Shown in pieces: positions 1 to 64,000 of a stretch of 64,000 bases of DNA (positions are counted from its first letter, which is position 1; the number at the start of each line of letters is the position of its first letter). The stretch comes from a phage: the NCBI GenBank assembly GCA_011915565.1, contig GCA_011915565.1_3920.1; one strand, 5' to 3'. The notes under the pieces are model-generated. The model was not told where the DNA came from, made no database searches, and saw nothing but the letters and a program-made list of their open reading frames with translations. Both the position numbers and the translations under genes were made by a program.

Positions 1-1159
1 AAAAGACCTTAACGAATGGTGGACAAAGTTCTATAAAGAGAAAGACACAGTTCTTGAAGGGTTTAAGCAGCGTATCTACAATGCGCCCCGTTACTGCCCT
101 GCTGGTATCAAGAACTTCGCAGATGGTTTTGAGGCAATGAAGAATCGTGGTCAGATTCCATTGATTCCTTTCCCAGAATCTTTCGGAGATTTGAACAGGC
201 TGACTTATGGCGGTTATGGTTTAGGTGAGATTACAACTCTGGCAGCACCATCTTCAGTGGGTAAATCAGCATACACTCGTGAAATGATTTATACTGCTTG
301 GAAAGATACCGATTACAATATTGGTGTAATTCCGGTCGAAGATACCTATGAAGAGTTGATGGAGATGCTCTGTGCAATCCACCTCAGCAAGCAGATTTCT
401 GAGATTCCTTATGACGAACGTGATTGGGATGAATTGAAGGAAGCACATGCAGAGCTATCTAAAGGTCGTCGTATCCACATCGTAGACCATCAAGGTGCAA
501 TTGACCAAGATAACCTGCTGGAATTTGTTGACTATCTTGTTAACAGTTTAGACTGTAAGATTATTATTCTTGACCCTATCACGTTAGCTCTGTCACGTTC
601 AGATACGGATGAAGAGGAAGTTTTGTCTGAGCTATTGCGTCGTTGCAAACGCTACCAGTATGCGCAGGTAAACGTATGTCACGTTCGTAAGAGTGCAGGT
701 GGTCAGAAAGCTAACTCTGAAGGTGGGGATATCTCTGAAGAGGATATCAAGGGTTCTGGTGCGTATTTCCAGATTTCCATGAATAATATTTTGTTAATGC
801 GTAACAAGGTTGACCCAGACCCTGTTAAGAAAAACTTGACAAAAATCAAGTTAACTAAATGTCGTCGTCACGGTAAGTCAACGGGTATTGCTGGTCATAC
901 TTGGTACAATCCAGATACAGGGCGTCTCATTAAAGCATCTGGTTGTGGAGTTGACATTGATGGTGCAGCAGAAAATATCCGTCAACAGTTTGGTATTGGT
1001 GAGGCTGAAGACCATTACGATGACTCTTTGCCACATTATGAGGATGAAGTGTTTGACCGTGAGACTGGTGGAGTCTATACTGAAGAACAACGTCAAAGCT
1101 CAACGATTCCACCTGTATTAAGTGAGGATGCAGATGACTGCCCGTTTGAAACTGAGTGA
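1..1159 (+). CDS. DnaB-family replicative helicase (possibly primase-helicase), 5' end outside window
   Basis: Frame is open from position 2 to the listed start at 137; Walker A-like LAAPSSVGKS in a RecA-like core resembling T7 gp4 / DnaB C-terminal domain. Confidence 0.75.
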   Translation, partial: KDLNEWWTKFYKEKDTVLEGFKQRIYNAPRYCPAGIKNFADGFEAMKNRGQIPLIPFPESFGDLNRLTYGGYGLGEITTLAAPSSVGKSAYTREMIYTAWKDTDYNIGVIPVEDTYEELMEMLCAIHLSKQISEIPYDERDWDELKEAHAELSKGRRIHIVDHQGAIDQDNLLEFVDYLVNSLDCKIIILDPITLALSRSDTDEEEVLSELLRRCKRYQYAQVNVCHVRKSAGGQKANSEGGDISEEDIKGSGAYFQISMNNILLMRNKVDPDPVKKNLTKIKLTKCRRHGKSTGIAGHTWYNPDTGRLIKASGCGVDIDGAAENIRQQFGIGEAEDHYDDSLPHYEDEVFDRETGGVYTEEQRQSSTIPPVLSEDADDCPFETE

Positions 1160-1411
1160 TAGTTATAAAAGAGAGGGGTTCACACCCTTCTTTGAAGAAA
1201 AAAGTTTAAATAAATTTCAGGAAGAGTGTTTGACAAAGATTGATAGGTTCTATAGAATGCTCTACATGAAATGTGATGGGGGTGTTGAGGTAGAAGAAAA
1301 GTTCCATCACAGTATTATCACAGTCACTATTACTATACCTGAACATAATATTGGTTGGCTGTTTATAATGAAAGAAAATGTGTTTGAATATCAAGTATAT
1401 CGGAGAATATC

Positions 1412-1561
1412 ATGAAACACTCTAAAGCATTTGAAAAAGTTTTTGGGGACTCTTTAAAAGCCACTGCTGGAAAACCAGCAAAATACTATGAAGAAAAACG
1501 TGTAAGAACTGGAAAAACTGCACGTAAAGCAGCTTCTAAAGATAAGCACAACTTCCAGTAA
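1412..1561 (+). CDS. small basic hypothetical protein (49 aa)
   Basis: ATG preceded by GGAG about 6 nt upstream; below the 60-aa ORF-track cutoff; Lys/Arg-rich. Confidence 0.3.
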   Translation: MKHSKAFEKVFGDSLKATAGKPAKYYEEKRVRTGKTARKAASKDKHNFQ

Positions 1562-1568
1562 TTAATGT

Positions 1569-1597
1569 TTGACAATAGAGTATCAACAAATTAGAAT
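1569..1597 (+). promoter_or_regulatory. sigma70-like promoter (TTGACA-17-TAGAAT)
   Basis: Near-consensus -35 and -10 hexamers with 17-nt spacer, 37 nt upstream of the 1634 ORF. Confidence 0.55.
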
Positions 1598-1633
1598 TGG
1601 TACTCTTCATAAATTGAGATAGAGGTTTAAATA

Positions 1634-2491
1634 ATGTCTAAAGTTGTTAAAATGAAAGCTCCGGTAGAGAAGTACAATGGTACTGAACGTCAAACTCTGC
1701 GTTACCTGCTGAAAGATGTCTGGTTTTATTACCTGAATACTTCACCACGTCCGGGAAAAGGTAAGTCTATTGATAAGAAATTCCCAGGAAAAGATTGTAA
1801 CTACAGCGTTTCAATTCTGGCAGAAGATGGTAACAAGCTGTTTAAAGAGTTTACTAAGTCTAAGAAAAACCCAGAAGGTTGGGATAAAGTTACCACTGAA
1901 GCAGTTGATGCAGATGACTTCGAAGAGAAGTTTGGTTGCAAACCACCATTTGAAGCAGACACTTACTACATCTTGAAAGTAAGTCGTGCAGCAGCTTATA
2001 AAGATGGTGCTGTATGGACAGCTAAACAGTCATTCCCTGTAATGCTGATTGAAGAAGTAAATGGTAAGCGTGTAGCTGTTAAGCAGCCGATGAAGAAAAT
2101 CAAAGCTCAAGCATCTGACAAACATGAAGATGATAAGAACTATGATGTAATTCATCCAGATATTGCAGTTGGTAACGGTTCTTTTGGTAGTGTGATTCTT
2201 TCTACTCACTTCTACACTTTTGAGAACAATGTCTTGACAAAGCCTATTCAGGAACAGTTTATCATTGATACTCTTGTACCTTACACTGGTGGTAACGGTG
2301 CTAACGGTGAACCTGAACTGGATGAAGATGAACTGGCTATGCTTGGTCTTGATGGTGTCGAAGATAACGGTGAAATCACTGAAGAAGACGCAACAGACCA
2401 TAAATCTTCGAATGATTCTGATGATGGTGACGATGAAGACTTGCCAGACCCAGATGACGAAGAAGATGAAGACTTCGATACAGAAGACTAA
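1634..2491 (+). CDS. putative ssDNA-binding protein with acidic C-terminal tail
   Basis: 285 aa; C-terminus DDGDDEDLPDPDDEEDEDFDTED resembles acidic tails of phage SSBs (T7 gp2.5 / T4 gp32 style); follows helicase; good RBS. Confidence 0.6.
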   Translation: MSKVVKMKAPVEKYNGTERQTLRYLLKDVWFYYLNTSPRPGKGKSIDKKFPGKDCNYSVSILAEDGNKLFKEFTKSKKNPEGWDKVTTEAVDADDFEEKFGCKPPFEADTYYILKVSRAAAYKDGAVWTAKQSFPVMLIEEVNGKRVAVKQPMKKIKAQASDKHEDDKNYDVIHPDIAVGNGSFGSVILSTHFYTFENNVLTKPIQEQFIIDTLVPYTGGNGANGEPELDEDELAMLGLDGVEDNGEITEEDATDHKSSNDSDDGDDEDLPDPDDEEDEDFDTED

Positions 2492-2507
2492 TCTCTAAAA
2501 GTTACTT

Positions 2508-2536
2508 TAAAGCCCTGTACTTAGTATGGGGCTTTT
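2508..2536 (+). terminator. intrinsic terminator
   Basis: AAGCCC/GGGCTT stem followed by TTTTT. Confidence 0.6.
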
Positions 2537-2553
2537 TCATATGGAGAGCCATA

Positions 2554-3594
2554 ATGGAGAAGTACACATTAACAAAGCTTCCCGATTCAGTTACACATGT
2601 CTTTATTGACTCTGACAGCATTGCCTATAAAGGTGCTTGTGTAGTTGAGAAAGCAAAGTATAAATACGTTAATAAACTCACAGCAGAAGAATCTGAACCA
2701 TTTGATAATGCGAAAGATGCTGCAAGATGGTTAGCAGACCAGAGAATCCTTGTGGAAGAGCTTGGCCTGACATTTGATGAAGATGAATGGGAAAGACAGA
2801 CTTGGAAAGAAGCTAAGAGTGAAAAAGAAGCTATCATGGCTACTCAACAGGTGCTTCAGGAATGGCTTAAGGTTGTTGGGAAAGAGAGAACTTGGGTAGG
2901 CTATTTAACAGAGAAAGGTGTGCATAAACATAAAGACGTTAAAGGTCTTGAGCACCAATATCAAGGCAACCGTAAAGATGCTGTCACACCAACACACTTA
3001 GTTGCTTGTCGTGAATACCTTCTGTCAAGACCAGAGTTTAAGCTCTTAAAGGGGGGCTTCGAAGCCGATTCAATCGTAATCGCTAAAGCTGAAAAGATGG
3101 GTAAGAAAGCTGCTCTTATGAGTATTGACAAAGACCTTCGACAAGCTGAAGGAACTTATTGTATTGATATGACTTATGAAAAGTCACCACTAATTTTTAT
3201 TGCTGACAATAATGTTGGTGATATCTGGGATTGCCCTATCAAATCAAAACCAAAAGCTGCAAAAACAGTTGGCGTAGGTTTTAAATTCTTGTGTTATCAG
3301 GCTGTTGCTGGAGATAATGCAGACAACTACTTCGGCCTAAAAGGTGCTGGTAAAGTAGCTGTGATGAATGCTTTAGAGGGTAAAGAGACCTACAAAGAGT
3401 GTCTTGACGCTATCTATGAACTTTATGCTAAAAAAGATTCTTATACCTATGTGTCATGGGATGGACAGACTGTTACCAAAACACCATTAGAGTTAATGGA
3501 ACAGCATTTCTGGATAGCATATCAAGAGAGAAATCCAAAAGACAATTTCTCTTTCAAGAAATATAATTGGGAGCCGTGTATGAATGAAGATTAA
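2554..3594 (+). CDS. hypothetical protein, possible 5'-3' exonuclease/FEN-like nuclease
   Basis: 346 aa; N-terminal VFIDSDSIAYKGA resembles the acidic metal-binding start of T7 gp6-type exonucleases; tentative. Confidence 0.55.
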   Translation: MEKYTLTKLPDSVTHVFIDSDSIAYKGACVVEKAKYKYVNKLTAEESEPFDNAKDAARWLADQRILVEELGLTFDEDEWERQTWKEAKSEKEAIMATQQVLQEWLKVVGKERTWVGYLTEKGVHKHKDVKGLEHQYQGNRKDAVTPTHLVACREYLLSRPEFKLLKGGFEADSIVIAKAEKMGKKAALMSIDKDLRQAEGTYCIDMTYEKSPLIFIADNNVGDIWDCPIKSKPKAAKTVGVGFKFLCYQAVAGDNADNYFGLKGAGKVAVMNALEGKETYKECLDAIYELYAKKDSYTYVSWDGQTVTKTPLELMEQHFWIAYQERNPKDNFSFKKYNWEPCMNED

Positions 3595-4081
3595 AGGATT
3601 TGGCAATTGCCCCACCTACGGTCATTGGGTATCTTTATGTGGGGAAGTTGACCCCACTAAACATTTTGGCTTTGTCTATTTAGTGCACTGTAAGAAGACT
3701 GGACAATATTATATCGGAAAGAAACAGCTTAACAGCGTGACAAAAAGAAAAGTTGCTGGGAAGACTCGGAAGAAGGTAGTCACTAAGGAGAGTGATTGGA
3801 TGACTTACGAGACTTCTTCTGAGTATATTAAAAAAGATATTGAGAGCTTTGGAAAAGAATTTTTTGACTTTTACATCATTCAGACCTACTACACAAAAGG
3901 TGGCCTAGTCTATGGTGAAGCAAACCTTCAACATAAATTCGATGTAATGACAAAAAGGATTGACTCGAAGCTCAGACTCTTCTACAATGCCAATATTGCA
4001 GCAATTAAGTTTATTACTAAAGAAACTTATGAAGATGCTGAAAAAAGAATCCATAAGGTAATGAAAGCAAATTGTGCTTGA
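3584..4081 (+). CDS. GIY-YIG-like nuclease domain protein
   Basis: 165 aa; FGFVYLVHCKKTGQYYIGKK matches the GIY...YIG motif spacing; could be endonuclease II-like or a small homing endonuclease. Confidence 0.5.
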   Translation: MKIKGFGNCPTYGHWVSLCGEVDPTKHFGFVYLVHCKKTGQYYIGKKQLNSVTKRKVAGKTRKKVVTKESDWMTYETSSEYIKKDIESFGKEFFDFYIIQTYYTKGGLVYGEANLQHKFDVMTKRIDSKLRLFYNANIAAIKFITKETYEDAEKRIHKVMKANCA

Positions 4082-4102
4082 TAACTATTGAGAGAGAATA
4101 AA

Positions 4103-4351
4103 ATGTTTAACAAAAGCAAAGCTGTGAATTATGTAGCAAAAGTTGACAGTAAGATTGAAGAACTTGAGCGCATTCTTGCAAATGCTAGAGAATCAATAAT
4201 TAAAGAAGTTGAAGCTGTTGAATCACAAATGCAGCACCTAATGCTTAAACGCCAAGAGCTACGTGAGCATCTAGAATATATTGAAACACGAGAGCTAAAA
4301 GTTAACAGATATTTTAAGGAGTCCGAATGTTTAACTCAAGAGAATCAGTAA
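4103..4351 (+). CDS. hypothetical protein (coiled-coil)
   Basis: Track start at 4088 is TTG; first ATG at 4103 chosen. Confidence 0.5.
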   Translation: MFNKSKAVNYVAKVDSKIEELERILANARESIIKEVEAVESQMQHLMLKRQELREHLEYIETRELKVNRYFKESECLTQENQ

Positions 4352-5082
4352 AAAACTGGAACCTTCGTTGTGGAAACACTCAAAAGCAACCTTACAGTAA
4401 TGAGTATTGGGAATCTTTAAAATCTCAATCTCTGTGTATGCTTGAAGAAGCAAAAGAGCTTGTAAAAGCAATTGAAGAGAAAGACCCCATTGAGACATTG
4501 GATGCTCAGGTAGATTTGCAATATGTTCTTAACGGTTTGATTTACCTGTCACAACATGACCACAACGGTGCTATGGAAGCTGTTTGCCATAATAATGACC
4601 TGAAGTACACAGATGACTATGAAGAAGCTTTAAAACGTCTTGCAGACATTGAAAAGCGTACTGGTCAAGAGTGTATTATTCGAATGTCAGTGGTTGATGG
4701 TAAAGAGTGGTATGCGATTGTCCGTGCAGCCGATGGGAAGATTATGAAGCAATCAAATCTCCCTAAAGTACAGCTTGGTGAATACATTGTAGAGCTTGAA
4801 AGCCAAGAACTTTTTGTGGTAGTATCTGAGACATGCGTTATCTGCAAAGGTATTGTAGGTAGCTTAAAGGATTTGGGTGTAGATGGTTTTGTAGAAGTTA
4901 ATCCAATTACCTCTAAAGCAGATAAAGACTTCTGTAAAGAGAATGGACTATGGATTGCAGATATTGTCTACTATGATGGTGAGCAGTTCCATGTAACCTC
5001 ATACCCGAAACTGAATTATGATGCTAATAACCTGAAGTGCTGGTTAAAAGGGGTTGGTTATAATGGATTCACAGAACATTAA
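4327..5082 (+). CDS. hypothetical protein
   Basis: 251 aa ORF; AAGGAG RBS 7 nt upstream of ATG. Confidence 0.65.
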   Translation: MFNSRESVKNWNLRCGNTQKQPYSNEYWESLKSQSLCMLEEAKELVKAIEEKDPIETLDAQVDLQYVLNGLIYLSQHDHNGAMEAVCHNNDLKYTDDYEEALKRLADIEKRTGQECIIRMSVVDGKEWYAIVRAADGKIMKQSNLPKVQLGEYIVELESQELFVVVSETCVICKGIVGSLKDLGVDGFVEVNPITSKADKDFCKENGLWIADIVYYDGEQFHVTSYPKLNYDANNLKCWLKGVGYNGFTEH

Positions 5083-5386
5083 TAAAGAGGGTGTGGCTCA
5101 GAAGAGCCACTTCTCAAACTACAATATTTCTATGACGGTGTTTATGAATGACCCGTTACTTGAAAAGTATGGTGAGACTCCAGATACACTTCTGGATAAT
5201 GAACAAGTTTTAAAAGCAGTCCTGTACAAATACGGGATTGACATTGAGAAAGAGTATTCTTTTGAAATCTGCCAACACAGGAATACTTTTGGTAAAGTTG
5301 TGATGGCTCCACTTTTTATGGGTGTAGAAAGGACTGACTACGGTTGGTTATATCTAAAAAGAAACTTGGAGAAATACCGTGTTTAA
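5063..5386 (+). CDS. hypothetical protein
   Basis: Track start 5054 is TTG; ATG at 5063 chosen. Confidence 0.5.
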   Translation: MDSQNINKEGVAQKSHFSNYNISMTVFMNDPLLEKYGETPDTLLDNEQVLKAVLYKYGIDIEKEYSFEICQHRNTFGKVVMAPLFMGVERTDYGWLYLKRNLEKYRV

Positions 5387-5714
5387 AGCAAAGAAGTTAG
5401 ATTACGATGACATTATCTCAGGTGCTAAATTAGGTGTTGATAGTATCGGACAAGATGTTAAGCACGGGGACACAGTTATGTACTGTGATGACCGAAGAGG
5501 AAGAAGTGCAATCTTGTTTGGAAAAGTTGTATGTAAAATACGCGGTAATTATGTTGTTTCAGATATGGATGGCAACGTCGCACAAAAGCTCAAAATAATC
5601 ATGGATAGCAAGACTCCATCATGGCTCTTAAATTGTATGCACGCTTCGTCTATCACAAAAGTAAGTGATAAGTTTTACGATATGTGGCAGAATGAGCAAA
5701 TTTTCAAGATTTAA
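5379..5714 (+). CDS. hypothetical protein
   Basis: GTG start with GGAG upstream; followed by a strong terminator. Confidence 0.5.
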   Translation: MFKAKKLDYDDIISGAKLGVDSIGQDVKHGDTVMYCDDRRGRSAILFGKVVCKIRGNYVVSDMDGNVAQKLKIIMDSKTPSWLLNCMHASSITKVSDKFYDMWQNEQIFKI

Positions 5715-5719
5715 ACTAG

Positions 5720-5743
5720 GGAGCCTCTTCGGAGGCTCTTTTC
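5720..5743 (+). terminator. intrinsic terminator
   Basis: GAGCCTC-TTCG-GAGGCTC hairpin plus TTTT. Confidence 0.75.
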
Positions 5744-5760
5744 ATCTGTAGGATTAGAAA

Positions 5761-7995
5761 ATGATTAAGACAATTAAAAAATCAAATGGTACAGTAGTAA
5801 GCTTTGACCCAGAAAGACTGAATAAGTGGGCATCATGGGCAGATAAACGTGGAATTATCTGGTCAGAAGTCACTATGGAAGCTATGAAACGTGTCTATGA
5901 GGGTTGCACTACAAAAGAGATGCACCAAGCCATGATTGATGTTTGTGTTGATAAACAAACTCAAGAGTACTCAGATATGGCTGGACGACTGCTTTTGGGT
6001 ATTATCTACAAAGAAGCCTTTGGAGGCTTTACTAAGGTTCCTACGCTGATTACCTTCGTTAAAAATATGGAGAGAGCAGGACTTTGGGAGAAGATGGATT
6101 ATTCACAGGAAGAGCTTGAATACCTGCAAGGTTACATCGTGCACTCAAAAGATATCTCTTACGGTTATGCAGTCTTGAAACAGTTCAGAGACAAGTACGG
6201 TATCCGTGATATTAAAACGGGAAGACTGTTTGAGTCACCACAATTTATGTTCATGGGTATGGCTATGAAAGCCTTTGAGAAGCAACCAAAGCACCGTAGA
6301 CTGCAAGATGTTATCAAGCTGTACACTTACCTATCTGACCTGAAGATTAACGCTCCTACGCCCTATTTAAACGGGTTAAGAGCAACTAAATCAGGTTATG
6401 CGTCATGCTGTTTGATTAAGGCAAATGACACTGCTGAATCACTTGGTATTGCTGCAAAGGTTGCTTATGATATGACTACAAAGCAAGCTGGTATTGGTAT
6501 GCTTATGGAGACTCGCACTATTGGTGATGGTATCCGTCAAAATACTATTGAGCACATGGGTAAGCTACCTTATTACAAGCTTGTACGTTCATCTGTAGAG
6601 GCAAATAAACAGAAGAGCCGTGGTGGTTCAGCTAATAACTTCTACACTGCTCTAGACCCGCAGATTGAAGATTTACTGCGTTTGAAGCACCCTACAACGG
6701 TTCCTTCTAAACGTATTAATGAGATGGACTATTCATTCGGCACAAACGATTATTTCTGGCAGTGTGTTCAGTATGATACAGATTGGTTGCTATTCTCTTA
6801 CAAAGATGCACCAAAACTCTATGACATGTTCTACACAGCATCTGCTGATGAGTTTGCTATGGCAGTTGGTCATGCAGTACATTCAGGTGTTAAGCACAGA
6901 CGGGTAAAGGCTCGTGAAATTGCTAAGCTGTTTATTCAACAGCGTTATGCTACAGGTCGTGTGTATCCATTCTTCACTAACAATGTAAACACACATACAC
7001 CATTTAAAGAACCATTGAAGATGTCAAATCTTTGTATGGAAATTGTATTGCCAGTGTATGGTTTTGAGAAAGAGACAGACCTTTACAGAGATGATGCTGT
7101 GAAAGAGGATGGTGAGGTGGCTCTTTGCTTCCTAGCTAGTTTGGTTGCAGGGAGAATTTCAGAAGATGAATACGCTGACGTTGCTTATTATGCTCTTGCA
7201 ATGGTTGACTCCGTTATTGACCTTATGGATTATCCGTATCCGTCGATGCGTAACCATGTTCAGAAGCGTCGTTCTGTTGGGATTGGCCTTACAAATGTGG
7301 CTCATTACCTTGCGAAGAACTACGTGAACTACTCTTCACGAGCAGGTAAGACAAAGCTTCATGAACTTGCAGAGATGCACTCTTACTACTTACACGAAGC
7401 CTCTCTGAGACTTGCTAAAGAACGTGGTGTACCTGAGTATATGCAGTTCACTAAGTATCCTGAAGGTTGGGTTCCTCCGAAGACAGCTAACAGGAAGATT
7501 GATGAGAAGCATGATGCAAAGCTTCGTTATGATTGGGATGACTTAGCACAACGTATTAAAGAAAATGGTGGAATCCGAAACTCTGTATTAGAAGCTTACA
7601 TGCCTAATGAGAGTTCTTCACTGGCAACTAATACGACAAATGGCTTGTATCCAATTCGTGACTTTATTTTAACTAAAAAGTCTGCAACTGGTAACGTACT
7701 GTTTATTGTTCCAGATTATGAAGAGTTGAAGTATGTCTATGAAATTGCTTGGGATATTGACACCTTTGATATGATTGATTGTTATGCAATTGTTCAAAAG
7801 TTCACTGGTCAAGCTATCTCTTCAGACTTCTATGTTGACTATGCAAAGTCTAAGAAGGTATCATTGGCTCAAGCTCTGAAGTACATGATTTATGCCAACT
7901 CGGTAGGTATGAAAACCATGTACTATCTTAACAGTCGCATTGGTGTAGGTAAATCTGCACTGCAAGATGCTTATTGCGAGGGTTGTGGTGTTTAG
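5761..7995 (+). CDS. nrdA: ribonucleotide reductase class I large subunit
   Basis: 744 aa; N-terminal ATP-cone-like region (VSFDPERLNKW), active-site-like CCLIKAND, C-terminal CEGCG tail. Confidence 0.85.
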   Translation: MIKTIKKSNGTVVSFDPERLNKWASWADKRGIIWSEVTMEAMKRVYEGCTTKEMHQAMIDVCVDKQTQEYSDMAGRLLLGIIYKEAFGGFTKVPTLITFVKNMERAGLWEKMDYSQEELEYLQGYIVHSKDISYGYAVLKQFRDKYGIRDIKTGRLFESPQFMFMGMAMKAFEKQPKHRRLQDVIKLYTYLSDLKINAPTPYLNGLRATKSGYASCCLIKANDTAESLGIAAKVAYDMTTKQAGIGMLMETRTIGDGIRQNTIEHMGKLPYYKLVRSSVEANKQKSRGGSANNFYTALDPQIEDLLRLKHPTTVPSKRINEMDYSFGTNDYFWQCVQYDTDWLLFSYKDAPKLYDMFYTASADEFAMAVGHAVHSGVKHRRVKAREIAKLFIQQRYATGRVYPFFTNNVNTHTPFKEPLKMSNLCMEIVLPVYGFEKETDLYRDDAVKEDGEVALCFLASLVAGRISEDEYADVAYYALAMVDSVIDLMDYPYPSMRNHVQKRRSVGIGLTNVAHYLAKNYVNYSSRAGKTKLHELAEMHSYYLHEASLRLAKERGVPEYMQFTKYPEGWVPPKTANRKIDEKHDAKLRYDWDDLAQRIKENGGIRNSVLEAYMPNESSSLATNTTNGLYPIRDFILTKKSATGNVLFIVPDYEELKYVYEIAWDIDTFDMIDCYAIVQKFTGQAISSDFYVDYAKSKKVSLAQALKYMIYANSVGMKTMYYLNSRIGVGKSALQDAYCEGCGV

Positions 7996-8050
7996 TTTTA
8001 ACAACTATGAGGGTCGTAAAAGACCCTCTAAAAATAACTTTGGAGAGAGT

Positions 8051-8308
8051 ATGAAGGACTTAATAGCAAATCATGAGTGGCCAATTTATCTGTTCTACAA
8101 ACCTCGGAAAACGTTGTACTATGTAAGTAGCACAGATATGATGATAAAACAAAATGATGACTCATGGGTCGATGGTGTGTCATACATCTCTACAGCAGAT
8201 GGTAAAATCTATGCAAGACCATATGAAATGTTCAATGAAGAAAATTGGGAAGTTCTAGACCGAAAACAAGCCTTAGAAATGATAAAGAAAGGAGAAATCA
8301 CACTATGA
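8051..8308 (+). CDS. hypothetical protein
   Basis: ORF listed from 7967 overlaps nrdA; in-frame ATG at 8051 with GGAGAGAG RBS is the likelier start. Confidence 0.5.
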   Translation: MKDLIANHEWPIYLFYKPRKTLYYVSSTDMMIKQNDDSWVDGVSYISTADGKIYARPYEMFNEENWEVLDRKQALEMIKKGEITL

Positions 8309-9378
8309 TTAACCAACACCCAATCTTTTTAGGTGGTGAGAGAAAGACATTTGACTCACTTAATAAACACTACCCAAAAATCTTTGAGCTATATAAACAA
8401 CAAAAAGCGCAAGACTGGTCAGAAGATGAGTTTCCTTTTGAACAATCACGTCTTGATTTTGAGAGTGTGCCAGCATCAATGTCAGGTGTAATGCTTGAGA
8501 TTCTTAAGTGGCAGTGGGAAGCAGATACCCAAGTTGCTAAGAGCTTGGCATTCGCCTTTGCACCATTCATCTCTGATGACATCTATGCAACTGCAATTAT
8601 GAAGCAGTCTGAGATTGAAAACCTACATGCTCTTACTTACTCAGAGATTGTAAGGCAATGTATTAAAAACCCTGAAACAATCTTAGATGAGATTAACCAG
8701 AATGTTGCTGTGCAAGACCGATTAAAAACCGTGAATCGTGTTCTTGAAGAATTACTGGATGAAGGTATAAACTATCGCCTGAGTTATGTCCGTGATTCAC
8801 TTCTGGACAAAGACCCTTTACACTTCCATAAAGCGATTCTGAAAGGGCTGTTTGCAGTGACTGCACTTGAAGGTATATCTTTTATGGCATCCTTTGCATG
8901 TACTTTTGCACTTGATGCTCAAGATAAATTTCAGGGTATTGCTCAAGCTGTCCAGAAAATTATGCTTGACGAAATCCTTCACACTAAAATTGATATTGAA
9001 GTTTTAAAAGAAACTTTAAGAGATGATGAGTGGCAGAAAGCTTTTCAACAAATTCTTCCAGAGATTAAAGTAATCTTAGATGAAGTAGTTGAAAGTGAAG
9101 AGAAATGGTCGTATTATATCTTCTCCGAAGGACGTGCTGTAGTTGGCTTAAATACAAAGCTTCTTCATGAGTGGGTTTACTATAATGCTGCCCCACTGTA
9201 TGATATGTTTGGCATTCCCAGAGATTTTGTAGCTCCTAAAGAACCACCTTTGAAGTATATGATTAAGAAGATGGAAATTGATAAAGAGCAGAATGCTAAT
9301 CAGGAGCAACAGAACGGTGCGTACCTGTTGAATACTGTTGTAGATGATTTGAATAGTGGATTTTTAGAGGTTCCTTAA
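8305..9378 (+). CDS. nrdB: ribonucleotide reductase class I small subunit
   Basis: Listed ORF starts 8245; in-frame ATG at 8305 with AAAGGAGAAA RBS; size and position after nrdA fit R2 subunit. Confidence 0.75.
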   Translation: MINQHPIFLGGERKTFDSLNKHYPKIFELYKQQKAQDWSEDEFPFEQSRLDFESVPASMSGVMLEILKWQWEADTQVAKSLAFAFAPFISDDIYATAIMKQSEIENLHALTYSEIVRQCIKNPETILDEINQNVAVQDRLKTVNRVLEELLDEGINYRLSYVRDSLLDKDPLHFHKAILKGLFAVTALEGISFMASFACTFALDAQDKFQGIAQAVQKIMLDEILHTKIDIEVLKETLRDDEWQKAFQQILPEIKVILDEVVESEEKWSYYIFSEGRAVVGLNTKLLHEWVYYNAAPLYDMFGIPRDFVAPKEPPLKYMIKKMEIDKEQNANQEQQNGAYLLNTVVDDLNSGFLEVP

Positions 9379-9620
9379 TGACTTATGTGATTTACTCCAA
9401 AACTGGATGCCATCAGTGTGAGACTGCAAAGAATTTTGCAAAAGCTCGTGGTATTGACCATGTTGTGAGAATGTTAGGGCAGGATTATGAACTGTCAGAC
9501 CTGATGGATATTGCACAGATGCCAGTTCGTCAGATGCCGTTCATCATGAAAACTGATGGACAAAACCTAAAACCTGTTGGAACGCTACAGAATTTTATGG
9601 CAGAGGTGAATAATGCTTAA
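9378..9620 (+). CDS. nrdH: glutaredoxin/NrdH-like redoxin
   Basis: 80 aa; CHQC (CxxC) near N-terminus; sits between nrdB and nrdD. Confidence 0.65.
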   Translation: MTYVIYSKTGCHQCETAKNFAKARGIDHVVRMLGQDYELSDLMDIAQMPVRQMPFIMKTDGQNLKPVGTLQNFMAEVNNA

Positions 9621-9819
9621 ACGCCTTTGGGAAGGTTTGGTTGTTGATGCACCAGCTATTGTGATTGGTATGCTTGTTGTTAACCTATTTACTGATTTTG
9701 AACAAGGTTCATTGTTTGGGGCCATGTTACTATGGGTTATCTTTGAAATATTAGAGATACAGCTAGGCATCACTGAAAAACTGAGAAAACTCGTTTCTAA
9801 GTTTTCTAAAAAGATTTAA
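9613..9819 (+). CDS. small membrane protein
   Basis: 68 aa with two hydrophobic helices; followed by terminator. Confidence 0.45.
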   Translation: MLKRLWEGLVVDAPAIVIGMLVVNLFTDFEQGSLFGAMLLWVIFEILEIQLGITEKLRKLVSKFSKKI

Positions 9820-9826
9820 AATGAAA

Positions 9827-9848
9827 GGGTCTCTTCGGAGACCTTTTT
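9827..9848 (+). terminator. intrinsic terminator
   Basis: GGGTCTC-TTCG-GAGACC hairpin plus TTTTT. Confidence 0.75.
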
Positions 9849-9867
9849 AGCATGTAAAGGGGCAATA

Positions 9868-12012
9868 ATGAACAAAGTACAGATTATTAAAAAGAATGGC
9901 TCACTTGAAGAACCCGATATCAAAAAAGTTTTAGCGGCAGTAACAAAGTCAGCTAACAGGGTTGGATATAAAGAACTGCCACCAGATGTTACCCAAGCTC
10001 TTGAGTCAGCATTCATGAGGATTTTGGTAAAGTCCACTAAGCAGAATAATTTGCTTATCTCGGTAAATGATATTCACAGTATTGTTGAAGGTGCTTTGGC
10101 AGAGGTCAATCACGAGATTTATGAGTCTTACTCAACATACAGAAATTACCGTAAAGAGGTTGCTCAAAATTGGGACGAACTCTACCAGAAGACTAAAGAT
10201 ACACTCTTCTTAGGTGACCGTGAAAATGCTAACTTTGACAGCAGTTTAATTTCTACGAAAGGTTCAATTATCCGTGGTTACCTGACTAAAGAAATCTTTA
10301 AACAGTATCATCTAACACCAGAGGAACTTGAAGCCATTGAGAAAGGCTTTATCTATATCCACGATTTGAGAGACCTGATTTTTGGTGGTATTAACTGTTG
10401 CCTGTTTGACATTGGTAAAGTACTAAAAGGTGGCTTTGAAATGTCCGGCATTGAGTACTGTGAACCTAAATCTGTACTGTCAGCGTTGCAGGTTATTGGT
10501 GACGTAGTACTTTCAGCAACTGCACAGCAATTTGGTGGTTTTACTTTAGCAGAGATTGATAAGGTACTTGTACCGTATGCTAAGAAGTCTCTACGCTATC
10601 ATGCTGAGAAAGCATCATCTTATGGTATTCCTAAAGAGCATTACCACAATTATGTAATGGAGCAGTTACAAATTGAACTGACTCAAGGTTTTCAGTCACT
10701 TGAGATGAAACTAAATACCGTACCTTGTAGCCGTGGTGATTTTGCATTCACAACTTTAACATTTGGTTTACTTGACTCAGATATGTCTAATGAGGATAAT
10801 CGACTACAATACATGATTGCAAGTACTCTCCTAGATGTTCGTATGAATGGACAAGGCAAGAGTAAAAAACCTGTTGTATTCCCTAAACTGGTTTATATTT
10901 ATGACCAGAAGAGACATGATGAGAATATCTGTCAAGGTCACCTGTACAGTAAAGCTATTGAGTGTTGCTCTAAAGCAATGTACCCAGATTTCTTAAGTGT
11001 GTCTGGTCATGGTGCTGTAGCAGAGGCTTTTGAGCGTTCTGGTAAGGTAATTTCACCGATGGGTTGCAGAGCCTTCTTATCTCCATATTTTAATGAGGAT
11101 GGGGAAGAGTTTTACGTTGGTCGTGCTAACATTGGTGCTGTATCTTTGAACTTGCCAATGATTTACCAGTACTCTAAAGAGAATGGTTTAGATTTCTGGA
11201 AAGAGCTTGATAAGTACCTAGAGATGATTCGCAACTTCCACAAGAAACGCTACGAAATGATTGCTAATATGCCAGCAAGTTCTAACCCTCTTGCGTTCAC
11301 ACAAGGTGGTCTGTACAAAGGAACTAAGAAACCTACTGACAAGGTTGGTTGGGATATTGTGAAGTCCTTCACAGCTTCTTTTGGTGTTACTGCGCTTGAT
11401 GAGTTGTCTGTTCTTGCTGAAGGTAAACGACTTCATGAAGTTGGAAGCTATAGTTTTGCATATGATGTTCTGGCATACATTAACATGAAAACCGAAGAGT
11501 TTAAAAATGAAGATGGCTTCTTATATGCCGTCTATGGTACTCCAGCAGAATCACTATGTGGGACTCAGCTAAAACAGTTCAGAGATATGTTTGGGGTTAT
11601 CAAAGGTGTTTCCGATAAGGAATACTTTACAAATAGTTTCCATATGAATGTTGCAGCAGACATCTCACCATTTGAGAAGCAGGACTTAGAAGAGCCATTC
11701 TTCCATATCTGTAGAGGCGGTAGAATCCAGTATGTAAGAGTAGCTAACCCAGAAAACTTAACAGCACTTAAAAGTTGTATTACAAGAGGTATGTTGAAAG
11801 GTTTCTATCAGGGACTTAACTTTGACTTAGCAATCTGTGAACATTGTGGTAACAGGCCAAAGGCTGATGTTGAAGAATGTGAAGTTTGTCACTCACATGA
11901 TATCTCTGTGATTAACAGGGTGTGTGGGTATCTTGGATGGACTAAGATTAAAGGTGAATCCCGAATGAACGATGCAAAAATCGCTGAGATTCGTGACAGA
12001 GTTTCTATGTAA
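9868..12012 (+). CDS. nrdD: anaerobic ribonucleoside-triphosphate reductase (class III)
   Basis: 714 aa; C-terminal Cys cluster (CEHCG...CEVC) and glycyl-radical-like RVCGYLG motif. Confidence 0.85.
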   Translation: MNKVQIIKKNGSLEEPDIKKVLAAVTKSANRVGYKELPPDVTQALESAFMRILVKSTKQNNLLISVNDIHSIVEGALAEVNHEIYESYSTYRNYRKEVAQNWDELYQKTKDTLFLGDRENANFDSSLISTKGSIIRGYLTKEIFKQYHLTPEELEAIEKGFIYIHDLRDLIFGGINCCLFDIGKVLKGGFEMSGIEYCEPKSVLSALQVIGDVVLSATAQQFGGFTLAEIDKVLVPYAKKSLRYHAEKASSYGIPKEHYHNYVMEQLQIELTQGFQSLEMKLNTVPCSRGDFAFTTLTFGLLDSDMSNEDNRLQYMIASTLLDVRMNGQGKSKKPVVFPKLVYIYDQKRHDENICQGHLYSKAIECCSKAMYPDFLSVSGHGAVAEAFERSGKVISPMGCRAFLSPYFNEDGEEFYVGRANIGAVSLNLPMIYQYSKENGLDFWKELDKYLEMIRNFHKKRYEMIANMPASSNPLAFTQGGLYKGTKKPTDKVGWDIVKSFTASFGVTALDELSVLAEGKRLHEVGSYSFAYDVLAYINMKTEEFKNEDGFLYAVYGTPAESLCGTQLKQFRDMFGVIKGVSDKEYFTNSFHMNVAADISPFEKQDLEEPFFHICRGGRIQYVRVANPENLTALKSCITRGMLKGFYQGLNFDLAICEHCGNRPKADVEECEVCHSHDISVINRVCGYLGWTKIKGESRMNDAKIAEIRDRVSM

Positions 12013-12023
12013 AACTTGACATG

Positions 12024-12060
12024 GTGGTGTGAGTCTTGATAGGCTTACATCACCTTTTTT
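12024..12060 (+). terminator. candidate intrinsic terminator
   Basis: Imperfect hairpin followed by a T6 run directly after nrdD. Confidence 0.4.
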
Positions 12061-12166
12061 ATTGGATGTTAGATATGGCAGAGAGTATTATTGGGTTGTT
12101 CATAGGTTCTGTCTTACTAGGGTTCTTTTTAGTACTCTCTTATTGTGAATTAAGAGGCAAGTTAAA

Positions 12167-12367
12167 ATGTTTAAAATATCAAAAGCGTTGATATACATTC
12201 TCCACATTCTAATCTTCTTCTTTGGGGTTAGTGTTATGGTATGGGGTTTTTCAGACCCACAATGGAGTTTCGCATATCAGGGTCAGATGGATTTATGGTC
12301 ATGCTTCAAACCATTTTTAGGGTTAGTCATAGCATTCAGTGCATTGCCAACTAAGGTGAAATTATGA
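12167..12367 (+). CDS. small membrane protein
   Basis: 66 aa, hydrophobic N-terminal helix; a further unlisted 38-aa hydrophobic ORF lies at about 12075-12191. Confidence 0.4.
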   Translation: MFKISKALIYILHILIFFFGVSVMVWGFSDPQWSFAYQGQMDLWSCFKPFLGLVIAFSALPTKVKL

Positions 12368-12759
12368 TTAAGTTGAACAAAAAACAGTTAGAGTGGATTA
12401 AAGATTATGCCTCAGAGTGTGGCTCTTGCGAAAAGAATCACGTAAGATATTCAACATTCCATACGACCTTCACATTGTACATCAGCGACAACGTTCTAAG
12501 TGATTCCGTAGAAGATGGCGTAGCGTTACCTAATGAATTGCTTGACAAATTAGCTGTAGTCTCTGGAACTTGGTCTGAAGAAGACGGTCATGAATTATCT
12601 AATGATGTTGTCTTCTACACTCTTGAAAACATTATGAATCCAGAGTACATTATACTAATGACTTGTGCACAAGATTGTGTGCCATTACAAAACTTCATTA
12701 AAGAACACTGCGAAGAATTTATTACTAAACAGGTTCCTTGTCAGGTGGTGTTTGAATGA
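12364..12759 (+). CDS. hypothetical protein
   Basis: 131 aa ORF with start overlapping the upstream stop. Confidence 0.55.
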   Translation: MIKLNKKQLEWIKDYASECGSCEKNHVRYSTFHTTFTLYISDNVLSDSVEDGVALPNELLDKLAVVSGTWSEEDGHELSNDVVFYTLENIMNPEYIILMTCAQDCVPLQNFIKEHCEEFITKQVPCQVVFE

Positions 12760-13055
12760 GTAAAACAATTCGAAGAAAAGGTTTAAAGAACGTTCATGGA
12801 CTCTATGAGTGGAGAAATGAGGTACGTAACAGAGAAAATGCTTCAGATGTCTACTCCCATTCTGATATGATGTCCAGAAAAGGTGGCTCTTACGACTTCA
12901 CAAGCCAGCCTTGTAGAGAGATTAAGAAGGCCACTAAACGTCTTACAAGAACACAAATAAGGCAGCTTTCTAAGACATCCTTCTTAGATGAAGATTTTGA
13001 TATTGATAGCAAGTCTCCAAAGAAAGCCGCTAAGAACACTTATATGTATTGGTGA
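12756..13055 (+). CDS. hypothetical protein
   Basis: 99 aa ORF with overlapping start. Confidence 0.5.
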   Translation: MSKTIRRKGLKNVHGLYEWRNEVRNRENASDVYSHSDMMSRKGGSYDFTSQPCREIKKATKRLTRTQIRQLSKTSFLDEDFDIDSKSPKKAAKNTYMYW

Positions 13056-13064
13056 GGTAACTAG

Positions 13065-13550
13065 ATGAATTACATGGAGATTCGACCATTTGACACAGCT
13101 AATGGTGAAGGGGTTCGTGTAAGCCTCTTCGTAGCTGGTTGTAAGCATCACTGTGAAGGTTGCTTTAATAAGGAATCTTGGAAGTTTAATGCTGGTAAAG
13201 AGTTTACTTATGCAAACCTCTACGGTATCATTAAGTTAATGGATGATGAGGCCATCAGTGGGTTGTCAATACTCGGTGGAGAGCCTCTGGATGATAGAAA
13301 TATTCAAGAGGTTACCAACATATGCAAGCGTATTAAAACTGTTTATCCAGAAAAGTCTATATGGCTTTGGACAGGTTTTCAACTGCACGAAAAAATCCAC
13401 TTAGATGTGATGAAATATGTTGACGTGGTGATTGATGGTAAGTATGATTCATCTAAACCAACAGTTAAACCATATCGTGGTTCAGACAACCAAAACCTCT
13501 GGAGAAAAGAGTACGGATGGCAAGGTGATTGTCAGTGGAGAGCAGAGTGA
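13065..13550 (+). CDS. nrdG: anaerobic RNR activating protein (radical SAM)
   Basis: 161 aa; Cys cluster CKHHCEGCFNKESW typical of NrdG-type activases. Confidence 0.8.
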   Translation: MNYMEIRPFDTANGEGVRVSLFVAGCKHHCEGCFNKESWKFNAGKEFTYANLYGIIKLMDDEAISGLSILGGEPLDDRNIQEVTNICKRIKTVYPEKSIWLWTGFQLHEKIHLDVMKYVDVVIDGKYDSSKPTVKPYRGSDNQNLWRKEYGWQGDCQWRAE

Positions 13551-13645
13551 TTATTCTGGCAAATGGACTAAGGTATAACTCCAATTGGTATCACTGAAGA
13601 AGAACTCCATAAGTTCTGTATTAAACTTTAATGAGAGAGACTAAA

Positions 13646-13912
13646 ATGGGAATTTTAGGTAATATGAAGGCTGGCTTCTTGAAGGCACTGGCAAAAGCAG
13701 CAGCAATCATTTCTATGACTGGAAAGCAGGTTGGTGTAGATGCTTCAGCAGTTGCACAAGTTCTTACAAGCCAAATTGAACAGCAACCTTACATCTACGT
13801 AGGCCGTGGCAAAGGTGGTAAAAAACAAGCACATCGACCAACTGGTGCAGCAGCAATTAAACGTGCAGCTAAAAAAGCTCGTAACCGTAAACGTAATAAG
13901 AAGGCTAAATAA
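13646..13912 (+). CDS. hypothetical protein with polybasic C-terminal tail
   Basis: Amphipathic N-terminal segment then KRAAKKARNRKRNKKAK tail; ATG at 13646 has the better RBS than the track start at 13631. Confidence 0.5.
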   Translation: MGILGNMKAGFLKALAKAAAIISMTGKQVGVDASAVAQVLTSQIEQQPYIYVGRGKGGKKQAHRPTGAAAIKRAAKKARNRKRNKKAK

Positions 13913-13914
13913 TC

Positions 13915-14235
13915 ATGAGCAAAGTTTATAACACTCGCAAATTACAGATTTTCGTACTGTGCCAGTTTATGGCTAAAGAATACAACTTCTACTATTGCGG
14001 CACAGGTTTTATTAGTGATGATGATGGCTCATACCTTCCATTCAAAGAAGCTGTGAAGCTCTTTAATGAAGAGGAAAGCTCTAAGAAAGATATTGAAAAG
14101 GTGAAACTGACCTACAGCAAGAAAGATAAGAAGATTATCTGCCTAGATAACTTTGTAAAAGTTACTGGAAAAGCAAAAGAGCTTATGGATGAGAGTGAGA
14201 TTCCATTCACAAGCCTCTTGAAAGTAGCTCAGTAA
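13915..14235 (+). CDS. hypothetical protein
   Basis: 106 aa ORF. Confidence 0.5.
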   Translation: MSKVYNTRKLQIFVLCQFMAKEYNFYYCGTGFISDDDGSYLPFKEAVKLFNEEESSKKDIEKVKLTYSKKDKKIICLDNFVKVTGKAKELMDESEIPFTSLLKVAQ

Positions 14236-14246
14236 ACAGATACTAT

Positions 14247-14273
14247 AAGGGGACTGTAAAGGTTCCCTTTTTA
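14247..14273 (+). terminator. intrinsic terminator
   Basis: GGGGAC/GTTCCC stem plus TTTTT. Confidence 0.55.
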
Positions 14274-14286
14274 TTTTGGAGGTAAA

Positions 14287-14802
14287 ATGTATCTGTCAAA
14301 CCTGAAACGTTCGGTTGCAATGTCAGTTCTAAGACTCAGCTTTGATGAGCGTCAAGAGTTTATAGACTCCCACAAATATGACCCTTCAAATTCTAATCAC
14401 ATGGTTCTTTGGAATCGTGATAACTTCCGTGAAAGAGCACTTGTCCGTTATTACCCACACTACACAATAGATAACCTGTATGAATGGTGTGTTGTGAAGA
14501 ACACCATTGCAACACTGAACAATCTTTGCAGGTATACGGGTAAGCAAACATTTACATTAGGTCATCACAAACCTGTTACAAAAGGTGGTGAACATCACTG
14601 TGCAAACTGGTTTATCCAAACTAAAGCTGATAACCAGAAGCAAGGAGATAGCCTCCTAAGTATTCCTAAGATGACCTATGAAGAGCAAGAGAGGTATATC
14701 AAAAATAATATGCCAGATGTGCTTGACAACAACTATACAGATTTGGCAATATCTCTCCTGTTGAAGTTCGAGACAGTTTATAGGGCAACTTATAATGGCT
14801 AA
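14287..14802 (+). CDS. HNH endonuclease (possible homing endonuclease)
   Basis: 171 aa; LGHHKPVTKGGEHHCANWFIQTKADNQKQ fits the HNH motif; GGAGGT RBS. Confidence 0.65.
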   Translation: MYLSNLKRSVAMSVLRLSFDERQEFIDSHKYDPSNSNHMVLWNRDNFRERALVRYYPHYTIDNLYEWCVVKNTIATLNNLCRYTGKQTFTLGHHKPVTKGGEHHCANWFIQTKADNQKQGDSLLSIPKMTYEEQERYIKNNMPDVLDNNYTDLAISLLLKFETVYRATYNG

Positions 14803-15073
14803 AGAAAAGTGGGAGATTTTACCATTAGTCAGTGAAGGAGGTAATGGTTGTGAAATGTACATGATACGTGGTCATGTTCCAGAGCCAATTGCACTTGAGA
14901 TGGTAAACAACTTTACAGATGGTTCTTACAAAGACTTAGGCGAACCAACTGTCAAGCAACAATGGGTTAAACCTGTACCAGACAGCACAGGTAACTGTAG
15001 TGTACTTTATCACGTTGTAGACCCTGCAAAATGCAAATCTGCAATGGCAGTAACAAACGTAACTTTTGATTGA
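14795..15073 (+). CDS. hypothetical protein
   Basis: 92 aa ORF. Confidence 0.45.
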   Translation: MAKEKWEILPLVSEGGNGCEMYMIRGHVPEPIALEMVNNFTDGSYKDLGEPTVKQQWVKPVPDSTGNCSVLYHVVDPAKCKSAMAVTNVTFD

Positions 15074-15084
15074 GAGAGAAAACT

Positions 15085-15966
15085 ATGAAAACATCTATCC
15101 GTGTTACAGTTCATTCACCAACTAAAGGGACTCATGAAGAAGAGTTTAACATCGTCCAATTCCCTTCTGGTGAGATTGGTGGACACTTTTCGCCAGAGTT
15201 TGTTGATTTTACTGCTTATGCAGCATCATCCATCAACAATGTGATTATGATTGTAAAAGGTTATGACAAGGACACATTGTTTGCTGTGGCACTTGCTAAA
15301 GAAGCAATTGATGATTTAATTCCTCATGATTATGCTTTAAAGACTGTCATCTTTTACTACTTACCAAATGCACGATATGACCGTCACATGTTTAAAGGTG
15401 ACGCAGCAGCTTTAAAGGTTTTTGCTAAACAGATTAATGCAATGGGATTTGGCGCAGTCTGTGCAGTTGACCCTCACAGCTATGTACCAGATAACCTGTT
15501 TAACTGCTTCCAGAGTATTCCTCAAAAGGAAATTGCAGTCCACTATGCAAATGACCCACTGATTGATTACTTAGTAGCCCCAGATGCAGGTGCTGCTAAG
15601 AAGATTGCAGAGACTGCTAAAGAGGTGGATAAACCATACATCACAATGTCTAAAGTACGCAACCTTAAGACTGGTGAAATTACTGGTATGCGAATCCTTG
15701 ATGATGTTGATTTGACAGATAAAACCGTCATGATTCTGGATGATATCTGTGATGGTGGTCGAACCTTCATAGAAGCAGCTAAACATCTTCGTGAAGCAGG
15801 TGCAAAACGTGTGGAACTCTATGTAACACACGGTATCTTCTCTAAAGATGTTGAAAACCTTCTTGACAATGGCATTGACCACATCTACACTACAAACTCT
15901 TTAGGGGAAGCTAAAGACCGTGGCTTAACACATTATGGTCAAGTTACTGTAGCAAACCTTGATTGA
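15085..15966 (+). CDS. ribose-phosphate pyrophosphokinase-like (PRPP synthetase family; candidate ADP-ribose pyrophosphokinase)
   Basis: PRTase-type nucleotide-binding loop VMILDDICDGGRTF; track start 15070 is TTG, ATG at 15085 chosen; immediately upstream of the NAMPT-like gene. Confidence 0.7.
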   Translation: MKTSIRVTVHSPTKGTHEEEFNIVQFPSGEIGGHFSPEFVDFTAYAASSINNVIMIVKGYDKDTLFAVALAKEAIDDLIPHDYALKTVIFYYLPNARYDRHMFKGDAAALKVFAKQINAMGFGAVCAVDPHSYVPDNLFNCFQSIPQKEIAVHYANDPLIDYLVAPDAGAAKKIAETAKEVDKPYITMSKVRNLKTGEITGMRILDDVDLTDKTVMILDDICDGGRTFIEAAKHLREAGAKRVELYVTHGIFSKDVENLLDNGIDHIYTTNSLGEAKDRGLTHYGQVTVANLD

Positions 15967-15975
15967 AACTTTATA

Positions 15976-15997
15976 GGGGCTTAAAAGCCCCATTTTG
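15976..15997 (+). terminator. intrinsic terminator-like hairpin
   Basis: GGGGC-TTAAAA-GCCCC followed by ATTTTG. Confidence 0.5.
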
Positions 15998-16011
15998 AGA
16001 GAGATTAAAAG

Positions 16012-17793
16012 ATGACTAAATCACTTTATGCAGTACCAGCAGGTTTAAACGCAGATGCTTACAAATCTGGTCATGTTTACCAGTACCCTAGTGCAACAGA
16101 GTACTTGATGTTCAACCTGACACCACGTAGTGACAAATGGTTTAACAGCCCCTTAGCAATTGATGGTGTAGTAGCTTTTGGTATTCAACGTTTCGTTAAA
16201 GATTACTTGATAGACCACTGGAACGCCACTTTCTTTGAACGTGATAAAAAAGAAGCCATTGATGAAATCTTAGAAGTTATGAATGGTGTTCTGGGTAAAG
16301 ATGCTATCGGTCGAGAGCATTGGGAAGCACTTCACGACTTAGGTTATCTACCAGTTGAAGTATACGCTGTAGAAGAAGGTACAGTTGTTCCTATGCGTGT
16401 ACCAATGATTGTCTTCCAGAACACTGTTTCAGGTTTCCATTGGGTAGCGGGATATCTGGAAGATGCTTTCTCTGCTGAGATTTGGAAGGCTTGTACCATT
16501 GCAACTATTGCATTGCATTATAAACGCATCTGTAAGAAGTGGGCTGACCTTACTTGCGACAATGACTTACATTTACCTTATCAGTGCCATGACTTTGCTA
16601 TGCGTGGTATGTCCGGCTTTACTGATGACGCATTTAACGCTGTAGGCCACTTAACCAGCTTTAAAGGGACTGATAGCTTCCCTGCTGTATATACAGCTAA
16701 ACGCATCTACGGACAGTCTTACCCAGTCTCTGATATTGGTGGTTCTGTACCAGCCACTGAACACTCTGTAATGTGTGCAAACATTGCTTGGGAAGGTGGT
16801 AATGAGTTGGTTGAAGAAGAAAGACGCTTTAAAGGTGAGTTGCAAACCTTCCGTCGCTTCTTAACAGAAACTTATCCAACTGGTATTGCAAGTGTTGTTT
16901 CAGACACTTATAACTTCTGGAGAACTGTGTCAGAAATCTTACCAGCACTCCGTAAAGAAATTATGGAACGTGATGGCAAACTGGTAATTCGTCCTGACTC
17001 TGGAGACCCTGTACACATTGTCACAGGTTATAAAGCAATCCACTTAGAGTGTGCTAAAAAGGCTTATTATGAGCACCTAAGCAATCTGGAAGCCAGTGAC
17101 ACAATGCTGAATGCTGTTCTGAACATGAAGCTTGAAAACATCAGCTATGGTATTGCTGGATGGCTACTGTCAGAAGGCTACGAAATGGTTGTTGACAGAG
17201 AAGACTTTGAAGTTGCTGATACAGTGATGTTGAAGAACGCTTATATGGTTGGTTCTGCAAACGTTGTAACACGCCCTGTAGCAGAGATTGATGGAGCTAT
17301 TAAGACCTTGTATAACATCTTTGGAGGAACTATTAACTCTAAAGGTTTTAAGGTACTGGATGAGCACATTGGCCTTATCTATGGCGACTCTATCACGTTG
17401 GAACGTGCAAACGAAATCCTGAAGCGTCTGTATGAAATGGGGTTTGCAAGCTCTAACGTGGTGTTTGGTGTAGGCTCTTACACTTACCAGTACATGACTC
17501 GTGACACCTTTGCATTTGCTGTCAAAGCAACTCTTGCAAGCATTGGTGGCAAAGAGATTATGCTTGCAAAAGACCCTAAAACAGATAGTGGTGTTAAGAA
17601 ATCTGCCTTTGGTGGTGTAGCACCTATGTGGGATGGTGAGAATTTGAAAGCTGTAGATGGCTATGGATTCCAGAGCTTTGCAGATGCACTTGAACATCCA
17701 GCTTGTGCTTTACGTTTAGTCTTTAGCGACTCTGAGCAGTACGGTTACACAACTCTTGGTGATATTCGAAATAATATTGACAATCAGCTTTAA
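16012..17793 (+). CDS. nicotinamide phosphoribosyltransferase-like enzyme (NAMPT/NadV family; candidate NAD+-forming transferase)
   Basis: 593 aa; N-terminal NADAYKSGHVYQYP resembles the conserved NAMPT start (DSYK..H..QYP). Confidence 0.75.
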   Translation: MTKSLYAVPAGLNADAYKSGHVYQYPSATEYLMFNLTPRSDKWFNSPLAIDGVVAFGIQRFVKDYLIDHWNATFFERDKKEAIDEILEVMNGVLGKDAIGREHWEALHDLGYLPVEVYAVEEGTVVPMRVPMIVFQNTVSGFHWVAGYLEDAFSAEIWKACTIATIALHYKRICKKWADLTCDNDLHLPYQCHDFAMRGMSGFTDDAFNAVGHLTSFKGTDSFPAVYTAKRIYGQSYPVSDIGGSVPATEHSVMCANIAWEGGNELVEEERRFKGELQTFRRFLTETYPTGIASVVSDTYNFWRTVSEILPALRKEIMERDGKLVIRPDSGDPVHIVTGYKAIHLECAKKAYYEHLSNLEASDTMLNAVLNMKLENISYGIAGWLLSEGYEMVVDREDFEVADTVMLKNAYMVGSANVVTRPVAEIDGAIKTLYNIFGGTINSKGFKVLDEHIGLIYGDSITLERANEILKRLYEMGFASSNVVFGVGSYTYQYMTRDTFAFAVKATLASIGGKEIMLAKDPKTDSGVKKSAFGGVAPMWDGENLKAVDGYGFQSFADALEHPACALRLVFSDSEQYGYTTLGDIRNNIDNQL

Positions 17794-17808
17794 AAGTATA
17801 TGATAAGA

Positions 17809-17829
17809 GGCTCCTACGGGAGCCTTTTT
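17809..17829 (+). terminator. intrinsic terminator
   Basis: GGCTCC-TACG-GGAGCC plus TTTTT. Confidence 0.75.
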
Positions 17830-17846
17830 AATTTCTGGAGAAGATT

Positions 17847-18182
17847 ATGAAAATCAAAGAGATGAACATCAACATTGTCTTAGAAGAACGTTGGGAGAAT
17901 ATTAAGAAACCTGAAGATGGTAAAAAGTTCCTTAACAAAATTTTAGTAGCAGCTAAAGAAGAACTGACTGGCAAGATTGCAGCAGCAGTCACAATAAAAG
18001 TTTGTGTAAAAGGTCTTCCAGACAACCACCAATTTGCGCTTGACGAGTTTAAAAAAAGCTTCTACAATCCAAACAAACAGATGCTTGAAAGTAACTTTGC
18101 AGTATCTACAAGTATCGTCCATGACAGAAGCTTTATCCTTTACAAAAATATGAGAGGTGAGTCATGCAAGCATATTGGATAG
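17847..18182 (+). CDS. hypothetical protein
   Basis: 111 aa; GGAGAAG RBS. Confidence 0.55.
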   Translation: MKIKEMNINIVLEERWENIKKPEDGKKFLNKILVAAKEELTGKIAAAVTIKVCVKGLPDNHQFALDEFKKSFYNPNKQMLESNFAVSTSIVHDRSFILYKNMRGESCKHIG

Positions 18183-18340
18183 AAATTTTACTGTCACTTG
18201 GCAGCGTAGCAGTATTTGTTTACCTTCTTTGCAAGTACTATGCAGAGTACAAGAAGTGTGATTACTGCAATGGGGAAGGGTATACAAGAGCAGGTTGTTG
18301 CCCTATGTGTGGTGGTTCTGGTAAAATGTTTAATAAGTAA
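18164..18340 (+). CDS. small membrane-anchored protein with DnaJ-type zinc-finger repeats (58 aa)
   Basis: Not in ORF track (under 60 aa); strong GAGGTGA RBS; N-terminal hydrophobic helix then CDYCNGEGYTRAGCCPMCGGSGK (two CxxCxGxG units). Confidence 0.5.
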   Translation: MQAYWIEILLSLGSVAVFVYLLCKYYAEYKKCDYCNGEGYTRAGCCPMCGGSGKMFNK

Positions 18341-18368
18341 TTTAACAGTAAACTAAGAGGAAAGTATT

Positions 18369-20735
18369 ATGCGCATGGTAAATGACCACGCAGAAGTGAT
18401 TAAGAGTTCAACTTCTTTAGAGACGTCTCAAGCACAGATTACAATGACACCTGAGATGTTCAGCCTTTTGAGTTCTGGTGTGTATACCTTTAAAGAAAGG
18501 GCAGTGATTCGTGAACTGTCATGTAACGCAGTAGATGCTCAGAAAGAAGCTGGAAAAGAGAACATTCCATTCCATGTGCATTTACCTACTCGTTTTGAGC
18601 CTTACTTCGAAGTTCGTGATTTTGGAACTGGATTGACTCATGATAAAGTTATGAGTTTGTACCTAAACTATGGAGCTTCTACGAAGAATGACTCTAATGA
18701 CTACATTGGTGCAATGGGTATCGGCTCAAAGTCACCATTTGCAATTGCTCAGTCATTCACAGTATCTAGCTATGTTGACGGTGTTGTTAATAAGTACTCT
18801 GTTTATCTTGAGAATGGTATCCCTCAAGTAACTAAGCTGACAACTAACCCAACAAAAGAACCTAATGGTTTAGCTGTACGTGTGGCAGTTGCTGACCACC
18901 GTATCTCAAAGTTCTTTGAAGAAGCTGGGAATGTGTACTCATACTTCACTGTAAAACCAGAAAGTAATATTGAGTACGACGATATATTAGCAGATATGAA
19001 CGTCATTGCCCGTGAAGAAGGTGTTTATGATGCCATGATTCATAAGCAAAGCTGGCGTTCTGGCGCTAACAGAACAGAGTTTAATGTGGTGATGGGTAAC
19101 ATTGCCTACCCTGTTAACATGGAAGCATTACTTGGAGATGATTTCTTCAAAGTATTGCCAGAATTTTTCCGTAGGAGCGTAGACCTTGTAAACATCTACA
19201 TGCCTATTGGTTCAGTTGCTATTGCAGCTTCTCGTGAAGCATTGCAGATGAATGACACGACAAAAAATGTTATCATTGAGGCTACTAAAAAGATAACTGA
19301 AGCCATTACAAAGGATGTTATCAAGAAAGTTAATAGCCAACCTACACTCATGGATGCTGCACAGGCTTATGCTGAGTTACGTTTGAACTCACGAGAGATG
19401 TTTAATGCTGTGTGTCCAAAGCTAGAATGGGGAGGCGTTAAGCTTGATTCTCTGGAAGAAGAATTACTAAACATTCGTCGTGGGATTATCTACGCAGAAG
19501 ACGGCTCAGTCATTTATGAACGTGACGGCAAAGGTAATATTAAGGTTGATAGGAACGGGAACAATATCCCTAAAGTAGACTATCTTTATGACCCAGTTGC
19601 TTATGTCAAGTTCAACTCTTTAGAGAGTAAGATTCGTGCAACAGCACTTTCCTACACTCAAGAGGCAAGCATGTTCAATATCTTTGGTGCAATGCGTAAA
19701 AGCCAAATTGAACAGTTTTTGTTCGTGATTAATGACCGTCGCAATAAAAACGGTACTGAGAAGACTGTAGGACGCAATCAAATTTTGCGTGGTGCATGTC
19801 GAGACTATGCCAGTGAATCAAATCTGTTTCACAGATACAATGGCATTGTGTTTGTATTCTCGACTGAAAAAGAGTTAGATGATTTAATCAATCTACACAA
19901 ACTTGATAAAAGCTTGTTAAAGATTGTGAAGATGTCTGATAAGGAACACCACTATCAGCGCAAAGAAGCTGTAAGGGGTGTTGTAAAACTATGGAAAGCT
20001 GTTCCAGCAGAATCTGTAGCTTCATACAAAGAGGTGTCAGAAGACTTAGACACAATTGAAGAACCTCAGCTTTACATTAAGGCAGTTGGTGACACAGTTG
20101 ATGGTAGATGTTTTTGCTCATCTCCAGAAGATGTAGCTAAGTCAGTTGCTAATGTTACAGGTAAGACAGTCTATGTTTTCCGAAAAGCAAATTGGAAAAA
20201 GATACCAGAAGACTGGATTGAAGTAGATGAGCAACTCTTGAACGATAGCTTAACTGATGTTCACTGGATTAACCATAACAGATATATGACACGTATCTAT
20301 ATGAATGGTGTCCTTGACCTTACAAGCAGTTGGATTATTGCCAGAAACTTTACGTTTAATAACAGGAAGATTTCTCGCGGGTATTGTTATTCAAGGGATA
20401 CTATTAAGACAATCTTCTTAGAAGGGAATGAAGATGCTGTTGAGGCAATGTTCGGTAAGATTCAGTATGTGGCTGCACCGTTTGCATACACTTACACTAT
20501 CAGTGTTCTTCAGGATTTGAAGACATGCCTTGATAATGACACAAAACTGTACAAAAAGATTAAGAAAGCAGGTGACCGCATGGTTATCAAGCTGACAAAC
20601 TATCTTTCAAAAAGAAAACAAGAAAACTTCTTGCTTTCACACTTAGATTGGAATAAAGTATCACCTATCGAAGTGAGTAAGTTTTTAGGCTTTGATGTGA
20701 AATGTGTTCCAGAAGGTACAACAATTTACGATTAA
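18369..20735 (+). CDS. rIIA: rIIA protein (GHKL-type ATPase fold)
   Basis: Blocks align by eye with T4 rIIA: VYTFKERAVIRELSCNAVDA, FEVRDFGTGL, DYIGAMGIGSKSPF, MPIGSVAIAASREALQ. Confidence 0.85.
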   Translation: MRMVNDHAEVIKSSTSLETSQAQITMTPEMFSLLSSGVYTFKERAVIRELSCNAVDAQKEAGKENIPFHVHLPTRFEPYFEVRDFGTGLTHDKVMSLYLNYGASTKNDSNDYIGAMGIGSKSPFAIAQSFTVSSYVDGVVNKYSVYLENGIPQVTKLTTNPTKEPNGLAVRVAVADHRISKFFEEAGNVYSYFTVKPESNIEYDDILADMNVIAREEGVYDAMIHKQSWRSGANRTEFNVVMGNIAYPVNMEALLGDDFFKVLPEFFRRSVDLVNIYMPIGSVAIAASREALQMNDTTKNVIIEATKKITEAITKDVIKKVNSQPTLMDAAQAYAELRLNSREMFNAVCPKLEWGGVKLDSLEEELLNIRRGIIYAEDGSVIYERDGKGNIKVDRNGNNIPKVDYLYDPVAYVKFNSLESKIRATALSYTQEASMFNIFGAMRKSQIEQFLFVINDRRNKNGTEKTVGRNQILRGACRDYASESNLFHRYNGIVFVFSTEKELDDLINLHKLDKSLLKIVKMSDKEHHYQRKEAVRGVVKLWKAVPAESVASYKEVSEDLDTIEEPQLYIKAVGDTVDGRCFCSSPEDVAKSVANVTGKTVYVFRKANWKKIPEDWIEVDEQLLNDSLTDVHWINHNRYMTRIYMNGVLDLTSSWIIARNFTFNNRKISRGYCYSRDTIKTIFLEGNEDAVEAMFGKIQYVAAPFAYTYTISVLQDLKTCLDNDTKLYKKIKKAGDRMVIKLTNYLSKRKQENFLLSHLDWNKVSPIEVSKFLGFDVKCVPEGTTIYD

Positions 20736-20740
20736 AGTGT

Positions 20741-20770
20741 TTGACAAGGGGCTTTGAAGCCCCTTAGAAT
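20741..20770 (+). promoter_or_regulatory. sigma70-like promoter with hairpin across the spacer (TTGACA-18-TAGAAT)
   Basis: Spacer contains the AGGGGCTT-TG-AAGCCCCT inverted repeat; 45 nt upstream of rIIB. Confidence 0.45.
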
Positions 20771-20814
20771 AGCCTCACAAATTGATTGATTAACTAACAA
20801 GAGAGAGTAATAAG

Positions 20815-21924
20815 ATGACTACTAAAACTAAAGCACAGATTGACGCAGAAATTTACAAACTGGTTAAAGAAGGTAAGCTGACCAAAACAGCTATTGCACA
20901 GAAATTTAACACTTCAACCCGTTCAGTTGGTCGTGCTGTAGAGCGTCATGAAGCAACCCTAAAAGGGAATAAAAAGGCAACTTCTACACCAGCTACGAAG
21001 ACTTTGAAACAAGTTGCTAAGACTTTTAAAAAGAAAGCTGGCAAACCAGTTGAAAAGGTCGTTAAAGAGACTGTACAGAAAGCTCCAGTAAATAAACTGC
21101 ACGAAGCTATGCAGAAAGATGACAAAATTGAGTACATGATTACTGGTGACTCTGTAATTATGACTTATGGTTCAGAATCTGAAATTGTTGAGTCTACTCA
21201 TCCAAACTATCAAGAGATTGTAGTTCATGTTGTGAAAGGTGAGTTCAAGAAAGCATTTGAACTGATGAACATCCGTAAGTCTATCGAAAACTTCACTCAG
21301 GGTGCTATTACAATCAAAGGTGACAAGCTATTCTACGGTGCTGTTGAGATGCGTTCTACTCTGGTTGACCGTATTCTCCACATGATGAAGACTGGTGATA
21401 AAGGTTTTGAACGACTTGTAATGTTCTTCGAAAAACTGATGGAAAACCCATCTAAAGATTCTGTAGAACAACTTTGGGGATTTGTATCTCACCTTGATGT
21501 TGAAATTGATGAAGAAGGCTACATCATTGGTTGGAAGAAAGTCTCTACTCGTGAAGGCAAGCTGGTTGACTCTCACACCTACAAAGTGCCTAATGATTTG
21601 GGTAACATTGTAGAAATGCCACGTTGGATGGTTGATAATAACCGTAACGTAACTTGCTCTCAAGGTCTTCATGTTGGTGCTTGGGATTATGTTCGTTGCT
21701 TCTCAGGTGATACAATCCTGAAGGTTCGCGTACATCCACGAGATGTTGTATCTGTTCCAACTGATTACAACGATATGAAGATGCGTTCCTCTCGTTATGA
21801 AGTTGCAGCAATCGTTGATAATCAACGTAAAGTGCTGGAAGCATGGGACGGTAAGACTGAAGCTTTGCATGTCATCGTTGGCACTGCTGGTGAACTCATC
21901 TCTCAACGTAAACGTGAAATCTAA
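20815..21924 (+). CDS. rIIB: rIIB protein
   Basis: C-terminal half aligns by eye with T4 rIIB (FEKLMENPSKDSVEQLW, CSQGLHVG, VRVHPRDVVSVPTDYNDMKMRSSRYEV). Confidence 0.85.
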   Translation: MTTKTKAQIDAEIYKLVKEGKLTKTAIAQKFNTSTRSVGRAVERHEATLKGNKKATSTPATKTLKQVAKTFKKKAGKPVEKVVKETVQKAPVNKLHEAMQKDDKIEYMITGDSVIMTYGSESEIVESTHPNYQEIVVHVVKGEFKKAFELMNIRKSIENFTQGAITIKGDKLFYGAVEMRSTLVDRILHMMKTGDKGFERLVMFFEKLMENPSKDSVEQLWGFVSHLDVEIDEEGYIIGWKKVSTREGKLVDSHTYKVPNDLGNIVEMPRWMVDNNRNVTCSQGLHVGAWDYVRCFSGDTILKVRVHPRDVVSVPTDYNDMKMRSSRYEVAAIVDNQRKVLEAWDGKTEALHVIVGTAGELISQRKREI

Positions 21925-21941
21925 TAAGTAATTTCTTAAAA

Positions 21942-21964
21942 GGCTGCTTCGGCGGCCTTTTTTA
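21942..21964 (+). terminator. intrinsic terminator
   Basis: GGCTGC-TTCG-GCGGCC hairpin plus T6. Confidence 0.7.
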
Positions 21965-21993
21965 TTTGTATTTTGTGCAGAGTGCTGTATAAT
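21965..21993 (+). promoter_or_regulatory. candidate promoter (TTTGTA-17-TATAAT)
   Basis: Consensus -10 TATAAT with weak -35, upstream of the 22025 ORF. Confidence 0.35.
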
Positions 21994-22024
21994 TGTTGTC
22001 ACGATAAACTAAACAGGAGAACCA

Positions 22025-22573
22025 ATGAAGAAATTGATTCTAGGTTTGTGCTTAATGTTTACAGCACACTTATCTTATGCAGTTGACTGCCCAGAGCTAT
22101 CAATTAGCCAAAAAGTGAACATGTTAAAAGCTTACCAGTATGGTGAGAATAACATGGGTAAAGGTTGGGGTATCACTCTAGCAGCTATAGCCTTACAAGA
22201 GTCAGAGTTAGGTCTGAAGGTAGAAAATAAAAAGACCCATGACTATGGTATCTTCCAGAATCACTTGAAGACTGTTGTAAAGCGTAACAAAATTAGTCCT
22301 AATGTTGCTAAAAAGAAACTCTTAAAAGATTTTGACTATGCTGCGAAGGAAACGCACAAAGAACTTGAGTTTTGGACAAAGGTGCATGGTCAGCCAAAGT
22401 CAAAGAAGACTTTACAAAAAGTTTTAGCATCATATAATGCTGGGTATTCGTACAGAATCCCTAAAGCTAAGAAGTATTCTCAAGATGTCTATAACAACAT
22501 GAAAGTTATTGCTCAATGTGAATTTGCAACAAACATTTCTAAGGTAAACCATGAAAAAATTAAAAAAGTCTGA
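22025..22573 (+). CDS. secreted protein with signal peptide (possible lytic-transglycosylase-like)
   Basis: MKKLILGLCLMFTAHLSYA signal peptide; ALQESELG...GIFQ loosely SLT-like; AGGAGA RBS. Confidence 0.55.
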   Translation: MKKLILGLCLMFTAHLSYAVDCPELSISQKVNMLKAYQYGENNMGKGWGITLAAIALQESELGLKVENKKTHDYGIFQNHLKTVVKRNKISPNVAKKKLLKDFDYAAKETHKELEFWTKVHGQPKSKKTLQKVLASYNAGYSYRIPKAKKYSQDVYNNMKVIAQCEFATNISKVNHEKIKKV

Positions 22574-23246
22574 TGAAGTCCTGTGCCACGCTTATGACTT
22601 ACATCCTCATGAGTTAGGTCTTGATTCCTGTGTATGGACTCCAGAACAGTGCAGAGATTTTGAAGACACTGCAAGAGAGGTTGTATGTTCACTTGAAGAG
22701 TTCCACACATCAGAACCCATTGTGAACGTTGTGGACAAAGAGACTGGACAAACTATAGGTGTAAGGCGTGATAGTTTAGTGATAGTCAATAAAGACCTTG
22801 TAGAAAAAGGTAACCTCATCTTAGCAGATATTGATGGTGTTCTTACAAATTTTAATCACGAAGATTGCTCAACGGAATTGACTGATGGGTCATTCTCACA
22901 GTACACTAATCTTCTTGATTCTGTAAGAGCAAAACCAACATATGTTTTCAACATTATTGATGCAATTGCAAATCATGCAGCAGTTGGACTCTTGACAGCA
23001 AGAGGTGAATCTCAGAGAATACCTACTGAGATGTTTTTAAGGCACAATATAGAGCATGATTACTTGCTTTTTATGCGTGGTTTTGGAACTAACTCTATAA
23101 GTGCAGAAAGTTTGAAAGTGAGGATGATTCAGTCTTGCATTCTTCCTTACTTTAATATAGTATGCTTTATAGAAGATACAGAGAAGAATGTTCAGAAGGT
23201 AAACAGAATCCTTCCACACATTAAAACCATGTTAGTTAAACATTGA
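22551..23246 (+). CDS. HAD-superfamily hydrolase-like protein
   Basis: LILADIDGVLT matches HAD motif I (DxDG); tentative. Confidence 0.5.
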   Translation: MKKLKKSDEVLCHAYDLHPHELGLDSCVWTPEQCRDFEDTAREVVCSLEEFHTSEPIVNVVDKETGQTIGVRRDSLVIVNKDLVEKGNLILADIDGVLTNFNHEDCSTELTDGSFSQYTNLLDSVRAKPTYVFNIIDAIANHAAVGLLTARGESQRIPTEMFLRHNIEHDYLLFMRGFGTNSISAESLKVRMIQSCILPYFNIVCFIEDTEKNVQKVNRILPHIKTMLVKH

Positions 23247-23257
23247 GAGAAGAACTT

Positions 23258-23722
23258 ATGAACAATATCATTACGGTAGCACTGGACGATACGGCAAACA
23301 AATCTGAAGTAGTTCGTAAAATGATTCAAGGTAACTTTGAAGGTAAAATTTTCCGTGCTGTTAATGTAAAAGCTGATGGCAGCATTCGTGAATATCGTGC
23401 ATTGTTGAACGTTAAGAAGCACGTAAAAGGTGTTGGTTCAACGACTGCACACAAAGAAAACCTGATGACTATCTATGATATGGGTAAGGCTTCAGAGTTA
23501 GGTGCTGAAGGTATCGTTAAAGAAGGTGCTCCGTATCGCTCTTTCAATCTGGAAACTACCCTTATGCTTTCCTTTACAAGTGGTTCCAAAACAATCACTT
23601 ATCTCTTTACTGATGCTGCAACGGTATCTGCTATTAAGGATAGCACTGTCAAAGCTGGCGTAGTTGCTGCTGCAAAAGCTTCTTCGATGGCTGCAAATAT
23701 CCTTGCTAAAGTCCTCGGTTAA
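23258..23722 (+). CDS. hypothetical protein
   Basis: Track start 23243 is TTG; ATG at 23258 chosen; followed by terminator. Confidence 0.5.
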   Translation: MNNIITVALDDTANKSEVVRKMIQGNFEGKIFRAVNVKADGSIREYRALLNVKKHVKGVGSTTAHKENLMTIYDMGKASELGAEGIVKEGAPYRSFNLETTLMLSFTSGSKTITYLFTDAATVSAIKDSTVKAGVVAAAKASSMAANILAKVLG

Positions 23723-23733
23723 GGTTAAGATAC

Positions 23734-23756
23734 AGGCTCCTTCGGGAGCCTTTTTC
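23734..23756 (+). terminator. intrinsic terminator
   Basis: GGCTCC-TTCG-GGAGCC plus TTTTT. Confidence 0.75.
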
Positions 23757-23774
23757 ATTTCAGGAGATTGTTAA

Positions 23775-24122
23775 ATGACATTTAAAGAGTTCTGTCAAGC
23801 TACTTTCATAGTTGTTTTCTTAGTTGGGGCAGGTGTCTGGGGAGGATACTCTTACAGAGACTACCAAGTTGCTGAAACTGAGCTAAACAATGAGAAGCTG
23901 ATAAGTGTTGCTAAAGATGCTTATCAGGAAGGATTAGCTACACTGAGCACCAATTACAAAAATGATTTGAAAGATGTGCTTGCTAAGAATAAGCACACAA
24001 AAGAGGTACTAACGTATGAAAAAACTAAGCCAGAGTTTTATAATGTTTGTGTTACTGATAATTATGTCAGGGTGTTCAACGAACAAAGTGAACAGTACAT
24101 TCAAAAACTCCCAAGTAAGTGA
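23775..24122 (+). CDS. membrane protein with N-terminal TM helix (candidate i-spanin-like)
   Basis: 115 aa; FIVVFLVGAGVWGGYSY helix then polar domain; AGGAGA RBS; 3' end overlaps a lipoprotein ORF. Confidence 0.5.
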   Translation: MTFKEFCQATFIVVFLVGAGVWGGYSYRDYQVAETELNNEKLISVAKDAYQEGLATLSTNYKNDLKDVLAKNKHTKEVLTYEKTKPEFYNVCVTDNYVRVFNEQSEQYIQKLPSK

Positions 24123-24285
24123 GGGTGACAAGTACACTCAAGAAGAATCACGGTATATCATCAAAGGTAACACAGGCAGTGATGTAGCAGCAGCACTTGA
24201 GTTCTACCGTGACGGCTTTTACCAGTGTACAATTAAAGCTAATAACCTTATTGACATGATTTTATTAGGAAATAAACAGCAATGA
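24016..24285 (+). CDS. lipoprotein (candidate o-spanin-like)
   Basis: 89 aa; signal peptide with lipobox-like IMSGC; starts inside the 3' end of the preceding TM-protein gene in another frame. Confidence 0.4.
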   Translation: MKKLSQSFIMFVLLIIMSGCSTNKVNSTFKNSQVSEGDKYTQEESRYIIKGNTGSDVAAALEFYRDGFYQCTIKANNLIDMILLGNKQQ

Positions 24286-24551
24286 CAGAGAATGAAGATA
24301 CTTTTTACGTAGAAGGGTACTTACTGTTACCGCGACCAAAAGAAACTTATATGCGAATTGACTTCATACCAACCATTATGGATAATGTGATGTGTCATAT
24401 CTTTATGCAGGGTGTCACAGCACAGCTTAAGTATGTTGGTAAAGAGTGCAAAATAAAGGTTGACACTCATCCAGAAATCAAAGAGAATCACTACACATGG
24501 TTCTTACCAGACTCTAAAGAAATCTTAGCAGTTCTTAAAACGAGGAAATGA
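24282..24551 (+). CDS. hypothetical protein
   Basis: 89 aa ORF. Confidence 0.45.
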   Translation: MTENEDTFYVEGYLLLPRPKETYMRIDFIPTIMDNVMCHIFMQGVTAQLKYVGKECKIKVDTHPEIKENHYTWFLPDSKEILAVLKTRK

Positions 24552-24862
24552 TTATGCAATTCCAGCCAACAAATCGTGGATTTTCTTATGCAGAATTTAA
24601 AGATGCTAAAGGGGAAATTTGTACTTTACAAGAAAGTTCATCATACGAACCATGTATCTGGTTAGGTGCTAAAGAGGTCTCTGTTCAGTACCTAGATAAT
24701 GGCTGGAAAACACTTGACATCCCAGCATTAGTTGGTAAAGATTTTGTAGGTAATCAAAGAATGAAGCTCAATCAAGAACAGGTAAAAGAGTTGTTGCCGT
24801 ACCTCCAATACTTTGCTGAAAATGGTGAATTGCCAACAGAGGAACTTACAAATGCAGATTAA
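24548..24862 (+). CDS. hypothetical protein
   Basis: 104 aa; second ATG at 24554 has better RBS spacing. Confidence 0.45.
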   Translation: MIMQFQPTNRGFSYAEFKDAKGEICTLQESSSYEPCIWLGAKEVSVQYLDNGWKTLDIPALVGKDFVGNQRMKLNQEQVKELLPYLQYFAENGELPTEELTNAD

Positions 24863-25178
24863 TGGAAGAGACTTTGTAGCCGTTTACTACGAGAAAGACA
24901 AAGAAGTTGGCGTAGCACAAGTATCTTATGGCAATGGTAAGTGGCTATATGGAACAATCGCAGTAGTAGGAACAAGAAGTGATACAAAAACTTTTAAAGA
25001 TTGTGTTGACCTTCTTGAAGAATCCATTCAGAATCACTGGTGTCTGATATGGATGACTGACAACGAAGTGATAGAACGCTTCAAAAAGATTGGTATCAAC
25101 ATCGACAGTATTGAGCATGTTGATTTATATGAGCTAACTGAGAAGGTAAACTATGAAAGTAATACTAGCCAGAGATAA
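24852..25178 (+). CDS. hypothetical protein
   Basis: Listed from 24813; in-frame ATG at 24852 with GAGGAA RBS. Confidence 0.45.
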   Translation: MQINGRDFVAVYYEKDKEVGVAQVSYGNGKWLYGTIAVVGTRSDTKTFKDCVDLLEESIQNHWCLIWMTDNEVIERFKKIGINIDSIEHVDLYELTEKVNYESNTSQR

Positions 25179-25380
25179 AAAGACACGGAAACTCATCCGG
25201 TCAGCGGTGTTCATTGGACGAAATGAGGTCATCCCATTTACAGCAAATGATGTGATAACTTACCGGAAGAACTTAGTATTTACTGACTGTTTACGTGGCT
25301 TCATCTCCCAACCGTTGGAAGACTTTAAAAGCCGTTGTGGTAAAGGTATCATCATTCAAGAGGCAATTATCAATGGCTGA
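25153..25380 (+). CDS. hypothetical small protein
   Basis: 75 aa; overlaps neighbours. Confidence 0.3.
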   Translation: MKVILARDKKTRKLIRSAVFIGRNEVIPFTANDVITYRKNLVFTDCLRGFISQPLEDFKSRCGKGIIIQEAIING

Positions 25381-25573
25381 CTTCTGCAAAGACTGTTCTA
25401 TCGAAATGTTCGGACGTGATACAGGTGACTTAAAAGGTCTTATCACTGAAGATGACTTTAAAGCTGGTTATGCAATGCCAGTAATCTGTGAAGGCTGTGG
25501 GTGTATCTGGGTAGACCACGAAGGACAACGTGTAAAACCTTCAGAAGACAAAGAATCTTGGGAGAGATGTTAA
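25373..25573 (+). CDS. hypothetical Cys-rich small protein
   Basis: Internal ATG of ORF 25295..25573 with AGAGG RBS; CKDC...CEGCGC motifs. Confidence 0.4.
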   Translation: MADFCKDCSIEMFGRDTGDLKGLITEDDFKAGYAMPVICEGCGCIWVDHEGQRVKPSEDKESWERC

Positions 25574-26359
25574 ATGGGTATTGTAAAAATAATTAATGGT
25601 GATATCTTTGCCGCATTTGATAAAGGTAAGTTTGACATCATCGGTCACGGTTGCAACTGTATGAACTTAATGGGTGCAGGTATCGCTGACAAGATTTCTA
25701 AACTTTACCCAAAAGCGTATGAGACCGATACAGAAGTTTATCTGTATGCAGGTGGTATAGGTCACAAACCCTGTGAAAATTTACTAGGTAATTTCTCTGT
25801 AGCACGTTTAAAACAAGGTCGTATAGCTAATCTTTACACTCAGCTTAAGACTGGTAAAGATGCCCGATACAGTGCTTTAGAGTCATCTTTGAAACAGCTT
25901 AACAGATACTGTGAAGTTAATCAGTTGAAGAAAGTTGGGTTACCTATGATTGGTGCAGGTATCGGTGGACTTGACCCTCAAGCCGTTACCGTTATCATTA
26001 ATCAGGTGATGAAGAGTGTAGATGTGTATCTGTATGTCTACGAAGGAGAGATGTACCACAAGTTACGCTCAGGTTGGAATAACTACTGCGAACCAGAATA
26101 CTTTGCAGGTGTAGTAACGTTCACAGACAATGCAGTTACCCTCTTCAGACGAAGAAAAGGTAAGATACATCAAAGTAACCCTCCGGTTGAAAAGATGTCT
26201 CTAAGTAACGCTCTAGTTACCCACCTGTCGAAGAGCAATCACAGAATTGCAGTAACATTTGGCAGTGATGCAGACACATATATCTATGCAAGGACTGATG
26301 AAGATATCGAGGAGATTTTCTCATCACAAGAAGTTACCTTCTTAGACGCAAAGAACTAA
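25574..26359 (+). CDS. hypothetical protein, tentatively macro-domain-like (ADP-ribose binding/processing)
   Basis: 261 aa; N-terminal FDIIGHGCNCMNLMGAGIADKI loosely resembles the macro-domain Gly-rich loop region; low certainty. Confidence 0.55.
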   Translation: MGIVKIINGDIFAAFDKGKFDIIGHGCNCMNLMGAGIADKISKLYPKAYETDTEVYLYAGGIGHKPCENLLGNFSVARLKQGRIANLYTQLKTGKDARYSALESSLKQLNRYCEVNQLKKVGLPMIGAGIGGLDPQAVTVIINQVMKSVDVYLYVYEGEMYHKLRSGWNNYCEPEYFAGVVTFTDNAVTLFRRRKGKIHQSNPPVEKMSLSNALVTHLSKSNHRIAVTFGSDADTYIYARTDEDIEEIFSSQEVTFLDAKN

Positions 26360-26390
26360 TAAACTCTGTAGAATATTCACAATAGATTAA

Positions 26391-26434
26391 GCCTTCCTTA
26401 TCTGGTAAATTTTTCAGGTAAGGAAGGCTTTTTT
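26391..26434 (+). terminator. intrinsic terminator
   Basis: 10-bp stem GCCTTCCTTA/TAAGGAAGGC followed by TTTTTT. Confidence 0.8.
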
Positions 26435-26627
26435 ATTTCAAGATTGTGCAGGTAGAGTTCTGTAGAGAAATCTGTAGAGAAAATTTTGAACTCCAAAGAG
26501 AAAATTCATTTTCAAACTGTGCAGGTAATCTCCAAAGAGCTTTTTCATTTTCAAAACGTGCAGACCCCGCTCAGGTCGGGCAAGAAAAATCATTTTAGAA
26601 TTGTGCAGGTAGGTGGATGCAGGTGGG
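26435..26627 (+). repeat. four direct repeats, consensus CATTTTCAAAnTGTGCAGGTA
   Basis: Copies near 26435, 26505, 26544, 26590; two also share CTCCAAAGAG upstream; lies between a terminator and the first early promoter. Confidence 0.6.
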
Positions 26628-26787
26628 GATGTCGCCATTTCTCACAAGGCTAACACATCTGGAAATAAAAGTCAACAGAAAAATTTGTAGCGGATTGAAA
26701 AATAATTCTTGATTGTAGTTCTGTTTTGTGGTAGTCGCGTGCGCCCGTTTCATTACAATTTTTGCAAAAATATTTTTAAAATTCCTA

Positions 26788-26816
26788 TTGACTCTTTGAG
26801 TATGGTTATCTAATAT
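26788..26816 (+). promoter_or_regulatory. sigma70-like promoter (TTGACT-17-TAATAT)
   Basis: Directly upstream of the first class-A hairpin leader. Confidence 0.55.
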
Positions 26817-26820
26817 TTGC

Positions 26821-26879
26821 ATCAACGGGGAGGGAATGACCTTCCCCACTAAGTAAAGTCCTAAACTGGAGATTCTAAA
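26821..26879 (+). promoter_or_regulatory. class-A leader element, copy 1
   Basis: ATCAACGGGGAGGGAATGACCTTCCCCACTAAgTAAAGTCCTAAACTGGAGATTCtAAA then ATG; GGGGAGG/CCTTCCCC hairpin plus RBS. Confidence 0.6.
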
Positions 26880-27260
26880 ATGGCATACCGTGCACCTAAA
26901 TTCATCAACAAAGACAACTTCCGCAACGCACTGGAGAAGTCACTTGATGAAAAATTTAACGGCAAATTGATTGTTGTTCACGCATTCAATTTTAAGTATG
27001 ATATTAACGGGAATAAAATCAACCATTACACGGCAACCATGTTAGATGGTACGCTATCAAGTGAAAAAGCCGTACTGAATGCACTTGCAGGACGTGGTAA
27101 AAACCTGATAAGCTGCAATAAGAGACGTTATCAAGGTGGCGCATATGGTTATGATGATGCTGTTTACCATCTTGAAAATATGGGCTATTCAGTGGAGAAA
27201 GCTGGAGCGTCTCAAATAATTGGTAGTGATGGTTATGTGACAATCTTCAAAATTAAATAA
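26880..27260 (+). CDS. early-array small protein 1
   Basis: 126 aa ORF after class-A leader. Confidence 0.6.
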   Translation: MAYRAPKFINKDNFRNALEKSLDEKFNGKLIVVHAFNFKYDINGNKINHYTATMLDGTLSSEKAVLNALAGRGKNLISCNKRRYQGGAYGYDDAVYHLENMGYSVEKAGASQIIGSDGYVTIFKIK

Positions 27261-27346
27261 AAGTACTTTACAAGGGGCTTATAGTTCGATAAAGTAAGCC
27301 CCAGATAAAGAGCTTTATCACTCAATCCTAAATTGGAGATTCAAAA
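27258..27346 (+). promoter_or_regulatory. class-B leader element, copy 1
   Basis: AAGTACTTTACA, GGGGCTTA-loop-TAAGCCCC hairpin, AGATAAAGAGCTTTATCACTCAATCCTAAATTGGAGATTCAAAA then ATG; embedded TTTACA-17-TAAAGT promoter-like spacing. Confidence 0.6.
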
Positions 27347-27604
27347 ATGGCTATTATCAAAAACGTTGTAGTTCCTGCAAAAACTCGTGATGACGCTCGC
27401 ATCATGGCGAAAAAGTTAGGCGGGAAAGTGGTTGACAACGGAAAACAATCTGCTGTAAGATGGAGCGTGAAGGCTGATAAGCAACTAACCTTAAAACGCA
27501 GTTCAAACAATCTTTTTAAAGGTGTAAAATCACTCGGTAAAGTGAACGTGTTTACCAAAAAAGGCTATAAAATGCACTTATCATTAACTGGCAATTTAAT
27601 CTGA
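27347..27604 (+). CDS. early-array small basic protein 2
   Basis: 85 aa, Lys-rich. Confidence 0.55.
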   Translation: MAIIKNVVVPAKTRDDARIMAKKLGGKVVDNGKQSAVRWSVKADKQLTLKRSSNNLFKGVKSLGKVNVFTKKGYKMHLSLTGNLI

Positions 27605-27605
27605 T

Positions 27606-27694
27606 AAAGTACTTTACAGGGGGCTTAAAAGCTGATATCTTAAGCCCCAGATAAAGAGCTTTACCACTCAATCCTTAAACTAGGAGATTCAAAA
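27606..27694 (+). promoter_or_regulatory. class-B leader element, copy 2
   Basis: Same architecture as copy 1 (TTTACA, GGGGCTTAA hairpin, AGATAAAGAGCTTTACCACTCAATCC, GGAGATTCAAAA-ATG). Confidence 0.6.
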
Positions 27695-28207
27695 ATGAAA
27701 ACTGTAGAAGCTACCTTTGAAGTTGTAAAAGAAAAATTTTCCATCATTTACGAAGCTGTTAATTGCTTTGAAGCAAGCCATAACCTTGATAATTGGGAGT
27801 TTACAGATGACCATCAAGGCGGCGTGACTATTAAAAACCCCAACTGTCAGCGTAATGATTTTAAATATGCAATCCCTTTACATTACAGCCTTAAACAGCT
27901 TTCAAGTGACTATGCAAAACAAGGCCGGGAAAATCCATCAAAAGAGGCTTACATAAGCTTACAGAAAGAACTAGAAAGAGATTTAGAGGCTTCAGAATAC
28001 AACCTTGCCGCGAAAGTTGTCGATGCAAATGGTCAAACAATTTTAGATAGTTTTTATATTGGTTACGCTTTCGATTGGTGCTATAGTGACGGCGATGATT
28101 TAGAGGATAGACTAAAAGAAGAGGTGAGCAATTCAGACGCAGAATCTGAAGTATTAGAACGCTTGGAAGCATTAAAAGATTCAGTGATGAATATCTTTAA
28201 GAACTAA
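27695..28207 (+). CDS. early-array acidic protein 3
   Basis: 170 aa, Asp/Glu-rich C-terminal half. Confidence 0.6.
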   Translation: MKTVEATFEVVKEKFSIIYEAVNCFEASHNLDNWEFTDDHQGGVTIKNPNCQRNDFKYAIPLHYSLKQLSSDYAKQGRENPSKEAYISLQKELERDLEASEYNLAAKVVDANGQTILDSFYIGYAFDWCYSDGDDLEDRLKEEVSNSDAESEVLERLEALKDSVMNIFKN

Positions 28208-28295
28208 ATAGATTTCTTTACACGGGGCTATCAAGCTGATAAGATAGCCCCAGATAAAGAGATTTATCAACTATCCTAAACTGGAGATTCAAAAA
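28208..28295 (+). promoter_or_regulatory. class-B leader element, copy 3 (diverged)
   Basis: TTTACAC-GGGGCTATC hairpin-GATAGCCCC-AGATAAAGAGATTTATCAACTATCC...GGAGATTCAAAAA-ATG. Confidence 0.55.
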
Positions 28296-28592
28296 ATGAA
28301 ATTATCAAATAAAGTCCGTGAAAATCTAAGCAAGTTACTCAACAAAATTGATTTTATCGAGACATCAAGGAATAGTCATGATGTTATGGAATGGTTACAC
28401 GGAAAAATCAAAGGCCGTCGTGTAGTGATTTGCTTATGGAATAGTTGCAGGGAATATAAAAAACCTGTATTACAAGTCAATATCTATGATGATACTTTTA
28501 AAAGCCCTGTAAAGTCTAAAAGTGATTTATTAGAATCCTATGAGATAACTGTAAATGGCAAAGTATCAAGTAAAGAGGAAACACCATGTTAA
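28296..28592 (+). CDS. early-array small protein 4
   Basis: 98 aa. Confidence 0.55.
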   Translation: MKLSNKVRENLSKLLNKIDFIETSRNSHDVMEWLHGKIKGRRVVICLWNSCREYKKPVLQVNIYDDTFKSPVKSKSDLLESYEITVNGKVSSKEETPC

Positions 28593-28918
28593 TGACTGGT
28601 ATCACTGCAATCATTGCCATTTTCGCGCTATATAAGGCATATAAAGCCTATAATCTAGCAAATAAGGCAATCACACAGCAGGTTAGCAATAGCCTTGTAG
28701 AAAGCTTTCTAGGGCGTCTCAGTGATGAGCAAATAAAGCGGTTAGAAATGAGCTTCAGATTCAAAGCGAAAACCTATCAGATAAGTGACATCTTCAAGGA
28801 TGATTTCCAGTTAGTCGATGATTATAATTCTCTGATAAATGCTTTAAATATCAGTGACTTAAAAGACTACTACGCTGTAATTGTTCAAGAGTTGAGCAAA
28901 CGAAAACAAAACTGTTGA
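28586..28918 (+). CDS. early-array small membrane protein 5
   Basis: 110 aa; N-terminal TM helix; AAGAGGAAA RBS; no leader element of its own. Confidence 0.55.
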   Translation: MLMTGITAIIAIFALYKAYKAYNLANKAITQQVSNSLVESFLGRLSDEQIKRLEMSFRFKAKTYQISDIFKDDFQLVDDYNSLINALNISDLKDYYAVIVQELSKRKQNC

Positions 28919-29007
28919 CACTGATTTTTAGATAGATTAAATTACACATCAACGGGGAGGGAACAACCTTCCCACTAAATAAAGTCCTTAAACTAGGAGA
29001 TTCTAAA
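28914..29007 (+). promoter_or_regulatory. class-A element copy 2: promoter TTGACA-17-TAAATT plus hairpin leader
   Basis: TTGACACTGATTTTTAGATAGATTAAATTACACATCAACGGGGAGGGAACAACCTTCCCACTAAATAAAGTCCTTAAACTAGGAGATTCTAAA then ATG; near-identical to 29779-29870. Confidence 0.65.
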
Positions 29008-29280
29008 ATGTATACTACTAACAATGGCCTCACTTTGAACGTCACACTACGTCACTATGTAGATGGTGTCATGCACTTTGAAGATTTACAAGCTGAACAA
29101 CATATCTTAGATTGGCAAGTCGCAGGACTCCAAAAAACTGCTACGGGATACGGTAAAAAGATTCCAACTAGTTGGAAAGTTCACTATGAAGGACGTTTGC
29201 GCAGAATTTATCAAGATGTGCAAAGCAATAGCGCATCGAGTTACATTATAGTAAAAGGTGAAAAACTGCATTTAGTATAA
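29008..29280 (+). CDS. early-array small protein 6
   Basis: 90 aa. Confidence 0.55.
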   Translation: MYTTNNGLTLNVTLRHYVDGVMHFEDLQAEQHILDWQVAGLQKTATGYGKKIPTSWKVHYEGRLRRIYQDVQSNSASSYIIVKGEKLHLV

Positions 29281-29365
29281 AGTACTTTACATGGGGTTTA
29301 AAAGTTGGTATCTTAAGCCCCAGATAAAGAGCTTTACCCCTAAATCCTAAATTGGAGATTCAAAA
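29279..29365 (+). promoter_or_regulatory. class-B leader element, copy 4
   Basis: AGTACTTTACATGGGGTTTAAAAGTTGGTATCTTAAGCCCCAGATAAAGAGCTTTACCCCTAAATCC...GGAGATTCAAAA-ATG. Confidence 0.6.
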
Positions 29366-29770
29366 ATGGCTATTAATAATCGTGAGTTATCAATCTTAAA
29401 AGCACGTTTAACCGTTAATCGAATCAATGTTATCACGTCATCAGCACCAGACGAGACATTACACAACATTATCGGGAAGATTCAAGGTGTTATCTTAGAC
29501 GTTGAGAATGTAAAAAACTCATTAGCAGACGTTGCAGCAGGTGTTACACTAGACGGCGCACAATATGAAATGATTGACATGTTAGGCAAATCAAAGGTTA
29601 TGAATAAAGAGTTAGACTTAAAAATGTTTCGATTTGCCGTGAAAGTATGGCTATCTGTCGAGTATGATGCTAATTTTGCAATTGCTGATTTCTTTGCCAC
29701 TTGGTTGCAACGTAACTTAACAAATCATGATTTTCGTGATATCTGTGATGCAATTTACGCAGAACTTTAA
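29366..29770 (+). CDS. early-array small protein 7
   Basis: 134 aa. Confidence 0.6.
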   Translation: MAINNRELSILKARLTVNRINVITSSAPDETLHNIIGKIQGVILDVENVKNSLADVAAGVTLDGAQYEMIDMLGKSKVMNKELDLKMFRFAVKVWLSVEYDANFAIADFFATWLQRNLTNHDFRDICDAIYAEL

Positions 29771-29778
29771 AAATTTTA

Positions 29779-29870
29779 TTGACACTGATTTTTAGATAGA
29801 CTAAATTACACATCAACGGGGAGGGAACAACCTTCCCACTAAATAAAGTCCTTAAACTAGGAGATTCAAA
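29779..29870 (+). promoter_or_regulatory. class-A element copy 3: promoter TTGACA-17-TAAATT plus hairpin leader
   Basis: About 90-nt near-exact duplicate of 28914-29007. Confidence 0.65.
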
Positions 29871-30413
29871 ATGAAATGCTTTCACGGTACTACTCAAGAA
29901 AACTTTATCAACCTGATTAATAACGGTGATAAACCATCAGGTGTATGGAATTGTTCGGATATGGACGGCAATTTTTACGTGTACCCAGAAAATAAACTCT
30001 ATGGTGATGATGAGGAAGAGATAGCATCGGAAGGTATCCAGCAAGCTCTAGGAAATGCCACTATCACGGCAGCTTTTCAGATGAAAACTCAAAATATTGT
30101 TATCTTAGAACTTGACATTCCAGAGGATGAGCTAAATGATGATTATTCTTGTGATAACATGTCAAATATAGCAAGCTTTACAGAGTACTTTGATGTAAAT
30201 TGGATTAAAAAGGTCTATACAACAGAGTTCAACGCTATGTATTCACCTTTTTGTCTCCCTTCACTGGATAATCCAAATTTGAATTATCTTGATGAAACAT
30301 TGGAGCTACTTGCTAAAAGTATCCAACAATCCGACAGTATTCAGGTTTTTTGTGACATCATGGATACACTGACAGAAAACATTGTAGAGAGTGATTTAAA
30401 GGTCTTTTTCTAA
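29871..30413 (+). CDS. early-array acidic protein 8
   Basis: 180 aa, strongly Asp/Glu-rich. Confidence 0.6.
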   Translation: MKCFHGTTQENFINLINNGDKPSGVWNCSDMDGNFYVYPENKLYGDDEEEIASEGIQQALGNATITAAFQMKTQNIVILELDIPEDELNDDYSCDNMSNIASFTEYFDVNWIKKVYTTEFNAMYSPFCLPSLDNPNLNYLDETLELLAKSIQQSDSIQVFCDIMDTLTENIVESDLKVFF

Positions 30414-30479
30414 AAACCTATACATTCACCTTATAAACACTGATTAACCCCTTACAGGGGCTTTTAGAGGGCTTAAATC

Positions 30480-30713
30480 ATGCTTACAACCATTTATCTC
30501 ATCCTTTCTATCTGTAACGGTCATTCATGTGACTTTAAAGGGCTTGAAGAGTTTACAGGAAGTAAAGAAAATGCTATTCAGGTTTGCCAGATAGCAAGAC
30601 AAGACTATCCCGCCAGTGACGACATTCAATGCTACTTTAAGACAGAAGATGAAGACGGCATCTATTTTGACAGCGTTGACGGTCAATATGAAATTATCAT
30701 TGAAAAAGACTAG
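30480..30713 (+). CDS. early-array small protein 9
   Basis: 77 aa; hydrophobic N-terminus; leader differs from classes A and B. Confidence 0.5.
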   Translation: MLTTIYLILSICNGHSCDFKGLEEFTGSKENAIQVCQIARQDYPASDDIQCYFKTEDEDGIYFDSVDGQYEIIIEKD

Positions 30714-30804
30714 ACAAGCCTGATAAAAGTCTGTAAATTACACATCAACGGGGAGGGAATGACCTTCCCCACTAAATAAAGTCCTTAAACTAGGAGATTC
30801 AAAA
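30711..30804 (+). promoter_or_regulatory. class-A element copy 4 (TAGACA-17-TAAATT plus hairpin leader)
   Basis: ...TAAATTACACATCAACGGGGAGGGAATGACCTTCCCCACTAAATAAAGTCCTTAAACTAGGAGATTCAAAA-ATG. Confidence 0.6.
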
Positions 30805-31146
30805 ATGGCTTATGTAACCGTAATTACCGATAAAGCTGGCTCATCTTGGTCAACTCAGGTTAGTGATAAGATGTCGCCTATGCAGTGCCTAAAATACTTT
30901 GAGCAGTGGAACAAAGGCGAGGATGTAAGCCCCTTTCAAGTGATGCAAATCATCCATACAGATAACGAAGGGAATAAAACGACCTTGAACAGTGAATACT
31001 ACGCAAGCCGTTTTGAAACGAGAAGTAAAACAATGAAGCTTTTACGTGAATCCGGCTATTCTCATATTGCCGCGCTAATCTGGGATGACCTGCTAAAAAG
31101 CCAGCGTATCAGCTATGTAAAACCTGAAAAAATATTCATCAGTTAA
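30805..31146 (+). CDS. early-array small protein 10
   Basis: 113 aa. Confidence 0.6.
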   Translation: MAYVTVITDKAGSSWSTQVSDKMSPMQCLKYFEQWNKGEDVSPFQVMQIIHTDNEGNKTTLNSEYYASRFETRSKTMKLLRESGYSHIAALIWDDLLKSQRISYVKPEKIFIS

Positions 31147-31275
31147 TCAATAACTTACAAAAAACTTTTAAAAAAGTGTTGACAATACCCCTTGACATTG
31201 GTAACTTTGTTCGAGGGGGTTTATCTAAAAGGGATTCACTTAAAAGATTCTTTATAGATAAACTTAAAAAATTGC

Positions 31276-31304
31276 TTGCAATCATCTTCCAAAAACTTTA
31301 TAGT
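31276..31304 (+). promoter_or_regulatory. sigma70-like promoter (TTGCAA-17-TATAGT)
   Basis: In the 200-nt leader of ORF 31347; a second TTGACA/TTGACAT pair lies at about 31178-31200. Confidence 0.45.
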
Positions 31305-31346
31305 TTATCTCAAGCAATAATGCTTTCCTAAACTGGAGATTCAAAA

Positions 31347-31877
31347 ATGAACAAGTTCAAAGCTATCAACTACATTCGCTCAAATAGTGTCATGTCTAAG
31401 CCTGTTAAGGATACCTACGAATTTCGTTGCAATGGTGAACACTTTGCTACCATCACCAAATCAAACAACGGGGCTTATTATATCCATCGTCGTAATGTTT
31501 CTACGGTTGTAGTTTCTAACTTTATGCAAGCTGTAGCGGAACTCCTCCCGCTCTTCTTAGAAAAGTATGCCGTACAGTGTGAAAGTGTTCGTGAATGCAC
31601 TAAAACAGTGTTAAACGGTTATCGTATGGCTTACGAGCGCTCTTTAAAGAATCTCAATAAATACTACAAAGCACCGGAAGGCACTTCATCCACAGCCTAC
31701 GGGGTAGGGGGCTTCAATGTCAGCCTTTACGAAGTGGAAGAAATCGAGCTTTATGACCATCGCCCAAATGGTTACGCTAAGACACTGGGAGAGGGGTTAA
31801 TGCTGAATATCAAGAACTTAGAAAAAACTTTAAGAGAAATTGAAAAAGATATTGACGAGACAATCAAAAATCTGTAA
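31347..31877 (+). CDS. early-array protein 11
   Basis: 176 aa; CTAAACTGGAGATTCAAAA-ATG translation-initiation motif shared with classes A and B. Confidence 0.6.
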   Translation: MNKFKAINYIRSNSVMSKPVKDTYEFRCNGEHFATITKSNNGAYYIHRRNVSTVVVSNFMQAVAELLPLFLEKYAVQCESVRECTKTVLNGYRMAYERSLKNLNKYYKAPEGTSSTAYGVGGFNVSLYEVEEIELYDHRPNGYAKTLGEGLMLNIKNLEKTLREIEKDIDETIKNL

Positions 31878-31939
31878 ATTGTCAATCAACGGGGGGTAAC
31901 CTGCCCCACTAAACAAAATCCTAAACTGGAGTTATCAAG
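31852..31939 (+). promoter_or_regulatory. class-A element copy 5 (diverged; TTGACG-17-TAAATT plus hairpin)
   Basis: GTCAATCAACGGGGGGTAACCTGCCCCACTAAACAAAATCCTAAACTGGAGTTATCAAG-ATG. Confidence 0.5.
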
Positions 31940-32203
31940 ATGGAAAACGTAGAATTAACCACACTATTGCAGATTGCAACTGACAAAGAAGACGTAGCGT
32001 TGTTTCACCGTATCGAAAGTGATTTGTTCAATGGTGAAATCATTAAAGAATCTTACGAAGTTGTCGGATTCAAAGATGGTAAAGCATTTGGCTTTTTTGA
32101 CCTCGACAAAAGCAAAGCGGTTACAATGTACGATGTTCTATCTTGTGAAATTCTGACAAAATACAACGAAAAAAGGCTTGCAACCTACGCCAATATGCAG
32201 TAA
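31940..32203 (+). CDS. early-array small protein 12
   Basis: 87 aa. Confidence 0.5.
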   Translation: MENVELTTLLQIATDKEDVALFHRIESDLFNGEIIKESYEVVGFKDGKAFGFFDLDKSKAVTMYDVLSCEILTKYNEKRLATYANMQ

Positions 32204-32270
32204 ATTACTAATCAACGGGGAGGGAATGACCTTCCCACTAAACAAAGTCCTAAACTGGAGAATCTAAATT
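32178..32270 (+). promoter_or_regulatory. class-A element copy 6 (TTGCAA-17-TAAATT plus hairpin leader)
   Basis: TAAATTACTAATCAACGGGGAGGGAATGACCTTCCCACTAAACAAAGTCCTAAACTGGAGAATCTAAATT-ATG. Confidence 0.55.
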
Positions 32271-32519
32271 ATGTCAACTATCCGCGTAACTGTTAATGCT
32301 TATGGCTGCCACCAACTTGATGCAAAATTCGATATCGGTGGAACAGATAACACCTTTGACCTTATCAAAATGCTGATTCAGCAGGTGATACCAGATTATA
32401 ACCCTACTGATGACTTCTGGAAAGATGCCGTAAAAGAAGCCATAAACGAGGAATCTCACTACCATTATTGGGGTGACTTGATTATCTCTCTGTACTACAG
32501 CAAACAAGGTTACAACTAA
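32271..32519 (+). CDS. early-array small protein 13
   Basis: 82 aa. Confidence 0.5.
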   Translation: MSTIRVTVNAYGCHQLDAKFDIGGTDNTFDLIKMLIQQVIPDYNPTDDFWKDAVKEAINEESHYHYWGDLIISLYYSKQGYN

Positions 32520-32521
32520 TC

Positions 32522-32580
32522 GACGCAGCGGGGCTATTTAGCCCCAGATACCTGAAAAGCTCCTTCTCATAGGGGCTTTT
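32522..32580 (+). terminator. candidate terminator / truncated class-B hairpin
   Basis: GGGGCTATTTAGCCCCAGATA (class-B-like hairpin start) then AGGGGCTTTTTT. Confidence 0.4.
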
Positions 32581-34235
32581 TTACGTCTATAAAGAGACTC
32601 TATACAGTCCCTTTCCTTTCCTTCCTAGAATCTATCCCACTAATTCGATAGAGACTATCTCATACCTTAAAAAGCAATAACTCTATAGTCTACTCTATAA
32701 CCTCTTATCAAATCAACTTAAATATAAGCCCATAACCCGAAAGGGAAGGGCAACCACTAAAACGCTCTATAAAGCTCTATAACAGCCTTATCAACCTAAC
32801 TTAAGCAATCATATTAACCCACTCTAAAAAGCCCTTTATAGAGCTTCCCAGAGCCTTAAAAGAATCTTATAAGGGTGTAAGCTTTATCATCTCGTTAGTA
32901 TTCTTGTGAATAACTAAAAAGGGATTGGTAGTTCCTTTAAAGTATGTTATAGGGGCTATAAAGTTACTCAAAAGTTACGTAAAAGAGGCTATAAAGTTAC
33001 GTGATAGATAGCTTAAAAGTTACGTAAATGCTAGCCCCCTTAACATTTTCTTAACAATTTCTTAACAATCCCTACATAGTTATGCTTTTAAGGCACTTGT
33101 TAGAGACTTGTTAGCCCTTGTTAAATCTCTGTTAAGACCACGTAAAAGCCTTGTAAGAGTCTTTGACATAGCCTTAAAAGCCTCTGTAAAGCCCTATAAA
33201 GAGCTATCCATACAGTTGAGGGGTAGATACTAGGAAGAGATTTAAAAGAGCTTATAAAGAGTTATAGAGAGCTTTTAAGAGGTATGTTTAAGAGTTCACT
33301 AAGAAAGGAAAGGGAATGATAAGAAAAGAGATAGTGACCATGCTAATAGCTTGTTAAAAAGATTAAACACTTGTTAGAAACTTGTTAATTATCTTAACAA
33401 AATAACTCTTTAAAATTAACTTGTTAACTCTTGTTAGTCATCTGTTAAGCCTCTGTAAAGTCTATGTATCAACTGTTAAGAAACTGTTACATCCCTGTTA
33501 GTTCTGTTAAGAATCTGTTAAGACCTCTGAAGAGATGTTAAGAGAATGTAGTAGCTGTTAAGAGATTGTTAAGGATATTTTAAAATTTTGCAAAGTACTT
33601 GTAAGGGAGCTGTTAAGGGCTACCAAGCAGATATACATCCTAATCAGATATTTTTGAGTTCCTTCAAAGACCCTAAAAAATGACTTGATAGTCCTATTTT
33701 ATAAAAATTTTAAAAATCTGAATAATTACCTAGACAGTCTTTTAAAAATACAGGTAGAAACAGGCTTATAAGATACCTTGTTAGTACCGTGTTAGACCTT
33801 GTGAGATAAGGTCTGTAAAGATATTCCTGTTAAGTTTGTTAAAACAGTCTATATAGAGGCTTAGTAGTGCCTAGTGAACACCTATAGAGGGTAACATAGC
33901 TGACATAGAGATTAAGGGGTGTATAGAGGCTTCTAAGAGCGTATAGAGAGATGGTTAAGGTGATTGTATAGGTTGTTAAGAAGGCTTGTTAGAAGAGTGT
34001 TTAGAGGGCTTATTAAAGGGCTAGTTAGAAGGGTTATACAGAGGGCTATTAAGACCACTAGATAGTTACTAAGATACTATATAGTACTATATAACTATAT
34101 AGAGAGTAAGATTAAGGAGGTTGTTAAGAAGGATAGATATTTTGTTCACATATGATGGTGACCCAGAGGTTGGGACAACCGATAAAATTTTATAAAAATT
34201 AAAAAGCCCCCGATTAAGGAGGCTCTTAAGATATT
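32581..34235. repeat. 1.65 kb ORF-free repeat-dense region between convergent gene blocks
   Basis: No 60-aa ORF in any frame; dozens of short motifs (CTGTTAAG, CTTGTTAG, YTATAAAG, TATAGAG); in 33420-33620 the TGTTA cores recur at about 10-bp multiples. Confidence 0.7.
34196..34226 (-). terminator. candidate intrinsic terminator (minus strand)
   Basis: Reverse complement gives AGCCTCC-TTAATC-GGGGGCT followed by TTTTT, just downstream of the 34236 gene end. Confidence 0.45.
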
Positions 34236-34829
34236 TTAAATCAGTGTTTCCAGAACTGTTTTAAGGGATGACTTAGTTGTCTGATAAAAATGAATGAATC
34301 CGTTGTTGTTATCGAATATCTGCATCATGATATCATCTCCCTTGATTGGGTATACTCGGATATCATAGTGAAAACCATTAAAGACACAAGACCCATTACA
34401 GAATGCGCTAAAGTCATCCACTGAGATATACTCTTCATGTCCTGTGATTTTTATACAAACACCTTTACTCGGTCTCTTAGGGTTGATATCTTCCATCACA
34501 GACATACTCTGTCCACCAAGAGATACCATAGTGACCACTTTACGGTTCTTCTGTCTAAAGTACATCTTAACTTTCTGCAAAGTGTCTTCATAGAACGGAT
34601 AAGACCTAGCTACAAAGATTCCTTCAAGTGGCTCTTTACCATTTTCAACTTCTCTGGTATGTCGTACTGCAAAGATAATTTGTTGGAACCAGTCAAGATT
34701 TTCTTCGGAGAGTGCTTCTCGAACATCACTCCAGTCAAGGACTAAGTAGTTACCTTCAACTTCTTTTAAGTTATCTTTTTCCATATCTATCACACCATTA
34801 TCGTAAAACTTGGTAAGCTGGTACTGCAA
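34236..34829 (-). CDS. hypothetical protein
   Basis: 197 aa; start may be the internal Met at about 34784 given overlap with the upstream gene. Confidence 0.6.
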   Translation of the reverse strand: MQYQLTKFYDNGVIDMEKDNLKEVEGNYLVLDWSDVREALSEENLDWFQQIIFAVRHTREVENGKEPLEGIFVARSYPFYEDTLQKVKMYFRQKNRKVVTMVSLGGQSMSVMEDINPKRPSKGVCIKITGHEEYISVDDFSAFCNGSCVFNGFHYDIRVYPIKGDDIMMQIFDNNNGFIHFYQTTKSSLKTVLETLI

Positions 34830-35262
34830 ACTTGTTGCTATTGTTCCTAATAATGTCTTCTTCTGTTACTAAGAATGTAATCCCACATAAGTGCGTATAG
34901 TGGCTGTCATACTCGAATATTTTAAGTAAGTATTTACCATCATGATAAACAAATTCTACTACACCTTTTGCAACAATCTTTCCAGTCTTGAAGTCTTTAA
35001 GAGGGTATGTATTACCAACTTTAGGGGCTGTTTTCACTTCAGGTTCTTTTAGCTTCTCACTAGCTTCTACATCACCTAGTAAGTTAGAACTTTCAAAAGC
35101 TCTGAATCTCATATAAGCTTCTGAACATTCCCAGATAAAACAATGTACAAGAACCTTAGCAGCATGTCTTGAGCAATTCAACTCATCACAGATTTCTTTG
35201 TACATTTCATCTTTAGTTGAATTGGTAAGCATTGCTTTTCGAACTGTTTCTTTAATTTTCAT
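34798..35262 (-). CDS. hypothetical protein
   Basis: 154 aa ORF. Confidence 0.55.
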   Translation of the reverse strand: MKIKETVRKAMLTNSTKDEMYKEICDELNCSRHAAKVLVHCFIWECSEAYMRFRAFESSNLLGDVEASEKLKEPEVKTAPKVGNTYPLKDFKTGKIVAKGVVEFVYHDGKYLLKIFEYDSHYTHLCGITFLVTEEDIIRNNSNKFAVPAYQVLR

Positions 35263-35674
35263 AAGCTCTCCGAATAACCCTATTAAGCATCTCTAAAGTC
35301 AGCTTTCCAGATTCTAAATGCGGCATAACAAGCTTTAAAGCTTTTTCAACATCATGCACAATATCTATTATACCTTCTGCATAGGCTTCTACAAGGATAT
35401 CTTTTACACCGATATAGCCTTCATTGATAATGATTTGCATATCAAAATCTTCTGATTGCTTGTTTAACTTACCTCTCCAATACCCATCAGCATTAAAAGA
35501 TATCACTTCACACTCTTTAAAATCCATATCATCTGCATGGAATGGAGTAATTATTGTGCATTGGATTGGGTACTCTACACCAGTGGTGTCAACATCAAAG
35601 ACCTTCACAGAAGTAAGTGGTTTCTTTGTTTTAGAGCAGTAAACTGCCAATCTTTTACCAATAAGCTCTTTCAT
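35252..35674 (-). CDS. hypothetical protein
   Basis: 140 aa ORF. Confidence 0.55.
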   Translation of the reverse strand: MKELIGKRLAVYCSKTKKPLTSVKVFDVDTTGVEYPIQCTIITPFHADDMDFKECEVISFNADGYWRGKLNKQSEDFDMQIIINEGYIGVKDILVEAYAEGIIDIVHDVEKALKLVMPHLESGKLTLEMLNRVIRRAYEN

Positions 35675-35726
35675 TTCGCTACCTTCTAAGTTTCTACAAA
35701 GGGGCTATCAAGTAACCCCTAAGTTA

Positions 35727-35951
35727 TTACTCAGACTTTTCAGTCTTCTTATCGGATTTCTTGCTAGTCTTCTTCTCAGCTTTCTGTTCAGGTTCCTTCT
35801 CAGAAGTTGCCTTGATAACCATATCAAGAAGCTCTGATAAGTCACTCTTCAGCAAAGTAACAGGCTGCTCATTGTAGAAGTTTTTGTCAAGATAAACTTT
35901 GAACTCTTCTATAGAAGGAAATCCAAAAATTGGTACAGGTGTCTTAATCAT
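35727..35951 (-). CDS. hypothetical protein with Lys/Glu-rich tail
   Basis: 74 aa. Confidence 0.4.
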   Translation of the reverse strand: MIKTPVPIFGFPSIEEFKVYLDKNFYNEQPVTLLKSDLSELLDMVIKATSEKEPEQKAEKKTSKKSDKKTEKSE

Positions 35952-36027
35952 TACTTAGTTTCTCCATAGGCATCTTTCAAGATTGCCTTGTTAATCATTT
36001 CAGCGATTGCAAAACGAACACATACAG

Positions 36028-36531
36028 CTATAATTGTAGGTTGCATTCTTTACTTACCTCTTCAAGTTTAACCTCAGAGTCCTTAAGTCGTTTCTTATGA
36101 ACTCTGAATCTTATTAGTGAGATGATGATACCAGCTAAAGGAACAGCATACAAGTACCAGATATCATGTAGCTTTGCAGTAATCTGTGTAATTGTCAAAT
36201 CTTGAGCTATGTAGCTGATTGCTGATACTGCTAGTAATGTTGCTAAGAAAAACACTAGTATCATTGCAATATTCATACAACCTCTTGCATGGTACTCATG
36301 CTTAATACACTTATTCTTTTCGTCAACAACCCTGTTGTAGTCGTTTGTAAAGTCTCTGTAGAAAGCTTTCAAGTATTCTTTATTGTAGCCTTCAAAGCAA
36401 CCTGTACCGTACCAATAATCACCACCAAAATGTGCTATGATACCAGTATCTCCGTTTGGTTTGGTTACTCTTAGAGAGACATGATGACCAGTCTTCTGGT
36501 AATCTATCTTATATCTTTCTTCGTAAATCAT
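36028..36531 (-). CDS. membrane protein (two predicted TM helices)
   Basis: 167 aa; hydrophobic segments IAMILVFFLATLLAVSAISYIA and YLYAVPLAGIIISLI. Confidence 0.55.
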   Translation of the reverse strand: MIYEERYKIDYQKTGHHVSLRVTKPNGDTGIIAHFGGDYWYGTGCFEGYNKEYLKAFYRDFTNDYNRVVDEKNKCIKHEYHARGCMNIAMILVFFLATLLAVSAISYIAQDLTITQITAKLHDIWYLYAVPLAGIIISLIRFRVHKKRLKDSEVKLEEVSKECNLQL

Positions 36532-36746
36532 TTTTCAACCCCTCTCAATCTCTTGTTCCATTCAAGGTCAACAAATCTTTGCAGAACTTTTCCTCTAGGT
36601 GTTACACCTTTTAAATCTGCATCGTAACAATGGTAAAAGTCACCTTCAGCGTGTTTACCATAGCATTTTCTGATATTCTGGCTTCTGCGATACTGTTCTA
36701 ACAAGGACAGTTTGTAGTAATCTTCAACTGTAGTTAGTTTTTTCAT
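36528..36746 (-). CDS. hypothetical protein
   Basis: 72 aa. Confidence 0.4.
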   Translation of the reverse strand: MKKLTTVEDYYKLSLLEQYRRSQNIRKCYGKHAEGDFYHCYDADLKGVTPRGKVLQRFVDLEWNKRLRGVEK

Positions 36747-36830
36747 TCTTTCACCACGTATCTTCTCAAGAAACTAAAAAAGGGAACTACCTCTCGATAG
36801 CCCCCATCATAGTTAATGTTGTATATTCGG

Positions 36831-37412
36831 TCAAGAGTATTTTTTAGGCAGTAATGCACTGCGCTTATTGCTCTCTTCACTCAATAGTGCGATAAATTCA
36901 TCACCTTTACCCTTCCACGGGCTGAATGTCGGAATGTGCTCTCTGATAGCATCAATCACTGTTTTAAGGGCGTTGTTCTTTAACCACCAATCAGATACCG
37001 CTGAAGCTACAATGTAGTAAGCACCGTCATCTGTGAAGATTGGCTCAGAGATACATGGCGAAATCATAGTGGTAATGATAGAACCATTATTCATGTAGTA
37101 TGTTCTTTTTTCAACCTTATCAAGAAGCTTATGAAGGTCTGCAAAGAGACTCACCACCTCTTTATGGTCAATATCTTTTTCAAGATTTGCTCTATATTTC
37201 AATAGTGCAGCATCGACCTCTTTGTCATTGAATTTGAAGTATTGAACTTCTTCATTCACACATACACTGATGTTGTTGGTGTTTATCGTCAATTTGCACA
37301 GTTTGACTGGAGAGTTAATGTTGGTCTGAAAAAGTGCTACACAGCCTTCTACATTCCCGAAATGTTTGACTAATGTAACTTCTGGTTGGATGTGCTCATG
37401 TTCTTCTGACAT
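36831..37412 (-). CDS. hypothetical protein
   Basis: 193 aa. Confidence 0.55.
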   Translation of the reverse strand: MSEEHEHIQPEVTLVKHFGNVEGCVALFQTNINSPVKLCKLTINTNNISVCVNEEVQYFKFNDKEVDAALLKYRANLEKDIDHKEVVSLFADLHKLLDKVEKRTYYMNNGSIITTMISPCISEPIFTDDGAYYIVASAVSDWWLKNNALKTVIDAIREHIPTFSPWKGKGDEFIALLSEESNKRSALLPKKYS

Positions 37413-37756
37413 TATAGTTTCCTCATTAAATACTTTTTAAGTTGTGTGTTAGGTTTCTCAAAAACTTCTATAGAAGATATCTTGACAGACTCACCACGCA
37501 TACCTGTATGTTTAAATATGTAATACTCTAACATCCCTATGTACTTTGCTGGTAAGTCATGTTTGACATACACTGTTACAGAATCTTCAAATTCAACAAC
37601 CTTTGTACCATCCTTGTAGTTAAACTCTCTAGGGTGGTTGTAGTTATCAATGTCATACATTAAAAAGAGTCTTTTCCGTTGCATGTCAAGCTTATTGGTT
37701 AAAGACTCTTTAATATCTGAGAAGTTTTTGTACACTGTGACATGGAGCTTACTCAT
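37412..37756 (-). CDS. hypothetical protein
   Basis: 114 aa. Confidence 0.5.
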   Translation of the reverse strand: MSKLHVTVYKNFSDIKESLTNKLDMQRKRLFLMYDIDNYNHPREFNYKDGTKVVEFEDSVTVYVKHDLPAKYIGMLEYYIFKHTGMRGESVKISSIEVFEKPNTQLKKYLMRKL

Positions 37757-38042
37757 CGTTAAACTCTCTGACGAAGAAATAGTTGACTTTGTTATTACCT
37801 ACCATAAGGTCAAAGCAGGTATTTTCAAAAGGTTTGTTGTAGGCATCGTATGAAATATATGGGTCAGCTACTTGCTTAGTGCTTAACTTCTTACTTGATG
37901 GATTTAAGAGGCCACCATACAGCTTCTTGATAGCCTCTTCTACAACAGACCAGATAATTTCGTCAGTAATTTCTTCGTACAGGTCAAGTTCACGCTCCAG
38001 TGAGAAGTCACAAATAGGGAAAACAACCTGTACTTTACTCAT
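37749..38042 (-). CDS. hypothetical protein
   Basis: 97 aa. Confidence 0.5.
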   Translation of the reverse strand: MSKVQVVFPICDFSLERELDLYEEITDEIIWSVVEEAIKKLYGGLLNPSSKKLSTKQVADPYISYDAYNKPFENTCFDLMVGNNKVNYFFVREFNDE

Positions 38043-38449
38043 TAACGAATAACCTGTGAGACTTGAATTGCTTCAGTTACTGACAAGTCACCTACTTTCT
38101 CTTCTTTGATAAAAGTGAAGGTGAGTTCAACAGGTTCTTGCTCTTCTTGCTCTTCTTGCTCAACTGGAACACCATTAAGCTCATCAAAGATTGATTGGGT
38201 TGTCCAGTCTTCTCCACCATCTGGATAGTGGATTACGTAGAGAGGGAACTCTGTGTTAAACCAACCAAATACAGGGCAGCCATCTTCATCATCTCGCACC
38301 CGATGAAGGGTGCTTCCAGACCCTGTAAAACGAAGGAATAAATCTCCGTTGCACTTGAATATTACTGCGTCGGCAAAACCGATGTCTTCTCGACCATCAT
38401 GACCAAATGTGTCAACCTTTACTTGAATATCTCTAACATCTTTATTCAT
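38042..38449 (-). CDS. hypothetical protein
   Basis: 135 aa. Confidence 0.5.
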   Translation of the reverse strand: MNKDVRDIQVKVDTFGHDGREDIGFADAVIFKCNGDLFLRFTGSGSTLHRVRDDEDGCPVFGWFNTEFPLYVIHYPDGGEDWTTQSIFDELNGVPVEQEEQEEQEPVELTFTFIKEEKVGDLSVTEAIQVSQVIR

Positions 38450-38840
38450 AAAAACCTCTCTCTGCTTGTTCGATTTTTGCTCTTAAAGTTTCGCAATGCT
38501 GTAGATGGTAGTTAGCTTCTTGTTCATGTGTTGCTAACTGCCTTTCCAGAACAGATTTATAGTAACCTGCAAGTTGCTCTTTTGTCAATGGGTGCTCTGA
38601 AATAATATCAAGTCCACTTTCACCAAGAGGATTGAATTGTCCATGCTCATTGACATTGTAAGTCTCAAACTTGAACATACCATTGTTCACAGACTTAATA
38701 GGTGACAGTTCAACAAGCTCTACAGTAAACCGTGTATACACCTTGTCGCCTCTTGAAACTACATTGTTTCCAATGATGCGTACAAGCGAACCATTACGAG
38801 TGTATTTAAAAGTCCCAAAATCACTAGCCCAAAGCTTCAT
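38442..38840 (-). CDS. hypothetical protein
   Basis: 132 aa; AAGGAGAAAACT RBS on minus strand. Confidence 0.55.
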   Translation of the reverse strand: MKLWASDFGTFKYTRNGSLVRIIGNNVVSRGDKVYTRFTVELVELSPIKSVNNGMFKFETYNVNEHGQFNPLGESGLDIISEHPLTKEQLAGYYKSVLERQLATHEQEANYHLQHCETLRAKIEQAERGFYE

Positions 38841-38851
38841 AGTTTTCTCCT

Positions 38852-38882
38852 TAGAAAATAAAAAAGGCTCCCGAAGGAGCCT
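38852..38882 (-). terminator. intrinsic terminator (minus strand)
   Basis: Reverse complement AGGCTCC-TTCG-GGAGCC then TTTTTT, downstream of the endolysin gene. Confidence 0.7.
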
Positions 38883-38891
38883 ATGAAGATA

Positions 38892-39356
38892 TTACTTTGG
38901 ATATACACTGTCAAGATAAATGTCAGCTTCCATTCTACGTCTGTTTTTCAGACCGTTTGAAGTGACCTTCTTACCTTTGACTGTAACCTTGTTCCACCAC
39001 TGCATAGCTTCTGCACAACCTACCTTATTACCAGCATTGTGGCGCTTGATAAATGTGGAATCCTGCATAGCTGTGATACCGATGTTGTATGTTTCACTTA
39101 CAAGTGCATCGAACTCATTCTGAGTAGTTGGAACCTTGATAGCTTTGTTCACTGCTGCAACAAACTTCTCAACATCCGCGAGAAGATACTGTTCAGCTTG
39201 TTCAGCGGTGATTTTCATTCCCATCTTAACAGGTTTTCCGTCAATACGGATTGTACCATACCCGATTGTTGGGATTCCGGCAGAGTCTTCGTAAGCCTCT
39301 AACTCCAGACCTTCGAAGAACTTAATAGCTTCTAAACCTTTTCTTGAGAGTTGCAT
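38892..39356 (-). CDS. endolysin, phage lysozyme (GH24, T4-lysozyme-like)
   Basis: 154 aa; GLEAIKFFEGLELEAYEDSAGIPTIGYGT matches the T4/lambda lysozyme catalytic N-terminal region. Confidence 0.8.
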   Translation of the reverse strand: MQLSRKGLEAIKFFEGLELEAYEDSAGIPTIGYGTIRIDGKPVKMGMKITAEQAEQYLLADVEKFVAAVNKAIKVPTTQNEFDALVSETYNIGITAMQDSTFIKRHNAGNKVGCAEAMQWWNKVTVKGKKVTSNGLKNRRRMEADIYLDSVYPK

Positions 39357-40489
39357 TATGCCTCCCCTGCTGGGTTAACAGTAACTGTTGCAGCATTAGA
39401 CGTTACAGAACCACCTGCACCAGTAACTACACAGGTGTAGCTTCCTGCATCAGCAGCGGTTGCACCTTCTTTGGTGTAAGTTGCAGTAGTTGCATCGAGG
39501 ATGTCTTCCTCACCTTTCTTCCATTGGTAACCTGTCGCACCTGTTGCCACAACATTCAGCGTTAAGGTCTCACCTTCAGTGATTTCTTGATTGGTTGGCT
39601 GTTGAGTGATAACTGGTAAAGCTTTCACAGTAACGGTTGCAGGGTTAGAAGTGACAGAACCACCTGCACCTGTTACAACGCAAGTGTATGAACCTGCATC
39701 TGCTGGCAGAGCACCAGACTTACTATAGGTTGCATCTGTAGCCGAAGGAATGTCAGAGCCATCTTTCTTCCACTGATAACCTGTTGCACCTGTTGCAGTC
39801 ACTTCCAAGTTGATGTTTCCACCCTCATTGACGGTCTGGCTAGAAGGTTGTTGTGTAATCACAGGCAGTGCGTTGACAGTAACTGTTGCCGCATCTGAGG
39901 TAACGCTTGTCCCAGCCTCTCCAGATACAACACAAGTGTATGAACCAGCATCAGAAGGTTCTACAGACTGTTTTGTGTAGGTTGCAGATGTGGCGCTAGT
40001 GATATCCTCACCATCCTTTTTCCATTGATATCCAGTGGCATTAGTTGCAATAACACTTAGGGTAAGTGTACCACCTTCATTTACTGTTTGATTGGTTGGT
40101 TGCTGAGTGATTGATGGTGGCTTGATAGCGTCCTTCAACTTAGCATTCAACATTGAGAATGGTTTAACTCTTGCCAGCCATTCACAATAAACTGTATCAA
40201 CGTCTTTACCATTGATAATTGCATATTGTAAGTCCATGAAGAAGTCAGAAGTTCTCATTTGAGCACCAACACTGTAAAGCAACTCATCACTAAATGGAAC
40301 TTTGTAGTCTGGTTTATAGTCAAACTTCTCAACTTCTGCAATATCAGCTTCAGGCCAATACGAGCTATAGGTAAGTGGTAAAATAGCCTCTTGATATGTT
40401 CTAAAATCATATCTCTTACCAGCCTTTACGTTTGCAATGAAGCCCTTCACAAACTCTTTGAAGTCTGGGTAAGTCTTTGCTTTAATCAT
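39356..40489 (-). CDS. protein with three tandem Ig-like (I-set-type) domains
   Basis: 377 aa; three repeats of about 80 aa each containing GYQWKKDG...DAGSYTCVV; N-terminal 110 aa paralogous to the adjacent 123-aa protein. Confidence 0.7.
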   Translation of the reverse strand: MIKAKTYPDFKEFVKGFIANVKAGKRYDFRTYQEAILPLTYSSYWPEADIAEVEKFDYKPDYKVPFSDELLYSVGAQMRTSDFFMDLQYAIINGKDVDTVYCEWLARVKPFSMLNAKLKDAIKPPSITQQPTNQTVNEGGTLTLSVIATNATGYQWKKDGEDITSATSATYTKQSVEPSDAGSYTCVVSGEAGTSVTSDAATVTVNALPVITQQPSSQTVNEGGNINLEVTATGATGYQWKKDGSDIPSATDATYSKSGALPADAGSYTCVVTGAGGSVTSNPATVTVKALPVITQQPTNQEITEGETLTLNVVATGATGYQWKKGEEDILDATTATYTKEGATAADAGSYTCVVTGAGGSVTSNAATVTVNPAGEA

Positions 40490-40857
40490 TTCTTTTCAGC
40501 CTCTAAATGTGCGTTTAGTCTAAAATAACCTTTGTGATTCGGAGATACATCACCAACGACAATACCTTTAACCTTATATCCTTTACCAATTACATACTGG
40601 ATATCCATAAGGAATCTTCCAAGACCAACAATATGGAACATTGGGTATAATAGACTCTCAGAGTCTGGAATATTGATTTCAGGTTTGTAGGTACGCTGTT
40701 CGCTTGTTGGTGTAATATCTTCTTCAGGCCATTTACTGAGTCTCCATGTCAAAGGTGTTGGGATAACATCATTAAGGTTGTACCTTTCACCATTTTGCAC
40801 GGAATTGATATAGGATTGTAGGAAGCAATAAAAGTCTTTTGCACTCTTAGCTTTCAT
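40486..40857 (-). CDS. hypothetical protein, paralog of the Ig-like protein N-terminal domain
   Basis: 123 aa; shared blocks (ERYNL/KRYDF, YKP, FLMDIQYVI/FFMDLQYAI, LNAHL/LNAKL). Confidence 0.6.
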   Translation of the reverse strand: MKAKSAKDFYCFLQSYINSVQNGERYNLNDVIPTPLTWRLSKWPEEDITPTSEQRTYKPEINIPDSESLLYPMFHIVGLGRFLMDIQYVIGKGYKVKGIVVGDVSPNHKGYFRLNAHLEAEKK

Positions 40858-40904
40858 TAAATATCCTTATAAATAGTTAAAGGGGCATAAGCCCCTATTC
40901 ACAC

Positions 40905-41495
40905 TTAAGCTTTGGTCTTAAGTAGGTTCTTAAGTTTTTTAAGATTCATACTCTCATCAAACTTAAAACCAAATCCATTGACATAATCAATGAACTCGGA
41001 TTTCTTACTGAGTGACAATGCGTAACTCATATCAAAGTTCTTACTTGTTTCTGCATCTGGACTAGAGTTCACATCAAATGAAATTTCCGTAGGCTCTTGC
41101 TTACTTTTTCTCATATTATCAACCAACAAACATGTATAGTTTGCTGGATAGAAATTTACACTACCATCAACGTAGCTGTACTTATTATTATGGACAAGGT
41201 TGGAAAATACCTTAAGGAATGTTTCTGAGTCGTGGCAAACAAGTTTGAATTGGCTGCTCTCTCCAAGCGCAACTAATGAATACGGACTTTCACTATCGAA
41301 GTGATAATTTGGATTCGATGCCGTTACTGTTACACGCATCAAGTTATTAGCAATAGTCTTCTGTTTAAAAGAATTTTGAACATAGTGAAGACCTCTATCA
41401 CACTGATTGACTAGCTCTTTAAGTAGGTCATTTGCATAAGGTGAATTAATTGATACAGAGCCATCACTATTGTAATTAAAACTTACTGTTAACAT
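40905..41495 (-). CDS. hypothetical protein
   Basis: 196 aa. Confidence 0.55.
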   Translation of the reverse strand: MLTVSFNYNSDGSVSINSPYANDLLKELVNQCDRGLHYVQNSFKQKTIANNLMRVTVTASNPNYHFDSESPYSLVALGESSQFKLVCHDSETFLKVFSNLVHNNKYSYVDGSVNFYPANYTCLLVDNMRKSKQEPTEISFDVNSSPDAETSKNFDMSYALSLSKKSEFIDYVNGFGFKFDESMNLKKLKNLLKTKA

Positions 41496-41722
41496 TTTTC
41501 AGTTCTCCTGCGATTTATAATTTTGCTGCAATAGAGAAACGAAGTAAACTCACTGGAAGAAACCATTAAGTGTTGTTCACTAGATTGAGCCATTGCCCTG
41601 AAATACATTCCAGTCAAAGCATCATAGTGACTATTCTTTCCAATTGAGGTTATATAGCCATGACTCTTTGCAGTTTGATATAAATCTATAATATCTGCGA
41701 TTTCTAATTGGGAACTACACAT
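41489..41722 (-). CDS. hypothetical protein
   Basis: 77 aa; first gene of the minus-strand block. Confidence 0.4.
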   Translation of the reverse strand: MCSSQLEIADIIDLYQTAKSHGYITSIGKNSHYDALTGMYFRAMAQSSEQHLMVSSSEFTSFLYCSKIINRRRTEKC

Positions 41723-42114
41723 AGATAATCCTCTTGTCTTCTGTAATTTTGAAAGAACAGGTACAGACCAATTTCAGAGGATGAATAGTAGATTAACTCT
41801 ACCCTTTTTGATTCCTTACAGTGATTGGTATTCTTACCTTTCTTCGGTTTATTTGATTTTCTCATTAAGTCTCCTTTGTAGAACAAGGCAGACCTACAGC
41901 TTTAACTAAGATGGTACAGTAATCCATACAACAAGTCAAGAACTATTGCAAGTTAAAAAAGTTGTTGACAAAGTACTTGACAAGGTGTAGGCTTATAAAT
42001 ACTTAGAAGATAACTTAAAAGGTTCCTCTAAAAAGGCTATTTAAACAGATATCTTTCTGGATATCTATCTTTTATCTTAAAAGCCTTTTAAGAGGTCTTA
42101 TAAGAGGCATACCA

Positions 42115-42486
42115 ATGAAAAACAGAACAAACAAAGGCCAGTTTAAAAAAGGCCAGTCTGGAAACCCATCTGGAAGACCAAAAGGCTCTCGTAACAAAAG
42201 CTCACTTGTAAAAGCTCAACTGACCATTGATAATTCTGCTGAGTTTGCTGCAAAGTTGTTTGAAGCGATTGTTACAAGGGATGCTGCTAAGCTTGCAGAG
42301 TTCGGTTTGACGACTGACGATGTAAACCTGAAGTCGATGATGGAAGCTGGTAAAACTATCATGACTCACTCAGCAGGTGAGATGAAAGCAATTGCAGCAG
42401 ACACTAAGAAGACCCCTGATAATGGTGGTCAGCCTCAGACAGATAACAAACCAACGTTCTCTGCTGTTGCAACCCTCAAAAAATAA
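42115..42486 (+). CDS. hypothetical protein with GNPSGRPKG motif
   Basis: 123 aa; basic N-terminus KKGQSGNPSGRPKGSRNK. Confidence 0.55.
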   Translation: MKNRTNKGQFKKGQSGNPSGRPKGSRNKSSLVKAQLTIDNSAEFAAKLFEAIVTRDAAKLAEFGLTTDDVNLKSMMEAGKTIMTHSAGEMKAIAADTKKTPDNGGQPQTDNKPTFSAVATLKK

Positions 42487-42498
42487 TTTTAAAAGATG

Positions 42499-42528
42499 TT
42501 GACAGACTCTATAAAGTTGCTCTAAAGT
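42499..42528 (+). promoter_or_regulatory. sigma70-like promoter (TTGACA-18-TAAAGT)
   Basis: Upstream of the vWA-domain gene. Confidence 0.45.
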
Positions 42529-42567
42529 CTGTCACATCAAACAACAAATGAGAGAAGAGAGGAAAAT

Positions 42568-43983
42568 ATGAGCGAATTATTTAAACATGCGCACCTTCAT
42601 GCAGGTCGAACTGAAAATGGTGCTGTAAACCATACTTCATCAATGTCTGCTCTTGTAGACTTTTACAAAGCTGCTGGTTCAAGCCGTAGCAATGTAGAAA
42701 TCTTACCAGACCTGTTCTACAAAGCTTTGCGTGAGGATGTTGATGTTGCAGTTCGTATTTTACTGCATATGCGAGATGTACGAGAAGGTATGGGTGAGCG
42801 TAAGGCCTTCAGAACTGTTTTACTTCAAGCGATTGAAGACAAAGTTTTAGAGCCTACGCAGGTTCTTCGCATTATGGATAAGGTTGCAGAACTTGGTCGT
42901 TTTGATGACTTCAAAATCTTCGTAGGTACTCGTTTCGAGACAGATGCCTTCAAGCATTTAGAAGCAGCATTACTAGACCCTGCAACAGCAGGTTTGGCGG
43001 CTAAGTGGTTACCACGAGTCAAACCACGTCATAAGCAGTTTGTAAAACGTTTCTGCAAGTTTGCCAACTTGAGTGAGAAAGAGTACCGCACACTGTTGTC
43101 TGCACTATCTGATACAGTTGAGCAAAAAATCTCTGCTAATGAGTTTGGTAAGATTGATTACAGCAAGATTCCTTCACTTGCTGCTGCACGTTACCAAAAA
43201 CTCTTTAACCGTAAAGATGGGGAACGTTACAAAGCTTACATTGAGTCTTTATCAAAGGGCGAGGCTAAGATTAATGCTGGTGCTGTTTACCCATACGATG
43301 TGATTAAATCTGTTAAGTATGGTAATGCAGATGTTGCTAATGAGCAGTGGAAAGCACTACCAAACTGGATGGCAGAAGGTGAAAACATCCTATGTATGAC
43401 TGATGTTTCAAGCTCAATGTATTGGGTGAATTTTGGTTCAATCACTGCACTTGATATTGGTGTATCACTTGCCTTGTATGTAGCAGAACGCAATACAGGT
43501 TGCTTTAAGGATGAGTTGATGGTTTATTCAACAAACCCTCACTTCATCGAACTGAGTGGTGATTTACGAAACCGTCATCGTCAGGTGATGCGACACGTTG
43601 AATATGGCTCAACCAACTTACAAGCAGCTTTTGACCGCATTCTTGAAACAGGTAAAAGAAACAACTTGACTCAGAAAGATATGCCAAGTAAGCTTATCAT
43701 CTTCTCCGATATGGAGTTTAATCAGGTTGATGGTGCTAATGGTCGTACAAACTTCGAAGCAATTCGAGATAAGTACGAAAAAGCTGGATATGAGATGCCA
43801 CAACTGGTATTCTGGTACTTAGCAAACCGTAATGGTACTTGCGAAGTATCTATTAAGGATAACGGTGTAGCAATGGTATCTGGTTTCTCTCCAGCCACTT
43901 TAAAAGCTTTGCTTGGTGGTGAGAAGTTTGACCCAATCAGCGTAATGCTCAAAGCAGTAATGATTGACCGTTACATCTGGTAA
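42568..43983 (+). CDS. von Willebrand factor A (vWA) domain protein with N-terminal helical domain
   Basis: 471 aa; MIDAS-like DVSSSM at about residue 280; domain order resembles Ro60/TROVE or DUF2828-type proteins (inference). Confidence 0.7.
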   Translation: MSELFKHAHLHAGRTENGAVNHTSSMSALVDFYKAAGSSRSNVEILPDLFYKALREDVDVAVRILLHMRDVREGMGERKAFRTVLLQAIEDKVLEPTQVLRIMDKVAELGRFDDFKIFVGTRFETDAFKHLEAALLDPATAGLAAKWLPRVKPRHKQFVKRFCKFANLSEKEYRTLLSALSDTVEQKISANEFGKIDYSKIPSLAAARYQKLFNRKDGERYKAYIESLSKGEAKINAGAVYPYDVIKSVKYGNADVANEQWKALPNWMAEGENILCMTDVSSSMYWVNFGSITALDIGVSLALYVAERNTGCFKDELMVYSTNPHFIELSGDLRNRHRQVMRHVEYGSTNLQAAFDRILETGKRNNLTQKDMPSKLIIFSDMEFNQVDGANGRTNFEAIRDKYEKAGYEMPQLVFWYLANRNGTCEVSIKDNGVAMVSGFSPATLKALLGGEKFDPISVMLKAVMIDRYIW

Positions 43984-44002
43984 AAAGTTTTAAAAAGGGT
44001 AT

Positions 44003-44031
44003 TGACAATGTGTTTAATACCCTTTAATATG
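44003..44031 (+). promoter_or_regulatory. sigma70-like promoter (TTGACA-17-TAATAT) with overlapping inverted repeat
   Basis: GGGTATT...AATACCC palindrome spans the -35 and spacer; heads the tRNA array. Confidence 0.55.
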
Positions 44032-44148
44032 TTCTACATAGAAACGAGATGAGGGCTTTTCTAAGATACTGAAAAATATTTTAAAAAAGTTCTTGACAAC
44101 CACTAAAAAATAATGTTAAAGTGGTTACATAGAGTTTGAAAAGTTTAT

Positions 44149-44225
44149 CTCTGTTTAGCTCAGCTTGGTAGAGCGTTCCGTTTGGGGCGGTAAGGCCGGA
44201 GGTTCAAGTCCTCCAACAGAGACCA
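44149..44225 (+). tRNA. tRNA-Pro (anticodon TGG)
   Basis: Manual cloverleaf: acceptor CTCTGTT/AACAGAG, GGTTCAAGTCC T-arm, CCA encoded. Confidence 0.7.
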
Positions 44226-44232
44226 AATTAAT

Positions 44233-44310
44233 GTTCCAGTAGACAAAATGGTAAAGTCACCACTCTTTCAAAGTGGATATCTGAGGGTTCAAATCCCTTC
44301 TGGAACGCCA
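44233..44310 (+). tRNA. tRNA-Glu (anticodon TTC)
   Basis: Acceptor GTTCCAG/CTGGAAC; anticodon stem CCACT/AGTGG, loop CTTTCAA; CCA encoded. Confidence 0.7.
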
Positions 44311-44315
44311 GTTTT

Positions 44316-44392
44316 GACAGAAGACCAATTACAGCAAACTTAATCTTATTCATCTGAAGGTAAATCGGACAAAGAAGAGATTTGGTCTGGTC
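44316..44392 (+). other. tRNA-spacer structured element, copy 1 (CAGAAGACC...GGTCTGG)
   Basis: Conserved CAGAAGACCAATTACAGCAA head and TTGGTCTGG tail forming a 7-bp closing stem. Confidence 0.5.
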
Positions 44393-44401
44393 ATTAAGAA
44401 T

Positions 44402-44478
44402 TGCGGGTATAGAGAAAGGGTGTCTCACATGTCTCATTAGCATGGTATCGGCAGGTTCGACTCCTGCACCCGCCTCCA
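44402..44478 (+). tRNA. tRNA-Met (anticodon CAT)
   Basis: D-stem GAGA/TCTC, anticodon loop CTCATTA, T-arm GCAGG-TTCGACT-CCTGC, CCA encoded. Confidence 0.65.
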
Positions 44479-44480
44479 AA

Positions 44481-44550
44481 TTTACAGAAGACCGTTTACA
44501 GCAATACTTATTAAATTTTTAGCGGAAAAATTGAAAGATACGGTCTGGTA
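44481..44550 (+). other. tRNA-spacer structured element, copy 2
   Basis: TTTACAGAAGACCGTTTACAGCAA...ACGGTCTGG. Confidence 0.5.
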
Positions 44551-44561
44551 ATACTAAACAT

Positions 44562-44638
44562 GGTTAGGAAGCACATAAGGTATGTGCGGTCGCCTGTTAA
44601 GCGAATGGCACAGGGTTCGAATCCCTGACTAACCGCCA
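44562..44638 (+). tRNA. tRNA-Asn (anticodon GTT)
   Basis: Acceptor GGTTAGG/ACTAACC; anticodon loop CTGTTAA; T-arm CAGGG-TTCGAAT-CCCTG. Confidence 0.65.
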
Positions 44639-44646
44639 AATTAAAT

Positions 44647-44734
44647 GTGTCGTTATCCCGTAGATGGTAGCGGTGGGGACTGTAAATCCCTTGTCATTGA
44701 GACTCGGTAGGTTCGACTCCTACACGGCACACCA
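44647..44734 (+). tRNA. tRNA-Tyr (anticodon GTA), long variable arm
   Basis: 88 nt; anticodon stem-loop GGGGA-CTGTAAA-TCCCT; type II structure. Confidence 0.65.
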
Positions 44735-44739
44735 ATAAA

Positions 44740-44816
44740 GGCTATGTAGTTTAACTGGAGAAAATACTCCCCTGTCACGGGAGATGATGTGAGTTCAAGT
44801 CTCATCGTAGCCGCCA
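44740..44816 (+). tRNA. tRNA-Asp (anticodon GTC)
   Basis: Acceptor GGCTATG/CGTAGCC; anticodon stem CTCCC/GGGAG, loop CTGTCAC. Confidence 0.7.
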
Positions 44817-44875
44817 ATTTTGAGAGGGCTATTTAGTTCCTCCCTTAAAGAGTTCTTACGAGTATTCTTTAAAGG

Positions 44876-44952
44876 AGCAGAAGACCAAATACAGCAAGAA
44901 TGTATGAAATTTCAAGCCAATTTAATTTTGAAAATTTAAAACTTGGTCTGGC
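44876..44952 (+). other. tRNA-spacer structured element, copy 3
   Basis: GCAGAAGACCAAATACAGCAA...CTTGGTCTGG. Confidence 0.5.
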
Positions 44953-44963
44953 TCAACAAATTT

Positions 44964-45098
44964 ACAGAAGACCGTTTACAGCAAAACTTAAACAATCTAT
45001 TTCTCCGGTAAAGAAAAGGCGAAGGTTCGATTCCTTCACTCGGCAGATGTCGAGTTGGTGTAATGGTAGCACTTAAGATGATAAACAACGGTCTGGTA
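44964..45098 (+). other. tRNA-spacer structured element, copy 4, containing a degenerate tRNA-like segment
   Basis: TTTACAGAAGACCGTTTACAGCAA head; T-arm-like GAAGG-TTCGATT-CCTTC, hairpin ACTCGGCA/TGTCGAGT, D-arm-like TGGTGTAATGGTAGCAC, then ACGGTCTGG. Confidence 0.45.
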
Positions 45099-45239
45099 AT
45101 TATCTTTGTAGATAAGTTATTAAGCTTACCTGTGAGTATGCGACCACAAAGGGTGAAGGGTAAATTCTAGATTTAAACCCAAAAGGCACATCGCTACAGA
45201 CCTTAAGCAAGTCTGGGTAGCTTATCTACAAAGATAATT
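45098..45239 (+). other. perfect 19-bp inverted repeat enclosing 104 nt
   Basis: AATTATCTTTGTAGATAAG at 45098-45116 and its exact reverse complement at 45221-45239; lies between spacer element 4 and tRNA-Lys. Confidence 0.6.
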
Positions 45240-45243
45240 TAAT

Positions 45244-45319
45244 GGAAGTGTAGCAGAATGGTGATGCGGCAGACTTTTAATCTGACAGGCGATGGGTTCG
45301 AATCCCTCCACTTCTACCA
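45244..45319 (+). tRNA. tRNA-Lys (anticodon TTT)
   Basis: Anticodon loop CTTTTAA; T-arm ATGGG-TTCGAAT-CCCTC; paralog of the 46541 tRNA. Confidence 0.6.
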
Positions 45320-45397
45320 AATTCACCCTTAACTGAGAAACACCTGCGCGGCTGGAAACACCCACTCAACAGTTTCTCTAACTAGGGTACTTATTCT

Positions 45398-45474
45398 GGT
45401 TCAGTCGCAGATAAGGTAATGCAAGGGTCTCATAAGCCCTATGAATGTGGGTTCGATTCCCATCTGAACCTCCA
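45398..45474 (+). tRNA. tRNA with CAT anticodon (Met or lysidine-Ile)
   Basis: Acceptor GGTTCAG/CTGAACC; anticodon stem AGGGT/GCCCT, loop CTCATAA. Confidence 0.6.
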
Positions 45475-45475
45475 A

Positions 45476-45551
45476 GCTGGTATAGTTAAGAAGGTTATAA
45501 CACTCCCCTGATAAGGGAACATCGGTGGTTCGATTCCACCTACCAGTACCA
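45476..45551 (+). tRNA. tRNA-Ile (anticodon GAT)
   Basis: Acceptor GCTGGTA/TACCAGT; anticodon loop CTGATAA. Confidence 0.65.
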
Positions 45552-45566
45552 ATTTCAATAAAGTTG

Positions 45567-45595
45567 TTGACATTGAGATGTGACTCCTTTATACT
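45567..45595 (+). promoter_or_regulatory. sigma70-like promoter (TTGACA-17-TATACT)
   Basis: Inside the tRNA array, upstream of a 200-nt hairpin-rich spacer and tRNA-Arg. Confidence 0.55.
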
Positions 45596-45797
45596 AACCT
45601 TAGTTTTCGTTGCGTAGCGTCTATTTTGCAAATTTAAAATAAATGCAAACGACAATGTTTTTCTGGCAGTAGCTTGATAGGCTAAACACCAGTGAGGTCT
45701 TCCAATCCCTCATCAAAGAATTTGGCGTACTCGCCCACGGTATGATTAATAAGGTGGGCATCTTTAAGGGCTTTCTAAGAGAGTCTTTAAAGATAAT

Positions 45798-45874
45798 GCA
45801 CCCTTAGTTCAATTGGATAGAGCAACGGTCTTCTAAATCGTTAGTTACAGGTTCGAATCCTGTAGGGTGTACCA
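45798..45874 (+). tRNA. tRNA-Arg (anticodon TCT)
   Basis: Acceptor GCACCCT/AGGGTGT; D-arm GTTC...GAGC; anticodon loop CTTCTAA. Confidence 0.7.
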
Positions 45875-46016
45875 AATAGTTAGCAGATTACTTAGACGGC
45901 CTTAGCGGGTCTTCCTGTAGGGAGGTGGTCTGTATCTCATGTTTTCCAGAACATGTAAATAATCTGAGAAGAAGCTTGACAGTGTTGAGATAACAGGGTA
46001 AGCTTCGAATTATAAT

Positions 46017-46099
46017 ATGGGACGATGTTAAGACTCTAAGGCATGAGCAACGGCCTCCAAAACCGTTTCAAAGGGGTTCAACTCCTCCGTCCCATGCCA
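46017..46099 (+). tRNA. tRNA-Trp (anticodon CCA)
   Basis: Acceptor ATGGGAC/GTCCCAT; anticodon loop CTCCAAA; 83 nt with enlarged D region; preceded by TATAAT. Confidence 0.55.
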
Positions 46100-46112
46100 A
46101 AGTCTTATTAGG

Positions 46113-46200
46113 GGTAGGTAGCGGCTAATGGCAGCCAAACAGTCTTGAAAACTGTTGCCACTGTAGAGATACGGTGAGGGTTCGACTCCTTTACTTACCG
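46113..46200 (+). tRNA. tRNA-Ser (anticodon TGA), long variable arm
   Basis: Anticodon stem ACAGT/ACTGT, loop CTTGAAA; type II; no CCA encoded. Confidence 0.6.
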
Positions 46201-46376
46201 CCTAATAAGATTTACTCCGTCCATGCTTGTTCGCATTGTCGGTTTATCCCTCGTGTATTGTCGTACACTGTCAAAGCACCTAGTAGGTGTCACGGAGAAG
46301 AGATAATATCAAGCTCTCCAAAGGTTCTAGTCACCGGATTAAACAAGACTATGCAAAGACCTATTTAGGTCTTTTT
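46201..46376 (+). ncRNA. candidate structured non-coding RNA ending in an intrinsic terminator
   Basis: No ORF; long-range complementarity (ACTCCGTCC ... GTCACGGAGAAG); ends with AGACC-TATTT-AGGTCT plus TTTTT at 46355-46376. Confidence 0.4.
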
Positions 46377-46456
46377 AGAGGGCTTCTAAGGTTATTAGTC
46401 GCTTGTTGTGGAACCTTGTTGCTCAGGTTCTTAGAAGTTCTCTAAAAAGATTTAAT

Positions 46457-46533
46457 GCACCTATAGCCCAACTGGTAGAGGCAGCAGACTTAGAATCTGC
46501 TCAGTGTGAGTTCGAATCTCTCTAGGTGTACCA
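46457..46533 (+). tRNA. tRNA with TAG anticodon (Leu by anticodon; short variable arm)
   Basis: Acceptor GCACCTA/TAGGTGT; anticodon stem GCAGA/TCTGC, loop CTTAGAA; 77 nt, type I. Confidence 0.55.
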
Positions 46534-46540
46534 AATTAAT

Positions 46541-46616
46541 GCAGGTGTAGCAAAATGGTTATGCGGCTGACTCTTAATCAGTAAGACGATGGGTTCAATT
46601 CCCTCCACCTGTACCA
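46541..46616 (+). tRNA. tRNA-Lys (anticodon CTT)
   Basis: Paralog of the 45244 tRNA; anticodon loop CTCTTAA. Confidence 0.55.
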
Positions 46617-46622
46617 AACAAT

Positions 46623-46698
46623 GGGGTCATAGTTTATATGGTTAAAATTCGAGTTTTGCAAACTTGGGAACCGAGTTCAATTCTCGGTGACTCCACCA
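46623..46698 (+). tRNA. tRNA-Ala (anticodon TGC)
   Basis: Clean 76-nt cloverleaf: GGGGTCA acceptor, GTTT/AAAT D-stem, loop TTTGCAA, T-arm CCGAG-TTCAATT-CTCGG. Confidence 0.7.
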
Positions 46699-46704
46699 AT
46701 TAGT

Positions 46705-46779
46705 GCATCCATAGTTTAAACGGGAAAATTACAGTCTTCCAAACTGAGGTTGAGGGTTCGATTCCCTCTGGATGCTCCA
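46705..46779 (+). tRNA. tRNA-Gly (anticodon TCC)
   Basis: Acceptor GCATCCA/TGGATGC; anticodon loop CTTCCAA. Confidence 0.65.
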
Positions 46780-46786
46780 AATTAAT

Positions 46787-46862
46787 GCTCCTATCGTATA
46801 ATTGGTTATTACGGTTGCCTTGTAAGCAACTTATCAGGGTTCGAGTCCTTGTGGGAGCACCA
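46787..46862 (+). tRNA. tRNA-Thr (anticodon TGT)
   Basis: Anticodon stem GTTGC/GCAAC perfect, loop CTTGTAA; T-arm CAGGG-TTCGAGT-CCTTG. Confidence 0.7.
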
Positions 46863-46892
46863 ATTCAGAGGTCAAGTGAAAGACCGCTTTGA

Positions 46893-46950
46893 GTCAACTG
46901 AAGACCGTAACAAATTCCACGGAGTTGAGTTAGCGGCACAACTCCAGACC
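46893..46950 (+). other. tRNA-spacer structured element, diverged copy 5
   Basis: CTGAAGACCGTAACAAATTCC related to the CAGAAGACC head; enclosed by AGAGGTC/GACCTCT inverted repeat. Confidence 0.4.
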
Positions 46951-46958
46951 TCTTTCAT

Positions 46959-47033
46959 ACTCGCTTAGTTTATATGGTAAAACATCACCCTTACAAGATG
47001 AAGAAAAAGGTTCAAGTCCTTTAGTGAGTACCA
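46959..47033 (+). tRNA. tRNA-Val (anticodon TAC)
   Basis: D-stem GTTT/AAAC; anticodon loop CTTACAA; T-arm AAAGG-TTCAAGT-CCTTT. Confidence 0.65.
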
Positions 47034-47034
47034 T

Positions 47035-47112
47035 GTTCCAGTATCCCAATTGGCAGAGGATGCAAGCTCAAACCTTGTATTAGTGACGGTTCGAATCCGT
47101 CTTGGAACACCA
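47035..47112 (+). tRNA. tRNA with CAA anticodon (Leu by anticodon; short variable arm)
   Basis: Acceptor GTTCCAG/TTGGAAC; anticodon stem GCAAG/CTTGT, loop CTCAAAC; T-arm GACGG-TTCGAAT-CCGTC. Confidence 0.55.
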
Positions 47113-47117
47113 ATTTT

Positions 47118-47193
47118 GCAGGATTAGTTCAAATGGAAAGAGCAACAGTCTACGAAGCTGTTAATAGGGGTTCGAATCCCTTATCCTGCGCCA
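47118..47193 (+). tRNA. tRNA-Arg (anticodon ACG)
   Basis: Clean 76-nt cloverleaf; anticodon stem ACAGT/GCTGT, loop CTACGAA. Confidence 0.7.
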
Positions 47194-47210
47194 GATAAAA
47201 AGGTGATACT

Positions 47211-47453
47211 ATGCAAACATTAACAGTAGTTGAACATGAAAACTGTGAGAGTATTGAGTTTGTCAGGGTCATTGGTGTTGAACACCACATTTTCTTAAAA
47301 GTTGGATACTTATGTGACCCCGCTAGAGTAGAAAGATTTATACGTGATTGTTTTGGTGGTAGACATCTGAAGAGTGTTATTTTTGAGACAGTTTTACCAG
47401 AAGGTTTAGAAACGAATAATAACATTTACCTCCTTACGAGGATTAGACAATGA
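47211..47453 (+). CDS. hypothetical protein embedded in tRNA array
   Basis: 80 aa; AAGGTGA RBS 6 nt upstream; directly follows tRNA-Arg. Confidence 0.5.
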   Translation: MQTLTVVEHENCESIEFVRVIGVEHHIFLKVGYLCDPARVERFIRDCFGGRHLKSVIFETVLPEGLETNNNIYLLTRIRQ

Positions 47454-48007
47454 GATACTTAAAGTATGCTTCATGGATTTTCTTAGCTTTGTTAGAGCCA
47501 TTTGCAGCAATCTTAGCAGTTATCTTAGCACCTTTTGTAGTTCCATTCTACAGTGAGAAGAAAGGACACTTACCTTTCGGGTTCAGATGGATGGAGACTT
47601 ATGACAACCCAATTGATGGTGATGCAGGTCATATCAAACGATGGGCTAAGATTAGAAAGATTGGTAAGCTTGGTGTCTACATGCAGAGAGTTGGATGGCT
47701 CTGGAGAAACAAAGCTTATAACTTCTCTTACCATGTGTTAGGAAGAGATGTAAAAGACGTTACTAAGTGGAAAGGTAATATCAACGTAAGTTCTAACCCT
47801 GAAGATAATCAGACAGGTTATCTCCTAATGTGGAACAGTAATGCTTGGGGATTATTCGCTTTTATCCCATCAATTAAAATCTTTGGTAAACAATTCTACT
47901 GGAGAATTTATGTTGGATGGAAACTTAAAAGTGTTGTCCCAGAAGAAAGAGCATTCTCAAGGGAAAGAGTTATGTTGGCATTCTTTATTCATCCACTAAG
48001 AAAGTAA
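47450..48007 (+). CDS. membrane protein embedded in tRNA array
   Basis: 185 aa; N-terminal TM segment WIFLALLEPFAAILAVILAPFVVPF; start overlaps upstream stop (ATGA). Confidence 0.6.
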   Translation: MRYLKYASWIFLALLEPFAAILAVILAPFVVPFYSEKKGHLPFGFRWMETYDNPIDGDAGHIKRWAKIRKIGKLGVYMQRVGWLWRNKAYNFSYHVLGRDVKDVTKWKGNINVSSNPEDNQTGYLLMWNSNAWGLFAFIPSIKIFGKQFYWRIYVGWKLKSVVPEERAFSRERVMLAFFIHPLRK

Positions 48008-48015
48008 AGATTTAA

Positions 48016-48091
48016 AGGGGATTAGTTTACAAGGTTAAAACCTCGGTCTTTGAAATCGAAGAAGTTGGTTCAATTCCAACATCCCCCGCCA
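48016..48091 (+). tRNA. tRNA-Gln (anticodon TTG)
   Basis: Anticodon loop CTTTGAA; T-arm GTTGG-TTCAATT-CCAAC; unpaired 1:72 and G73. Confidence 0.65.
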
Positions 48092-48093
48092 AT

Positions 48094-48172
48094 GCTCCAT
48101 TACTCCAATTGGCAGAGAGGCCAGACTTAAAATCTGTGTTATGTATCGGTTCGAATCCGATATGGAGTACCA
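48094..48172 (+). tRNA. tRNA with TAA anticodon (Leu by anticodon; short variable arm)
   Basis: Acceptor GCTCCAT/ATGGAGT; anticodon loop CTTAAAA; D-loop AATTGGCAGA shared with the 47035 tRNA. Confidence 0.5.
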
Positions 48173-48177
48173 AATTT

Positions 48178-48253
48178 AGCGGTATAGCATAACTGGCAAT
48201 GCAGCAGCCTCTGAAGCTGTCCTATTAAGGTTCAAATCCTTATGCCGCTGCCA
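48178..48253 (+). tRNA. tRNA-Gln (anticodon CTG)
   Basis: Acceptor AGCGGTA/TGCCGCT; anticodon stem GCAGC/GCTGT, loop CTCTGAA; G73. Confidence 0.6.
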
Positions 48254-48284
48254 CTTCTAAGGATTCTTACGAGAGTCCTTAAAT

Positions 48285-48360
48285 GTGGCCTTATCATAAA
48301 TGGTAATGACCCATGCTGTGAACATGGTCTATACGGGTTCAAATCCCGTAGGTCACCCCA
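48285..48360 (+). tRNA. tRNA-His (anticodon GTG)
   Basis: Anticodon stem CCATG/CATGG perfect, loop CTGTGAA; discriminator C. Confidence 0.7.
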
Positions 48361-48366
48361 ATTTAT

Positions 48367-48442
48367 AGTCCAAGTAGCTTATATGGTTAAAGCGCGTGTC
48401 TGAAAAACATGAGAAGAGGGTTCAAATCCCACTGGACTACCA
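48367..48442 (+). tRNA. tRNA-Phe (anticodon GAA)
   Basis: Anticodon stem CGTGT/ACATG, loop CTGAAAA; T-loop TTCAAAT; CCA encoded. Confidence 0.6.
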
Positions 48443-48458
48443 ATTTCAAAGGTGCTTA

Positions 48459-49193
48459 ATGAAAGAGATGACAGAACAAGGTAAGGAGATTTTCAATCTC
48501 TTAAAAACCGGTAAAGGGTTTTCTAACCCCCTTATTACTGGTGCAGCAGTTCTCGGTGGAACCGTAGCTGCCTCTACATCACTTGTAAGCTCTATTAGCT
48601 CTGTATCAGACCCTACAGTAAAGGATAAGCTTGTTGCTGCTGGACTTACAACAGTTCTGCTTAACAGCTTTACCACGAGTCTGACAAGCACTACATCAAC
48701 TACCAAAACACTAACAGATTACGGTCAAAAGTCCATTGATGAGTTTTCATCACGTATGCAGGTAGCAAAAGGTTACTCTAATGTTATGGGTGCAGCAGGT
48801 GAACAAGTTGGCTGTACACCATTTAGTGGTATTATGGGTGTTGCTACAGAGTATGGTCAAAAAGCTATTGATACGATTAACAGTGCACTAGATAGTGTTA
48901 ATGGTGTGTTAAGTGACTTACAAGATGCTATTGACAAAGGTCTTGATACTATTTCTGATTTAGCTGAGCAAGCTGTTAGTAAGATTAATGAAGGTATTTC
49001 AAAAATTACAGCTTATGCAGATGAAGTTGTGCAGATGATTGAAGAAGAAGCTGCTCTTATTGCAGAGTACCTTAAAACGAATATCAATGGGTTCTTAGCA
49101 GGTATCTTACCAGACTGGTTTGATGATGCTTGTAAAACTGGTGTAATTGACACTATTGCAACACCAGAAATGAAGAACGCATTACAGAAATAA
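48459..49193 (+). CDS. hypothetical protein (Ser/Thr-rich N-terminus, helical C-terminus)
   Basis: Track ORF starts at 48396 inside tRNA-Phe; first ATG after the tRNA (48459) with AAAGGTG RBS chosen. Confidence 0.55.
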   Translation: MKEMTEQGKEIFNLLKTGKGFSNPLITGAAVLGGTVAASTSLVSSISSVSDPTVKDKLVAAGLTTVLLNSFTTSLTSTTSTTKTLTDYGQKSIDEFSSRMQVAKGYSNVMGAAGEQVGCTPFSGIMGVATEYGQKAIDTINSALDSVNGVLSDLQDAIDKGLDTISDLAEQAVSKINEGISKITAYADEVVQMIEEEAALIAEYLKTNINGFLAGILPDWFDDACKTGVIDTIATPEMKNALQK

Positions 49194-49195
49194 AT

Positions 49196-49288
49196 GGAAG
49201 ATTAACCCTAAAAGGTAAGGGAGCAGTTTGCTAAACTGCCAGTAGCTGAGAAATCGGTGTACCAGTTCAAGTCTGGTATCTTCCTCCA
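49196..49288 (+). tRNA. tRNA-Ser (anticodon GCT), long variable arm
   Basis: Acceptor GGAAGAT/ATCTTCC; anticodon stem GCAGT/ACTGC, loop TTGCTAA; T-arm TACCAG-TTCAAGT-CTGGTA. Confidence 0.65.
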
Positions 49289-49292
49289 ATTT

Positions 49293-49368
49293 GAATCCGT
49301 GACAGAAACGGCTATGTGCCTGTCTGCAAAACAGGTTTATAAGGGTTCGAGTCCCTTCGGATTCTCCA
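49293..49368 (+). tRNA. tRNA-Cys (anticodon GCA)
   Basis: Acceptor GAATCCG/CGGATTC; anticodon stem CCTGT/ACAGG, loop CTGCAAA. Confidence 0.7.
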
Positions 49369-49405
49369 AGTTATTTTACTCTCTCTCAATTAAAATAATA
49401 ATAAT

Positions 49406-49465
49406 GCCCTGCTATAAGTATTCTTCCTTTCGCTACCGAAGAGTATTTTTAGACAGGGCTTTTTT
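49406..49465 (+). terminator. intrinsic terminator (long hairpin)
   Basis: GCCCTG ... CAGGGC stem with structured loop, then TTTTTT. Confidence 0.6.
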
Positions 49466-49530
49466 ACAGAGTTATACTTTATAGGAAGACTTATACAGTA
49501 TGTCTCTGACGTACATTGTGGTTTCTCCTT

Positions 49531-49554
49531 GACGGTCTCTGTGCCGTCTTTTTT
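49531..49554 (+). terminator. intrinsic terminator
   Basis: GACGG-TCTCTGTG-CCGTC then TTTTTT. Confidence 0.7.
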
Positions 49555-49590
49555 AAGGGGAAACATGATTAACTATTTGGAGAAAACATA

Positions 49591-49791
49591 ATGAGCGAGA
49601 CCGTTTATAAAGAACTTTATGAAGCTAATAAAAAGCTAGAATTTATGCAGAATACTATCATGGCAATTGCAGACAGATTGTCTGTAGCAACAGGTATTGA
49701 TATTAAAGAAGCATCTATGGATGCACTTCTTGATGCTGTTGATGCAAAGTTCGAAGTTAAGAAAGAAGAGACTGCTACAGACTCTGAATAA
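49591..49791 (+). CDS. small hypothetical protein upstream of terminase
   Basis: 66 aa; GGAGAAAACATA RBS; too small to call a small terminase subunit. Confidence 0.5.
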   Translation: MSETVYKELYEANKKLEFMQNTIMAIADRLSVATGIDIKEASMDALLDAVDAKFEVKKEETATDSE

Positions 49792-49812
49792 TTCTATTTG
49801 CGGAGGTGCTTA

Positions 49813-51414
49813 ATGGACTTAAATGCTGTTAAGCAGAAGCGAGTGGAAGATGTTAGGAAAGTCCTAGCTGGAGAGTTGGGGCTTTCTGATGAAGTAAAAG
49901 AAATTATCAAATCATTCGGTAAAGACCCCTCTAAATTCCTTCCAACTCAAATTCTGACTTTATTAAGATACACACCAGACCAAGTTCGCCTTATCTTTAA
50001 ATTGATGACTGATAAGAACTATGTAGCCCCTCAGCCGGGTTCTCAAGAGGTCTTTTTAAATACTAATGCTGACTTGGTTCTCTATGGTGGTGCTGCTGGT
50101 GCTGGTAAGACTGCCGCATTGTTAATGGACTCTTTAAGATTTATTGAAGACCCTAACTATAATGCTGTATATTTCCGTCGAAATACAACACAGTTACAAG
50201 GTGGTTTATGGCCTGCCGCAAAGAAACTATTTGGTAAGTTTGGTGGGATTCCTCACGAGCAGAAAATGACTATCACATTCCCTTCTGGGGCAACTATCAA
50301 GTTTACCTACCTAGAACTTGAAAAGCACGCTGAAGGTCATCAGGGTATTGAATACTCAGCTATTTACTTTGACGAAGGTACGCACTTCTCTGCTTCACAG
50401 ATTTCATACCTACAAACCCGTCTACGTTCTGGTGCTGAAGGTGATTCATACATGAAGATTTCCATGAACCCAGACAGAGACCACTTTATTTACGATTGGG
50501 TAGAACCATTCTTAGATGAAGAAGGTTATCCAGACCCTGAAAAGTGTGGTCGTATTCGTTGGTATGTAATGAACGATGGTGTGATGGTTTCTGATTGGGA
50601 GAGAGACAAGATTCTTGAAATGTTCCCTCTTGAGATTCCTCAAACATACACCTTTATCTCTGGTACGATTGATGATAACCCAATCCTTGACTTCTTAGAG
50701 CCTAAGTACCGTGGTAAGTTGGAAAACAACACCCCTGTAAACGTTGCAAGACTTCGTTTCGGTAACTGGAAGGCTCGTGCAGAAGGTTCAAACTATTGGC
50801 AAAGACAATGGTGTGAAATTGTTGATTCACTACCAGAAGATGTATTTGATGTTAGAGCATGGGACTTAGCAGCAACTTTACCATCGGAGATTAACCCTAA
50901 TCCAGACTGGACAGCAGGTGTTAAGATGGGTAAATCTAAAAAAGACGGTTGCTATTATATCATTGATGTAGTAAGATTTAGAGATAGACCCTCTGGAGTC
51001 GAAACACAAATTAATTTGACTGCTGAAAGTGACGGTAAGCGAACTGGTATTTTTATCCCTCAAGACCCAGGCGCTGCTGGTAAATCCTACGCAACATCCC
51101 TCATCAGGAAACTTGCCGAGAAAGGTTATCGAGCAAGAGCCAAACCAACAAATAAAGATAAAGTTACCCGCTTTGCGGGATTTTCTGCTGCTTCTGAAGC
51201 TGGACTTGTAAAAGTCTTGAGAGGTAGTTGGAATGAAGCTTACTTTCAAGAGCTTGAAGGCTTTTGTGGCGATGGTAAAACTAAAGATGACCAAGTGGAT
51301 GCTACCAGTGATGCTTTCAACAGTCTTAACGAAGTTAAATTATTCAAGCCACCATCAATGGGTGCTCACACAGATTTAGTGAGAGGAAACCCATATGAGG
51401 GGCTTAGACGTTGA
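49813..51414 (+). CDS. terminase large subunit
   Basis: Walker A LYGGAAGAGKT; track start 49798 is TTG, ATG at 49813 with GGAGGTG RBS chosen. Confidence 0.85.
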   Translation: MDLNAVKQKRVEDVRKVLAGELGLSDEVKEIIKSFGKDPSKFLPTQILTLLRYTPDQVRLIFKLMTDKNYVAPQPGSQEVFLNTNADLVLYGGAAGAGKTAALLMDSLRFIEDPNYNAVYFRRNTTQLQGGLWPAAKKLFGKFGGIPHEQKMTITFPSGATIKFTYLELEKHAEGHQGIEYSAIYFDEGTHFSASQISYLQTRLRSGAEGDSYMKISMNPDRDHFIYDWVEPFLDEEGYPDPEKCGRIRWYVMNDGVMVSDWERDKILEMFPLEIPQTYTFISGTIDDNPILDFLEPKYRGKLENNTPVNVARLRFGNWKARAEGSNYWQRQWCEIVDSLPEDVFDVRAWDLAATLPSEINPNPDWTAGVKMGKSKKDGCYYIIDVVRFRDRPSGVETQINLTAESDGKRTGIFIPQDPGAAGKSYATSLIRKLAEKGYRARAKPTNKDKVTRFAGFSAASEAGLVKVLRGSWNEAYFQELEGFCGDGKTKDDQVDATSDAFNSLNEVKLFKPPSMGAHTDLVRGNPYEGLRR

Positions 51415-51430
51415 TAGCTAGGTGAGAAGA

Positions 51431-52897
51431 ATGGCAGATATTACAGAAACACAAGAAAGCTTACCACCATTTAGAATGGGTGAAGTAGGTTCTTTGGGTC
51501 TGAAGGTTAAGAATGGAAGAATCTATGAAGAACCTCGTCAGGCACTAAGGTTCCCTGAAAGTATTAAAACTTTCCAATTAATGATGCGTGACCCTGCTGT
51601 AGCAGCATCTGTAAATATTATTAAGATGTTTGTCAGAAAAGTCAACTGGAGATTCGTACCTCCAAAGGGAAAAGAGCAAGACCCTAAAATGCTTGAAAGA
51701 GCAGACTTCTTTAATTCTTTAATGGATGACATGGAGCATGATTGGGCAGATTTTATTAACTCTGTAATGTCATTCTGCACTTATGGGTTCTGTGTTAACG
51801 AAAAGGTTTATAAGAAACGTCAGGGTAAAAAAGGAAAGTACCAGTCAAAATTTGATGATGGTCTAATTGGGTGGGCTAAATTACCAATCAGAAACCAGTC
51901 AACGCTTGATAAGTGGTATTTTGACGAAGACTTTAGAAAAGTTACTGGTGTTAGACAGAATCTGAGAAATGTTTCACACATTGCTGGAGCAATCAATCTT
52001 GGAGAAAGACCTCTAACAAGAAAACTTCCACGAGCTAAATTCATGCTGTTTAAGTATGACGATGAATATGGAAATCCAGAAGGTCGTTCACCATTACTTA
52101 ATGCTTATGTACCGTGGAAATATAAAGTACAGATTGAAGAGTATGAGGCTGTTGGCGTTTCAAGAGACTTAGTAGGTATGCCAAAGATTGGTTTACCACC
52201 AGATTATCTGGATGAAAATGCAGAACCTGAAAAGAAAGCTTTCGTACAATACTGCAAAACTGTTGTTAATGACATGATTGCTAATGACAGAGCAGGTTTA
52301 ATCTGGCCTAGATATATCGACCCAGATACTAAAGAGGACATTTTTGAGTTCTCATTAGTTTCTAGACAGGGTGCTAAAGCATACGATACAGGTTCTATTA
52401 TTGATAGATATTCCAAGCAGATTATGATGGCATTCATGTCAGATGTTCTTGCTATGGGTCAGTCAAAATATGGTTCATTCTCTCTTGCAGATTCTAAGAC
52501 AAGCCTATTAGCAATGTCAGTAGATATTCTGCTGAAGCAAATTAAGAACGTAATTAACCGTGATTTAGTTGCACAGACTTATGCTCTTAATATGTGGGAT
52601 GATGAAGAACATGTACAAATCACGTATGATGATATCGAAACTCCAGACCTTGAAGCAATTGGTTCTTATATTCAGAAGACTGTTGCAGTAGGTGCTTTGG
52701 AAGTTGACAAAGAGCTATCTAACAAACTTAGAGAGCATATTGGTCTTCCTCCTGCTGATGAGTCTCATCCAGTATCTGAAAAGCTTTCTCCAAATAGCCA
52801 AAGCCGTTCAGGAGATGGTTATAAGACCGCTGGAGAAGGTACTGCAAAGACACCTTCAGCGAAAGACCCAAGCACAGCAAATAAGGCAAATAAATAA
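51431..52897 (+). CDS. portal protein
   Basis: About 490 aa directly after the terminase; track start 51422 is GTG, ATG at 51431 chosen. Confidence 0.7.
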   Translation: MADITETQESLPPFRMGEVGSLGLKVKNGRIYEEPRQALRFPESIKTFQLMMRDPAVAASVNIIKMFVRKVNWRFVPPKGKEQDPKMLERADFFNSLMDDMEHDWADFINSVMSFCTYGFCVNEKVYKKRQGKKGKYQSKFDDGLIGWAKLPIRNQSTLDKWYFDEDFRKVTGVRQNLRNVSHIAGAINLGERPLTRKLPRAKFMLFKYDDEYGNPEGRSPLLNAYVPWKYKVQIEEYEAVGVSRDLVGMPKIGLPPDYLDENAEPEKKAFVQYCKTVVNDMIANDRAGLIWPRYIDPDTKEDIFEFSLVSRQGAKAYDTGSIIDRYSKQIMMAFMSDVLAMGQSKYGSFSLADSKTSLLAMSVDILLKQIKNVINRDLVAQTYALNMWDDEEHVQITYDDIETPDLEAIGSYIQKTVAVGALEVDKELSNKLREHIGLPPADESHPVSEKLSPNSQSRSGDGYKTAGEGTAKTPSAKDPSTANKANK

Positions 52898-53397
52898 TGG
52901 CTGAAGTTATCTCTATTTCAAATGCTACACGAGTGCATTCGTATAGGGGTGTTCTTATCATTACTGATGAGTTATCTGTAGAGGCTGGCTCAAGGGTCAG
53001 CCTTTCAGGTTATGTAAGTGATGGTGGAACCTCTGACGTTTTCACTATTTGCAGGTTACTTGATGCACCAATGAGTGGAAAACCGTTTATTTCAGGAAAT
53101 TGTAGTGAAATTGTTAAAATTCCATTTGACAGTTCATGCCTTTTGGGTGTAAAGTTATATAACTGCGAGAATAAACGTATCAATGTTAATAGCATTGAAG
53201 CCGCTTTCATTACCCTCGATACTGCATTTCAATCTCCAATGACAGTTAATAAAGAAACAAACAGACTTGAATACATTTTTTCACAAAATGATTACAAAGT
53301 ACTTGTCAAAGGTAAAGTATATGATATGATTGTAAATGTGGTAGATGAATCTGGTAACCATTCAACAGTCCTTAAACAAAAAGTAAGGTTTAATTAA
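52897..53397 (+). CDS. hypothetical structural-module protein
   Basis: 166 aa ORF, start overlaps portal stop. Confidence 0.55.
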   Translation: MAEVISISNATRVHSYRGVLIITDELSVEAGSRVSLSGYVSDGGTSDVFTICRLLDAPMSGKPFISGNCSEIVKIPFDSSCLLGVKLYNCENKRINVNSIEAAFITLDTAFQSPMTVNKETNRLEYIFSQNDYKVLVKGKVYDMIVNVVDESGNHSTVLKQKVRFN

Positions 53398-53729
53398 TGG
53401 GAACATTAACTATTGATGGTAAGAATAAAATCCTCGCCACGCTAACCCCAACGACTATTATTTTACACAATGTAGACCCAACGGCAGACCCTACAGCAAA
53501 TAAGGTTACTCAGCCAGTGGCTATTTATTTTTCTGAACCGGATAATGGCTTAATTGCCTCAGAAGACACAGTTAATATTACTGTTCCAGCTTCTGCAACG
53601 GTCTCACACTATAGCTTGTGGGATGCTAACGATAAATGCGTGGCAACTGGTGCTCTTAGCAAACCTCAATTCTTTGCTGAAGAAGGTATCTATGTTATCT
53701 CTTCAGTCTCTGTAGATTTAAACAAATAG
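53397..53729 (+). CDS. hypothetical structural-module protein
   Basis: 110 aa ORF. Confidence 0.5.
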   Translation: MGTLTIDGKNKILATLTPTTIILHNVDPTADPTANKVTQPVAIYFSEPDNGLIASEDTVNITVPASATVSHYSLWDANDKCVATGALSKPQFFAEEGIYVISSVSVDLNK

Positions 53730-53740
53730 GGTGAGTAAAA

Positions 53741-55087
53741 ATGAGTTCGAATATCTTCAGACTTGCTGATAGATTATTCAACCAACCTTTACTAGCCACT
53801 GAATCATTAGCTCACTCAGCAGCAACTTATGTGAATAACAGATTGCTGGGTGATGTCCAAGCAGCAGTAAACTTTGATAAACCTAAAGGTGAAGCAAGAA
53901 GTCTTTTAAAAGTAAAAGATGACATTGCTATTATTCCTATTATGGGTGGTTTAACTCATCGTATGACATTCATTGATGCAATGTGTACAGGTGGTTTAAG
54001 CTCTTATGAAGGTTTACGTAGAGGCTTTGACGAAGCTTTAGCAGATGAGTCAATCAAGACTATTGTTCTGCACATTGATTCTGGTGGTGGTGAAGCTTCA
54101 GGTTGCTTTGAATTAGCACGTCACATCATGGCTTCAAGAGGCCAAAAGAAAATTATTGCTTATGTAGATGAGTTCGCTTGTTCCGCTGCATATGCTCTTG
54201 CATCTTCTGCTGAAGAAATTATTGCATCACCAGATGCAGATGTTGGTTCTATCGGTGTAATCATGGTTCATCAGGAATTAACTAAGGCATTTGAAAAGAA
54301 TGGCGTAACAATTAACGTCATCAAAGCTGGTGAGTTTAAAGGTATGGGTTCACCATTCCAAGCACTTTCAGAAGAAAGCAAAGAAAGACTTCAAAAGAGA
54401 ATTAATGATACCTACGCAACCTTTACAGGTTTTGTAGCTGAAGCTCGTAATATCTCTGAAGAAGCTGTAAAGAATACTGAGGCGAATGTTTATTCTGCTC
54501 AGGAAGCTCTTGAACTTGGTTTAATTAACTCAATCATGTCTCAAGATGATTTCTTAAATTACTTACAAGGTTCTGAAGAGGCTCCTGTAAGTTTAAACGT
54601 TAACAATTCAGGTGAAGAAATGACTGAACAAGAAAAGCAAGAACTAGAAGCTTTGCGTCTTCAGGTTGCTCAAATGAAAGCTAAAGAACAGGAAGCTGCT
54701 TTGTCAGATTTGACTAATAAGATTTCTGCTTCTGCTGAAGCTTTTGGATTTGATGCAAAAGAAGCTGCAACGACTATTTTAGGTGCTGGTCTTGATAACC
54801 CTCTAAGTGTTCTGTTTATGAATGCTATGGAAGGTGCTAACCAGAAACTTAATGAAACTATCGCGTCCCATGCTTCTGCAATGGAAGAAAAAGAATCAGA
54901 AATTACCAAGCTGAAAGAAACTGCTGGTGCTGTTCTTGAACATTCTAACGCTATGGAAGAAGTGGGTAATGACGGCGAAGCTGATTTGGTTGAAGAAGAA
55001 AAAGAACCAGCTAAGAATGCTTCCGAAGACACCGCTGAACAACGCAAACTGGCTCTCCAGAATGCTCTAAAATCTCTTATCAAATAA
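53741..55087 (+). CDS. prohead protease (S49/SppA-ClpP-like) with C-terminal scaffold-like region
   Basis: IIAYVDEFACSAAYALASSAEEIIASPDADVGSIGV resembles S49 peptidase core; C-terminal 150 aa Ala/Glu/Lys-rich helical. Confidence 0.75.
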   Translation: MSSNIFRLADRLFNQPLLATESLAHSAATYVNNRLLGDVQAAVNFDKPKGEARSLLKVKDDIAIIPIMGGLTHRMTFIDAMCTGGLSSYEGLRRGFDEALADESIKTIVLHIDSGGGEASGCFELARHIMASRGQKKIIAYVDEFACSAAYALASSAEEIIASPDADVGSIGVIMVHQELTKAFEKNGVTINVIKAGEFKGMGSPFQALSEESKERLQKRINDTYATFTGFVAEARNISEEAVKNTEANVYSAQEALELGLINSIMSQDDFLNYLQGSEEAPVSLNVNNSGEEMTEQEKQELEALRLQVAQMKAKEQEAALSDLTNKISASAEAFGFDAKEAATTILGAGLDNPLSVLFMNAMEGANQKLNETIASHASAMEEKESEITKLKETAGAVLEHSNAMEEVGNDGEADLVEEEKEPAKNASEDTAEQRKLALQNALKSLIK

Positions 55088-55098
55088 GGAACACAATA

Positions 55099-55476
55099 AT
55101 GGCATATCAAGGTTTTACTAAGTTAGGTAACAGAGAACCTCTGAATGATATCATTCTTTGGGAACAGGTTACACCAACAGGCCACTCTCGTAAAGAGTAT
55201 ACCCCACAGGCATCTACAGAGTATCGTGTAGGTGAAGTTCTGAAAGCAGACGGTACTAAGGTACAAGCTGGAGAAGAATCTCAAGCAGACTCTGTATGTA
55301 TCGTTAATTTCTACGCAGACCTGCAACTGTCTTACCACGGTCAGTTGAAAGTTGTTGGTATTTACCGCGACGCAGAGCTAAAAGACATGCTTACTCTTGA
55401 ATCAAGCGTTGACGCTGAAGCAGTCAAGACAGCTCTGGCTGCTAAAGGTATTGATTTCGTACCAACTGGCCTGTAA
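55099..55476 (+). CDS. hypothetical head protein
   Basis: 125 aa between protease and capsid genes. Confidence 0.55.
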   Translation: MAYQGFTKLGNREPLNDIILWEQVTPTGHSRKEYTPQASTEYRVGEVLKADGTKVQAGEESQADSVCIVNFYADLQLSYHGQLKVVGIYRDAELKDMLTLESSVDAEAVKTALAAKGIDFVPTGL

Positions 55477-55509
55477 TAACAATAATAAGACATTCTGGAG
55501 AATTTTACA

Positions 55510-56616
55510 ATGTTGACTAATTCTGAAAAAAGCAGATTTTTCCTTGCTGACCTGACTGGTGAAGTCCAGTCTATCCCAAACACTTATGGGTATATTTCCA
55601 ACTTAGGTCTGTTCCGTTCAGCACCAATCACCCAAACTACTTTCCTTATGGACTTGACTGATTGGGATGTTAGCTTGCTTGATGCGGTAGACCGTGATAG
55701 CCGTAAAGCAGAGACTAGCGCACCTGAGCGTGTTCGTCAAATCAGCTTCCCAATGATGTACTTCAAAGAAGTTGAAAGCATTACTCCTGATGAAATTCAG
55801 GGTGTACGTCAGCCAGGCACTGCAAATGAACTGACTACTGAAGCTGTAGTACGTGCTAAGAAGCTGATGAAGATTCGTACCAAGTTCGATATTACTCGTG
55901 AGTTCCTGTTTATGCAAGCTCTGAAGGGTAAAGTTGTTGATGCTCGTGGTACTCTGTATGCTGACCTGTACAAGCAGTTCGACGTTGAGAAGAAGACTGT
56001 TTACTTCGACCTTGACAACCCTAATGCTGACATCGACGCTTCTATTGAAGAACTGCGTATGCACATGGAAGATGAAGCTAAGACTGGCACTGTAATCAAC
56101 GGTGAAGAAATTCACGTAGTTGTTGACCGCTTATTCTTCAGCAAACTGGTTAAGCATCCTAAGATTCGTGACGCTTATCTTGCACAGCAGACTCCACTGG
56201 CTTGGCAACAGATTACTGGTTCTCTGAGAACTGGTGGTACTGACGGCGTTCAGGCTCACATGAACACTTTCTACTACGGTGGTGTTAAGTTTGTCCAGTA
56301 CAACGGTAAGTTCAAAGACAAGCGTGGTAAGGTTCACACTCTGGTGAGCATTGATAGCGTAGCGGCAACTGTTGGTGTAGGTCATGCTTTCCCTAACGTT
56401 TCTATGCTGGGCGAAGCAAACAACATCTTCGAAGTGGCATATGGTCCATGTCCTAAGATGGGTTATGCCAATACACTTGGTCAGGAACTGTACGTATTCG
56501 AATACGAAAAAGACCGTGACGAAGGTATTGACTTTGAAGCTCACTCTTACATGCTGCCATACTGCACACGTCCTCAGTTGCTGGTAGACGTTCGTTCTGA
56601 CGCTAAACCAGACTAA
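55510..56616 (+). CDS. major capsid protein (probable)
   Basis: 368 aa downstream of protease/scaffold; position and size only. Confidence 0.65.
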   Translation: MLTNSEKSRFFLADLTGEVQSIPNTYGYISNLGLFRSAPITQTTFLMDLTDWDVSLLDAVDRDSRKAETSAPERVRQISFPMMYFKEVESITPDEIQGVRQPGTANELTTEAVVRAKKLMKIRTKFDITREFLFMQALKGKVVDARGTLYADLYKQFDVEKKTVYFDLDNPNADIDASIEELRMHMEDEAKTGTVINGEEIHVVVDRLFFSKLVKHPKIRDAYLAQQTPLAWQQITGSLRTGGTDGVQAHMNTFYYGGVKFVQYNGKFKDKRGKVHTLVSIDSVAATVGVGHAFPNVSMLGEANNIFEVAYGPCPKMGYANTLGQELYVFEYEKDRDEGIDFEAHSYMLPYCTRPQLLVDVRSDAKPD

Positions 56617-56637
56617 TATTCTTAAGGAGGGTTATGA

Positions 56638-57087
56638 ATGTGTTATACAGGCGACCCAGCCAATAACCCTCTTGATAGAGTAAGAATCCTCTGCACAGAC
56701 ACCAATAATGATGAAATTCTCATTGAACAGTCTGTGCTAGAGTGGTTCTATCTAGAATCTGGAAAGGATGAAAAGAAAGCAGCCATCAAAGCTCTTAAAT
56801 ATTTACTCTTTCAAGTAGCCAAGATGGGAGATGAGAAGGTTGGTGGTGTTTATTTACGTAACTCTTCCAGATTCAAATCTCTGAAAGCTGTTTATGACGA
56901 CCTTGTTAAAAGCTCTGTTTCAGGACTACCCTATGCAGGTGGTATTAATCAGTGTGATATTGATATGCGTCGTCAGAATCCTTGCTCTGTCAAGAAATAC
57001 ACAGAATATGGTGATGCTGCCAGATACGAAGGCAGAGATTACTGCAACCGTGTTAATGGCGTATTTATTATCGAGCGAGATGAATAA
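56638..57087 (+). CDS. head-tail connector/completion protein (probable)
   Basis: 149 aa; AAGGAGGG RBS. Confidence 0.55.
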   Translation: MCYTGDPANNPLDRVRILCTDTNNDEILIEQSVLEWFYLESGKDEKKAAIKALKYLLFQVAKMGDEKVGGVYLRNSSRFKSLKAVYDDLVKSSVSGLPYAGGINQCDIDMRRQNPCSVKKYTEYGDAARYEGRDYCNRVNGVFIIERDE

Positions 57088-57569
57088 TGGTTAAAAGGGT
57101 TATTCACCCCGCTAGAGCAAAATTAGTCGGGGCTATGAAGAACTTGCAAACGGCTAATGCTCAAGTTGGGTATTTTCAAGAACAAGGTCAACATAGCTCT
57201 GGTTTTTCTTATCCTGCTTTAATGTATTTACAAGAAGTTATTGGGGTTCCTTCAGCTTCTGGTAAAGTATATCGTAGGTTGTTTGAAATCACTATGATGC
57301 TAAACAAACAGACCTTGTTAGAGCAGACTAAGAAGAATCTATATAAGCAACTTAGCAGTCTCAACACAGACCCTTCAAATACCTTAGAAGCATTTGCAAA
57401 GAATGCTCAAAAGGCAATTAAAAGGGGTTTTGGTAATTCTGCTATCCTCCCTCCTAACGCACCTTCCACAGTCAAGAAAAAAGGCTTTAATGCACCTCTT
57501 GTTGAGACAGGTGACTTAAGAGATAACCTTGCTTATAAAATTTCTACTAAGAAGGGTATTAAGAAATGA
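57087..57569 (+). CDS. head-tail joining protein (probable)
   Basis: 160 aa. Confidence 0.5.
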   Translation: MVKRVIHPARAKLVGAMKNLQTANAQVGYFQEQGQHSSGFSYPALMYLQEVIGVPSASGKVYRRLFEITMMLNKQTLLEQTKKNLYKQLSSLNTDPSNTLEAFAKNAQKAIKRGFGNSAILPPNAPSTVKKKGFNAPLVETGDLRDNLAYKISTKKGIKK

Positions 57570-57967
57570 GACTCTTAAACAGACACAGCTTTGTAGTAAA
57601 GCGTAAAGTCTCTGAAGACGGTTATTACAATGATGATGGTGATTGGGTAGCTTCACAAGATATTGTAGAGGTTAACTGCAAAGGTAATATCCAGCCATAT
57701 ATCAAAGGTTCTGTAAAGAATGGTACACAGATTGCTTTACCGGAAGGTATCAGGCTTACCGATACAAGAATCCTGTATACTACATATAAACTTAGAACTT
57801 CAGATGATGTAGAGTGGAATGAGTCTGACATTGTTATGATTGATGGTCATGAGGATGAAGTATTTATGACTATGGATTGGTCACAGCAATTAGCCCATAC
57901 GTCCCATTATGAATATATCATTATTAGAAGGGATAAAATGAATGCAGTTAGAAACAGCAGAACTTGA
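57566..57967 (+). CDS. head-tail joining protein (probable)
   Basis: 133 aa. Confidence 0.5.
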   Translation: MRLLNRHSFVVKRKVSEDGYYNDDGDWVASQDIVEVNCKGNIQPYIKGSVKNGTQIALPEGIRLTDTRILYTTYKLRTSDDVEWNESDIVMIDGHEDEVFMTMDWSQQLAHTSHYEYIIIRRDKMNAVRNSRT

Positions 57968-58541
57968 AAAAGGTCTAGTTAGAACCTTAGTGGATGTTAT
58001 TGGTCACAGACTAGCTCGTGATAAAAATAATAGACCAAATGTAATTAGAGCTTACCCTTCTGATAACTCAAATGACAAAGGTTTAAAACCTGACCAGCCA
58101 TTTATTACCGTATATTGTCAAGATGCTGCAACACCTTATGGTTGGGTTCTTGATAAGTTTGTTGAGGATGATGTAGTTTGCTACAGAATTGCTTTTCAGA
58201 TTCCAGTATTAATTACGGTAAATGGTAAAGGTGCTCACAGTATTATGCTTGAGCTTAAACAACGATTAGAGATGAGTTCAGTCAGAGATTTAATTCTTGA
58301 AGAGACAGGAGCTACAGTTTTAGACACTGGAGCTATCCCGAATGACTATACCTATCTCAATACAGATTTCGAAAATTCTGCGCCTCTTGTTGTAACTCTT
58401 GTAAAAAATTCAGTCCTGAAAGATGAACGTGGGGGAATTATTGAACGTGTCATTGTTGATGGTGAATTAGTTTACGAAGAAGGACAAGAGCCACCAGAAT
58501 ATACTATCCATCTAGATGTAGACTCCAAAGGGGTAAAATAA
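57942..58541 (+). CDS. tail completion/terminator protein (probable)
   Basis: 199 aa. Confidence 0.5.
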   Translation: MQLETAELEKGLVRTLVDVIGHRLARDKNNRPNVIRAYPSDNSNDKGLKPDQPFITVYCQDAATPYGWVLDKFVEDDVVCYRIAFQIPVLITVNGKGAHSIMLELKQRLEMSSVRDLILEETGATVLDTGAIPNDYTYLNTDFENSAPLVVTLVKNSVLKDERGGIIERVIVDGELVYEEGQEPPEYTIHLDVDSKGVK

Positions 58542-59894
58542 ATGTGGAATCCAATTGTTAATGTAGATATTACATTGAACACCGCAGGAACTACAAGAGA
58601 AGGTTTTGGGCTACCACTATTTTTAGCTTCAACAGATAACTTTGAAGAAAGAGTCCGTGGTTACACTTCCTTAACTGAAGTTGCTGAAGATTTCGATGAA
58701 AACTCTGCTGCATATAAGGCTGCTAAACAACTTTGGAGTCAGACTCCTAAAGTAACTCAGCTTTATATTGGTAGACGTGCTATGCAGTACACTGTATCAA
58801 TTCCTGATGAGGTTACTGAGAGCACCGACTATTCTTTAACTGTAGCTGTGAGCGGTGGAGTTTCTCAGCCATTCCAGTACACTTCACAGTCAGAAGATAC
58901 TGCTGAGAAGGTGCTACAGCAGCTTAAAACTCAGATTGAAGCAGAGCCTTCTGTAAAAGACCTTGTTACCGTCAATGTAACTGGTGCTGGTGGTTCAGCA
59001 ACAATGGTAATCACCAAAGCGGGTGACAATGACTTCGTGAAGGTTACCACTACAGCACAAACAGTGTCAATTGCAAGTACAACTGCTGACACAGCATCGA
59101 CTGCTCTGGCAGCTATTGAGGCTTATTCAACTGACTGGTATTTCATTGCAGCAGAAGACAGAACTCAACAGTTTGTCTTAGCAATGGCTTCTGAGATTCA
59201 AGCTCGTAAGAAGATTTTCTTTACAGCTAACTCTGATGTAACAGCCTTACAAGGTACAGAATTAGCTAGTGCAAATGATGTTCCAGCACAGCTTGCTAAG
59301 AGTCAGTACACTCGTACCGTTTGCTTGTGGCATCACACAGCGGCAGAAGACTATCCAGAAATGGCATACATTGCTTATGGTGCTCCGTATGATGCAGGTT
59401 CAATTGCTTGGGGTAACGCACAGTTAACTGGTGTAGCTGCTTCTCTACAGCCATCTAATCAGAGACCTCTGACAAGTATTCAGAAGTCAGCTTTAGATGC
59501 ACGTCACTGTAACTTTATTGACCTTGATGGTGGTGTTCCAGTGGTTCGCAGAGGTATTACTTCTGGTGGGGAATGGATTGATATCATCCGTGGTGTTGAC
59601 TGGTTAGAATCAGACCTGAAAACTTCTCTGAGAGACTTGCTAATTAATCAGAAGGGTGGTAAGATTACTTATGATGATACTGGTATTACCCGTATTCGTC
59701 AAGTCATTGAAACCTCTCTGCAAAGAGCAGTCAACAGAAACTTCCTGTCATCTTACACAGTTAATGTTCCTAAAGCCTCTCAAGTTGCTTTAGCAGACAA
59801 GAAAGCTCGTATCCTGAAAGACGTTACCTTCTCAGGTATCTTAGCAGGGGCTATCTTGGATGTTGACTTGAAAGGTACAGTGGCTTACGAATAA
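58542..59894 (+). CDS. tail sheath protein (probable)
   Basis: 450 aa immediately upstream of a 148-aa tube-sized gene, chaperone pair and tape measure. Confidence 0.6.
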   Translation: MWNPIVNVDITLNTAGTTREGFGLPLFLASTDNFEERVRGYTSLTEVAEDFDENSAAYKAAKQLWSQTPKVTQLYIGRRAMQYTVSIPDEVTESTDYSLTVAVSGGVSQPFQYTSQSEDTAEKVLQQLKTQIEAEPSVKDLVTVNVTGAGGSATMVITKAGDNDFVKVTTTAQTVSIASTTADTASTALAAIEAYSTDWYFIAAEDRTQQFVLAMASEIQARKKIFFTANSDVTALQGTELASANDVPAQLAKSQYTRTVCLWHHTAAEDYPEMAYIAYGAPYDAGSIAWGNAQLTGVAASLQPSNQRPLTSIQKSALDARHCNFIDLDGGVPVVRRGITSGGEWIDIIRGVDWLESDLKTSLRDLLINQKGGKITYDDTGITRIRQVIETSLQRAVNRNFLSSYTVNVPKASQVALADKKARILKDVTFSGILAGAILDVDLKGTVAYE

Positions 59895-59909
59895 TAGAGG
59901 TAAATTGGA

Positions 59910-60356
59910 ATGGCTATGTATCAGCAATATTCCCCTAAAGACGTTGTGTGTAGCTGGAATGGTATTGCCATTGAAGGCTTTGCCCCAGACTCATTCTTAC
60001 GTCTACAGAGAACATCACCACTTGTGACACCAGTTGTAGGTGCGGGTGGTCAAGTTGCTCTGACAAGAAATGCAGACAAGACAGGTACTATTGAGATTGA
60101 GCTAATGCAGACTTCTCTCTCTAACCAGATGCTTTCTGCAATTCAAGCTAAACAAGACAATATGGAACTTGAAGAAGATATCTCTTCTAACTTCGTAATC
60201 TACGACCCATCAGGCTCTGTTCTGGCAACTGGTATTAATGCTTGGTTGCAGGAATTACCACAGATTGAACTTGGTCGTGACCAGAACTCTAAAACTTGGA
60301 TTTTTGGTTGTGAGAAGCTAGACTACACTTCTACAATTCCAGCGTCAAGTGTTTAA
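59910..60356 (+). CDS. tail tube protein (probable)
   Basis: 148 aa; followed by strong terminator. Confidence 0.6.
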   Translation: MAMYQQYSPKDVVCSWNGIAIEGFAPDSFLRLQRTSPLVTPVVGAGGQVALTRNADKTGTIEIELMQTSLSNQMLSAIQAKQDNMELEEDISSNFVIYDPSGSVLATGINAWLQELPQIELGRDQNSKTWIFGCEKLDYTSTIPASSV

Positions 60357-60368
60357 TAAATCCTATAA

Positions 60369-60400
60369 GGGGGAGACTTTAAAAGGTCTTCCCCTTTTTT
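60369..60400 (+). terminator. intrinsic terminator
   Basis: GGGGGAGAC-TTTAAAAG-GTCTTCCCC then TTTTTT. Confidence 0.75.
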
Positions 60401-60429
60401 GTTTCTTTTAAAAGTATTAAGGAATCACA

Positions 60430-60828
60430 ATGAAAACAGAATCTAGAGTAATTAATGGTAAGAAAGTAAATATCGTTCTGCTTGGGGCAAGAGATGGTAT
60501 TAAGATGTCTATGAAGTTGGGTAAAATTGTTGTTCCAACCTTTGCACAGATGCTGTCAAGTCTGACTGATAAAGACAAGAAAGAATCTCCAATGGTTCCA
60601 TTTAAAGAACTTGTTGAAGCTTGTTTTGACAGAATTGAAGAAATTAACCTTGAAGAAATGGCTACATTACTATTTCAAGGGGCAACTGTTGATGACTTCC
60701 CACTCAATATTGATACATACTTCCAAGCAAACTACGGCGAGTTTATTGATTACTTAGCATTTGCGCTGGAGGCAAACTTCGGAAGTTTTTTCGAAGCAAG
60801 CATTTTCAAAAGCCTAACTTCTCAGTAA
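60430..60828 (+). CDS. tail assembly chaperone (probable)
   Basis: 132 aa directly upstream of tape measure gene. Confidence 0.5.
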   Translation: MKTESRVINGKKVNIVLLGARDGIKMSMKLGKIVVPTFAQMLSSLTDKDKKESPMVPFKELVEACFDRIEEINLEEMATLLFQGATVDDFPLNIDTYFQANYGEFIDYLAFALEANFGSFFEASIFKSLTSQ

Positions 60829-60830
60829 AC

Positions 60831-61069
60831 ATGGGTAACACTCTACAGACACCACTAACTGATGCTGCTGTAGAGGCAACCTATGAAGAAGCAGACGAGA
60901 TGAAATTTGTGCTTGCTATTTATGGTATGGAAGGGTGTAAAGAAACACTTGACCAACTCTTTGCTATGACATTCTCTGATTTATTATCATTGAGACAATT
61001 TCTTGAGATTCAGAGGTCGTATAAAGAGGAAATTGCTTACAACGAACTTAGAAGAGCAGGAAAAATGTA

Positions 61070-61070
<1 letters not shown>
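60831..61070 (+). CDS. tail assembly chaperone, second ORF (probable)
   Basis: 79 aa between chaperone and tape measure. Confidence 0.45.

Positions 61071-64000
<2,930 letters not shown>

Follow-up and report, generated by a model that had tools for sequence, protein, structure and literature searches.

Organization of the locus

The stretch of DNA analyzed (64,000 nucleotides, referred to as the window) belongs to a Felixounavirus genome of about 87 kb. The region under study matches the genomes of 227 Felix-O1-like phages, and its closest relative is Escherichia phage vB_EcoM-Ro111lw (97.6% identity over 1.3 kb and 99.2% over the 360 nt past the terminator, 26431-26790). In annotated relatives, rIIA and rIIB are followed on the plus strand by a small operon and a terminator, after which come a gap of about 520 bp devoid of credible genes and a run of small genes. 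The operon comprises a gene without assigned function, several small genes, and the genes for polynucleotide kinase (PNK), spanins, and a macro-domain phosphatase. The original prediction had placed a group of direct repeats between a strong terminator and the first promoter of the early genes. The scan recovered both the terminator and the TTGACT-N17-TAATAT promoter, and the repeat array lies between the end of the rIIB-to-phosphatase operon and this promoter (Table 1). The first gene of the early block occupies positions 26880-27260, and at least four of its small genes carry a common promoter/leader unit. These units, of about 50-75 nt with a G/C hairpin (CAACGGGGAGGGAATGACCTTCCCC), are located at 26821-26871, 28938-29008, 29802-29871, and 30733-30809, and correspond to the long direct repeats reported for Felix O1 (Whichard et al., 2010).

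The deposited sequence of phage D4 includes both terminal repeats, a segment of 581 bp that is identical at its start and end and maps to positions 33034-33614 of the window. Terminal repeats of 608 bp have been determined experimentally for UAB_Phi87 (PMC4837284). Given the location of the terminal repeat, the right physical end is about 7.1 kb away from the array (about 8% of the genome). Assignment of the array as a genome terminus or packaging site was ruled out, the terminal repeat being located 6.4 kb downstream. The genome-end region (32650-34300, about 1.6 kb) is gene-poor and contains dozens of short repeats in both orientations (TGTTAA/CTTGTTA, CTTAAAAG, and CTATAAAG). In an uncultured relative (contig L032), a TTAACA-rich stretch is present immediately past the repeat array. 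The record of phage Andreotti (MN850610) starts in the gap, about 35 nt past the last aligned base of the array (window 26614), and has a 'repeat_region' of 22 nt at the other extremity; rather than a physical end, this start probably reflects a break of the assembly within the repeats.

Table 1. Features of the repeat array, its flanks, and the solitary copy (window coordinates).
Feature	Position	Strand	Description
Solitary copy, CTTTTTTATTTGTATTTTGTGCAGAGT	21957-21983	+	Directly 3' of the rIIB terminator (21938-21961)
Conserved TGTATAAT of the putative promoter	21986-21993	+	Perfect -10 TATAAT at 21988-21993; starts 13 bp past the G of GTGCA, 6 bp after the solitary copy
Intrinsic terminator closing the operon downstream from rIIB	26389-26436	+	26389-26430 plus T-run; stem of 17 pairs, then TTTTATTTCA; also a terminator in the annotation of AYO145A
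Copy 1, GCTTTTTTATTTCAAGATTGTGCAGGTA	26427-26454	+	GCTTTTT TATTTC AAGATT GTGCA GGTA; homologous copy in all five lineages
Spacer with local duplication (CTGTAGAGAAAT, twice)	26459-26482	+	From alignment; not conserved in Mooglevirus
Copy 2, GAAAATTCATTTTCAAACTGTGCAGGTA	26500-26527	+	GAAAATT CATTTT CAAACT GTGCA GGTA
Copy 3, GCTTTTTCATTTTCAAAACGTGCAGACC	26539-26566	+	GCTTTTT CATTTT CAAAAC GTGCA GACC; 3' end unlike other copies
Copy 4, GAAAAATCATTTTAGAATTGTGCAGGTA	26584-26611	+	GAAAAAT CATTTT AGAATT GTGCA GGTA; without Kolesnikvirus counterpart
Lineage-specific tail, GGATGCAGGTGGGG	26615-26628	+	Unrelated sequence instead in FO1a, Suspvirus, and Mooglevirus
Second conserved non-coding block	26660-26787	+	79% pairwise identity within Felixounavirus/Suspvirus/Mooglevirus; A+T-richer toward the promoter
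First sigma-70-type promoter of the terminal early genes	26788-26816	+	TTGACT-N17-TAATAT, from scan; TTGAC and TA..T kept in all lineages

Anatomy and distribution of the repeats

The array consists of four copies on the same strand within positions 26427-26611. The full unit of about 28 bp comprises a G, five A/T, YATTTY, six unspecified bases, GTGCA, and GGTA. The presence of four direct repeats with a conserved core, as originally described, was confirmed, but the core given, TGTGCAGGTA, is exact in copies 1, 2, and 4 only and reads CGTGCAGACC in copy 3. The spacing, described as 40-70 bp, is 73, 39, and 45 bp from start to start. The left half of copy 1 (TATTTCAAGA) overlaps the terminator, whose T-run doubles as the A/T tract of this copy. 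The duplicated spacer between copies 1 and 2 coincides with the site of an extra copy in Kolesnikvirus phages (37 + 37 = 74 bp). The variant stretch GGATGCAGGTGGGG is indeed present after the last repeat, although it is not conserved in relatives and is not part of the conserved element. This tail contains GCAGGTGG (26620-26627), one base off the E. coli Chi site GCTGGTGG; since this octamer is not kept in relatives, the likeness is probably due to chance.

The core pattern YATTTY-N6-GTGCA (YATTTYNNNNNNGTGCA) has four matches in the 64 kb of the window when both strands are searched, all on the plus strand at 26434-26607. Shuffled sequences gave an expectation of 0.38 ± 0.63 matches, and none of 100 shuffles reached four. 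For the 21-mer with up to three mismatches, the expectation was 0.00. A chance origin of the repeats is therefore excluded. In a search of a whole genome for further copies, as proposed in the original prediction, the complete genome of Ro111lw (86,950 bp) was found to contain five copies, the four of the array and one located behind rIIB.

Scanning IMG/VR for the tandem pattern returned 33 loci. Thirty of these are contigs of this phage group, mostly of 84-94 kb with some shorter fragments; loci L041, L042, and L045 were rejected as relatives of the motif because their repeats are unrelated. The same scan applied to 185,579 bacterial and archaeal species (one genome each) returned 63 loci, all with unrelated repeats; no related tandem array beside any gene and no toxin-antitoxin context were found. 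Nothing similar was detected in plasmids or in 5,426 complete E. coli genomes. We found no published account of these repeats, of an Ounavirinae origin of replication, or of an infection transcriptome. The genome paper of Felix O1 lists direct repeats of at least 24 bp, and those of the array are not among them (Whichard et al., 2010).

Conservation of the array across phage lineages

An array in the same orientation is present 3' of the macro-domain gene and before the early promoter in Felixounavirus, Suspvirus, Mooglevirus, and Kolesnikvirus and in L032, an 88-kb contig from an uncultured phage. The DNA of the latter is without match to any GenBank phage, and its macro-domain protein is 37% identical to that of the window. 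The spacing is 73-77, 39-41, and 45 bp in Felixounavirus, Suspvirus, and Mooglevirus, and the sequence of the spacers drifts. The Kolesnikvirus phages of Erwinia harbor four copies at 37, 37, and 39 bp with the variant GTGCATAGG. The L032 array contains four copies matching the core pattern, one with GTGGA in place of GTGCA, and one additional, more degenerate copy; its unit has the form AAATTCATTTTAA-N4-GTGCATAGG. Natural variants with three copies occur, and the long 75-bp gap is retained. Alignment of the genera suggests that there were five ancestral positions, of which A, C, D, and E would have been retained in Felixounavirus and A, B, C, and D in Kolesnikvirus.

Within the gap, conservation is highest in the repeat cores. 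Their pairwise identity is 85% within Felixounavirus, Suspvirus, and Mooglevirus (phages of E. coli, Salmonella, Shigella, and Citrobacter) and 63% in comparisons with Kolesnikvirus, versus 72% and 36%, respectively, for the spacers. The variation at the 3' end (GTGCAGGTA versus GTGCATAGG) tracks the phage lineage and not the host, as illustrated by SB18, a Kolesnikvirus that infects Salmonella and has the variant of the Erwinia phages. The array is among the most strongly conserved non-coding features of the subfamily, and we propose that it is an old, subfamily-wide cis-acting element.

Position-specific counts resolved the unit into a conserved G, five A/T, T-CATTT-Y, a loose MAA-NN-Y, an invariant GTGCA, and a lineage-specific tail. 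For the five-base tract, copies 1 and 3 have T5, and copies 2 and 4 have A4T or A5. Runs of A and of T have an equivalent minor-groove shape in duplex DNA and are not equivalent in RNA. Judged by its conserved cores, its variable spacers, and the occurrence of A/T tracts of either polarity, the motif behaves as a double-stranded DNA element.

A fifth copy overlaps a putative promoter behind rIIB

The solitary copy spans roughly positions -43 to -19, i.e. the -35 element and spacer, of a promoter with a perfect -10 (Table 1). The -35 element is poor in this phage (TTGTAT, 3/6), which explains why the promoter was missed by the consensus scan. A better -35 is present in Mooglevirus-like loci (TTGAAA-N16-TATAAT). 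Of the 32 other Ounavirinae loci scanned, 20 show the same arrangement, which precedes the array by about 4.2-4.9 kb except in one locus, L050 (6.6 kb). A single additional relaxed match per genome is close to what chance would give. The argument for the fifth copy lies in its pattern of conservation: in Felixounavirus, in Mooglevirus-like loci, and in L050, TTTTTTATTTG, TGTGCAG, and TGTATAATT are invariant and the bases between them vary. This selective conservation of TGTGCAG inside a promoter spacer points to a regulator site, for which it would be expected. The promoter containing TGTATAAT is presumed to be a likely regulated promoter of the PNK-spanin-phosphatase operon, which is closed by the 26389 terminator. 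No solitary copy was detected in the loci of Kolesnikvirus or L032. The array therefore looks older than the solitary copy, and its ancestral role need not be transcriptional.

A candidate binding-site array for a regulator

The reading that we favor, with a probability of roughly 0.5, is that the repeats are a phased array of binding sites for one putative sequence-specific DNA-binding protein, acting as an operator bank or as a boundary. All four sites, of about 28 bp and in the same orientation, would be recognized by this protein in the form of a G, a five-base A- or T-tract, YATTTY, six loose bases, GTGCA, and two to four lineage-specific bases. The pocket containing the array is expected to be transcription-free, with a strong terminator upstream and a downstream promoter that fires away from it, so that a stable multi-protein complex could form there. 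Since, in the Felixounavirus and Mooglevirus lineages, the promoter behind rIIB carries the same site on its -35 element and spacer, the binder is most likely a transcription regulator. At the solitary site, this regulator would control the PNK-spanin-phosphatase operon. At the other end of the operon, at the head of the terminal early block, the array would provide a cooperative, high-avidity operator bank or a boundary at which the regulator is held or nucleated. The analyses show that the motif exists, is unique and conserved, has the character of a DNA-level element, and overlaps a promoter; binding by a protein, the identity and origin of that protein, and the direction of regulation are inferred.

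The original prediction of sites for a regulator is the option that best fits these observations, but its assignment to the control of the early genes specifically was not borne out. The nearest early promoter is located 177 bp past the last copy, and about a dozen other early promoters are devoid of a copy. Direct promoter control by the array is not evident at a distance of at least 177 bp from copies that lack a -10 element.

No DNA-binding domain was detected with Pfam in 18 neighboring proteins, and none was found in the flanking operon or the first eight early genes. One regulator is annotated, a 99-residue XRE-type HTH protein, which is essential in phage Bas63 according to the PhageMaP data available to us. 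It was not detectable in array-bearing Kolesnikvirus phages (E ≤ 1e-5) and was rejected as a universal binder on the basis of this absence at the sensitivity used. Sites for CRP, IHF, Fis, sigma-54, sigma-E, sigma-32, and LexA and the marbox did not fit in a by-eye comparison with consensus sequences. The tracking of phage lineage by the 3' variant mildly favors a phage-encoded binder, and the depth of conservation mildly favors a host protein. On the basis of the 3' variant, the binder appears more likely to be encoded by the phage than by the host.

Insertion data are available for the equivalent locus of Bas63 (MZ501086), in which a minus-strand ORF, bas63_0096, covers copies 1 to 4. In PhageMaP, barcodes were inserted at Cas9 cut sites in every annotated gene. 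In the portion of these data available to us, which covers gene 96 (the array) and not gene 97 (the downstream half of the gap), bas63_0096 scored +0.25 to +0.93, in the non-essential range (about -1.3 for DNA polymerase), and barcode insertions in the array had no fitness cost in four laboratory strains. Genes 96 to 98 are not mentioned in the main text of the PhageMaP report. Thus, the array is dispensable, or tolerant of interruption, in laboratory strains, and any role would be accessory or redundant under those conditions.

Alternative functions

An iteron-type origin of replication, primary or accessory, is possible but unlikely. A phage initiator, possibly together with host DnaA, would bind the repeats, bend the DNA via the A/T tracts, and open the A+T-rich stretch by the early promoter. 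Compatible with this function are the number and size of the repeats (four, asymmetric, and as long as iterons), their common orientation and conserved spacing, and their confinement to a single non-coding locus shielded from transcription. The flank at 26700-26850 has a G+C content of 31-33% versus about 39% genome-wide, a modest difference in a segment that overlaps the upstream region of the promoter. The Kolesnikvirus and L032 variants end in GTGCATAG, whose reverse complement, CTATGCACA, agrees with the DnaA box TTWTNCACA at eight of nine positions; GTGGATAG is present in a single L032 copy. Replication initiators often also bind single sites in promoters, to which the fifth copy would be a parallel. 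Against an origin, the annotations of Ro111lw, D4, and Bas63 list no Rep- or initiator-like gene, none was detected among the 18 neighboring proteins, and the gap of this phage contains no consensus DnaA box. The cumulative GC skew shows no inflection at 26.5 kb, and to the right of the array the skew decreases instead of increasing. Interruptions of the Bas63 array are tolerated, these being insertions and not deletions in a phage that may have several origins. In addition, the divergent gap between the DNA polymerase and primase genes, with A+T-rich palindromic repeats of its own, is a more classical candidate, and looks like a better origin candidate than the array. This gap, which lies outside the window (50069-50306 in Ro111lw), is A+T-rich and contains an imperfect palindrome of 27 nt as well as three copies of GTTACTTAAAAG. 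Whichard et al. also located the onset of early transcription there.

By analogy with other systems, the repeats could form a cluster of DnaA-box-like sites for a host factor that bounds the genome end entering first, as in the iss region of T5, or a datA-like sink that titrates a host protein; we consider this improbable. The array borders, at about 8% of the genome from the right end, a terminal block of small genes, several of which have a common promoter/leader unit. In T5, the 7.9% of the DNA transferred in the first step is bounded by an untranslated repeat region that is better conserved than genes (10.1101/866236), and conserved untranslated repeats at the inner border of a terminal early region were also found here. 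The T5 direct repeat D (TGTGCAAATCCGACA, nine copies) has TGTGCA in common with the motif, but this likeness extends over six bases only and is, by our own estimate, an event of about 10% probability by chance. Repeat D is located in the injection-stop region (AY587007, 9672-10409), and its reverse complement, ATTTGCACA, matches eight of the nine positions of the DnaA box; it is not among the DnaA boxes listed in the Davison preprint. Conservation of the array down to the lineage with 37% protein identity favors a very conserved reader, such as a host protein, and the variant that is presumably ancestral, that of Kolesnikvirus and L032, matches the DnaA box at eight positions. However, the variant of E. 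coli and Salmonella phages, TGTGCAGGT, matches at six positions only, as does ACCTGCACA in the window. Inverted repeats and palindromes of the T5 type are missing, those of the array region being the terminator and short chance pairs, and the literature searched contains no report of two-step DNA transfer for Felix O1. The more specific proposal that the four sites are a dedicated boundary signal at about 8% from the presumed first-entering end, ancestrally DnaA-box-like, which would arrest or anchor the incoming DNA or insulate the terminal host-takeover block, is given a slight chance only. If correct, two-step or staged genome delivery would extend beyond the T5 group.

The original prediction also considered non-canonical promoters read by a phage-modified RNA polymerase. 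The position of the solitary copy just upstream from a perfect -10 and the resemblance of motif positions 4-10 to a -35 hexamer (TTCAAA, TTGAAA) are in keeping with this proposal, which is nonetheless very unlikely. The four copies of the array have no common -10-like hexamer at any fixed distance, the sequences past GTGCA all differ, and a scan of both strands of 26431-26787 revealed no promoter-like site. The five copies present in the 86,950 bp of Ro111lw are not dispersed before genes, the motif being upstream of no gene other than that behind rIIB.

An RNA-level element, in which the tandem units of 37-45 nt would act as a mimic of a type III antitoxin (pseudo-ToxI), a protein sponge, or another non-coding RNA, has equally little to recommend it. 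ToxI-type arrays are made of 36-nt units, which the head-to-tail units of the phage array resemble, and the period is near-regular in Kolesnikvirus (37/37/39 nt). Arguing against this function, a strong terminator is located just upstream, the array has no promoter of its own, and an exchange of A5 for T5 from one copy to another would not be neutral at the RNA level. For 12 diverse sequences, the consensus fold had energies of -0.77 and 0.00 kcal/mol on the two strands (z = -0.75 and +0.20 relative to column shuffles), and single-sequence folds were no better than shuffles (z = +0.46 and +0.58), indicating that there is no stable or conserved fold. A search of Rfam, ToxI included, gave no match, and no related array was present in the 185,579 bacterial genomes, in plasmids, or in E. 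coli genomes.

Finally, small protein-coding genes are annotated over the array in several records, as ORFs of 50-66 codons on both strands (window 26438-26638 on the minus strand and its equivalents in relatives, for example Ro111lw_00140, bas63_0096/0097, FO1a gp14, and three D4 ORFs), but these are almost certainly over-calls since their strand, frame, and extent vary among close relatives, the frames would be disrupted by the 2- and 4-bp indels that separate lineages, conservation follows the period of the repeat and not that of codons, and disruption of bas63_0096 has no phenotype.

Significance of the array

Felix O1 and its relatives are widely used in Salmonella typing, biocontrol, and therapy. 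The timing of transcription and the start sites of replication have not been established for Felix O1 (Whichard et al., 2010). The array was hitherto undescribed and is routinely mis-annotated as small hypothetical genes. Finding the protein that reads it would provide a first handle on regulation, replication, or genome entry in this group, and would tidy the annotation of several hundred genomes. Since insertions are tolerated, the array may be a safe landing site for engineering or, should the element prove important in natural hosts, one better left untouched.

Comparison with known systems

Like the iterons of lambda ori, P1 oriR, F, R6K, and pSC101, the array groups several asymmetric direct repeats of about 20-28 bp at a single non-coding locus; they share one orientation, their spacing is conserved, and A/T tracts lie next to them. 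Iterons are usually spaced by 21-24 bp, and extra single sites in promoters are known in these systems. In contrast, the spacing is wider here (37-77 bp), there is no cognate initiator, marked unwinding element, or GC-skew signal, and insertions are tolerated.

DnaA-box clusters such as oriC and datA likewise combine an array with a single site embedded in a promoter, and the Kolesnikvirus and L032 cores match the DnaA box at eight of nine positions. However, the variant of the window matches at six, the motif of about 28 bp is three times longer than a DnaA box, and its best-conserved half, TCATTTT, lies outside the box. In the injection-stop region of T5 (Repeat Region 3, in the left terminal repeat), conserved untranslated repeats, including direct repeats containing TGTGCA, also bound terminal small early genes at about 8% from the end. 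The T5 region extends over 1.2 kb, with many palindromes, inverted repeats, and paired DnaA boxes inside a terminal repeat of 10 kb, whereas the array extends over 0.2 kb, consists of direct repeats only, and is located outside a terminal repeat of 0.6 kb in a group for which two-step transfer is not known.

The head-to-tail units of 37-45 nt recall ToxI and phage pseudo-ToxI arrays, but the units are not identical here, no transcription or fold is predicted, and no toxin partner was found. Sites that replace or overlap the -35 element are exemplified by the MotA boxes of T4, which sit at middle promoters; the solitary copy is similarly located, on a promoter whose -10 is perfect and whose -35 is poor. 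In contrast to the MotA system, only one promoter carries the site, the sequence is unrelated to the MotA box, and the four further copies are promoterless. The array is thus a well-conserved addition to a familiar type of element, the direct-repeat candidate protein-binding array.

Follow-up and report, generated by a model that had tools for sequence, protein, structure and literature searches.

Why should a run of small genes with unrelated products carry nearly the same upstream sequence again and again? The question is raised by the window, a 64,000-nucleotide stretch of DNA from a Felixounavirus (Felix O1-type, Ounavirinae) with a 99.9% identical relative, Ro111lw. Here 13 ORFs of 77-180 aa, all on the + strand between 26880 and 32519, form an array bounded by two terminators. 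We consider it probable that the array is a hyperplastic block in which early genes sit in self-contained expression cassettes, and that the modules shared by these cassettes double as recombination joints. Each cassette would consist of a host sigma-70 promoter, a structured RNA element, a translation-initiation leader and one small accessory ORF, occasionally two.

Anatomy of the array

Six ORFs are preceded by a class A module, four by a class B module and one by a third leader type, whereas two (28586 and 30480) have none. The first-pass annotation had described 13 small ORFs with repeated upstream modules, and its main elements were all confirmed in place:

25574-26359: macro-domain gene, end of the upstream operon closed by the next terminator
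26389..26430, +: intrinsic terminator, left boundary (17-bp stem, then T run)
26788..26882, +: class A module 1; -35 TTGACT 26788-26793, -10 TAATAT 26811-26816, hairpin 26827-26847 (5' leader), ribosome-binding leader to ATG 26860-26882
26880-27260, +: ORF, 126 aa
27260..27349, +: class B module 1; hairpin 27260-27317, its lower stem containing the preceding stop codon; -35 TTTACA 27267-27272, -10 TAAAGT 27290-27295, upper stem-loop 27274-27302, predicted +1 27303, leader to ATG 27327-27349
27347-27604, +: ORF, 85 aa
27606..27697, +: class B module 2; hairpin 27606-27663 (MFE -26.7 kcal/mol, z -2.7), -35 27613-27618, -10 TATCTT 27636-27641, upper stem-loop 27620-27648, predicted +1 27649
27695-28207, +: ORF, 170 aa, acidic
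28210..28298, +: class B module 3, a variant in which both helices have changed by compensation; -35 28217-28222, -10 TAAGAT 28240-28245, upper stem-loop 28224-28251, predicted +1 28252
28296-28592 and 28586-28918, +: overlapping ORFs, 98 and 110 aa, the second without a module of its own
28915..29010, +: class A module 2; -35 TTGACA 28915-28920 (containing the preceding TGA stop), -10 TAAATT 28938-28943, hairpin 28954-28973
29008-29280, +: ORF, 90 aa
29279..29368, +: class B module 4; -35 29286-29291, -10 TATCTT 29309-29314, upper stem-loop 29293-29321 with a U.G pair, predicted +1 29322
29366-29770, +: ORF, 134 aa
29779..29873, +: class A module 3; -35 29779-29784, -10 29802-29807, hairpin 29818-29837
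29871-30413, +: ORF, 180 aa, acidic
30448-30465, +: weak terminator-like hairpin CCCC-TTACA-GGGG (30448-30460) and CTTTT
30480-30713, +: module-less ORF, 77 aa
30711..30807, +: class A module 4 (97.5 bits); -35 TAGACA 30711-30716, -10 30734-30739, hairpin 30750-30770
30805-31146, +: ORF, 113 aa
31276..31349, +: third leader type; TTGCAA-17-TATAGT, small A/U-rich hairpin AAGCAATAATGCTT at the predicted 5' end, then the ribosome-binding leader shared with class A and B modules
31347-31877, +: ORF, 176 aa
31852..31942, +: class A module 5, divergent hairpin variant (45.6 bits); -35 TTGACG at 31852, -10 TAAATT 31875-31880, hairpin 31891-31907
31940-32203, +: ORF, 87 aa
32178..32273, +: class A module 6; -35 TTGCAA at 32178, -10 TAAATT 32201-32206, hairpin 32217-32236
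32271-32519, +: ORF, 82 aa
32530-32549, +: degenerate class-B-type hairpin without promoter, GGGGCTATTTAGCCCC and AGAT
32555-32583, +: intrinsic terminator, right boundary, AAAAGCTCC-N8-GGGGCTTTTTT

Equivalents of the left terminator are annotated in AYO145A and wV8; that of the right one is annotated in AYO145A and is t23 in Felix O1. A terminator is also annotated in wV8 at the place equivalent to the 30448 hairpin, and the ORF after this hairpin always travels with the one before it (29871-30413).

Chance does not explain the core repeats, because module cores of 21-31 nt have 2-5 matches each against 0.00 expected in shuffles, and the leader core TAAAYT(A)GGAG is confined to the array: all 11 occurrences in the 64 kb lie there, on the + strand and directly 5' of ORF starts. 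The modules as a whole are restricted in the same way to the array, the + strand and the sites just before ORF starts. The full leader, TAAAYT(A)GGAG-N-ATG, precedes 11 of the 13 ORFs, and its RNA form, UCCU-UAAACU-AGGAG-AUUCAAAA-AUG, would be an array-specific signal for translation initiation.

Promoter positions and RNA folds

Both classes carry a sigma-70-type promoter pattern with a 17-nt spacer in the window copies, and we infer that the modules are active as promoters. For class A, the earlier description TTGAC(A/T/G)-17-TAAATT was right about the six copies and their spacing (17 nt in all six) and too narrow about the consensus. The -35 hexamers are more variable (TTGACT, TTGACA twice, TAGACA, TTGACG, TTGCAA), and five copies have TAAATT as their -10, the exception being TAATAT in the first. 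Two copies singled out as near-identical, 28915-29007 and 29779-29871, agree at 98% over 93 nt. Across relatives the -35 is of the TTGACA or TTGCAA type or a variant, the spacer is 16-18 nt, and the -10 is TAAATT, TAAAGT, TAGTAT or TAATAT. The distance from the -10 to the first G of the hairpin is 10-11 nt in all 84 distinct copies. There are 50 distinct hairpin sequences, all foldable; 94.9% of cells pair in a model-guided alignment, with compensatory changes at three pairs and one conserved G.U pair.

The class A RNA is predicted to start 7-8 nt past the -10, with the G/C hairpin about 3 nt further on. Thus, the hairpin would be the 5'-terminal stem-loop of the cassette's own mRNA. Such stem-loops shield E. 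coli mRNAs from 5'-end-dependent decay, and the ompA 5' UTR is reportedly a stabiliser of this kind, as described in 1992 by Emory, Bouvet and Belasco. Class A resembles the ompA leader in placing its hairpin 10-11 nt past the -10, so that about 2-4 nucleotides stay unpaired at the predicted 5' end, few unpaired 5' nucleotides being the geometry required against 5'-end-dependent RNase E attack. However, the class A start is predicted rather than mapped, and the hairpin also lies inside read-through RNA, where it would be inter-cistronic.

The class B module is a promoter embedded in a two-helix hairpin of about 58 nt and 20 bp. Its two helices, of about 11 and 9-10 bp, flank a 3x3 internal loop, and a loop closes the top. 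The 5' strand of the lower stem contains the -35, the apical loop and 3' arm contain the -10, and the predicted +1 falls on the 3' side of the internal loop. This agrees with the previous reading of TTTACA at 27267, 27613, 28217 and 29286, 17 nt from a -10 (TAAAGT, TATCTT, TAAGAT and TATCTT, in order) inside a GGGGCTTA...TAAGCCCC hairpin. Among 112 distinct copies from three genera, TTTACA is followed exactly 17 nt on by a hexamer with T1 in 105, A2 in 105 and T6 in 106, whereas positions 3-5 vary freely, giving about 15 in-register hexamers.

Both class B helices were recovered unaided by RNAalifold. Over the 112 distinct copies, pairing reaches 96.6% of cells, a value equalled by none of 500 shuffles, and slid controls give 31-56%. 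Columns 10-63 and 24-50 show compensatory GC/UA pairs (91/12 and 103/8) and columns 31-44 five pair types, counts that do not represent independent events, since descent and conversion link the copies. In the upper stem, G.U outnumbers A.C by 81 to 1, and in both classes the + strand folds more stably than the - strand. Compensatory changes and the tolerance of G.U but not of A.C indicate that it is in + strand RNA that the class B structure operates. Several invariant pairs are uninformative about covariation, and conservation of the lower stem may partly reflect the promoter alone, since this stem overlaps the -35.

Given the position of the predicted +1, the whole class B hairpin would form only in RNA from upstream promoters. 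In such read-through RNA it could mark a cistron boundary, either as a 3' protective hairpin or as an RNase III-type processing site, and a cut in the internal loop would create about the same 5' end as initiation at the module's own promoter. Processing of this kind, already raised as an alternative in the first-pass annotation, is plausible for a hairpin of about 20 bp in two helices with covariation. Because the hairpin cannot form on transcripts begun at the class B promoter, it gives these no 5' protection, and so classes A and B would work differently.

RNase III processing signals such as R1.1, associated with Dunn and Studier and the Nicholson laboratory, are said to lie between T7 early genes. 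Class B shares with them two coaxial helices, an internal loop and a cap loop, and sits exactly between the cistrons of an early region lacking internal terminators. A single 3'-side internal-loop cut would, as in T7, leave a protective 3' hairpin on the upstream mRNA. In contrast to T7 early genes, array genes each have their own promoter, which class B places within the hairpin DNA; the sequences are not similar to the T7 signals, cleavage at class B is putative, and a search of Rfam gave no family match for class B.

Alternatively, the hairpins might be terminators or attenuators that insulate cassettes by limiting read-through rather than by guiding processing or stability. We regard this as unlikely. 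The G/C-rich stems do have the polyG...polyC look of the PeSLs of T4-type phages (PMC2839356), there is one hairpin per intergenic space, and the annotators of XTG1 called these hairpins terminators, albeit on the opposite strand. However, no U tract follows them (class B continues with AGAUAAAGAG, class A with ACUAAAUAAAG), and a terminator scan found none inside the modules while detecting the flanking terminator. A terminator about 3 nt from the class A start would also abort the cassette's own transcript.

A role at the DNA level appears quite improbable. The palindromes, which overlap the -10 in class B or sit just past the start in class A, would be operators: a dimeric regulator, from phage or host, would bind them and turn off the early promoters together. 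The class B arms do bracket the spacer and -10, with GGGG...CCCC and AGATAAAG almost invariant, and a Kolesnikvirus promoter, TTGACA-18-TAAAAT, has its -10 in a GAGGGG/CCCCTC loop. Lineage-specific changes present in all copies are likewise expected of co-evolution with one trans-acting factor. However, a double-stranded site would be strand-symmetric, contrary to the G.U excess and better + strand fold. The stems change in a compensatory manner around apical loops of 9-14 nt, and the 55 class B and 50 class A hairpin sequences amount to a diversity that a sequence-specific operator would not allow. In the 28210 variant both half-palindromes are broken, yet the flanks are still mutually complementary. 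In the cassette reading, we infer a stabilising or processing role for the hairpins.

Cassette exchange among relatives

Because the modules are near-identical while their ORFs are unrelated, the modules, above all the shared leader, probably also provide homology that moves with the cassettes. Through it, homologous recombination and gene conversion would add, delete, replace and occasionally relocate cassettes with expression signals intact. Comparison with relatives reveals no one fixed gene set and supports the first-pass view of recombination-prone cassettes. The idea of free shuffling fits less well: the backbone order is largely collinear, so that cassettes are mostly gained, lost or replaced and their mobility is limited.

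Relatives differ by whole cassettes on this backbone, and about 15 accessory ORF families are variably present, at about 6 positions. Gene-family strings from 27 arrays show cassette presence and absence and one cassette duplication. Between phages, the module before the same ORF family can switch between class A and class B, either of families 13 and 16 may come first, and two positions are recorded for family 17, its two copies sharing only 40% protein identity. The class A module at 29779 is a recombinant joint: most relatives have class B before the 29871 ORF and an extra cassette (family 13) where the window has this joint. Ro111lw carries a class A leader in place of the third leader type, a swap limited by the -35 and the shared leader and the only difference between these phages, which are 99.9% identical over the match.

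The junctions inside modules are seamless, and where an insert has no module, joints made of the leader alone lie on either side of it. Of 114 points at which collinear homology ends, 99 are in modules, which make up 18.8% of the array, but every intergenic space is a module, so a junction in a module is not separable from one at a gene boundary. Lineage-specific substitutions are common to all paralogous copies, a pattern of concerted evolution.

It is very unlikely that the modules are ordinary expression signals only (tandem-duplication remnants or selfish intergenic repeats kept alike by gene conversion, with ordinary indels at gene boundaries separating the phages), for although concerted evolution indicates active conversion, junctions are indistinguishable from gene boundaries and some inserts lack a full module, the modules are 85-98% alike across three genera while the ORFs belong to 27 unrelated families, conserved versus free positions fit function (-35, T1/A2/T6, paired stems, Shine-Dalgarno), and orientation and ATG distance are fixed in more than 300 copies.

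Known counterparts, timing and gene products

The array is best read as a functional analogue of the T4-type PeSLs with a different layout. PeSLs are known in RB49, phi1, PST and nt-1 (Arbiol et al. 2010, PMC2839356; Comeau et al. 2014, PMC4122927). Like the array, they combine a repeated strong sigma-70-type early promoter with a polyG/polyC stem-loop and cluster in a hyperplastic region whose small ORFs have no known function, where close relatives differ by ORF insertion, deletion or replacement with crossovers inside the motifs. The earlier analogy thus holds for promoter/hairpin cassettes in a hyperplastic region and fails for hairpin position. The PeSL stem-loop lies upstream of the promoter and is a terminator, as proposed and shown by reporter assay, whereas the array hairpin is part of the leader in class A, surrounds the promoter in class B and has no U tract after it. 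Only the array has the additional translation-initiation leader of about 25 nt, its commonest crossover site. The crossover sites of T4-type phages are the stretch from the -10 to the ATG and the stem-loop; those of the array are mostly the leader or hairpin. Mini-circles are not known for the array, unlike for T4-type PeSLs, and the two phage lineages, Ounavirinae and Tevenvirinae, are unrelated.

Some of these sequences have been reported before. Direct repeats of 57 and 39 bp in Felix O1 and wV8 (PMC3185647; DR_1 to DR_9 in GenBank EU877232) are the class B core and the class A promoter, respectively. They were presented in 2009-2010 as direct repeats only, and a role as promoters, as RNA structures or in recombination was not recognised. 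Other putative promoters are given in the Felix O1 paper, according to which the mode of temporal control is not known (PMC3185647).

The array is probably expressed early, a timing taken solely from semi-quantitative RT-PCR of Felix O1 (PMC3185647). Genes 13, 16, 20, 21 and 22 peak at 5 min, all but gene 13 lying inside the array, and this coarse data set places array genes 14, 17, 19 and 23 at 25 min. In the literature searched, we found neither mapped transcript 5' ends nor promoter assays nor data on RNase III for any Felix O1-type phage. In a preprint on Bas63, a uniformly non-essential segment at about 46-66 kb overlaps just the start of the array (64.6-70.5 kb), and the array gene g107 shows greater essentiality on one host (PMC11482910).

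At most, functions can be suggested for the cargo genes. Pfam, at family cut-offs, gives no match for any of the 13 products; the 10 tested have no NCBIfam match and match solely unknown-function families in PHROGs. Of two N-terminal transmembrane helices proposed previously, that of ORF 28586 is clear (19-residue hydropathy maximum 1.64) and that of ORF 30480 weaker (1.04). Two products had been called acidic and possible DNA mimics. Both are acidic (pI 4.49 for 27695-28207 and 4.05 for 29871-30413), but the latter, the 180-aa product, resembles proteins with an ADP-ribosyltransferase fold and not a DNA mimic.

Organization of the small-gene array

The region at 26780-32580 matches Escherichia phage vB_EcoM-Ro111lw with 99.9% identity over 78% of the region length, and more patchily matches about 250 other Ounavirinae records, mostly from Felixounavirus. 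The window fits a Felix O1-type myovirus, and its tRNA genes and gene order agree with this assignment. The tRNA cluster (44149-49368, + strand) comprises 26 genes and is typical of Felix O1-type phages. Upstream of the array are rIIA/rIIB and a macro-domain gene (25574-26359, Pfam Macro), and the array's counterparts are genes about 14-23 of Felix O1, genes 14-27 of wV8, and g98-g111 of Bas63. Its boundaries and content are as follows.

26389-26430: intrinsic terminator forming the left boundary, from a terminator scan
26880-32519, + strand: 13 ORFs of 77-180 aa, from the ORF list
32555-32583: intrinsic terminator forming the right boundary, from the sequence and annotated in relatives

The array carries six class A modules, with a hairpin in the 5' leader, and four class B modules, with the predicted promoter inside a hairpin of about 58 nucleotides, while ORF 31347 is preceded by yet another leader type. 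The first-pass annotation had placed these six and four modules ahead of small ORFs, and the sequence, the ORF list and a repeat finder bear this out. The reported near-identity of two class A copies also holds, with 98% identity across 93 nucleotides at 28915 and 29779. Module cores have 2-5 matches each, whereas 0.00 are expected from shuffled sequence.

For comparison, 29 IMG/VR loci were retrieved via the flanking macro-domain protein, and wV8, AYO145A, XTG1, Bas63 and three Kolesnikvirus-type phages were added from GenBank. By profile and covariance-model searches, each array has 8-17 modules, invariably on the + strand, and the 10 kb upstream of it has none; modules are restricted to the 5.8-kb array. 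Blastn searches with single modules return about 245-290 phage records and 1270-1445 places in all. Nearly every record is Ounavirinae or Ounavirinae-like; the few with other labels are Staphylococcus, Campylobacter and two unlisted ones. Direct repeats of 57 bp and 39 bp have been listed for Felix O1 without interpretation (PMC3185647), and the GenBank annotation of wV8 carries the same repeats, likewise uninterpreted, as DR_1 to DR_9, which the wV8 paper does not discuss. Two of the repeats are annotated as promoters in AYO145A, and the hairpins are annotated as opposite-strand terminators in XTG1.

Nearly all array ORFs are preceded by a shared leader, UCC(U)-UAAACU-(A)GGAG-AUUCAAAA-AUG, which in other phages is also found before ORFs that have no promoter module. 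Its core, TAAAYT(A)GGAG, has 11 occurrences in the 64 kb, every one of them in the array, on the + strand and immediately ahead of an ORF start. Two alleles, CCT-AAACT-GGAG and CCTTAAACTAGGAG, are present at these 11 sites (26860-32273). The T and A insertions of the leader show nearly complete linkage across loci (213 and 188 instances versus 3 mixed), and they jointly add one U-A pair to a small predicted hairpin that sequesters the Shine-Dalgarno sequence. This linkage is no more than suggestive, because the two haplotypes may reflect a single event. The Kolesnikvirus leader has a different sequence (CCCUUAYAAAGGAAUC) that is predicted to form the same kind of small hairpin.

Predicted promoters and hairpins of the modules

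A predicted -35 element, a 17-nucleotide spacer and a -10 element are present in all ten window modules. Class A copies carry TTGACA, TTGCAA and variants as -35-type hexamers, a spacer of 16-18 nucleotides (17 in each of the six copies in the window), and TAAATT, TAAAGT, TAGTAT or TAATAT at -10. Among 112 distinct class B copies, the hexamer located exactly 17 nucleotides past TTTACA has T at position 1 in 105, A at position 2 in 105 and T at position 6 in 106. Positions 3-5 are free to vary, giving about 15 in-register hexamers, and the seven exceptions agree with an 18-nucleotide spacer. Judged by sequence, this conservation is the pattern expected of sigma-70 -10 recognition, and it is kept although the hexamer is part of the loop and 3' arm of a hairpin with a changing sequence.

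When class B is folded with its upstream context, the short hairpin becomes the top of a longer one (z -2.7 to -3.9). The 5' strand of the lower stem, AAAGUA.CUUUA, contains the -35 element and pairs with downstream UAAAG.AGCUUU. RNAalifold predicts both helices from the 112 distinct copies without guidance, with 11 pairs in the lower helix, 9-10 in the upper helix, and a 3x3 internal loop. Standard pairs fill 96.6% of the cells of the 20-pair structure, a value reached by none of 500 shuffles, and slid controls give 31-56%. Compensatory G-C/U-A changes are evident at alignment columns 10-63 (91/12) and 24-50 (103/8), and columns 31-44 exhibit five pair types. Forcing the upper stem to 9 pairs gives 913 Watson-Crick pairs, 81 G.U, 1 A.C and 13 others, and pair 7 of the lower stem is U.G in 101 of 112 copies.

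Both module classes fold more stably as the + strand than as its complement. This strand asymmetry argues that the class B structure is selected in + strand RNA and is not a DNA operator or cruciform; we reject the operator on this asymmetry and on the compensatory changes. As intrinsic terminators the module hairpins are improbable, and that reading is rejected on the missing U tracts.

The predicted +1 of class B is the A of AGAUAAAG, usually 7 nucleotides (6-8) past the -10 element, on the 3' side of the 3x3 internal loop. Therefore, the full hairpin should form only in RNA read through from upstream. The stop codon of the upstream ORF sits in the lower stem. Early RNase III sites of phage T7 are similar in size and shape to this hairpin. 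By analogy, class B would resemble such sites, with which it shares about 20 bp of coaxial double-stranded RNA, an internal loop, and a position between cistrons. A cut in the internal loop would produce a 5' end close to that of transcripts begun at the cassette's own promoter.

An ambitious reading, which we consider rather unlikely as a whole, is that class B represents a host sigma-70 promoter within a processing hairpin for an RNase III-type or other endonuclease, and that the array leader is a target for phage-encoded post-transcriptional shut-off. Under this dual coding, RNAs initiated at the cassette's own promoter and processed read-through RNAs would share one mature 5' end. The Shine-Dalgarno-sequestering leader common to the cassettes might then allow a switch like T4 RegA or RegB to shut the whole array off together. 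If true, the array would serve as a plug-and-play platform for expression, in which uniform mRNA maturation and shut-off are built in.

The candidate layout of a promoter within a processing hairpin is perhaps the most interesting part of the system, and would represent an unusually compact overlap of DNA-level and RNA-level codes. An Rfam search of the modules at E <= 1 yielded no family match and three sub-threshold chance hits only; one sub-threshold hit is a microRNA-precursor model on a class B hairpin.

In class A, the distance from the -10 element to the first G of the hairpin is 10-11 nucleotides in all 84 distinct copies, so that about 2-4 nucleotides would stay unpaired at the predicted 5' end. 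The hairpin position is filled by 50 distinct sequences, including GGGGAGGG...CCTTCCCC, GGGAGG...CCTCCC and, in Mooglevirus/Suspvirus-like loci, GGGGCAAGCAAGCCCC. RNAalifold found no structure in a plain MAFFT alignment of 126 class A modules because hairpins of unequal length were misaligned, and this alignment was replaced by a covariance-model alignment. The latter leans towards the model, and in it 94.9% of cells pair, three pairs have compensatory changes, and a single G.U pair recurs in 95 distinct sequences. In E. coli mRNA decay, a hairpin so near the 5' end protects against 5'-end-dependent attack by RNase E. The class A hairpin may likewise protect the 5' end of its mRNA; its spacing would suit a 5'-terminal stem-loop stabiliser if transcription begins at the predicted start site.

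The sole timing data come from RT-PCR on Felix O1 (PMC3185647), in which four array genes (16, 20, 21 and 22) reach their maximum at 5 min and four others (14, 17, 19 and 23) at 25 min. Our literature search on Felix O1-type phages found no transcriptomes, start-site maps or interpretation of the kind made for promoter-early stem-loops (PeSLs). The modules show concretely where early promoters, start sites and RNA structures are predicted to lie in phages whose temporal control has been declared unknown.

Exchange of modules and ORFs among related phages

The array ORFs of 27 loci cluster into 27 families. They give a collinear backbone (1-8-12-9-2-3-4-5-6-7-10-14-11), and the presence of about 15 accessory families varies between loci, at about six positions. 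Families 1, 5, 7 and 13 have class A upstream in some phages and class B in others. Both orders of families 13 and 16 are seen, and family 17 occupies two positions with copies that share only 40% protein identity. A cassette duplication is found in one phage. On a Mooglevirus/Suspvirus-like contig (L026:7001-7523), a tandem duplicate of the family 8 cassette is flanked by class B modules, and this stretch includes one module joined directly to another.

Individual joints can be placed within modules. Most relatives carry family 13 with class B between ORFs 29366 and 29871, and this unit is absent from the window. The window module at 29779 is collinear with the class A module of the relatives as far as the leader, and from the ATG on its ORF is collinear with the ORF that the relatives precede with class B. 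Four further events have the same seamless joints. Between Ro111lw and the window, 99.9% identical over the match, the spacer, -10 element and leader before ORF 31347 are swapped, with the -35 element and the shared leader as limits. Across the set, 99 of 114 ends of long collinear BLAST segments are in modules, which make up 18.8% of the array, although a junction in a module is inseparable from one at a gene boundary because every intergenic space is a module. The comparison with related genomes thus supports the earlier proposal of recombination-prone promoter/hairpin cassettes, in that ORF content varies and crossovers fall inside modules.

Paralogous modules evolve in concert. At columns 24-50, the 147 correctly paired copies from Felixounavirus and Moogle-like phages are without exception G-C, and the 12 from Kolesnikvirus are without exception U-A; at column 26, C stands in 97 of 107 copies versus T in 39 of 41; and modules are more alike within one genome than between groups. 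Kolesnikvirus-type arrays from Erwinia, Hafnia and Salmonella phages (loci L035, L036 and L037) share this system and add further module types. In one, TTGACA-18-TAAAAT, the -10 element sits in the loop of GAGGGG/CCCCTC; in another, TTGCAA or TTTACA is followed by a GGGGTTA...TAACCCC hairpin.

Related systems, encoded proteins and flanking sequences

Among described systems, the PeSL of T4-type phages comes closest (PMC2839356, PMC4122927). Both systems have a sigma-70-consensus promoter within a repeated motif (predicted here), a polyG/polyC stem-loop, and a hyperplastic-region location beside small ORFs of unknown function whose content varies between relatives. In both, moreover, close relatives differ by indels or replacements whose crossovers fall within the motifs. 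However, the PeSL stem-loop is adjacent to and upstream of the promoter, where it serves as a terminator or attenuator, whereas the hairpin here lies past the start (class A) or around the spacer and -10 element (class B) and has no U tract after it. The modules also have an extra shared leader and reside in an unrelated phage lineage; no T4-type phage names are among the module blastn counts. Because the position and presumed role of the stem-loop, the leader and the lineage differ, we treat the modules as a probable functional analogue of PeSLs and not as a member. The literature searched held no paper linking PeSLs to Felix O1-type phages.

The idea that conserved regulatory cassettes double as recombination joints is extended beyond T4-type phages to an unrelated, therapeutically used group (Felix O1, wV8 and the Bas63 relatives). 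For engineering Felix O1-type phages, the modules represent natural expression-ready insertion points. An integron cassette analogy is not favoured: integron-type arrays use a site-specific recombinase and attC/attI sites, whereas these modules are expression signals unlike attC sites, and no integrase family is matched by any of the 13 array ORFs or by the macro-domain gene beside them.

None of the 13 array products has a functional annotation in Pfam. Ten were compared with PHROGs, giving only families of unknown function, and ten with NCBIfam, giving no functional annotation; a PDB sequence search likewise gave none for the ORFs tested. The acidic character noted for two products (27695-28207 and 29871-30413) is confirmed. 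As for the two N-terminal hydrophobic segments proposed, that of ORF 28586 is clear and that of ORF 30480 is weaker.

The 180-aa acidic product (29871-30413; g107 in Bas63) has homologues in Ounavirinae only. An AlphaFold model built on 23 sequences has a pLDDT of 70.7 and a pTM of 0.72. Foldseek matches are not significant, and the top ones, recurrent and with modest scores, are ADP-ribosyltransferases. Since the model repeatedly matches these folds, the earlier suggestion of a DNA mimic is not favoured for this protein, and its modelled likeness to ADP-ribosyltransferases serves as a lead. A remark in the PhageMaP preprint agrees with this likeness for g107, which is reported there to be more important on one host (PMC11482910). 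The modules delimit a small, swappable pool of early genes in which to seek host-takeover or anti-defence functions, one of them possibly ADP-ribosyltransferase-like.

Sequences flanking the array have features of their own. The stretch from the upstream terminator to the first class A promoter (26431-26620) contains three to four direct repeats of about 23-34 nucleotides (CATTTTCAAACTGTGCAGGTA...), and relatives have small ORFs annotated on either strand there; the repeats could be a regulator-binding array. Beyond the array, about 1.6 kb (32600-34230) is free of convincing ORFs and dense in the short repeats CTTGTTA, CTGTTAAG and CTATAAAG. The GenBank records of several relatives start or end nearby, and Felixounaviruses have direct terminal repeats of about 600 bp. 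This stretch may be the genome terminus/packaging region or an origin. Finally, GGGGCTATTTAGCCCCAGAT (32530-32549) follows the last ORF, directly ahead of the terminator closing the array, and resembles a decayed class B hairpin that lacks a promoter.

Follow-up and report, generated by a model that had tools for sequence, protein, structure and literature searches.

What purpose is served by a stretch of some 1.65 kb without a gene is the question raised by positions 32520–34235 of the window analyzed here, a 64,000-nucleotide piece of phage DNA (contig GCA_011915565.1_3920.1) that belongs to a Felixounavirus genome (Ounavirinae) and matches 258 phage records, nearly all of them named Felix O1-like phages. 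A previous sequence-only reading of the window had reported no ORF of 60 aa or more over this stretch, and this was borne out: from the stop of a plus-strand ORF at 32519 to the end of a minus-strand ORF at 34236, no frame holds an ORF above a maximum of 41 aa, and all ORFs up to this length begin with TTG or GTG. Homologous phages, which might have carried ordinary genes here, were checked as well; zero CDS are annotated in the homologous region of curated relatives, and codon periodicity was absent from the region (substitutions 0.085/0.084/0.082 among 17 relatives) and present in the flanking ORFs of the same 17 relatives (0.137/0.132/0.333 and 0.049/0.049/0.137). The neighbouring genes code in relatives for small hypothetical proteins. 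The terminators proposed near 32575 (plus strand) and 34200 (minus strand) as the limits of the region were both confirmed (hairpin at 32556–32579 and 34227–34202, respectively; Table 1).

Taken together with the mapped ends of related phages, the gene-free stretch is very probably the region in which a Felix O1-like myovirus has its genome ends (the concatemer junction). In phage Pr103Blw, annotated 581-bp terminal repeats at both record ends, for which PhageTerm support has been published, align to each other and to positions 33034–33624 of the window. The records of ZX4221, SeKF_63, E9, and SPJ41 have their first or last base at the position that corresponds to 33034, and the last base of the Pr103Blw, ZX4221, Ro111lw, and SPJ41 records corresponds to 33624. 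The annotated 618-bp direct terminal repeat (DTR) of UAB_69 maps to 33032–33626, and the boundaries based on Pr103Blw and UAB_69 disagree by 2 nt per side. For UAB_Phi87, a DTR of 608 bp was determined by Bal31 digestion and run-off sequencing, as published; its record starts at another point of the genome, and no DTR feature is given within the first 1.5 kb. The same sequence is thus found at both ends of linear virion DNA in relatives (Pr103Blw, UAB_Phi87), and the ends are fixed and sequence-specific rather than permuted, as independent records share their start and end bases, those of Kolesnikvirus likewise. Virion DNA of the Felix O1-like group has been shown to be linear, with exact short direct terminal repeats.

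The boundary sequences of the present genome are identical to those of the mapped relatives. The repeat was checked to be single-copy in the window, i.e., the assembly holds it collapsed, and the virion DNA of this phage is predicted, with termini placed by homology, to carry it twice, once per chromosome end. The plus-strand gene block would then be the right arm of the virion chromosome, transcribed toward the right end, and the minus-strand block the left arm, transcribed toward the left end; the non-coding flanks of the DTR are the tail of the right arm (450 bp on the left side) and the head of the left arm (610 bp on the right side). Because transcription of both arms runs outward and halts at terminators, no gene crosses the chromosome ends. 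Among the roles put forward by the sequence-only reading, a packaging or genome-end function is supported by the termini at 33034 and 33624, a centromere-like site found no support, and a replication origin, which we consider unlikely, is not needed; the genome-end proposal was correct, but the collapsed terminal repeat and its boundaries had escaped it.

Table 1. Features of the gene-free region and the terminase gene, in window coordinates
Feature	Position	Strand	Evidence or remarks
Intrinsic terminator, end of plus-strand gene block	32556..32582	+	Stem AAAGCTCC and GGGGCTTT, loop TTCTCATA, T-run; homologue annotated in ASO1A, Moogle and Mordin
Unique non-coding DNA inside right chromosome end	32583..33033		TATA[AG]AG, CTCTATA and TTAAAAG motifs, both orientations
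Three 23-nt units with AAAGTTAC	32955..33033 (starts 32955, 32988, 33011)	+	Last unit ends exactly at left cut
Direct terminal repeat (DTR), 591 bp	33034..33624		Left chromosome end 33034, right chromosome end 33624; alignment to relatives' DTRs
Three inverted units, 11-bp period: CCCTTAACA, CTTAACA, CTTAACA (reverse complement of TGTTAAG)	33037..33067	-	Start 3 nt from left end
First direct cluster, four [CT]TGTTA[AG] units (33098, 33109, 33119, 33130)	33096..33136	+	Repeat families and motif count
Main direct array, 15 TGTTA units, ~10.3-bp phase	33350..33619	+	One inverted unit at 33393-33399
AAGCAGATATACA directly outside right cut	33625..33637	+	Unique in window; conserved throughout the four genera
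Most AT-rich stretch of the 64-kb window	33680..33735		40-mer at 33695 is 87.5% AT
Unique non-coding DNA inside left chromosome end	33760..34140	+	Further TGTTA[AG] and TATAGAG units
Intrinsic terminator, end of minus-strand gene block	34202..34227	-	Found in sequence; annotated in ASO1A, Moogle and Mordin
Large terminase subunit (TerL)	49798..51414	+	phrog_979, E 1e-233

The region is built on a dense set of short motifs, which were counted on the plus strand and compared with 1000 dinucleotide shuffles. TGTTA was observed 27 times vs. 2.9 ± 1.7 expected (z 14.5), TGTTAA?G 20 times vs. 1.1 (z 18), and TATA[AG]AG 13 times vs. 1.3 (z 10), while the excess of TTAAAAG was weak (4 vs. 0.95, z 3.2); motif frequencies thus lie far above those of the shuffled control that had been suggested as a check. 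TGTTAA?G reached 19 copies per kb in 33001–34000 and 0–2 in every other kb of the window, and its total rises above 30, as had been claimed, once minus-strand copies are included. The claimed helical phasing of about 10 bp was confirmed for the TGTTA cores, which occur at 33422, 33432, 33443, 33474, 33485, 33496, 33505, 33516, 33536, 33556, 33567, and 33611 (the earlier list was right in substance, with individual values off by up to 1–2 nt). Their best period was 10.3 bp, with a Fourier power of 9.6 out of a maximum possible 11 for 33422–33567, and only 0.05–0.1% of random placements (minimum spacing 9) equalled this power (p ~ 0.001); the phased sites lie within 33352–33611. The TATARAG/TTAAAAG family was enriched, yet without phasing (p = 0.115). 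As a separate observation, the AA/TT periodicity of the region falls in the top 0.1% of windows.

The motifs are arranged with respect to the two ends. Within the 23-nt units, the palindrome TTACGTAA or its variant TTACGTGA recurs at 32975, 32997, and 33020 (~22.5-bp spacing). The main array terminates in TGTTAAGGG (33611–33619), 5 nt short of the right end, and this sequence was found only twice in 64 kb, outward-facing in both cases, at 3 nt from one end and 5 nt from the other. Read inward, the virion ends are GCC-CCCTTAACA and GGTAG-CCCTTAACA, i.e., they present the same motif within 3–5 nt. Folded as a single strand, the DTR gave a panhandle of the inverted left units with the right array (–62.5 kcal/mol, z = –2.45), mildly better than shuffles.

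Aligned sequences of relatives show that purifying selection acts on the non-coding block as a whole. Its identity was 0.88–0.95 vs. 0.77–0.95 for the neighbouring ORFs, with 0.95 for 33625–34199 and 0.88 in aligned columns for 32583–33033, where indels of repeat units occur; the AT-rich stretch sits in the best-conserved part of the region (0.93–0.96). TGTTA cores were more conserved than other positions (0.97 vs. 0.83; in divergent genera 0.88 vs. 0.69; permutation p ≤ 0.0002), a difference that is possibly inflated because aligners favour pairing repeats with repeats. The boundaries were near-invariant in 29 sequences from three genera, the left one being AAAGTTACGTAAAnGCTA/GCCCCC (the slash marks the cut), and the number of plus-strand TGTTA sites per DTR stayed at 19–23 although DTR length ranges from 559 to 638 bp. 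A neighbouring 182-aa gene was found only in the same three genera, and in the more distant Erwinia phage phiEa21-4 the region was located by synteny and not via this gene.

In phiEa21-4 the same array, the same pattern of gaps, and AAGCAGATATACA were found despite the absence of megablast-level similarity, and conservation of the array could be followed site by site with both Moogle and phiEa21-4. TGTTA cores, site spacing, and both boundary sequences are thereby conserved over four genera. From the array and boundary motifs, a DTR of 439 bp (17028–17466) was predicted in phiEa21-4, in agreement with record starts at 17027–17029 and record ends at 17465–17468. The published DTR of the Kolesnikvirus SPARTY has this same length of 439 bp, and the SPARTY record ends at the right boundary predicted from phiEa21-4. 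The flank equivalent to 32583–33033 carries a different motif in phiEa21-4, CTTCTAA[AG], in 9–12 copies. A scan of viral contigs for CTGTTA-N5-6-CTGTTA-N5-6-CTGTTA was dominated, among the matches listed, by perfect 12-bp tandem repeats in unrelated contigs. DTR ends had already been mapped in relatives; the kind of element is known and the detail is modestly new. What is new here is the conservation of the non-coding block, the higher conservation of cores than of spacers, the near-invariant boundaries, and the persistence of array, spacing pattern, and AAGCAGATATACA in phiEa21-4 together with the DTR predicted there. Neither the lattice of motifs nor its phasing, the boundary conservation, or the conservation across genera is described in the papers and records reached, which give DTR length and position only, and a literature search on T7 junction function and Felix O1 arrays yielded nothing useful.

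Cutting at 33033/33034 and 33624/33625 is expected of TerL, and the TerL proteins of Felix O1-like phages are reported to form their own DTR cluster (PMC4837284). No small terminase subunit was recognisable upstream of TerL with PHROGs and Pfam, where the ORFs of 66 aa (phrog_4397) and 265 aa (DUF7217) were without a DNA-binding or TerS signature. With phased repeats (10.3 bp, p ~ 0.001) beside the cuts and units starting 3–5 nt away, as in a terminase recognition site, the arrays probably guide terminase cutting and packaging. Terminase would act during packaging on replicated concatemers with one repeat per junction; a site-specific protein, perhaps a small terminase subunit that escaped recognition or some other product of the phage, would bind head-to-tail on the 10–11-bp TGTTAAG lattice along one face of the helix; the lattice would set the cuts at GCTA/GCCCCC on the left and GGGCTACC/AAGCAGATATACA on the right; and a T7-style duplication of the repeat would leave each packaged chromosome with a DTR at both ends. 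More tentatively, and with the balance of probability against this specific version, the DTR could be a "stretched cos site", in which the protein lattice and the two outermost units present both boundaries and nicks 591 bp apart duplicate the repeat. The candidate protein would polymerise head-to-tail on the one-face lattice that fills the DTR, the outward-facing CCCTTAACA (33037) and TGTTAAGGG (33611) would offer the two boundaries to terminase in a two-fold symmetric arrangement, identical strand-specific nicks would fall on opposite strands at a distance of 591 bp, and strand-displacement synthesis starting at both nicks would copy the repeat. The right-end counterpart of the outward-facing TGTTAAGGG is degenerate in phiEa21-4 (CTGAGAAGCG), so the idea of symmetric sites is not universal.

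Other functions were weighed against a role in cutting. The region could be, or also hold, a replication origin, with TGTTAAG/TATAGAG iterons and an AT-rich unwinding element at 33680–33735: phased direct repeats are numerous and lie beside an AT-rich element, as iterons do, and would fit an origin equally, the most AT-rich 40-mer of the window lies in the best-conserved segment, at a distance of 70 bp from the array, and the block is under strong purifying selection. We nevertheless regard an origin as unlikely, as DnaA boxes were not above background (the region holds a single site with ≤ 1 mismatch), no gene for an initiator lies next to it, GC skew tracks the direction of transcription without an independent signal, T7-type DTR phages use internal origins, and the coincidence of the array boundaries with mapped DNA ends is not predicted by an origin. 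Improbable, too, is that the arrays act on mature ends instead of on cutting, through a protein that protects or pairs the ends or by governing when DNA ejection starts or pauses, comparable to the repeat-rich stop region in the first-step transfer of T5. The shared CCCTTAACA close to both virion ends and the extension of the arrays into both unique flanks would suit such a role, against which stand the weak symmetry in phiEa21-4 and the lack of any experimental hint in the papers found.

Varying unit numbers (2–5 CTTAACA copies in relatives, and DTRs of different lengths) are what slippage would give in a functionless filler tolerated between convergent terminators, but identity at or above that of the flanking genes, cores more conserved than spacers, and a site order and spacing kept between genera without other DNA similarity make this very improbable. 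A role as a centromere-like partition site or as the locus of a non-coding RNA, for which only the presence of repeats speaks, can practically be dismissed, as the phage is virulent, no partition genes were noticed nearby or are annotated in the flanks of relatives, an Rfam scan of 32400–34400 at E ≤ 1 returned only two noise matches far below gathering scores (hence no known RNA there), sigma-70-like promoter sites were not enriched (12 vs. 9.7 ± 3.4 in shuffles), and terminators stop transcription from either side ahead of the region.

The boundary motifs (…TTA/GCC… and …/AAGCAGATATACA) have a practical use, as with them the DTR and the true chromosome ends can be located in any Ounavirinae assembly without analysis of reads, and the motif rule was correct in its prediction of 439 bp for the Kolesnikvirus DTR. 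These phages serve in therapy and biocontrol, and many of their deposited genomes are arbitrarily opened, omit one copy of the repeat, or carry spurious small CDS in it. Binding, mutagenesis, and plasmid-transduction work would be straightforward because the lattice is well-defined, strongly conserved, and helically phased, with ~250 natural sequence variants. To our knowledge, the reason why short-repeat arrays accompany DTRs is still unexplained, even for T7. If the stretched-cos reading were true, it would explain this company and provide the first sequence-level rule for both ends of short-DTR phages outside the T7 group.

Among known systems, the mapped DTRs of Felix O1-like phages are the same element, as 33034–33624 aligns end to end with those of Pr103Blw and UAB_69. 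The sequence-only reading had pointed to the short-repeat arrays of T7, an apt comparison: the T7 junction, when examined, also showed an exact short DTR with fixed ends in a non-coding block and a short same-strand motif within the DTR and its unique flanks on either side (13 CCTAAAG heptamers around the 160-bp DTR: 2 left, 3 inside, and 8 right), and the PhageTerm class of the relatives is "DTR, T7-like". Unlike in T7, however, the motif is TGTTAAG/TATARAG instead of CCTAAAG, the spacing is 10–11 bp instead of mostly 13 bp, and the DTR is four times longer; the T7 ends lack inverted similarity; T7 has left-flank promoters and inward-reading genes, whereas both arms here read outward into terminators; and the phage that carries the region is a myovirus, unrelated to T7, that has no RNA polymerase of its own. 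Because motif, spacing, and genome (Ounavirinae, not Autographiviridae) differ, the region is an analogue and not a member of the T7-group arrays. The pacL/pacR boxes of SPP1 and the R sites of lambda cosB are recognition arrays of the small terminase beside the cut site, and they share with the present region short sites about one helical turn apart by a terminase cut, consistent with a multimeric DNA-binding subunit, but here there are ~20 sites per DTR and cuts 591 bp apart instead of a single site. In geometry only, the units also resemble the pho box of PhoB, a winged-helix regulator that binds 7-bp cores with 4-bp spacers head-to-tail at an 11-bp period: a 7–8-bp core and a 3–4-bp spacer are repeated here in one orientation with a period of 10–11 bp, which places the units on one face of the helix.

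The 258 phage records that matched the window (roughly 80-93% identity) were nearly all Felix O1-like myoviruses with Escherichia, Salmonella, Shigella or Citrobacter hosts, and a matching CDS-free gap, bounded by convergent terminators, was found in carefully annotated Felixounavirus, Suspvirus and Mooglevirus relatives. The base equivalent to 33034 was the exact start or end of the Pr103Blw, ZX4221, SeKF_63, E9 and SPJ41 records, each of which held a second repeat copy, and the base equivalent to 33624 was the exact terminus of the Pr103Blw, ZX4221, Ro111lw and SPJ41 records. Earlier work has documented direct terminal repeats (DTRs) in this genus: a 581-bp 'short direct terminal repeat' is annotated at each end of the Pr103Blw record, for which DTR packaging was published using PhageTerm, a 618-bp 'DTR' is annotated at this locus in UAB_69 (mapping to 33032-33626, 2 nt further out per side), experiments on UAB_Phi87 (time-limited Bal31 digestion, run-off sequencing) located its ends and gave a 608-bp DTR, and short terminal repeats had been inferred in the original Felix O1 paper because the size on gels and the sequenced length disagreed.

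The repeats of these relatives were aligned to the window in order to place its DTR (start GCCCCCTTAACA, end TGTTAAGGGCTACC), whereby the ORF-free 1.65 kb resolves into a right chromosome tail, the DTR and a left chromosome head. Only a single DTR copy is present, hence the two terminal copies were collapsed by assembly, which is typical when the assembly of a DTR phage looks circular. Transcription of both chromosome arms runs outward and is terminated before the ends. Judged by these comparisons, the region very probably represents the short-DTR genome ends of a Felix O1-like phage. The sequence-only reading, which had offered an origin with iterons, a packaging or genome-end region, and a centromere-like or nucleoid-protein loading site, is thus supported in part, as one of its three options (packaging or genome ends) was correct, while the centromere-like option found no support.

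Features of the genome-end region and related loci in the window
Feature	Position	Remarks
Right chromosome tail	32583-33033	non-coding, left of DTR
Three 23-nt units, each with AAAGTTAC	outside left cut	last unit ends exactly at cut
DTR	33034-33624	591 bp, by alignment to relatives' repeats
Three inverted units (CCCTTAACA, CTTAACA, CTTAACA)	inside DTR, from 3 nt off left end	11-bp period
Four direct units	33098-33130	inside DTR
Mixed, purine-rich middle		inside DTR, between the two direct clusters
Fifteen direct units	33352-33611	last unit TGTTAAGGG, 5 nt from right end
Left chromosome head	33625-34201	non-coding, right of DTR
AAGCAGATATACA	directly outside right cut
40-mer with the highest AT content in the window	33695	87.5% AT, right of AAGCAGATATACA
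Further TGTTA and TATAGAG units		right of the AT-rich 40-mer
tRNA cluster (26 genes, plus strand)	44149-49368	between minus-strand block and terminase/portal genes; syntenic in phiEa21-4
TerL (large terminase subunit)	49798-51414

In the gap from the stop codon at 32519 to the end of the minus-strand ORF at 34236, ORFs reached at most 41 aa in any frame, and all of these small ORFs had a TTG or GTG start, which bears out the earlier claim of an ORF-free stretch; the terminators proposed on both sides were likewise present. Motifs were counted on the plus strand and compared with 1000 dinucleotide-preserving shuffles. The claimed enrichment held for TGTTA (27 vs. 2.9±1.7, z = 14.5), TGTTAA?G (20 vs. 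1.1, z = 18) and TATA[AG]AG (13 vs. 1.3, z = 10), and was marginal for TTAAAAG (4 vs. 0.95, z = 3.2). The kilobase 33001-34000 alone held 19 TGTTAA?G sites, against 0-2 in each of the 63 others, and TGTTA was strongly strand-biased (27 plus-strand vs. 6 minus-strand). The TGTTA positions listed by the sequence-only reading were correct to 1-2 nt, and the helical phasing that it proposed was found for this family (best period 10.3 bp, with about 0.1% of random placements at 9-bp minimum spacing matching its Fourier power) and not for the TATARAG/TTAAAAG family (p = 0.115). Over the window as a whole (1-64000), GATC was absent (~220 expected from base composition or a Markov model) and CCWGG nearly so (3 vs. 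~56-62 expected), with other 4-bp palindromes only mildly depleted, a pattern suggestive of very strong counter-selection of Dam/Dcm-type or MboI/EcoRII-type sites.

The 23-nt units outside the left cut carry the perfect palindrome TTACGTAA or a variant at ~22.5-bp spacing, and the gaps in the fifteen-unit array are 20, 11, 39, 10, 11, 31, 11, 11, 9, 11, 20, 20, 11 and 44. With both strands counted, the 64 kb contain exactly two copies of the 9-mer TGTTAAGGG, which are the two outermost units and face outward, so that both virion ends start alike when read inward (GCC-CCCTTAACA and GGTAG-CCCTTAACA). The Felix O1 paper describes 57-bp repeats in intergenic regions 15/16 and 19/20 that contain CTTAAAAG and CTGTAAAG within a GGGGCTTA...TAAGCCCC hairpin; flank-type motifs are thus also present in terminator-like hairpins at other sites of the genome.

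In an alignment of 18 sequences with 4-kb flanks (aligned columns, window as reference), identity to the window was 0.88 in the left flank, 0.91 in the DTR and 0.95 in the right flank, compared with 0.77-0.95 in eleven neighbouring ORFs. Substitutions lacked three-base periodicity in the region, while the flanking ORFs displayed the expected third-position excess. The five TGTTA core bases were conserved at 0.97 vs. 0.83 at all other positions of the region, and at 0.88 vs. 0.69 in the five most divergent genomes (permutation p ≤ 0.0002), values somewhat inflated by the tendency of aligners to put repeats on repeats. Boundary contexts were almost invariant among 29 sequences of three genera (AAAGTTACGTAAAnGCTA followed by GCCCCCTTAACA at the left cut, TGTTAAGGGCTACC followed by AAGCAGATATACA at the right). 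With one mis-anchored locus left out, DTRs delimited by these anchors measured 559-638 bp (median 591) and every one had 19-23 plus-strand TGTTA sites; the 11-bp unit CTTAACAnnnn just inside the left end varied from 2 to 5 copies among relatives. These conservation data indicate that the non-coding DNA is functional.

Several relatives' records, including LMP34, SeKF_63 and E9, carry tiny 'hypothetical protein' CDSs (25-49 aa) inside the DTR or flanks (e.g., OL656108 15081-15158 and 15227-15376), probably spurious given the substitution pattern without codon periodicity. A ~0.7-kb insertion in wV8, SP22, GLBO_sp7 and LNA1, in which window 32000-35000 (3 kb) spans ~3.65 kb, sits in the coding flanks outside the non-coding block (1804 bp in wV8). 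Four relatives' loci (L015, L025, L027, L030) carry a 24-bp insertion, ATGAGGTAGATTCTACCGAATCAA, just beyond the right boundary (after 33639); its distribution is mosaic, as these genomes are scattered over different genera. A Felix O1-like terminal region (86% identity) was also found at 135472-136739 of GU169904.1 ('Staphylococcus phage SA1', 147 kb), which suggests that this record is chimeric or contaminated.

Erwinia phage phiEa21-4 (Kolesnikvirus) had no megablast-level similarity to the region. In its genome the syntenic position, the same plus-to-minus strand switch, which separates the rIIA/rIIB arm from the tRNA cluster, is likewise a CDS-free gap. Seventeen TGTTAA lie in this gap, against an expectation of 0.7, together with inverted copies (TTAACA) at its left side and the TTTTGCAAAG and AAGCAGATATACA elements of the window; its unit gaps (11, 11, 9, 20, 20, 20, 11) mirror those of the window (11, 11, 9, 11, 20, 20, 11), and in a direct alignment of the two the invariant columns were almost exclusively TGTTAA cores, TTTTGCAAAG and AAGCAGATATACA. 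The boundary motifs alone predicted a DTR at 17028-17466 (439 bp). Kolesnikvirus records start at 17027-17029 and end at 17465-17468 in phiEa21-4 coordinates, and a published PhageTerm analysis of SPARTY (Kolesnikvirus) gave a 439-bp DTR, which shows that the boundary rule has predictive power. The motif of the left flank depends on the genus (CTTCTAA[AG] vs. CTATAAAG/TTAAAAG in the window), and the outermost right unit is degenerate (CTGAGAAGCG), which weakens the case for an exact TGTTAAGGG pair being essential.

For this packaging class, as summarised from Casjens and Gilcrease, replicated DNA forms concatemers in which each junction contains a single repeat; terminase cuts them at fixed sequences, and duplication of the repeat leaves two copies on every virion DNA. 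As for the lattice, we infer that some protein would bind the same-orientation 10-11-bp units head-to-tail on one helical face, marking the repeat and setting both cut positions; tentatively, with the odds slightly against it, the arrays would be packaging-recognition sites. The outward-facing end units suggest that the two boundaries may be presented symmetrically, and the further detail of equivalent nicks placed 591 bp from each other on opposite strands, the geometry needed for strand-displacement duplication, is rather unlikely. No small terminase subunit or DNA binder was recognisable adjoining TerL. An origin function would fit the repeats and the exceptional AT-rich element within the best-conserved segment; the region has no DnaA boxes, however, the skew is uninformative, and the array edges coincide with DNA ends. 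It is also possible that the arrays act at the mature ends (protection, pairing or ejection control). A junk spacer is contradicted by the conservation data, and a partition site or RNA gene has no support.

The nearest known counterpart is the T7 concatemer junction. T7 follows the same scheme of one-repeat junctions, fixed terminase cuts and repeat duplication, and its sequence, when checked, contained 13 same-strand CCTAAAG (2 left of the 160-bp DTR, 3 inside, 8 right). A pyrimidine-TAA(A)G core recurs in the flank motifs of three enterobacterial DTR phages that are unrelated or only distantly related (CCTAAAG in T7, CTTCTAAG in phiEa21-4 at 16600-16915, CTATAAAG/CTGTAAAG/TGTTAAG in the window at 32583-33033), which might point to a common host factor or a physical property of the DNA, or be coincidental. 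In the searchable literature, in which few subscription journals are covered and absence is not proof, neither the lattice nor the boundary consensus nor the cross-genus conservation was found described. The element belongs to a known kind, genome ends with a short DTR accompanied by repeat arrays, and comes from a phage group with DTRs already mapped; what we add is its exact anatomy, evidence that it is under selection, and a rule for the boundaries that anticipated an independent result. The region works like the T7 junction without being a member of it, as motif, repeat length, transcription layout and phage lineage all differ, and units are spaced 10-11 bp apart vs. mostly 13 bp in T7.
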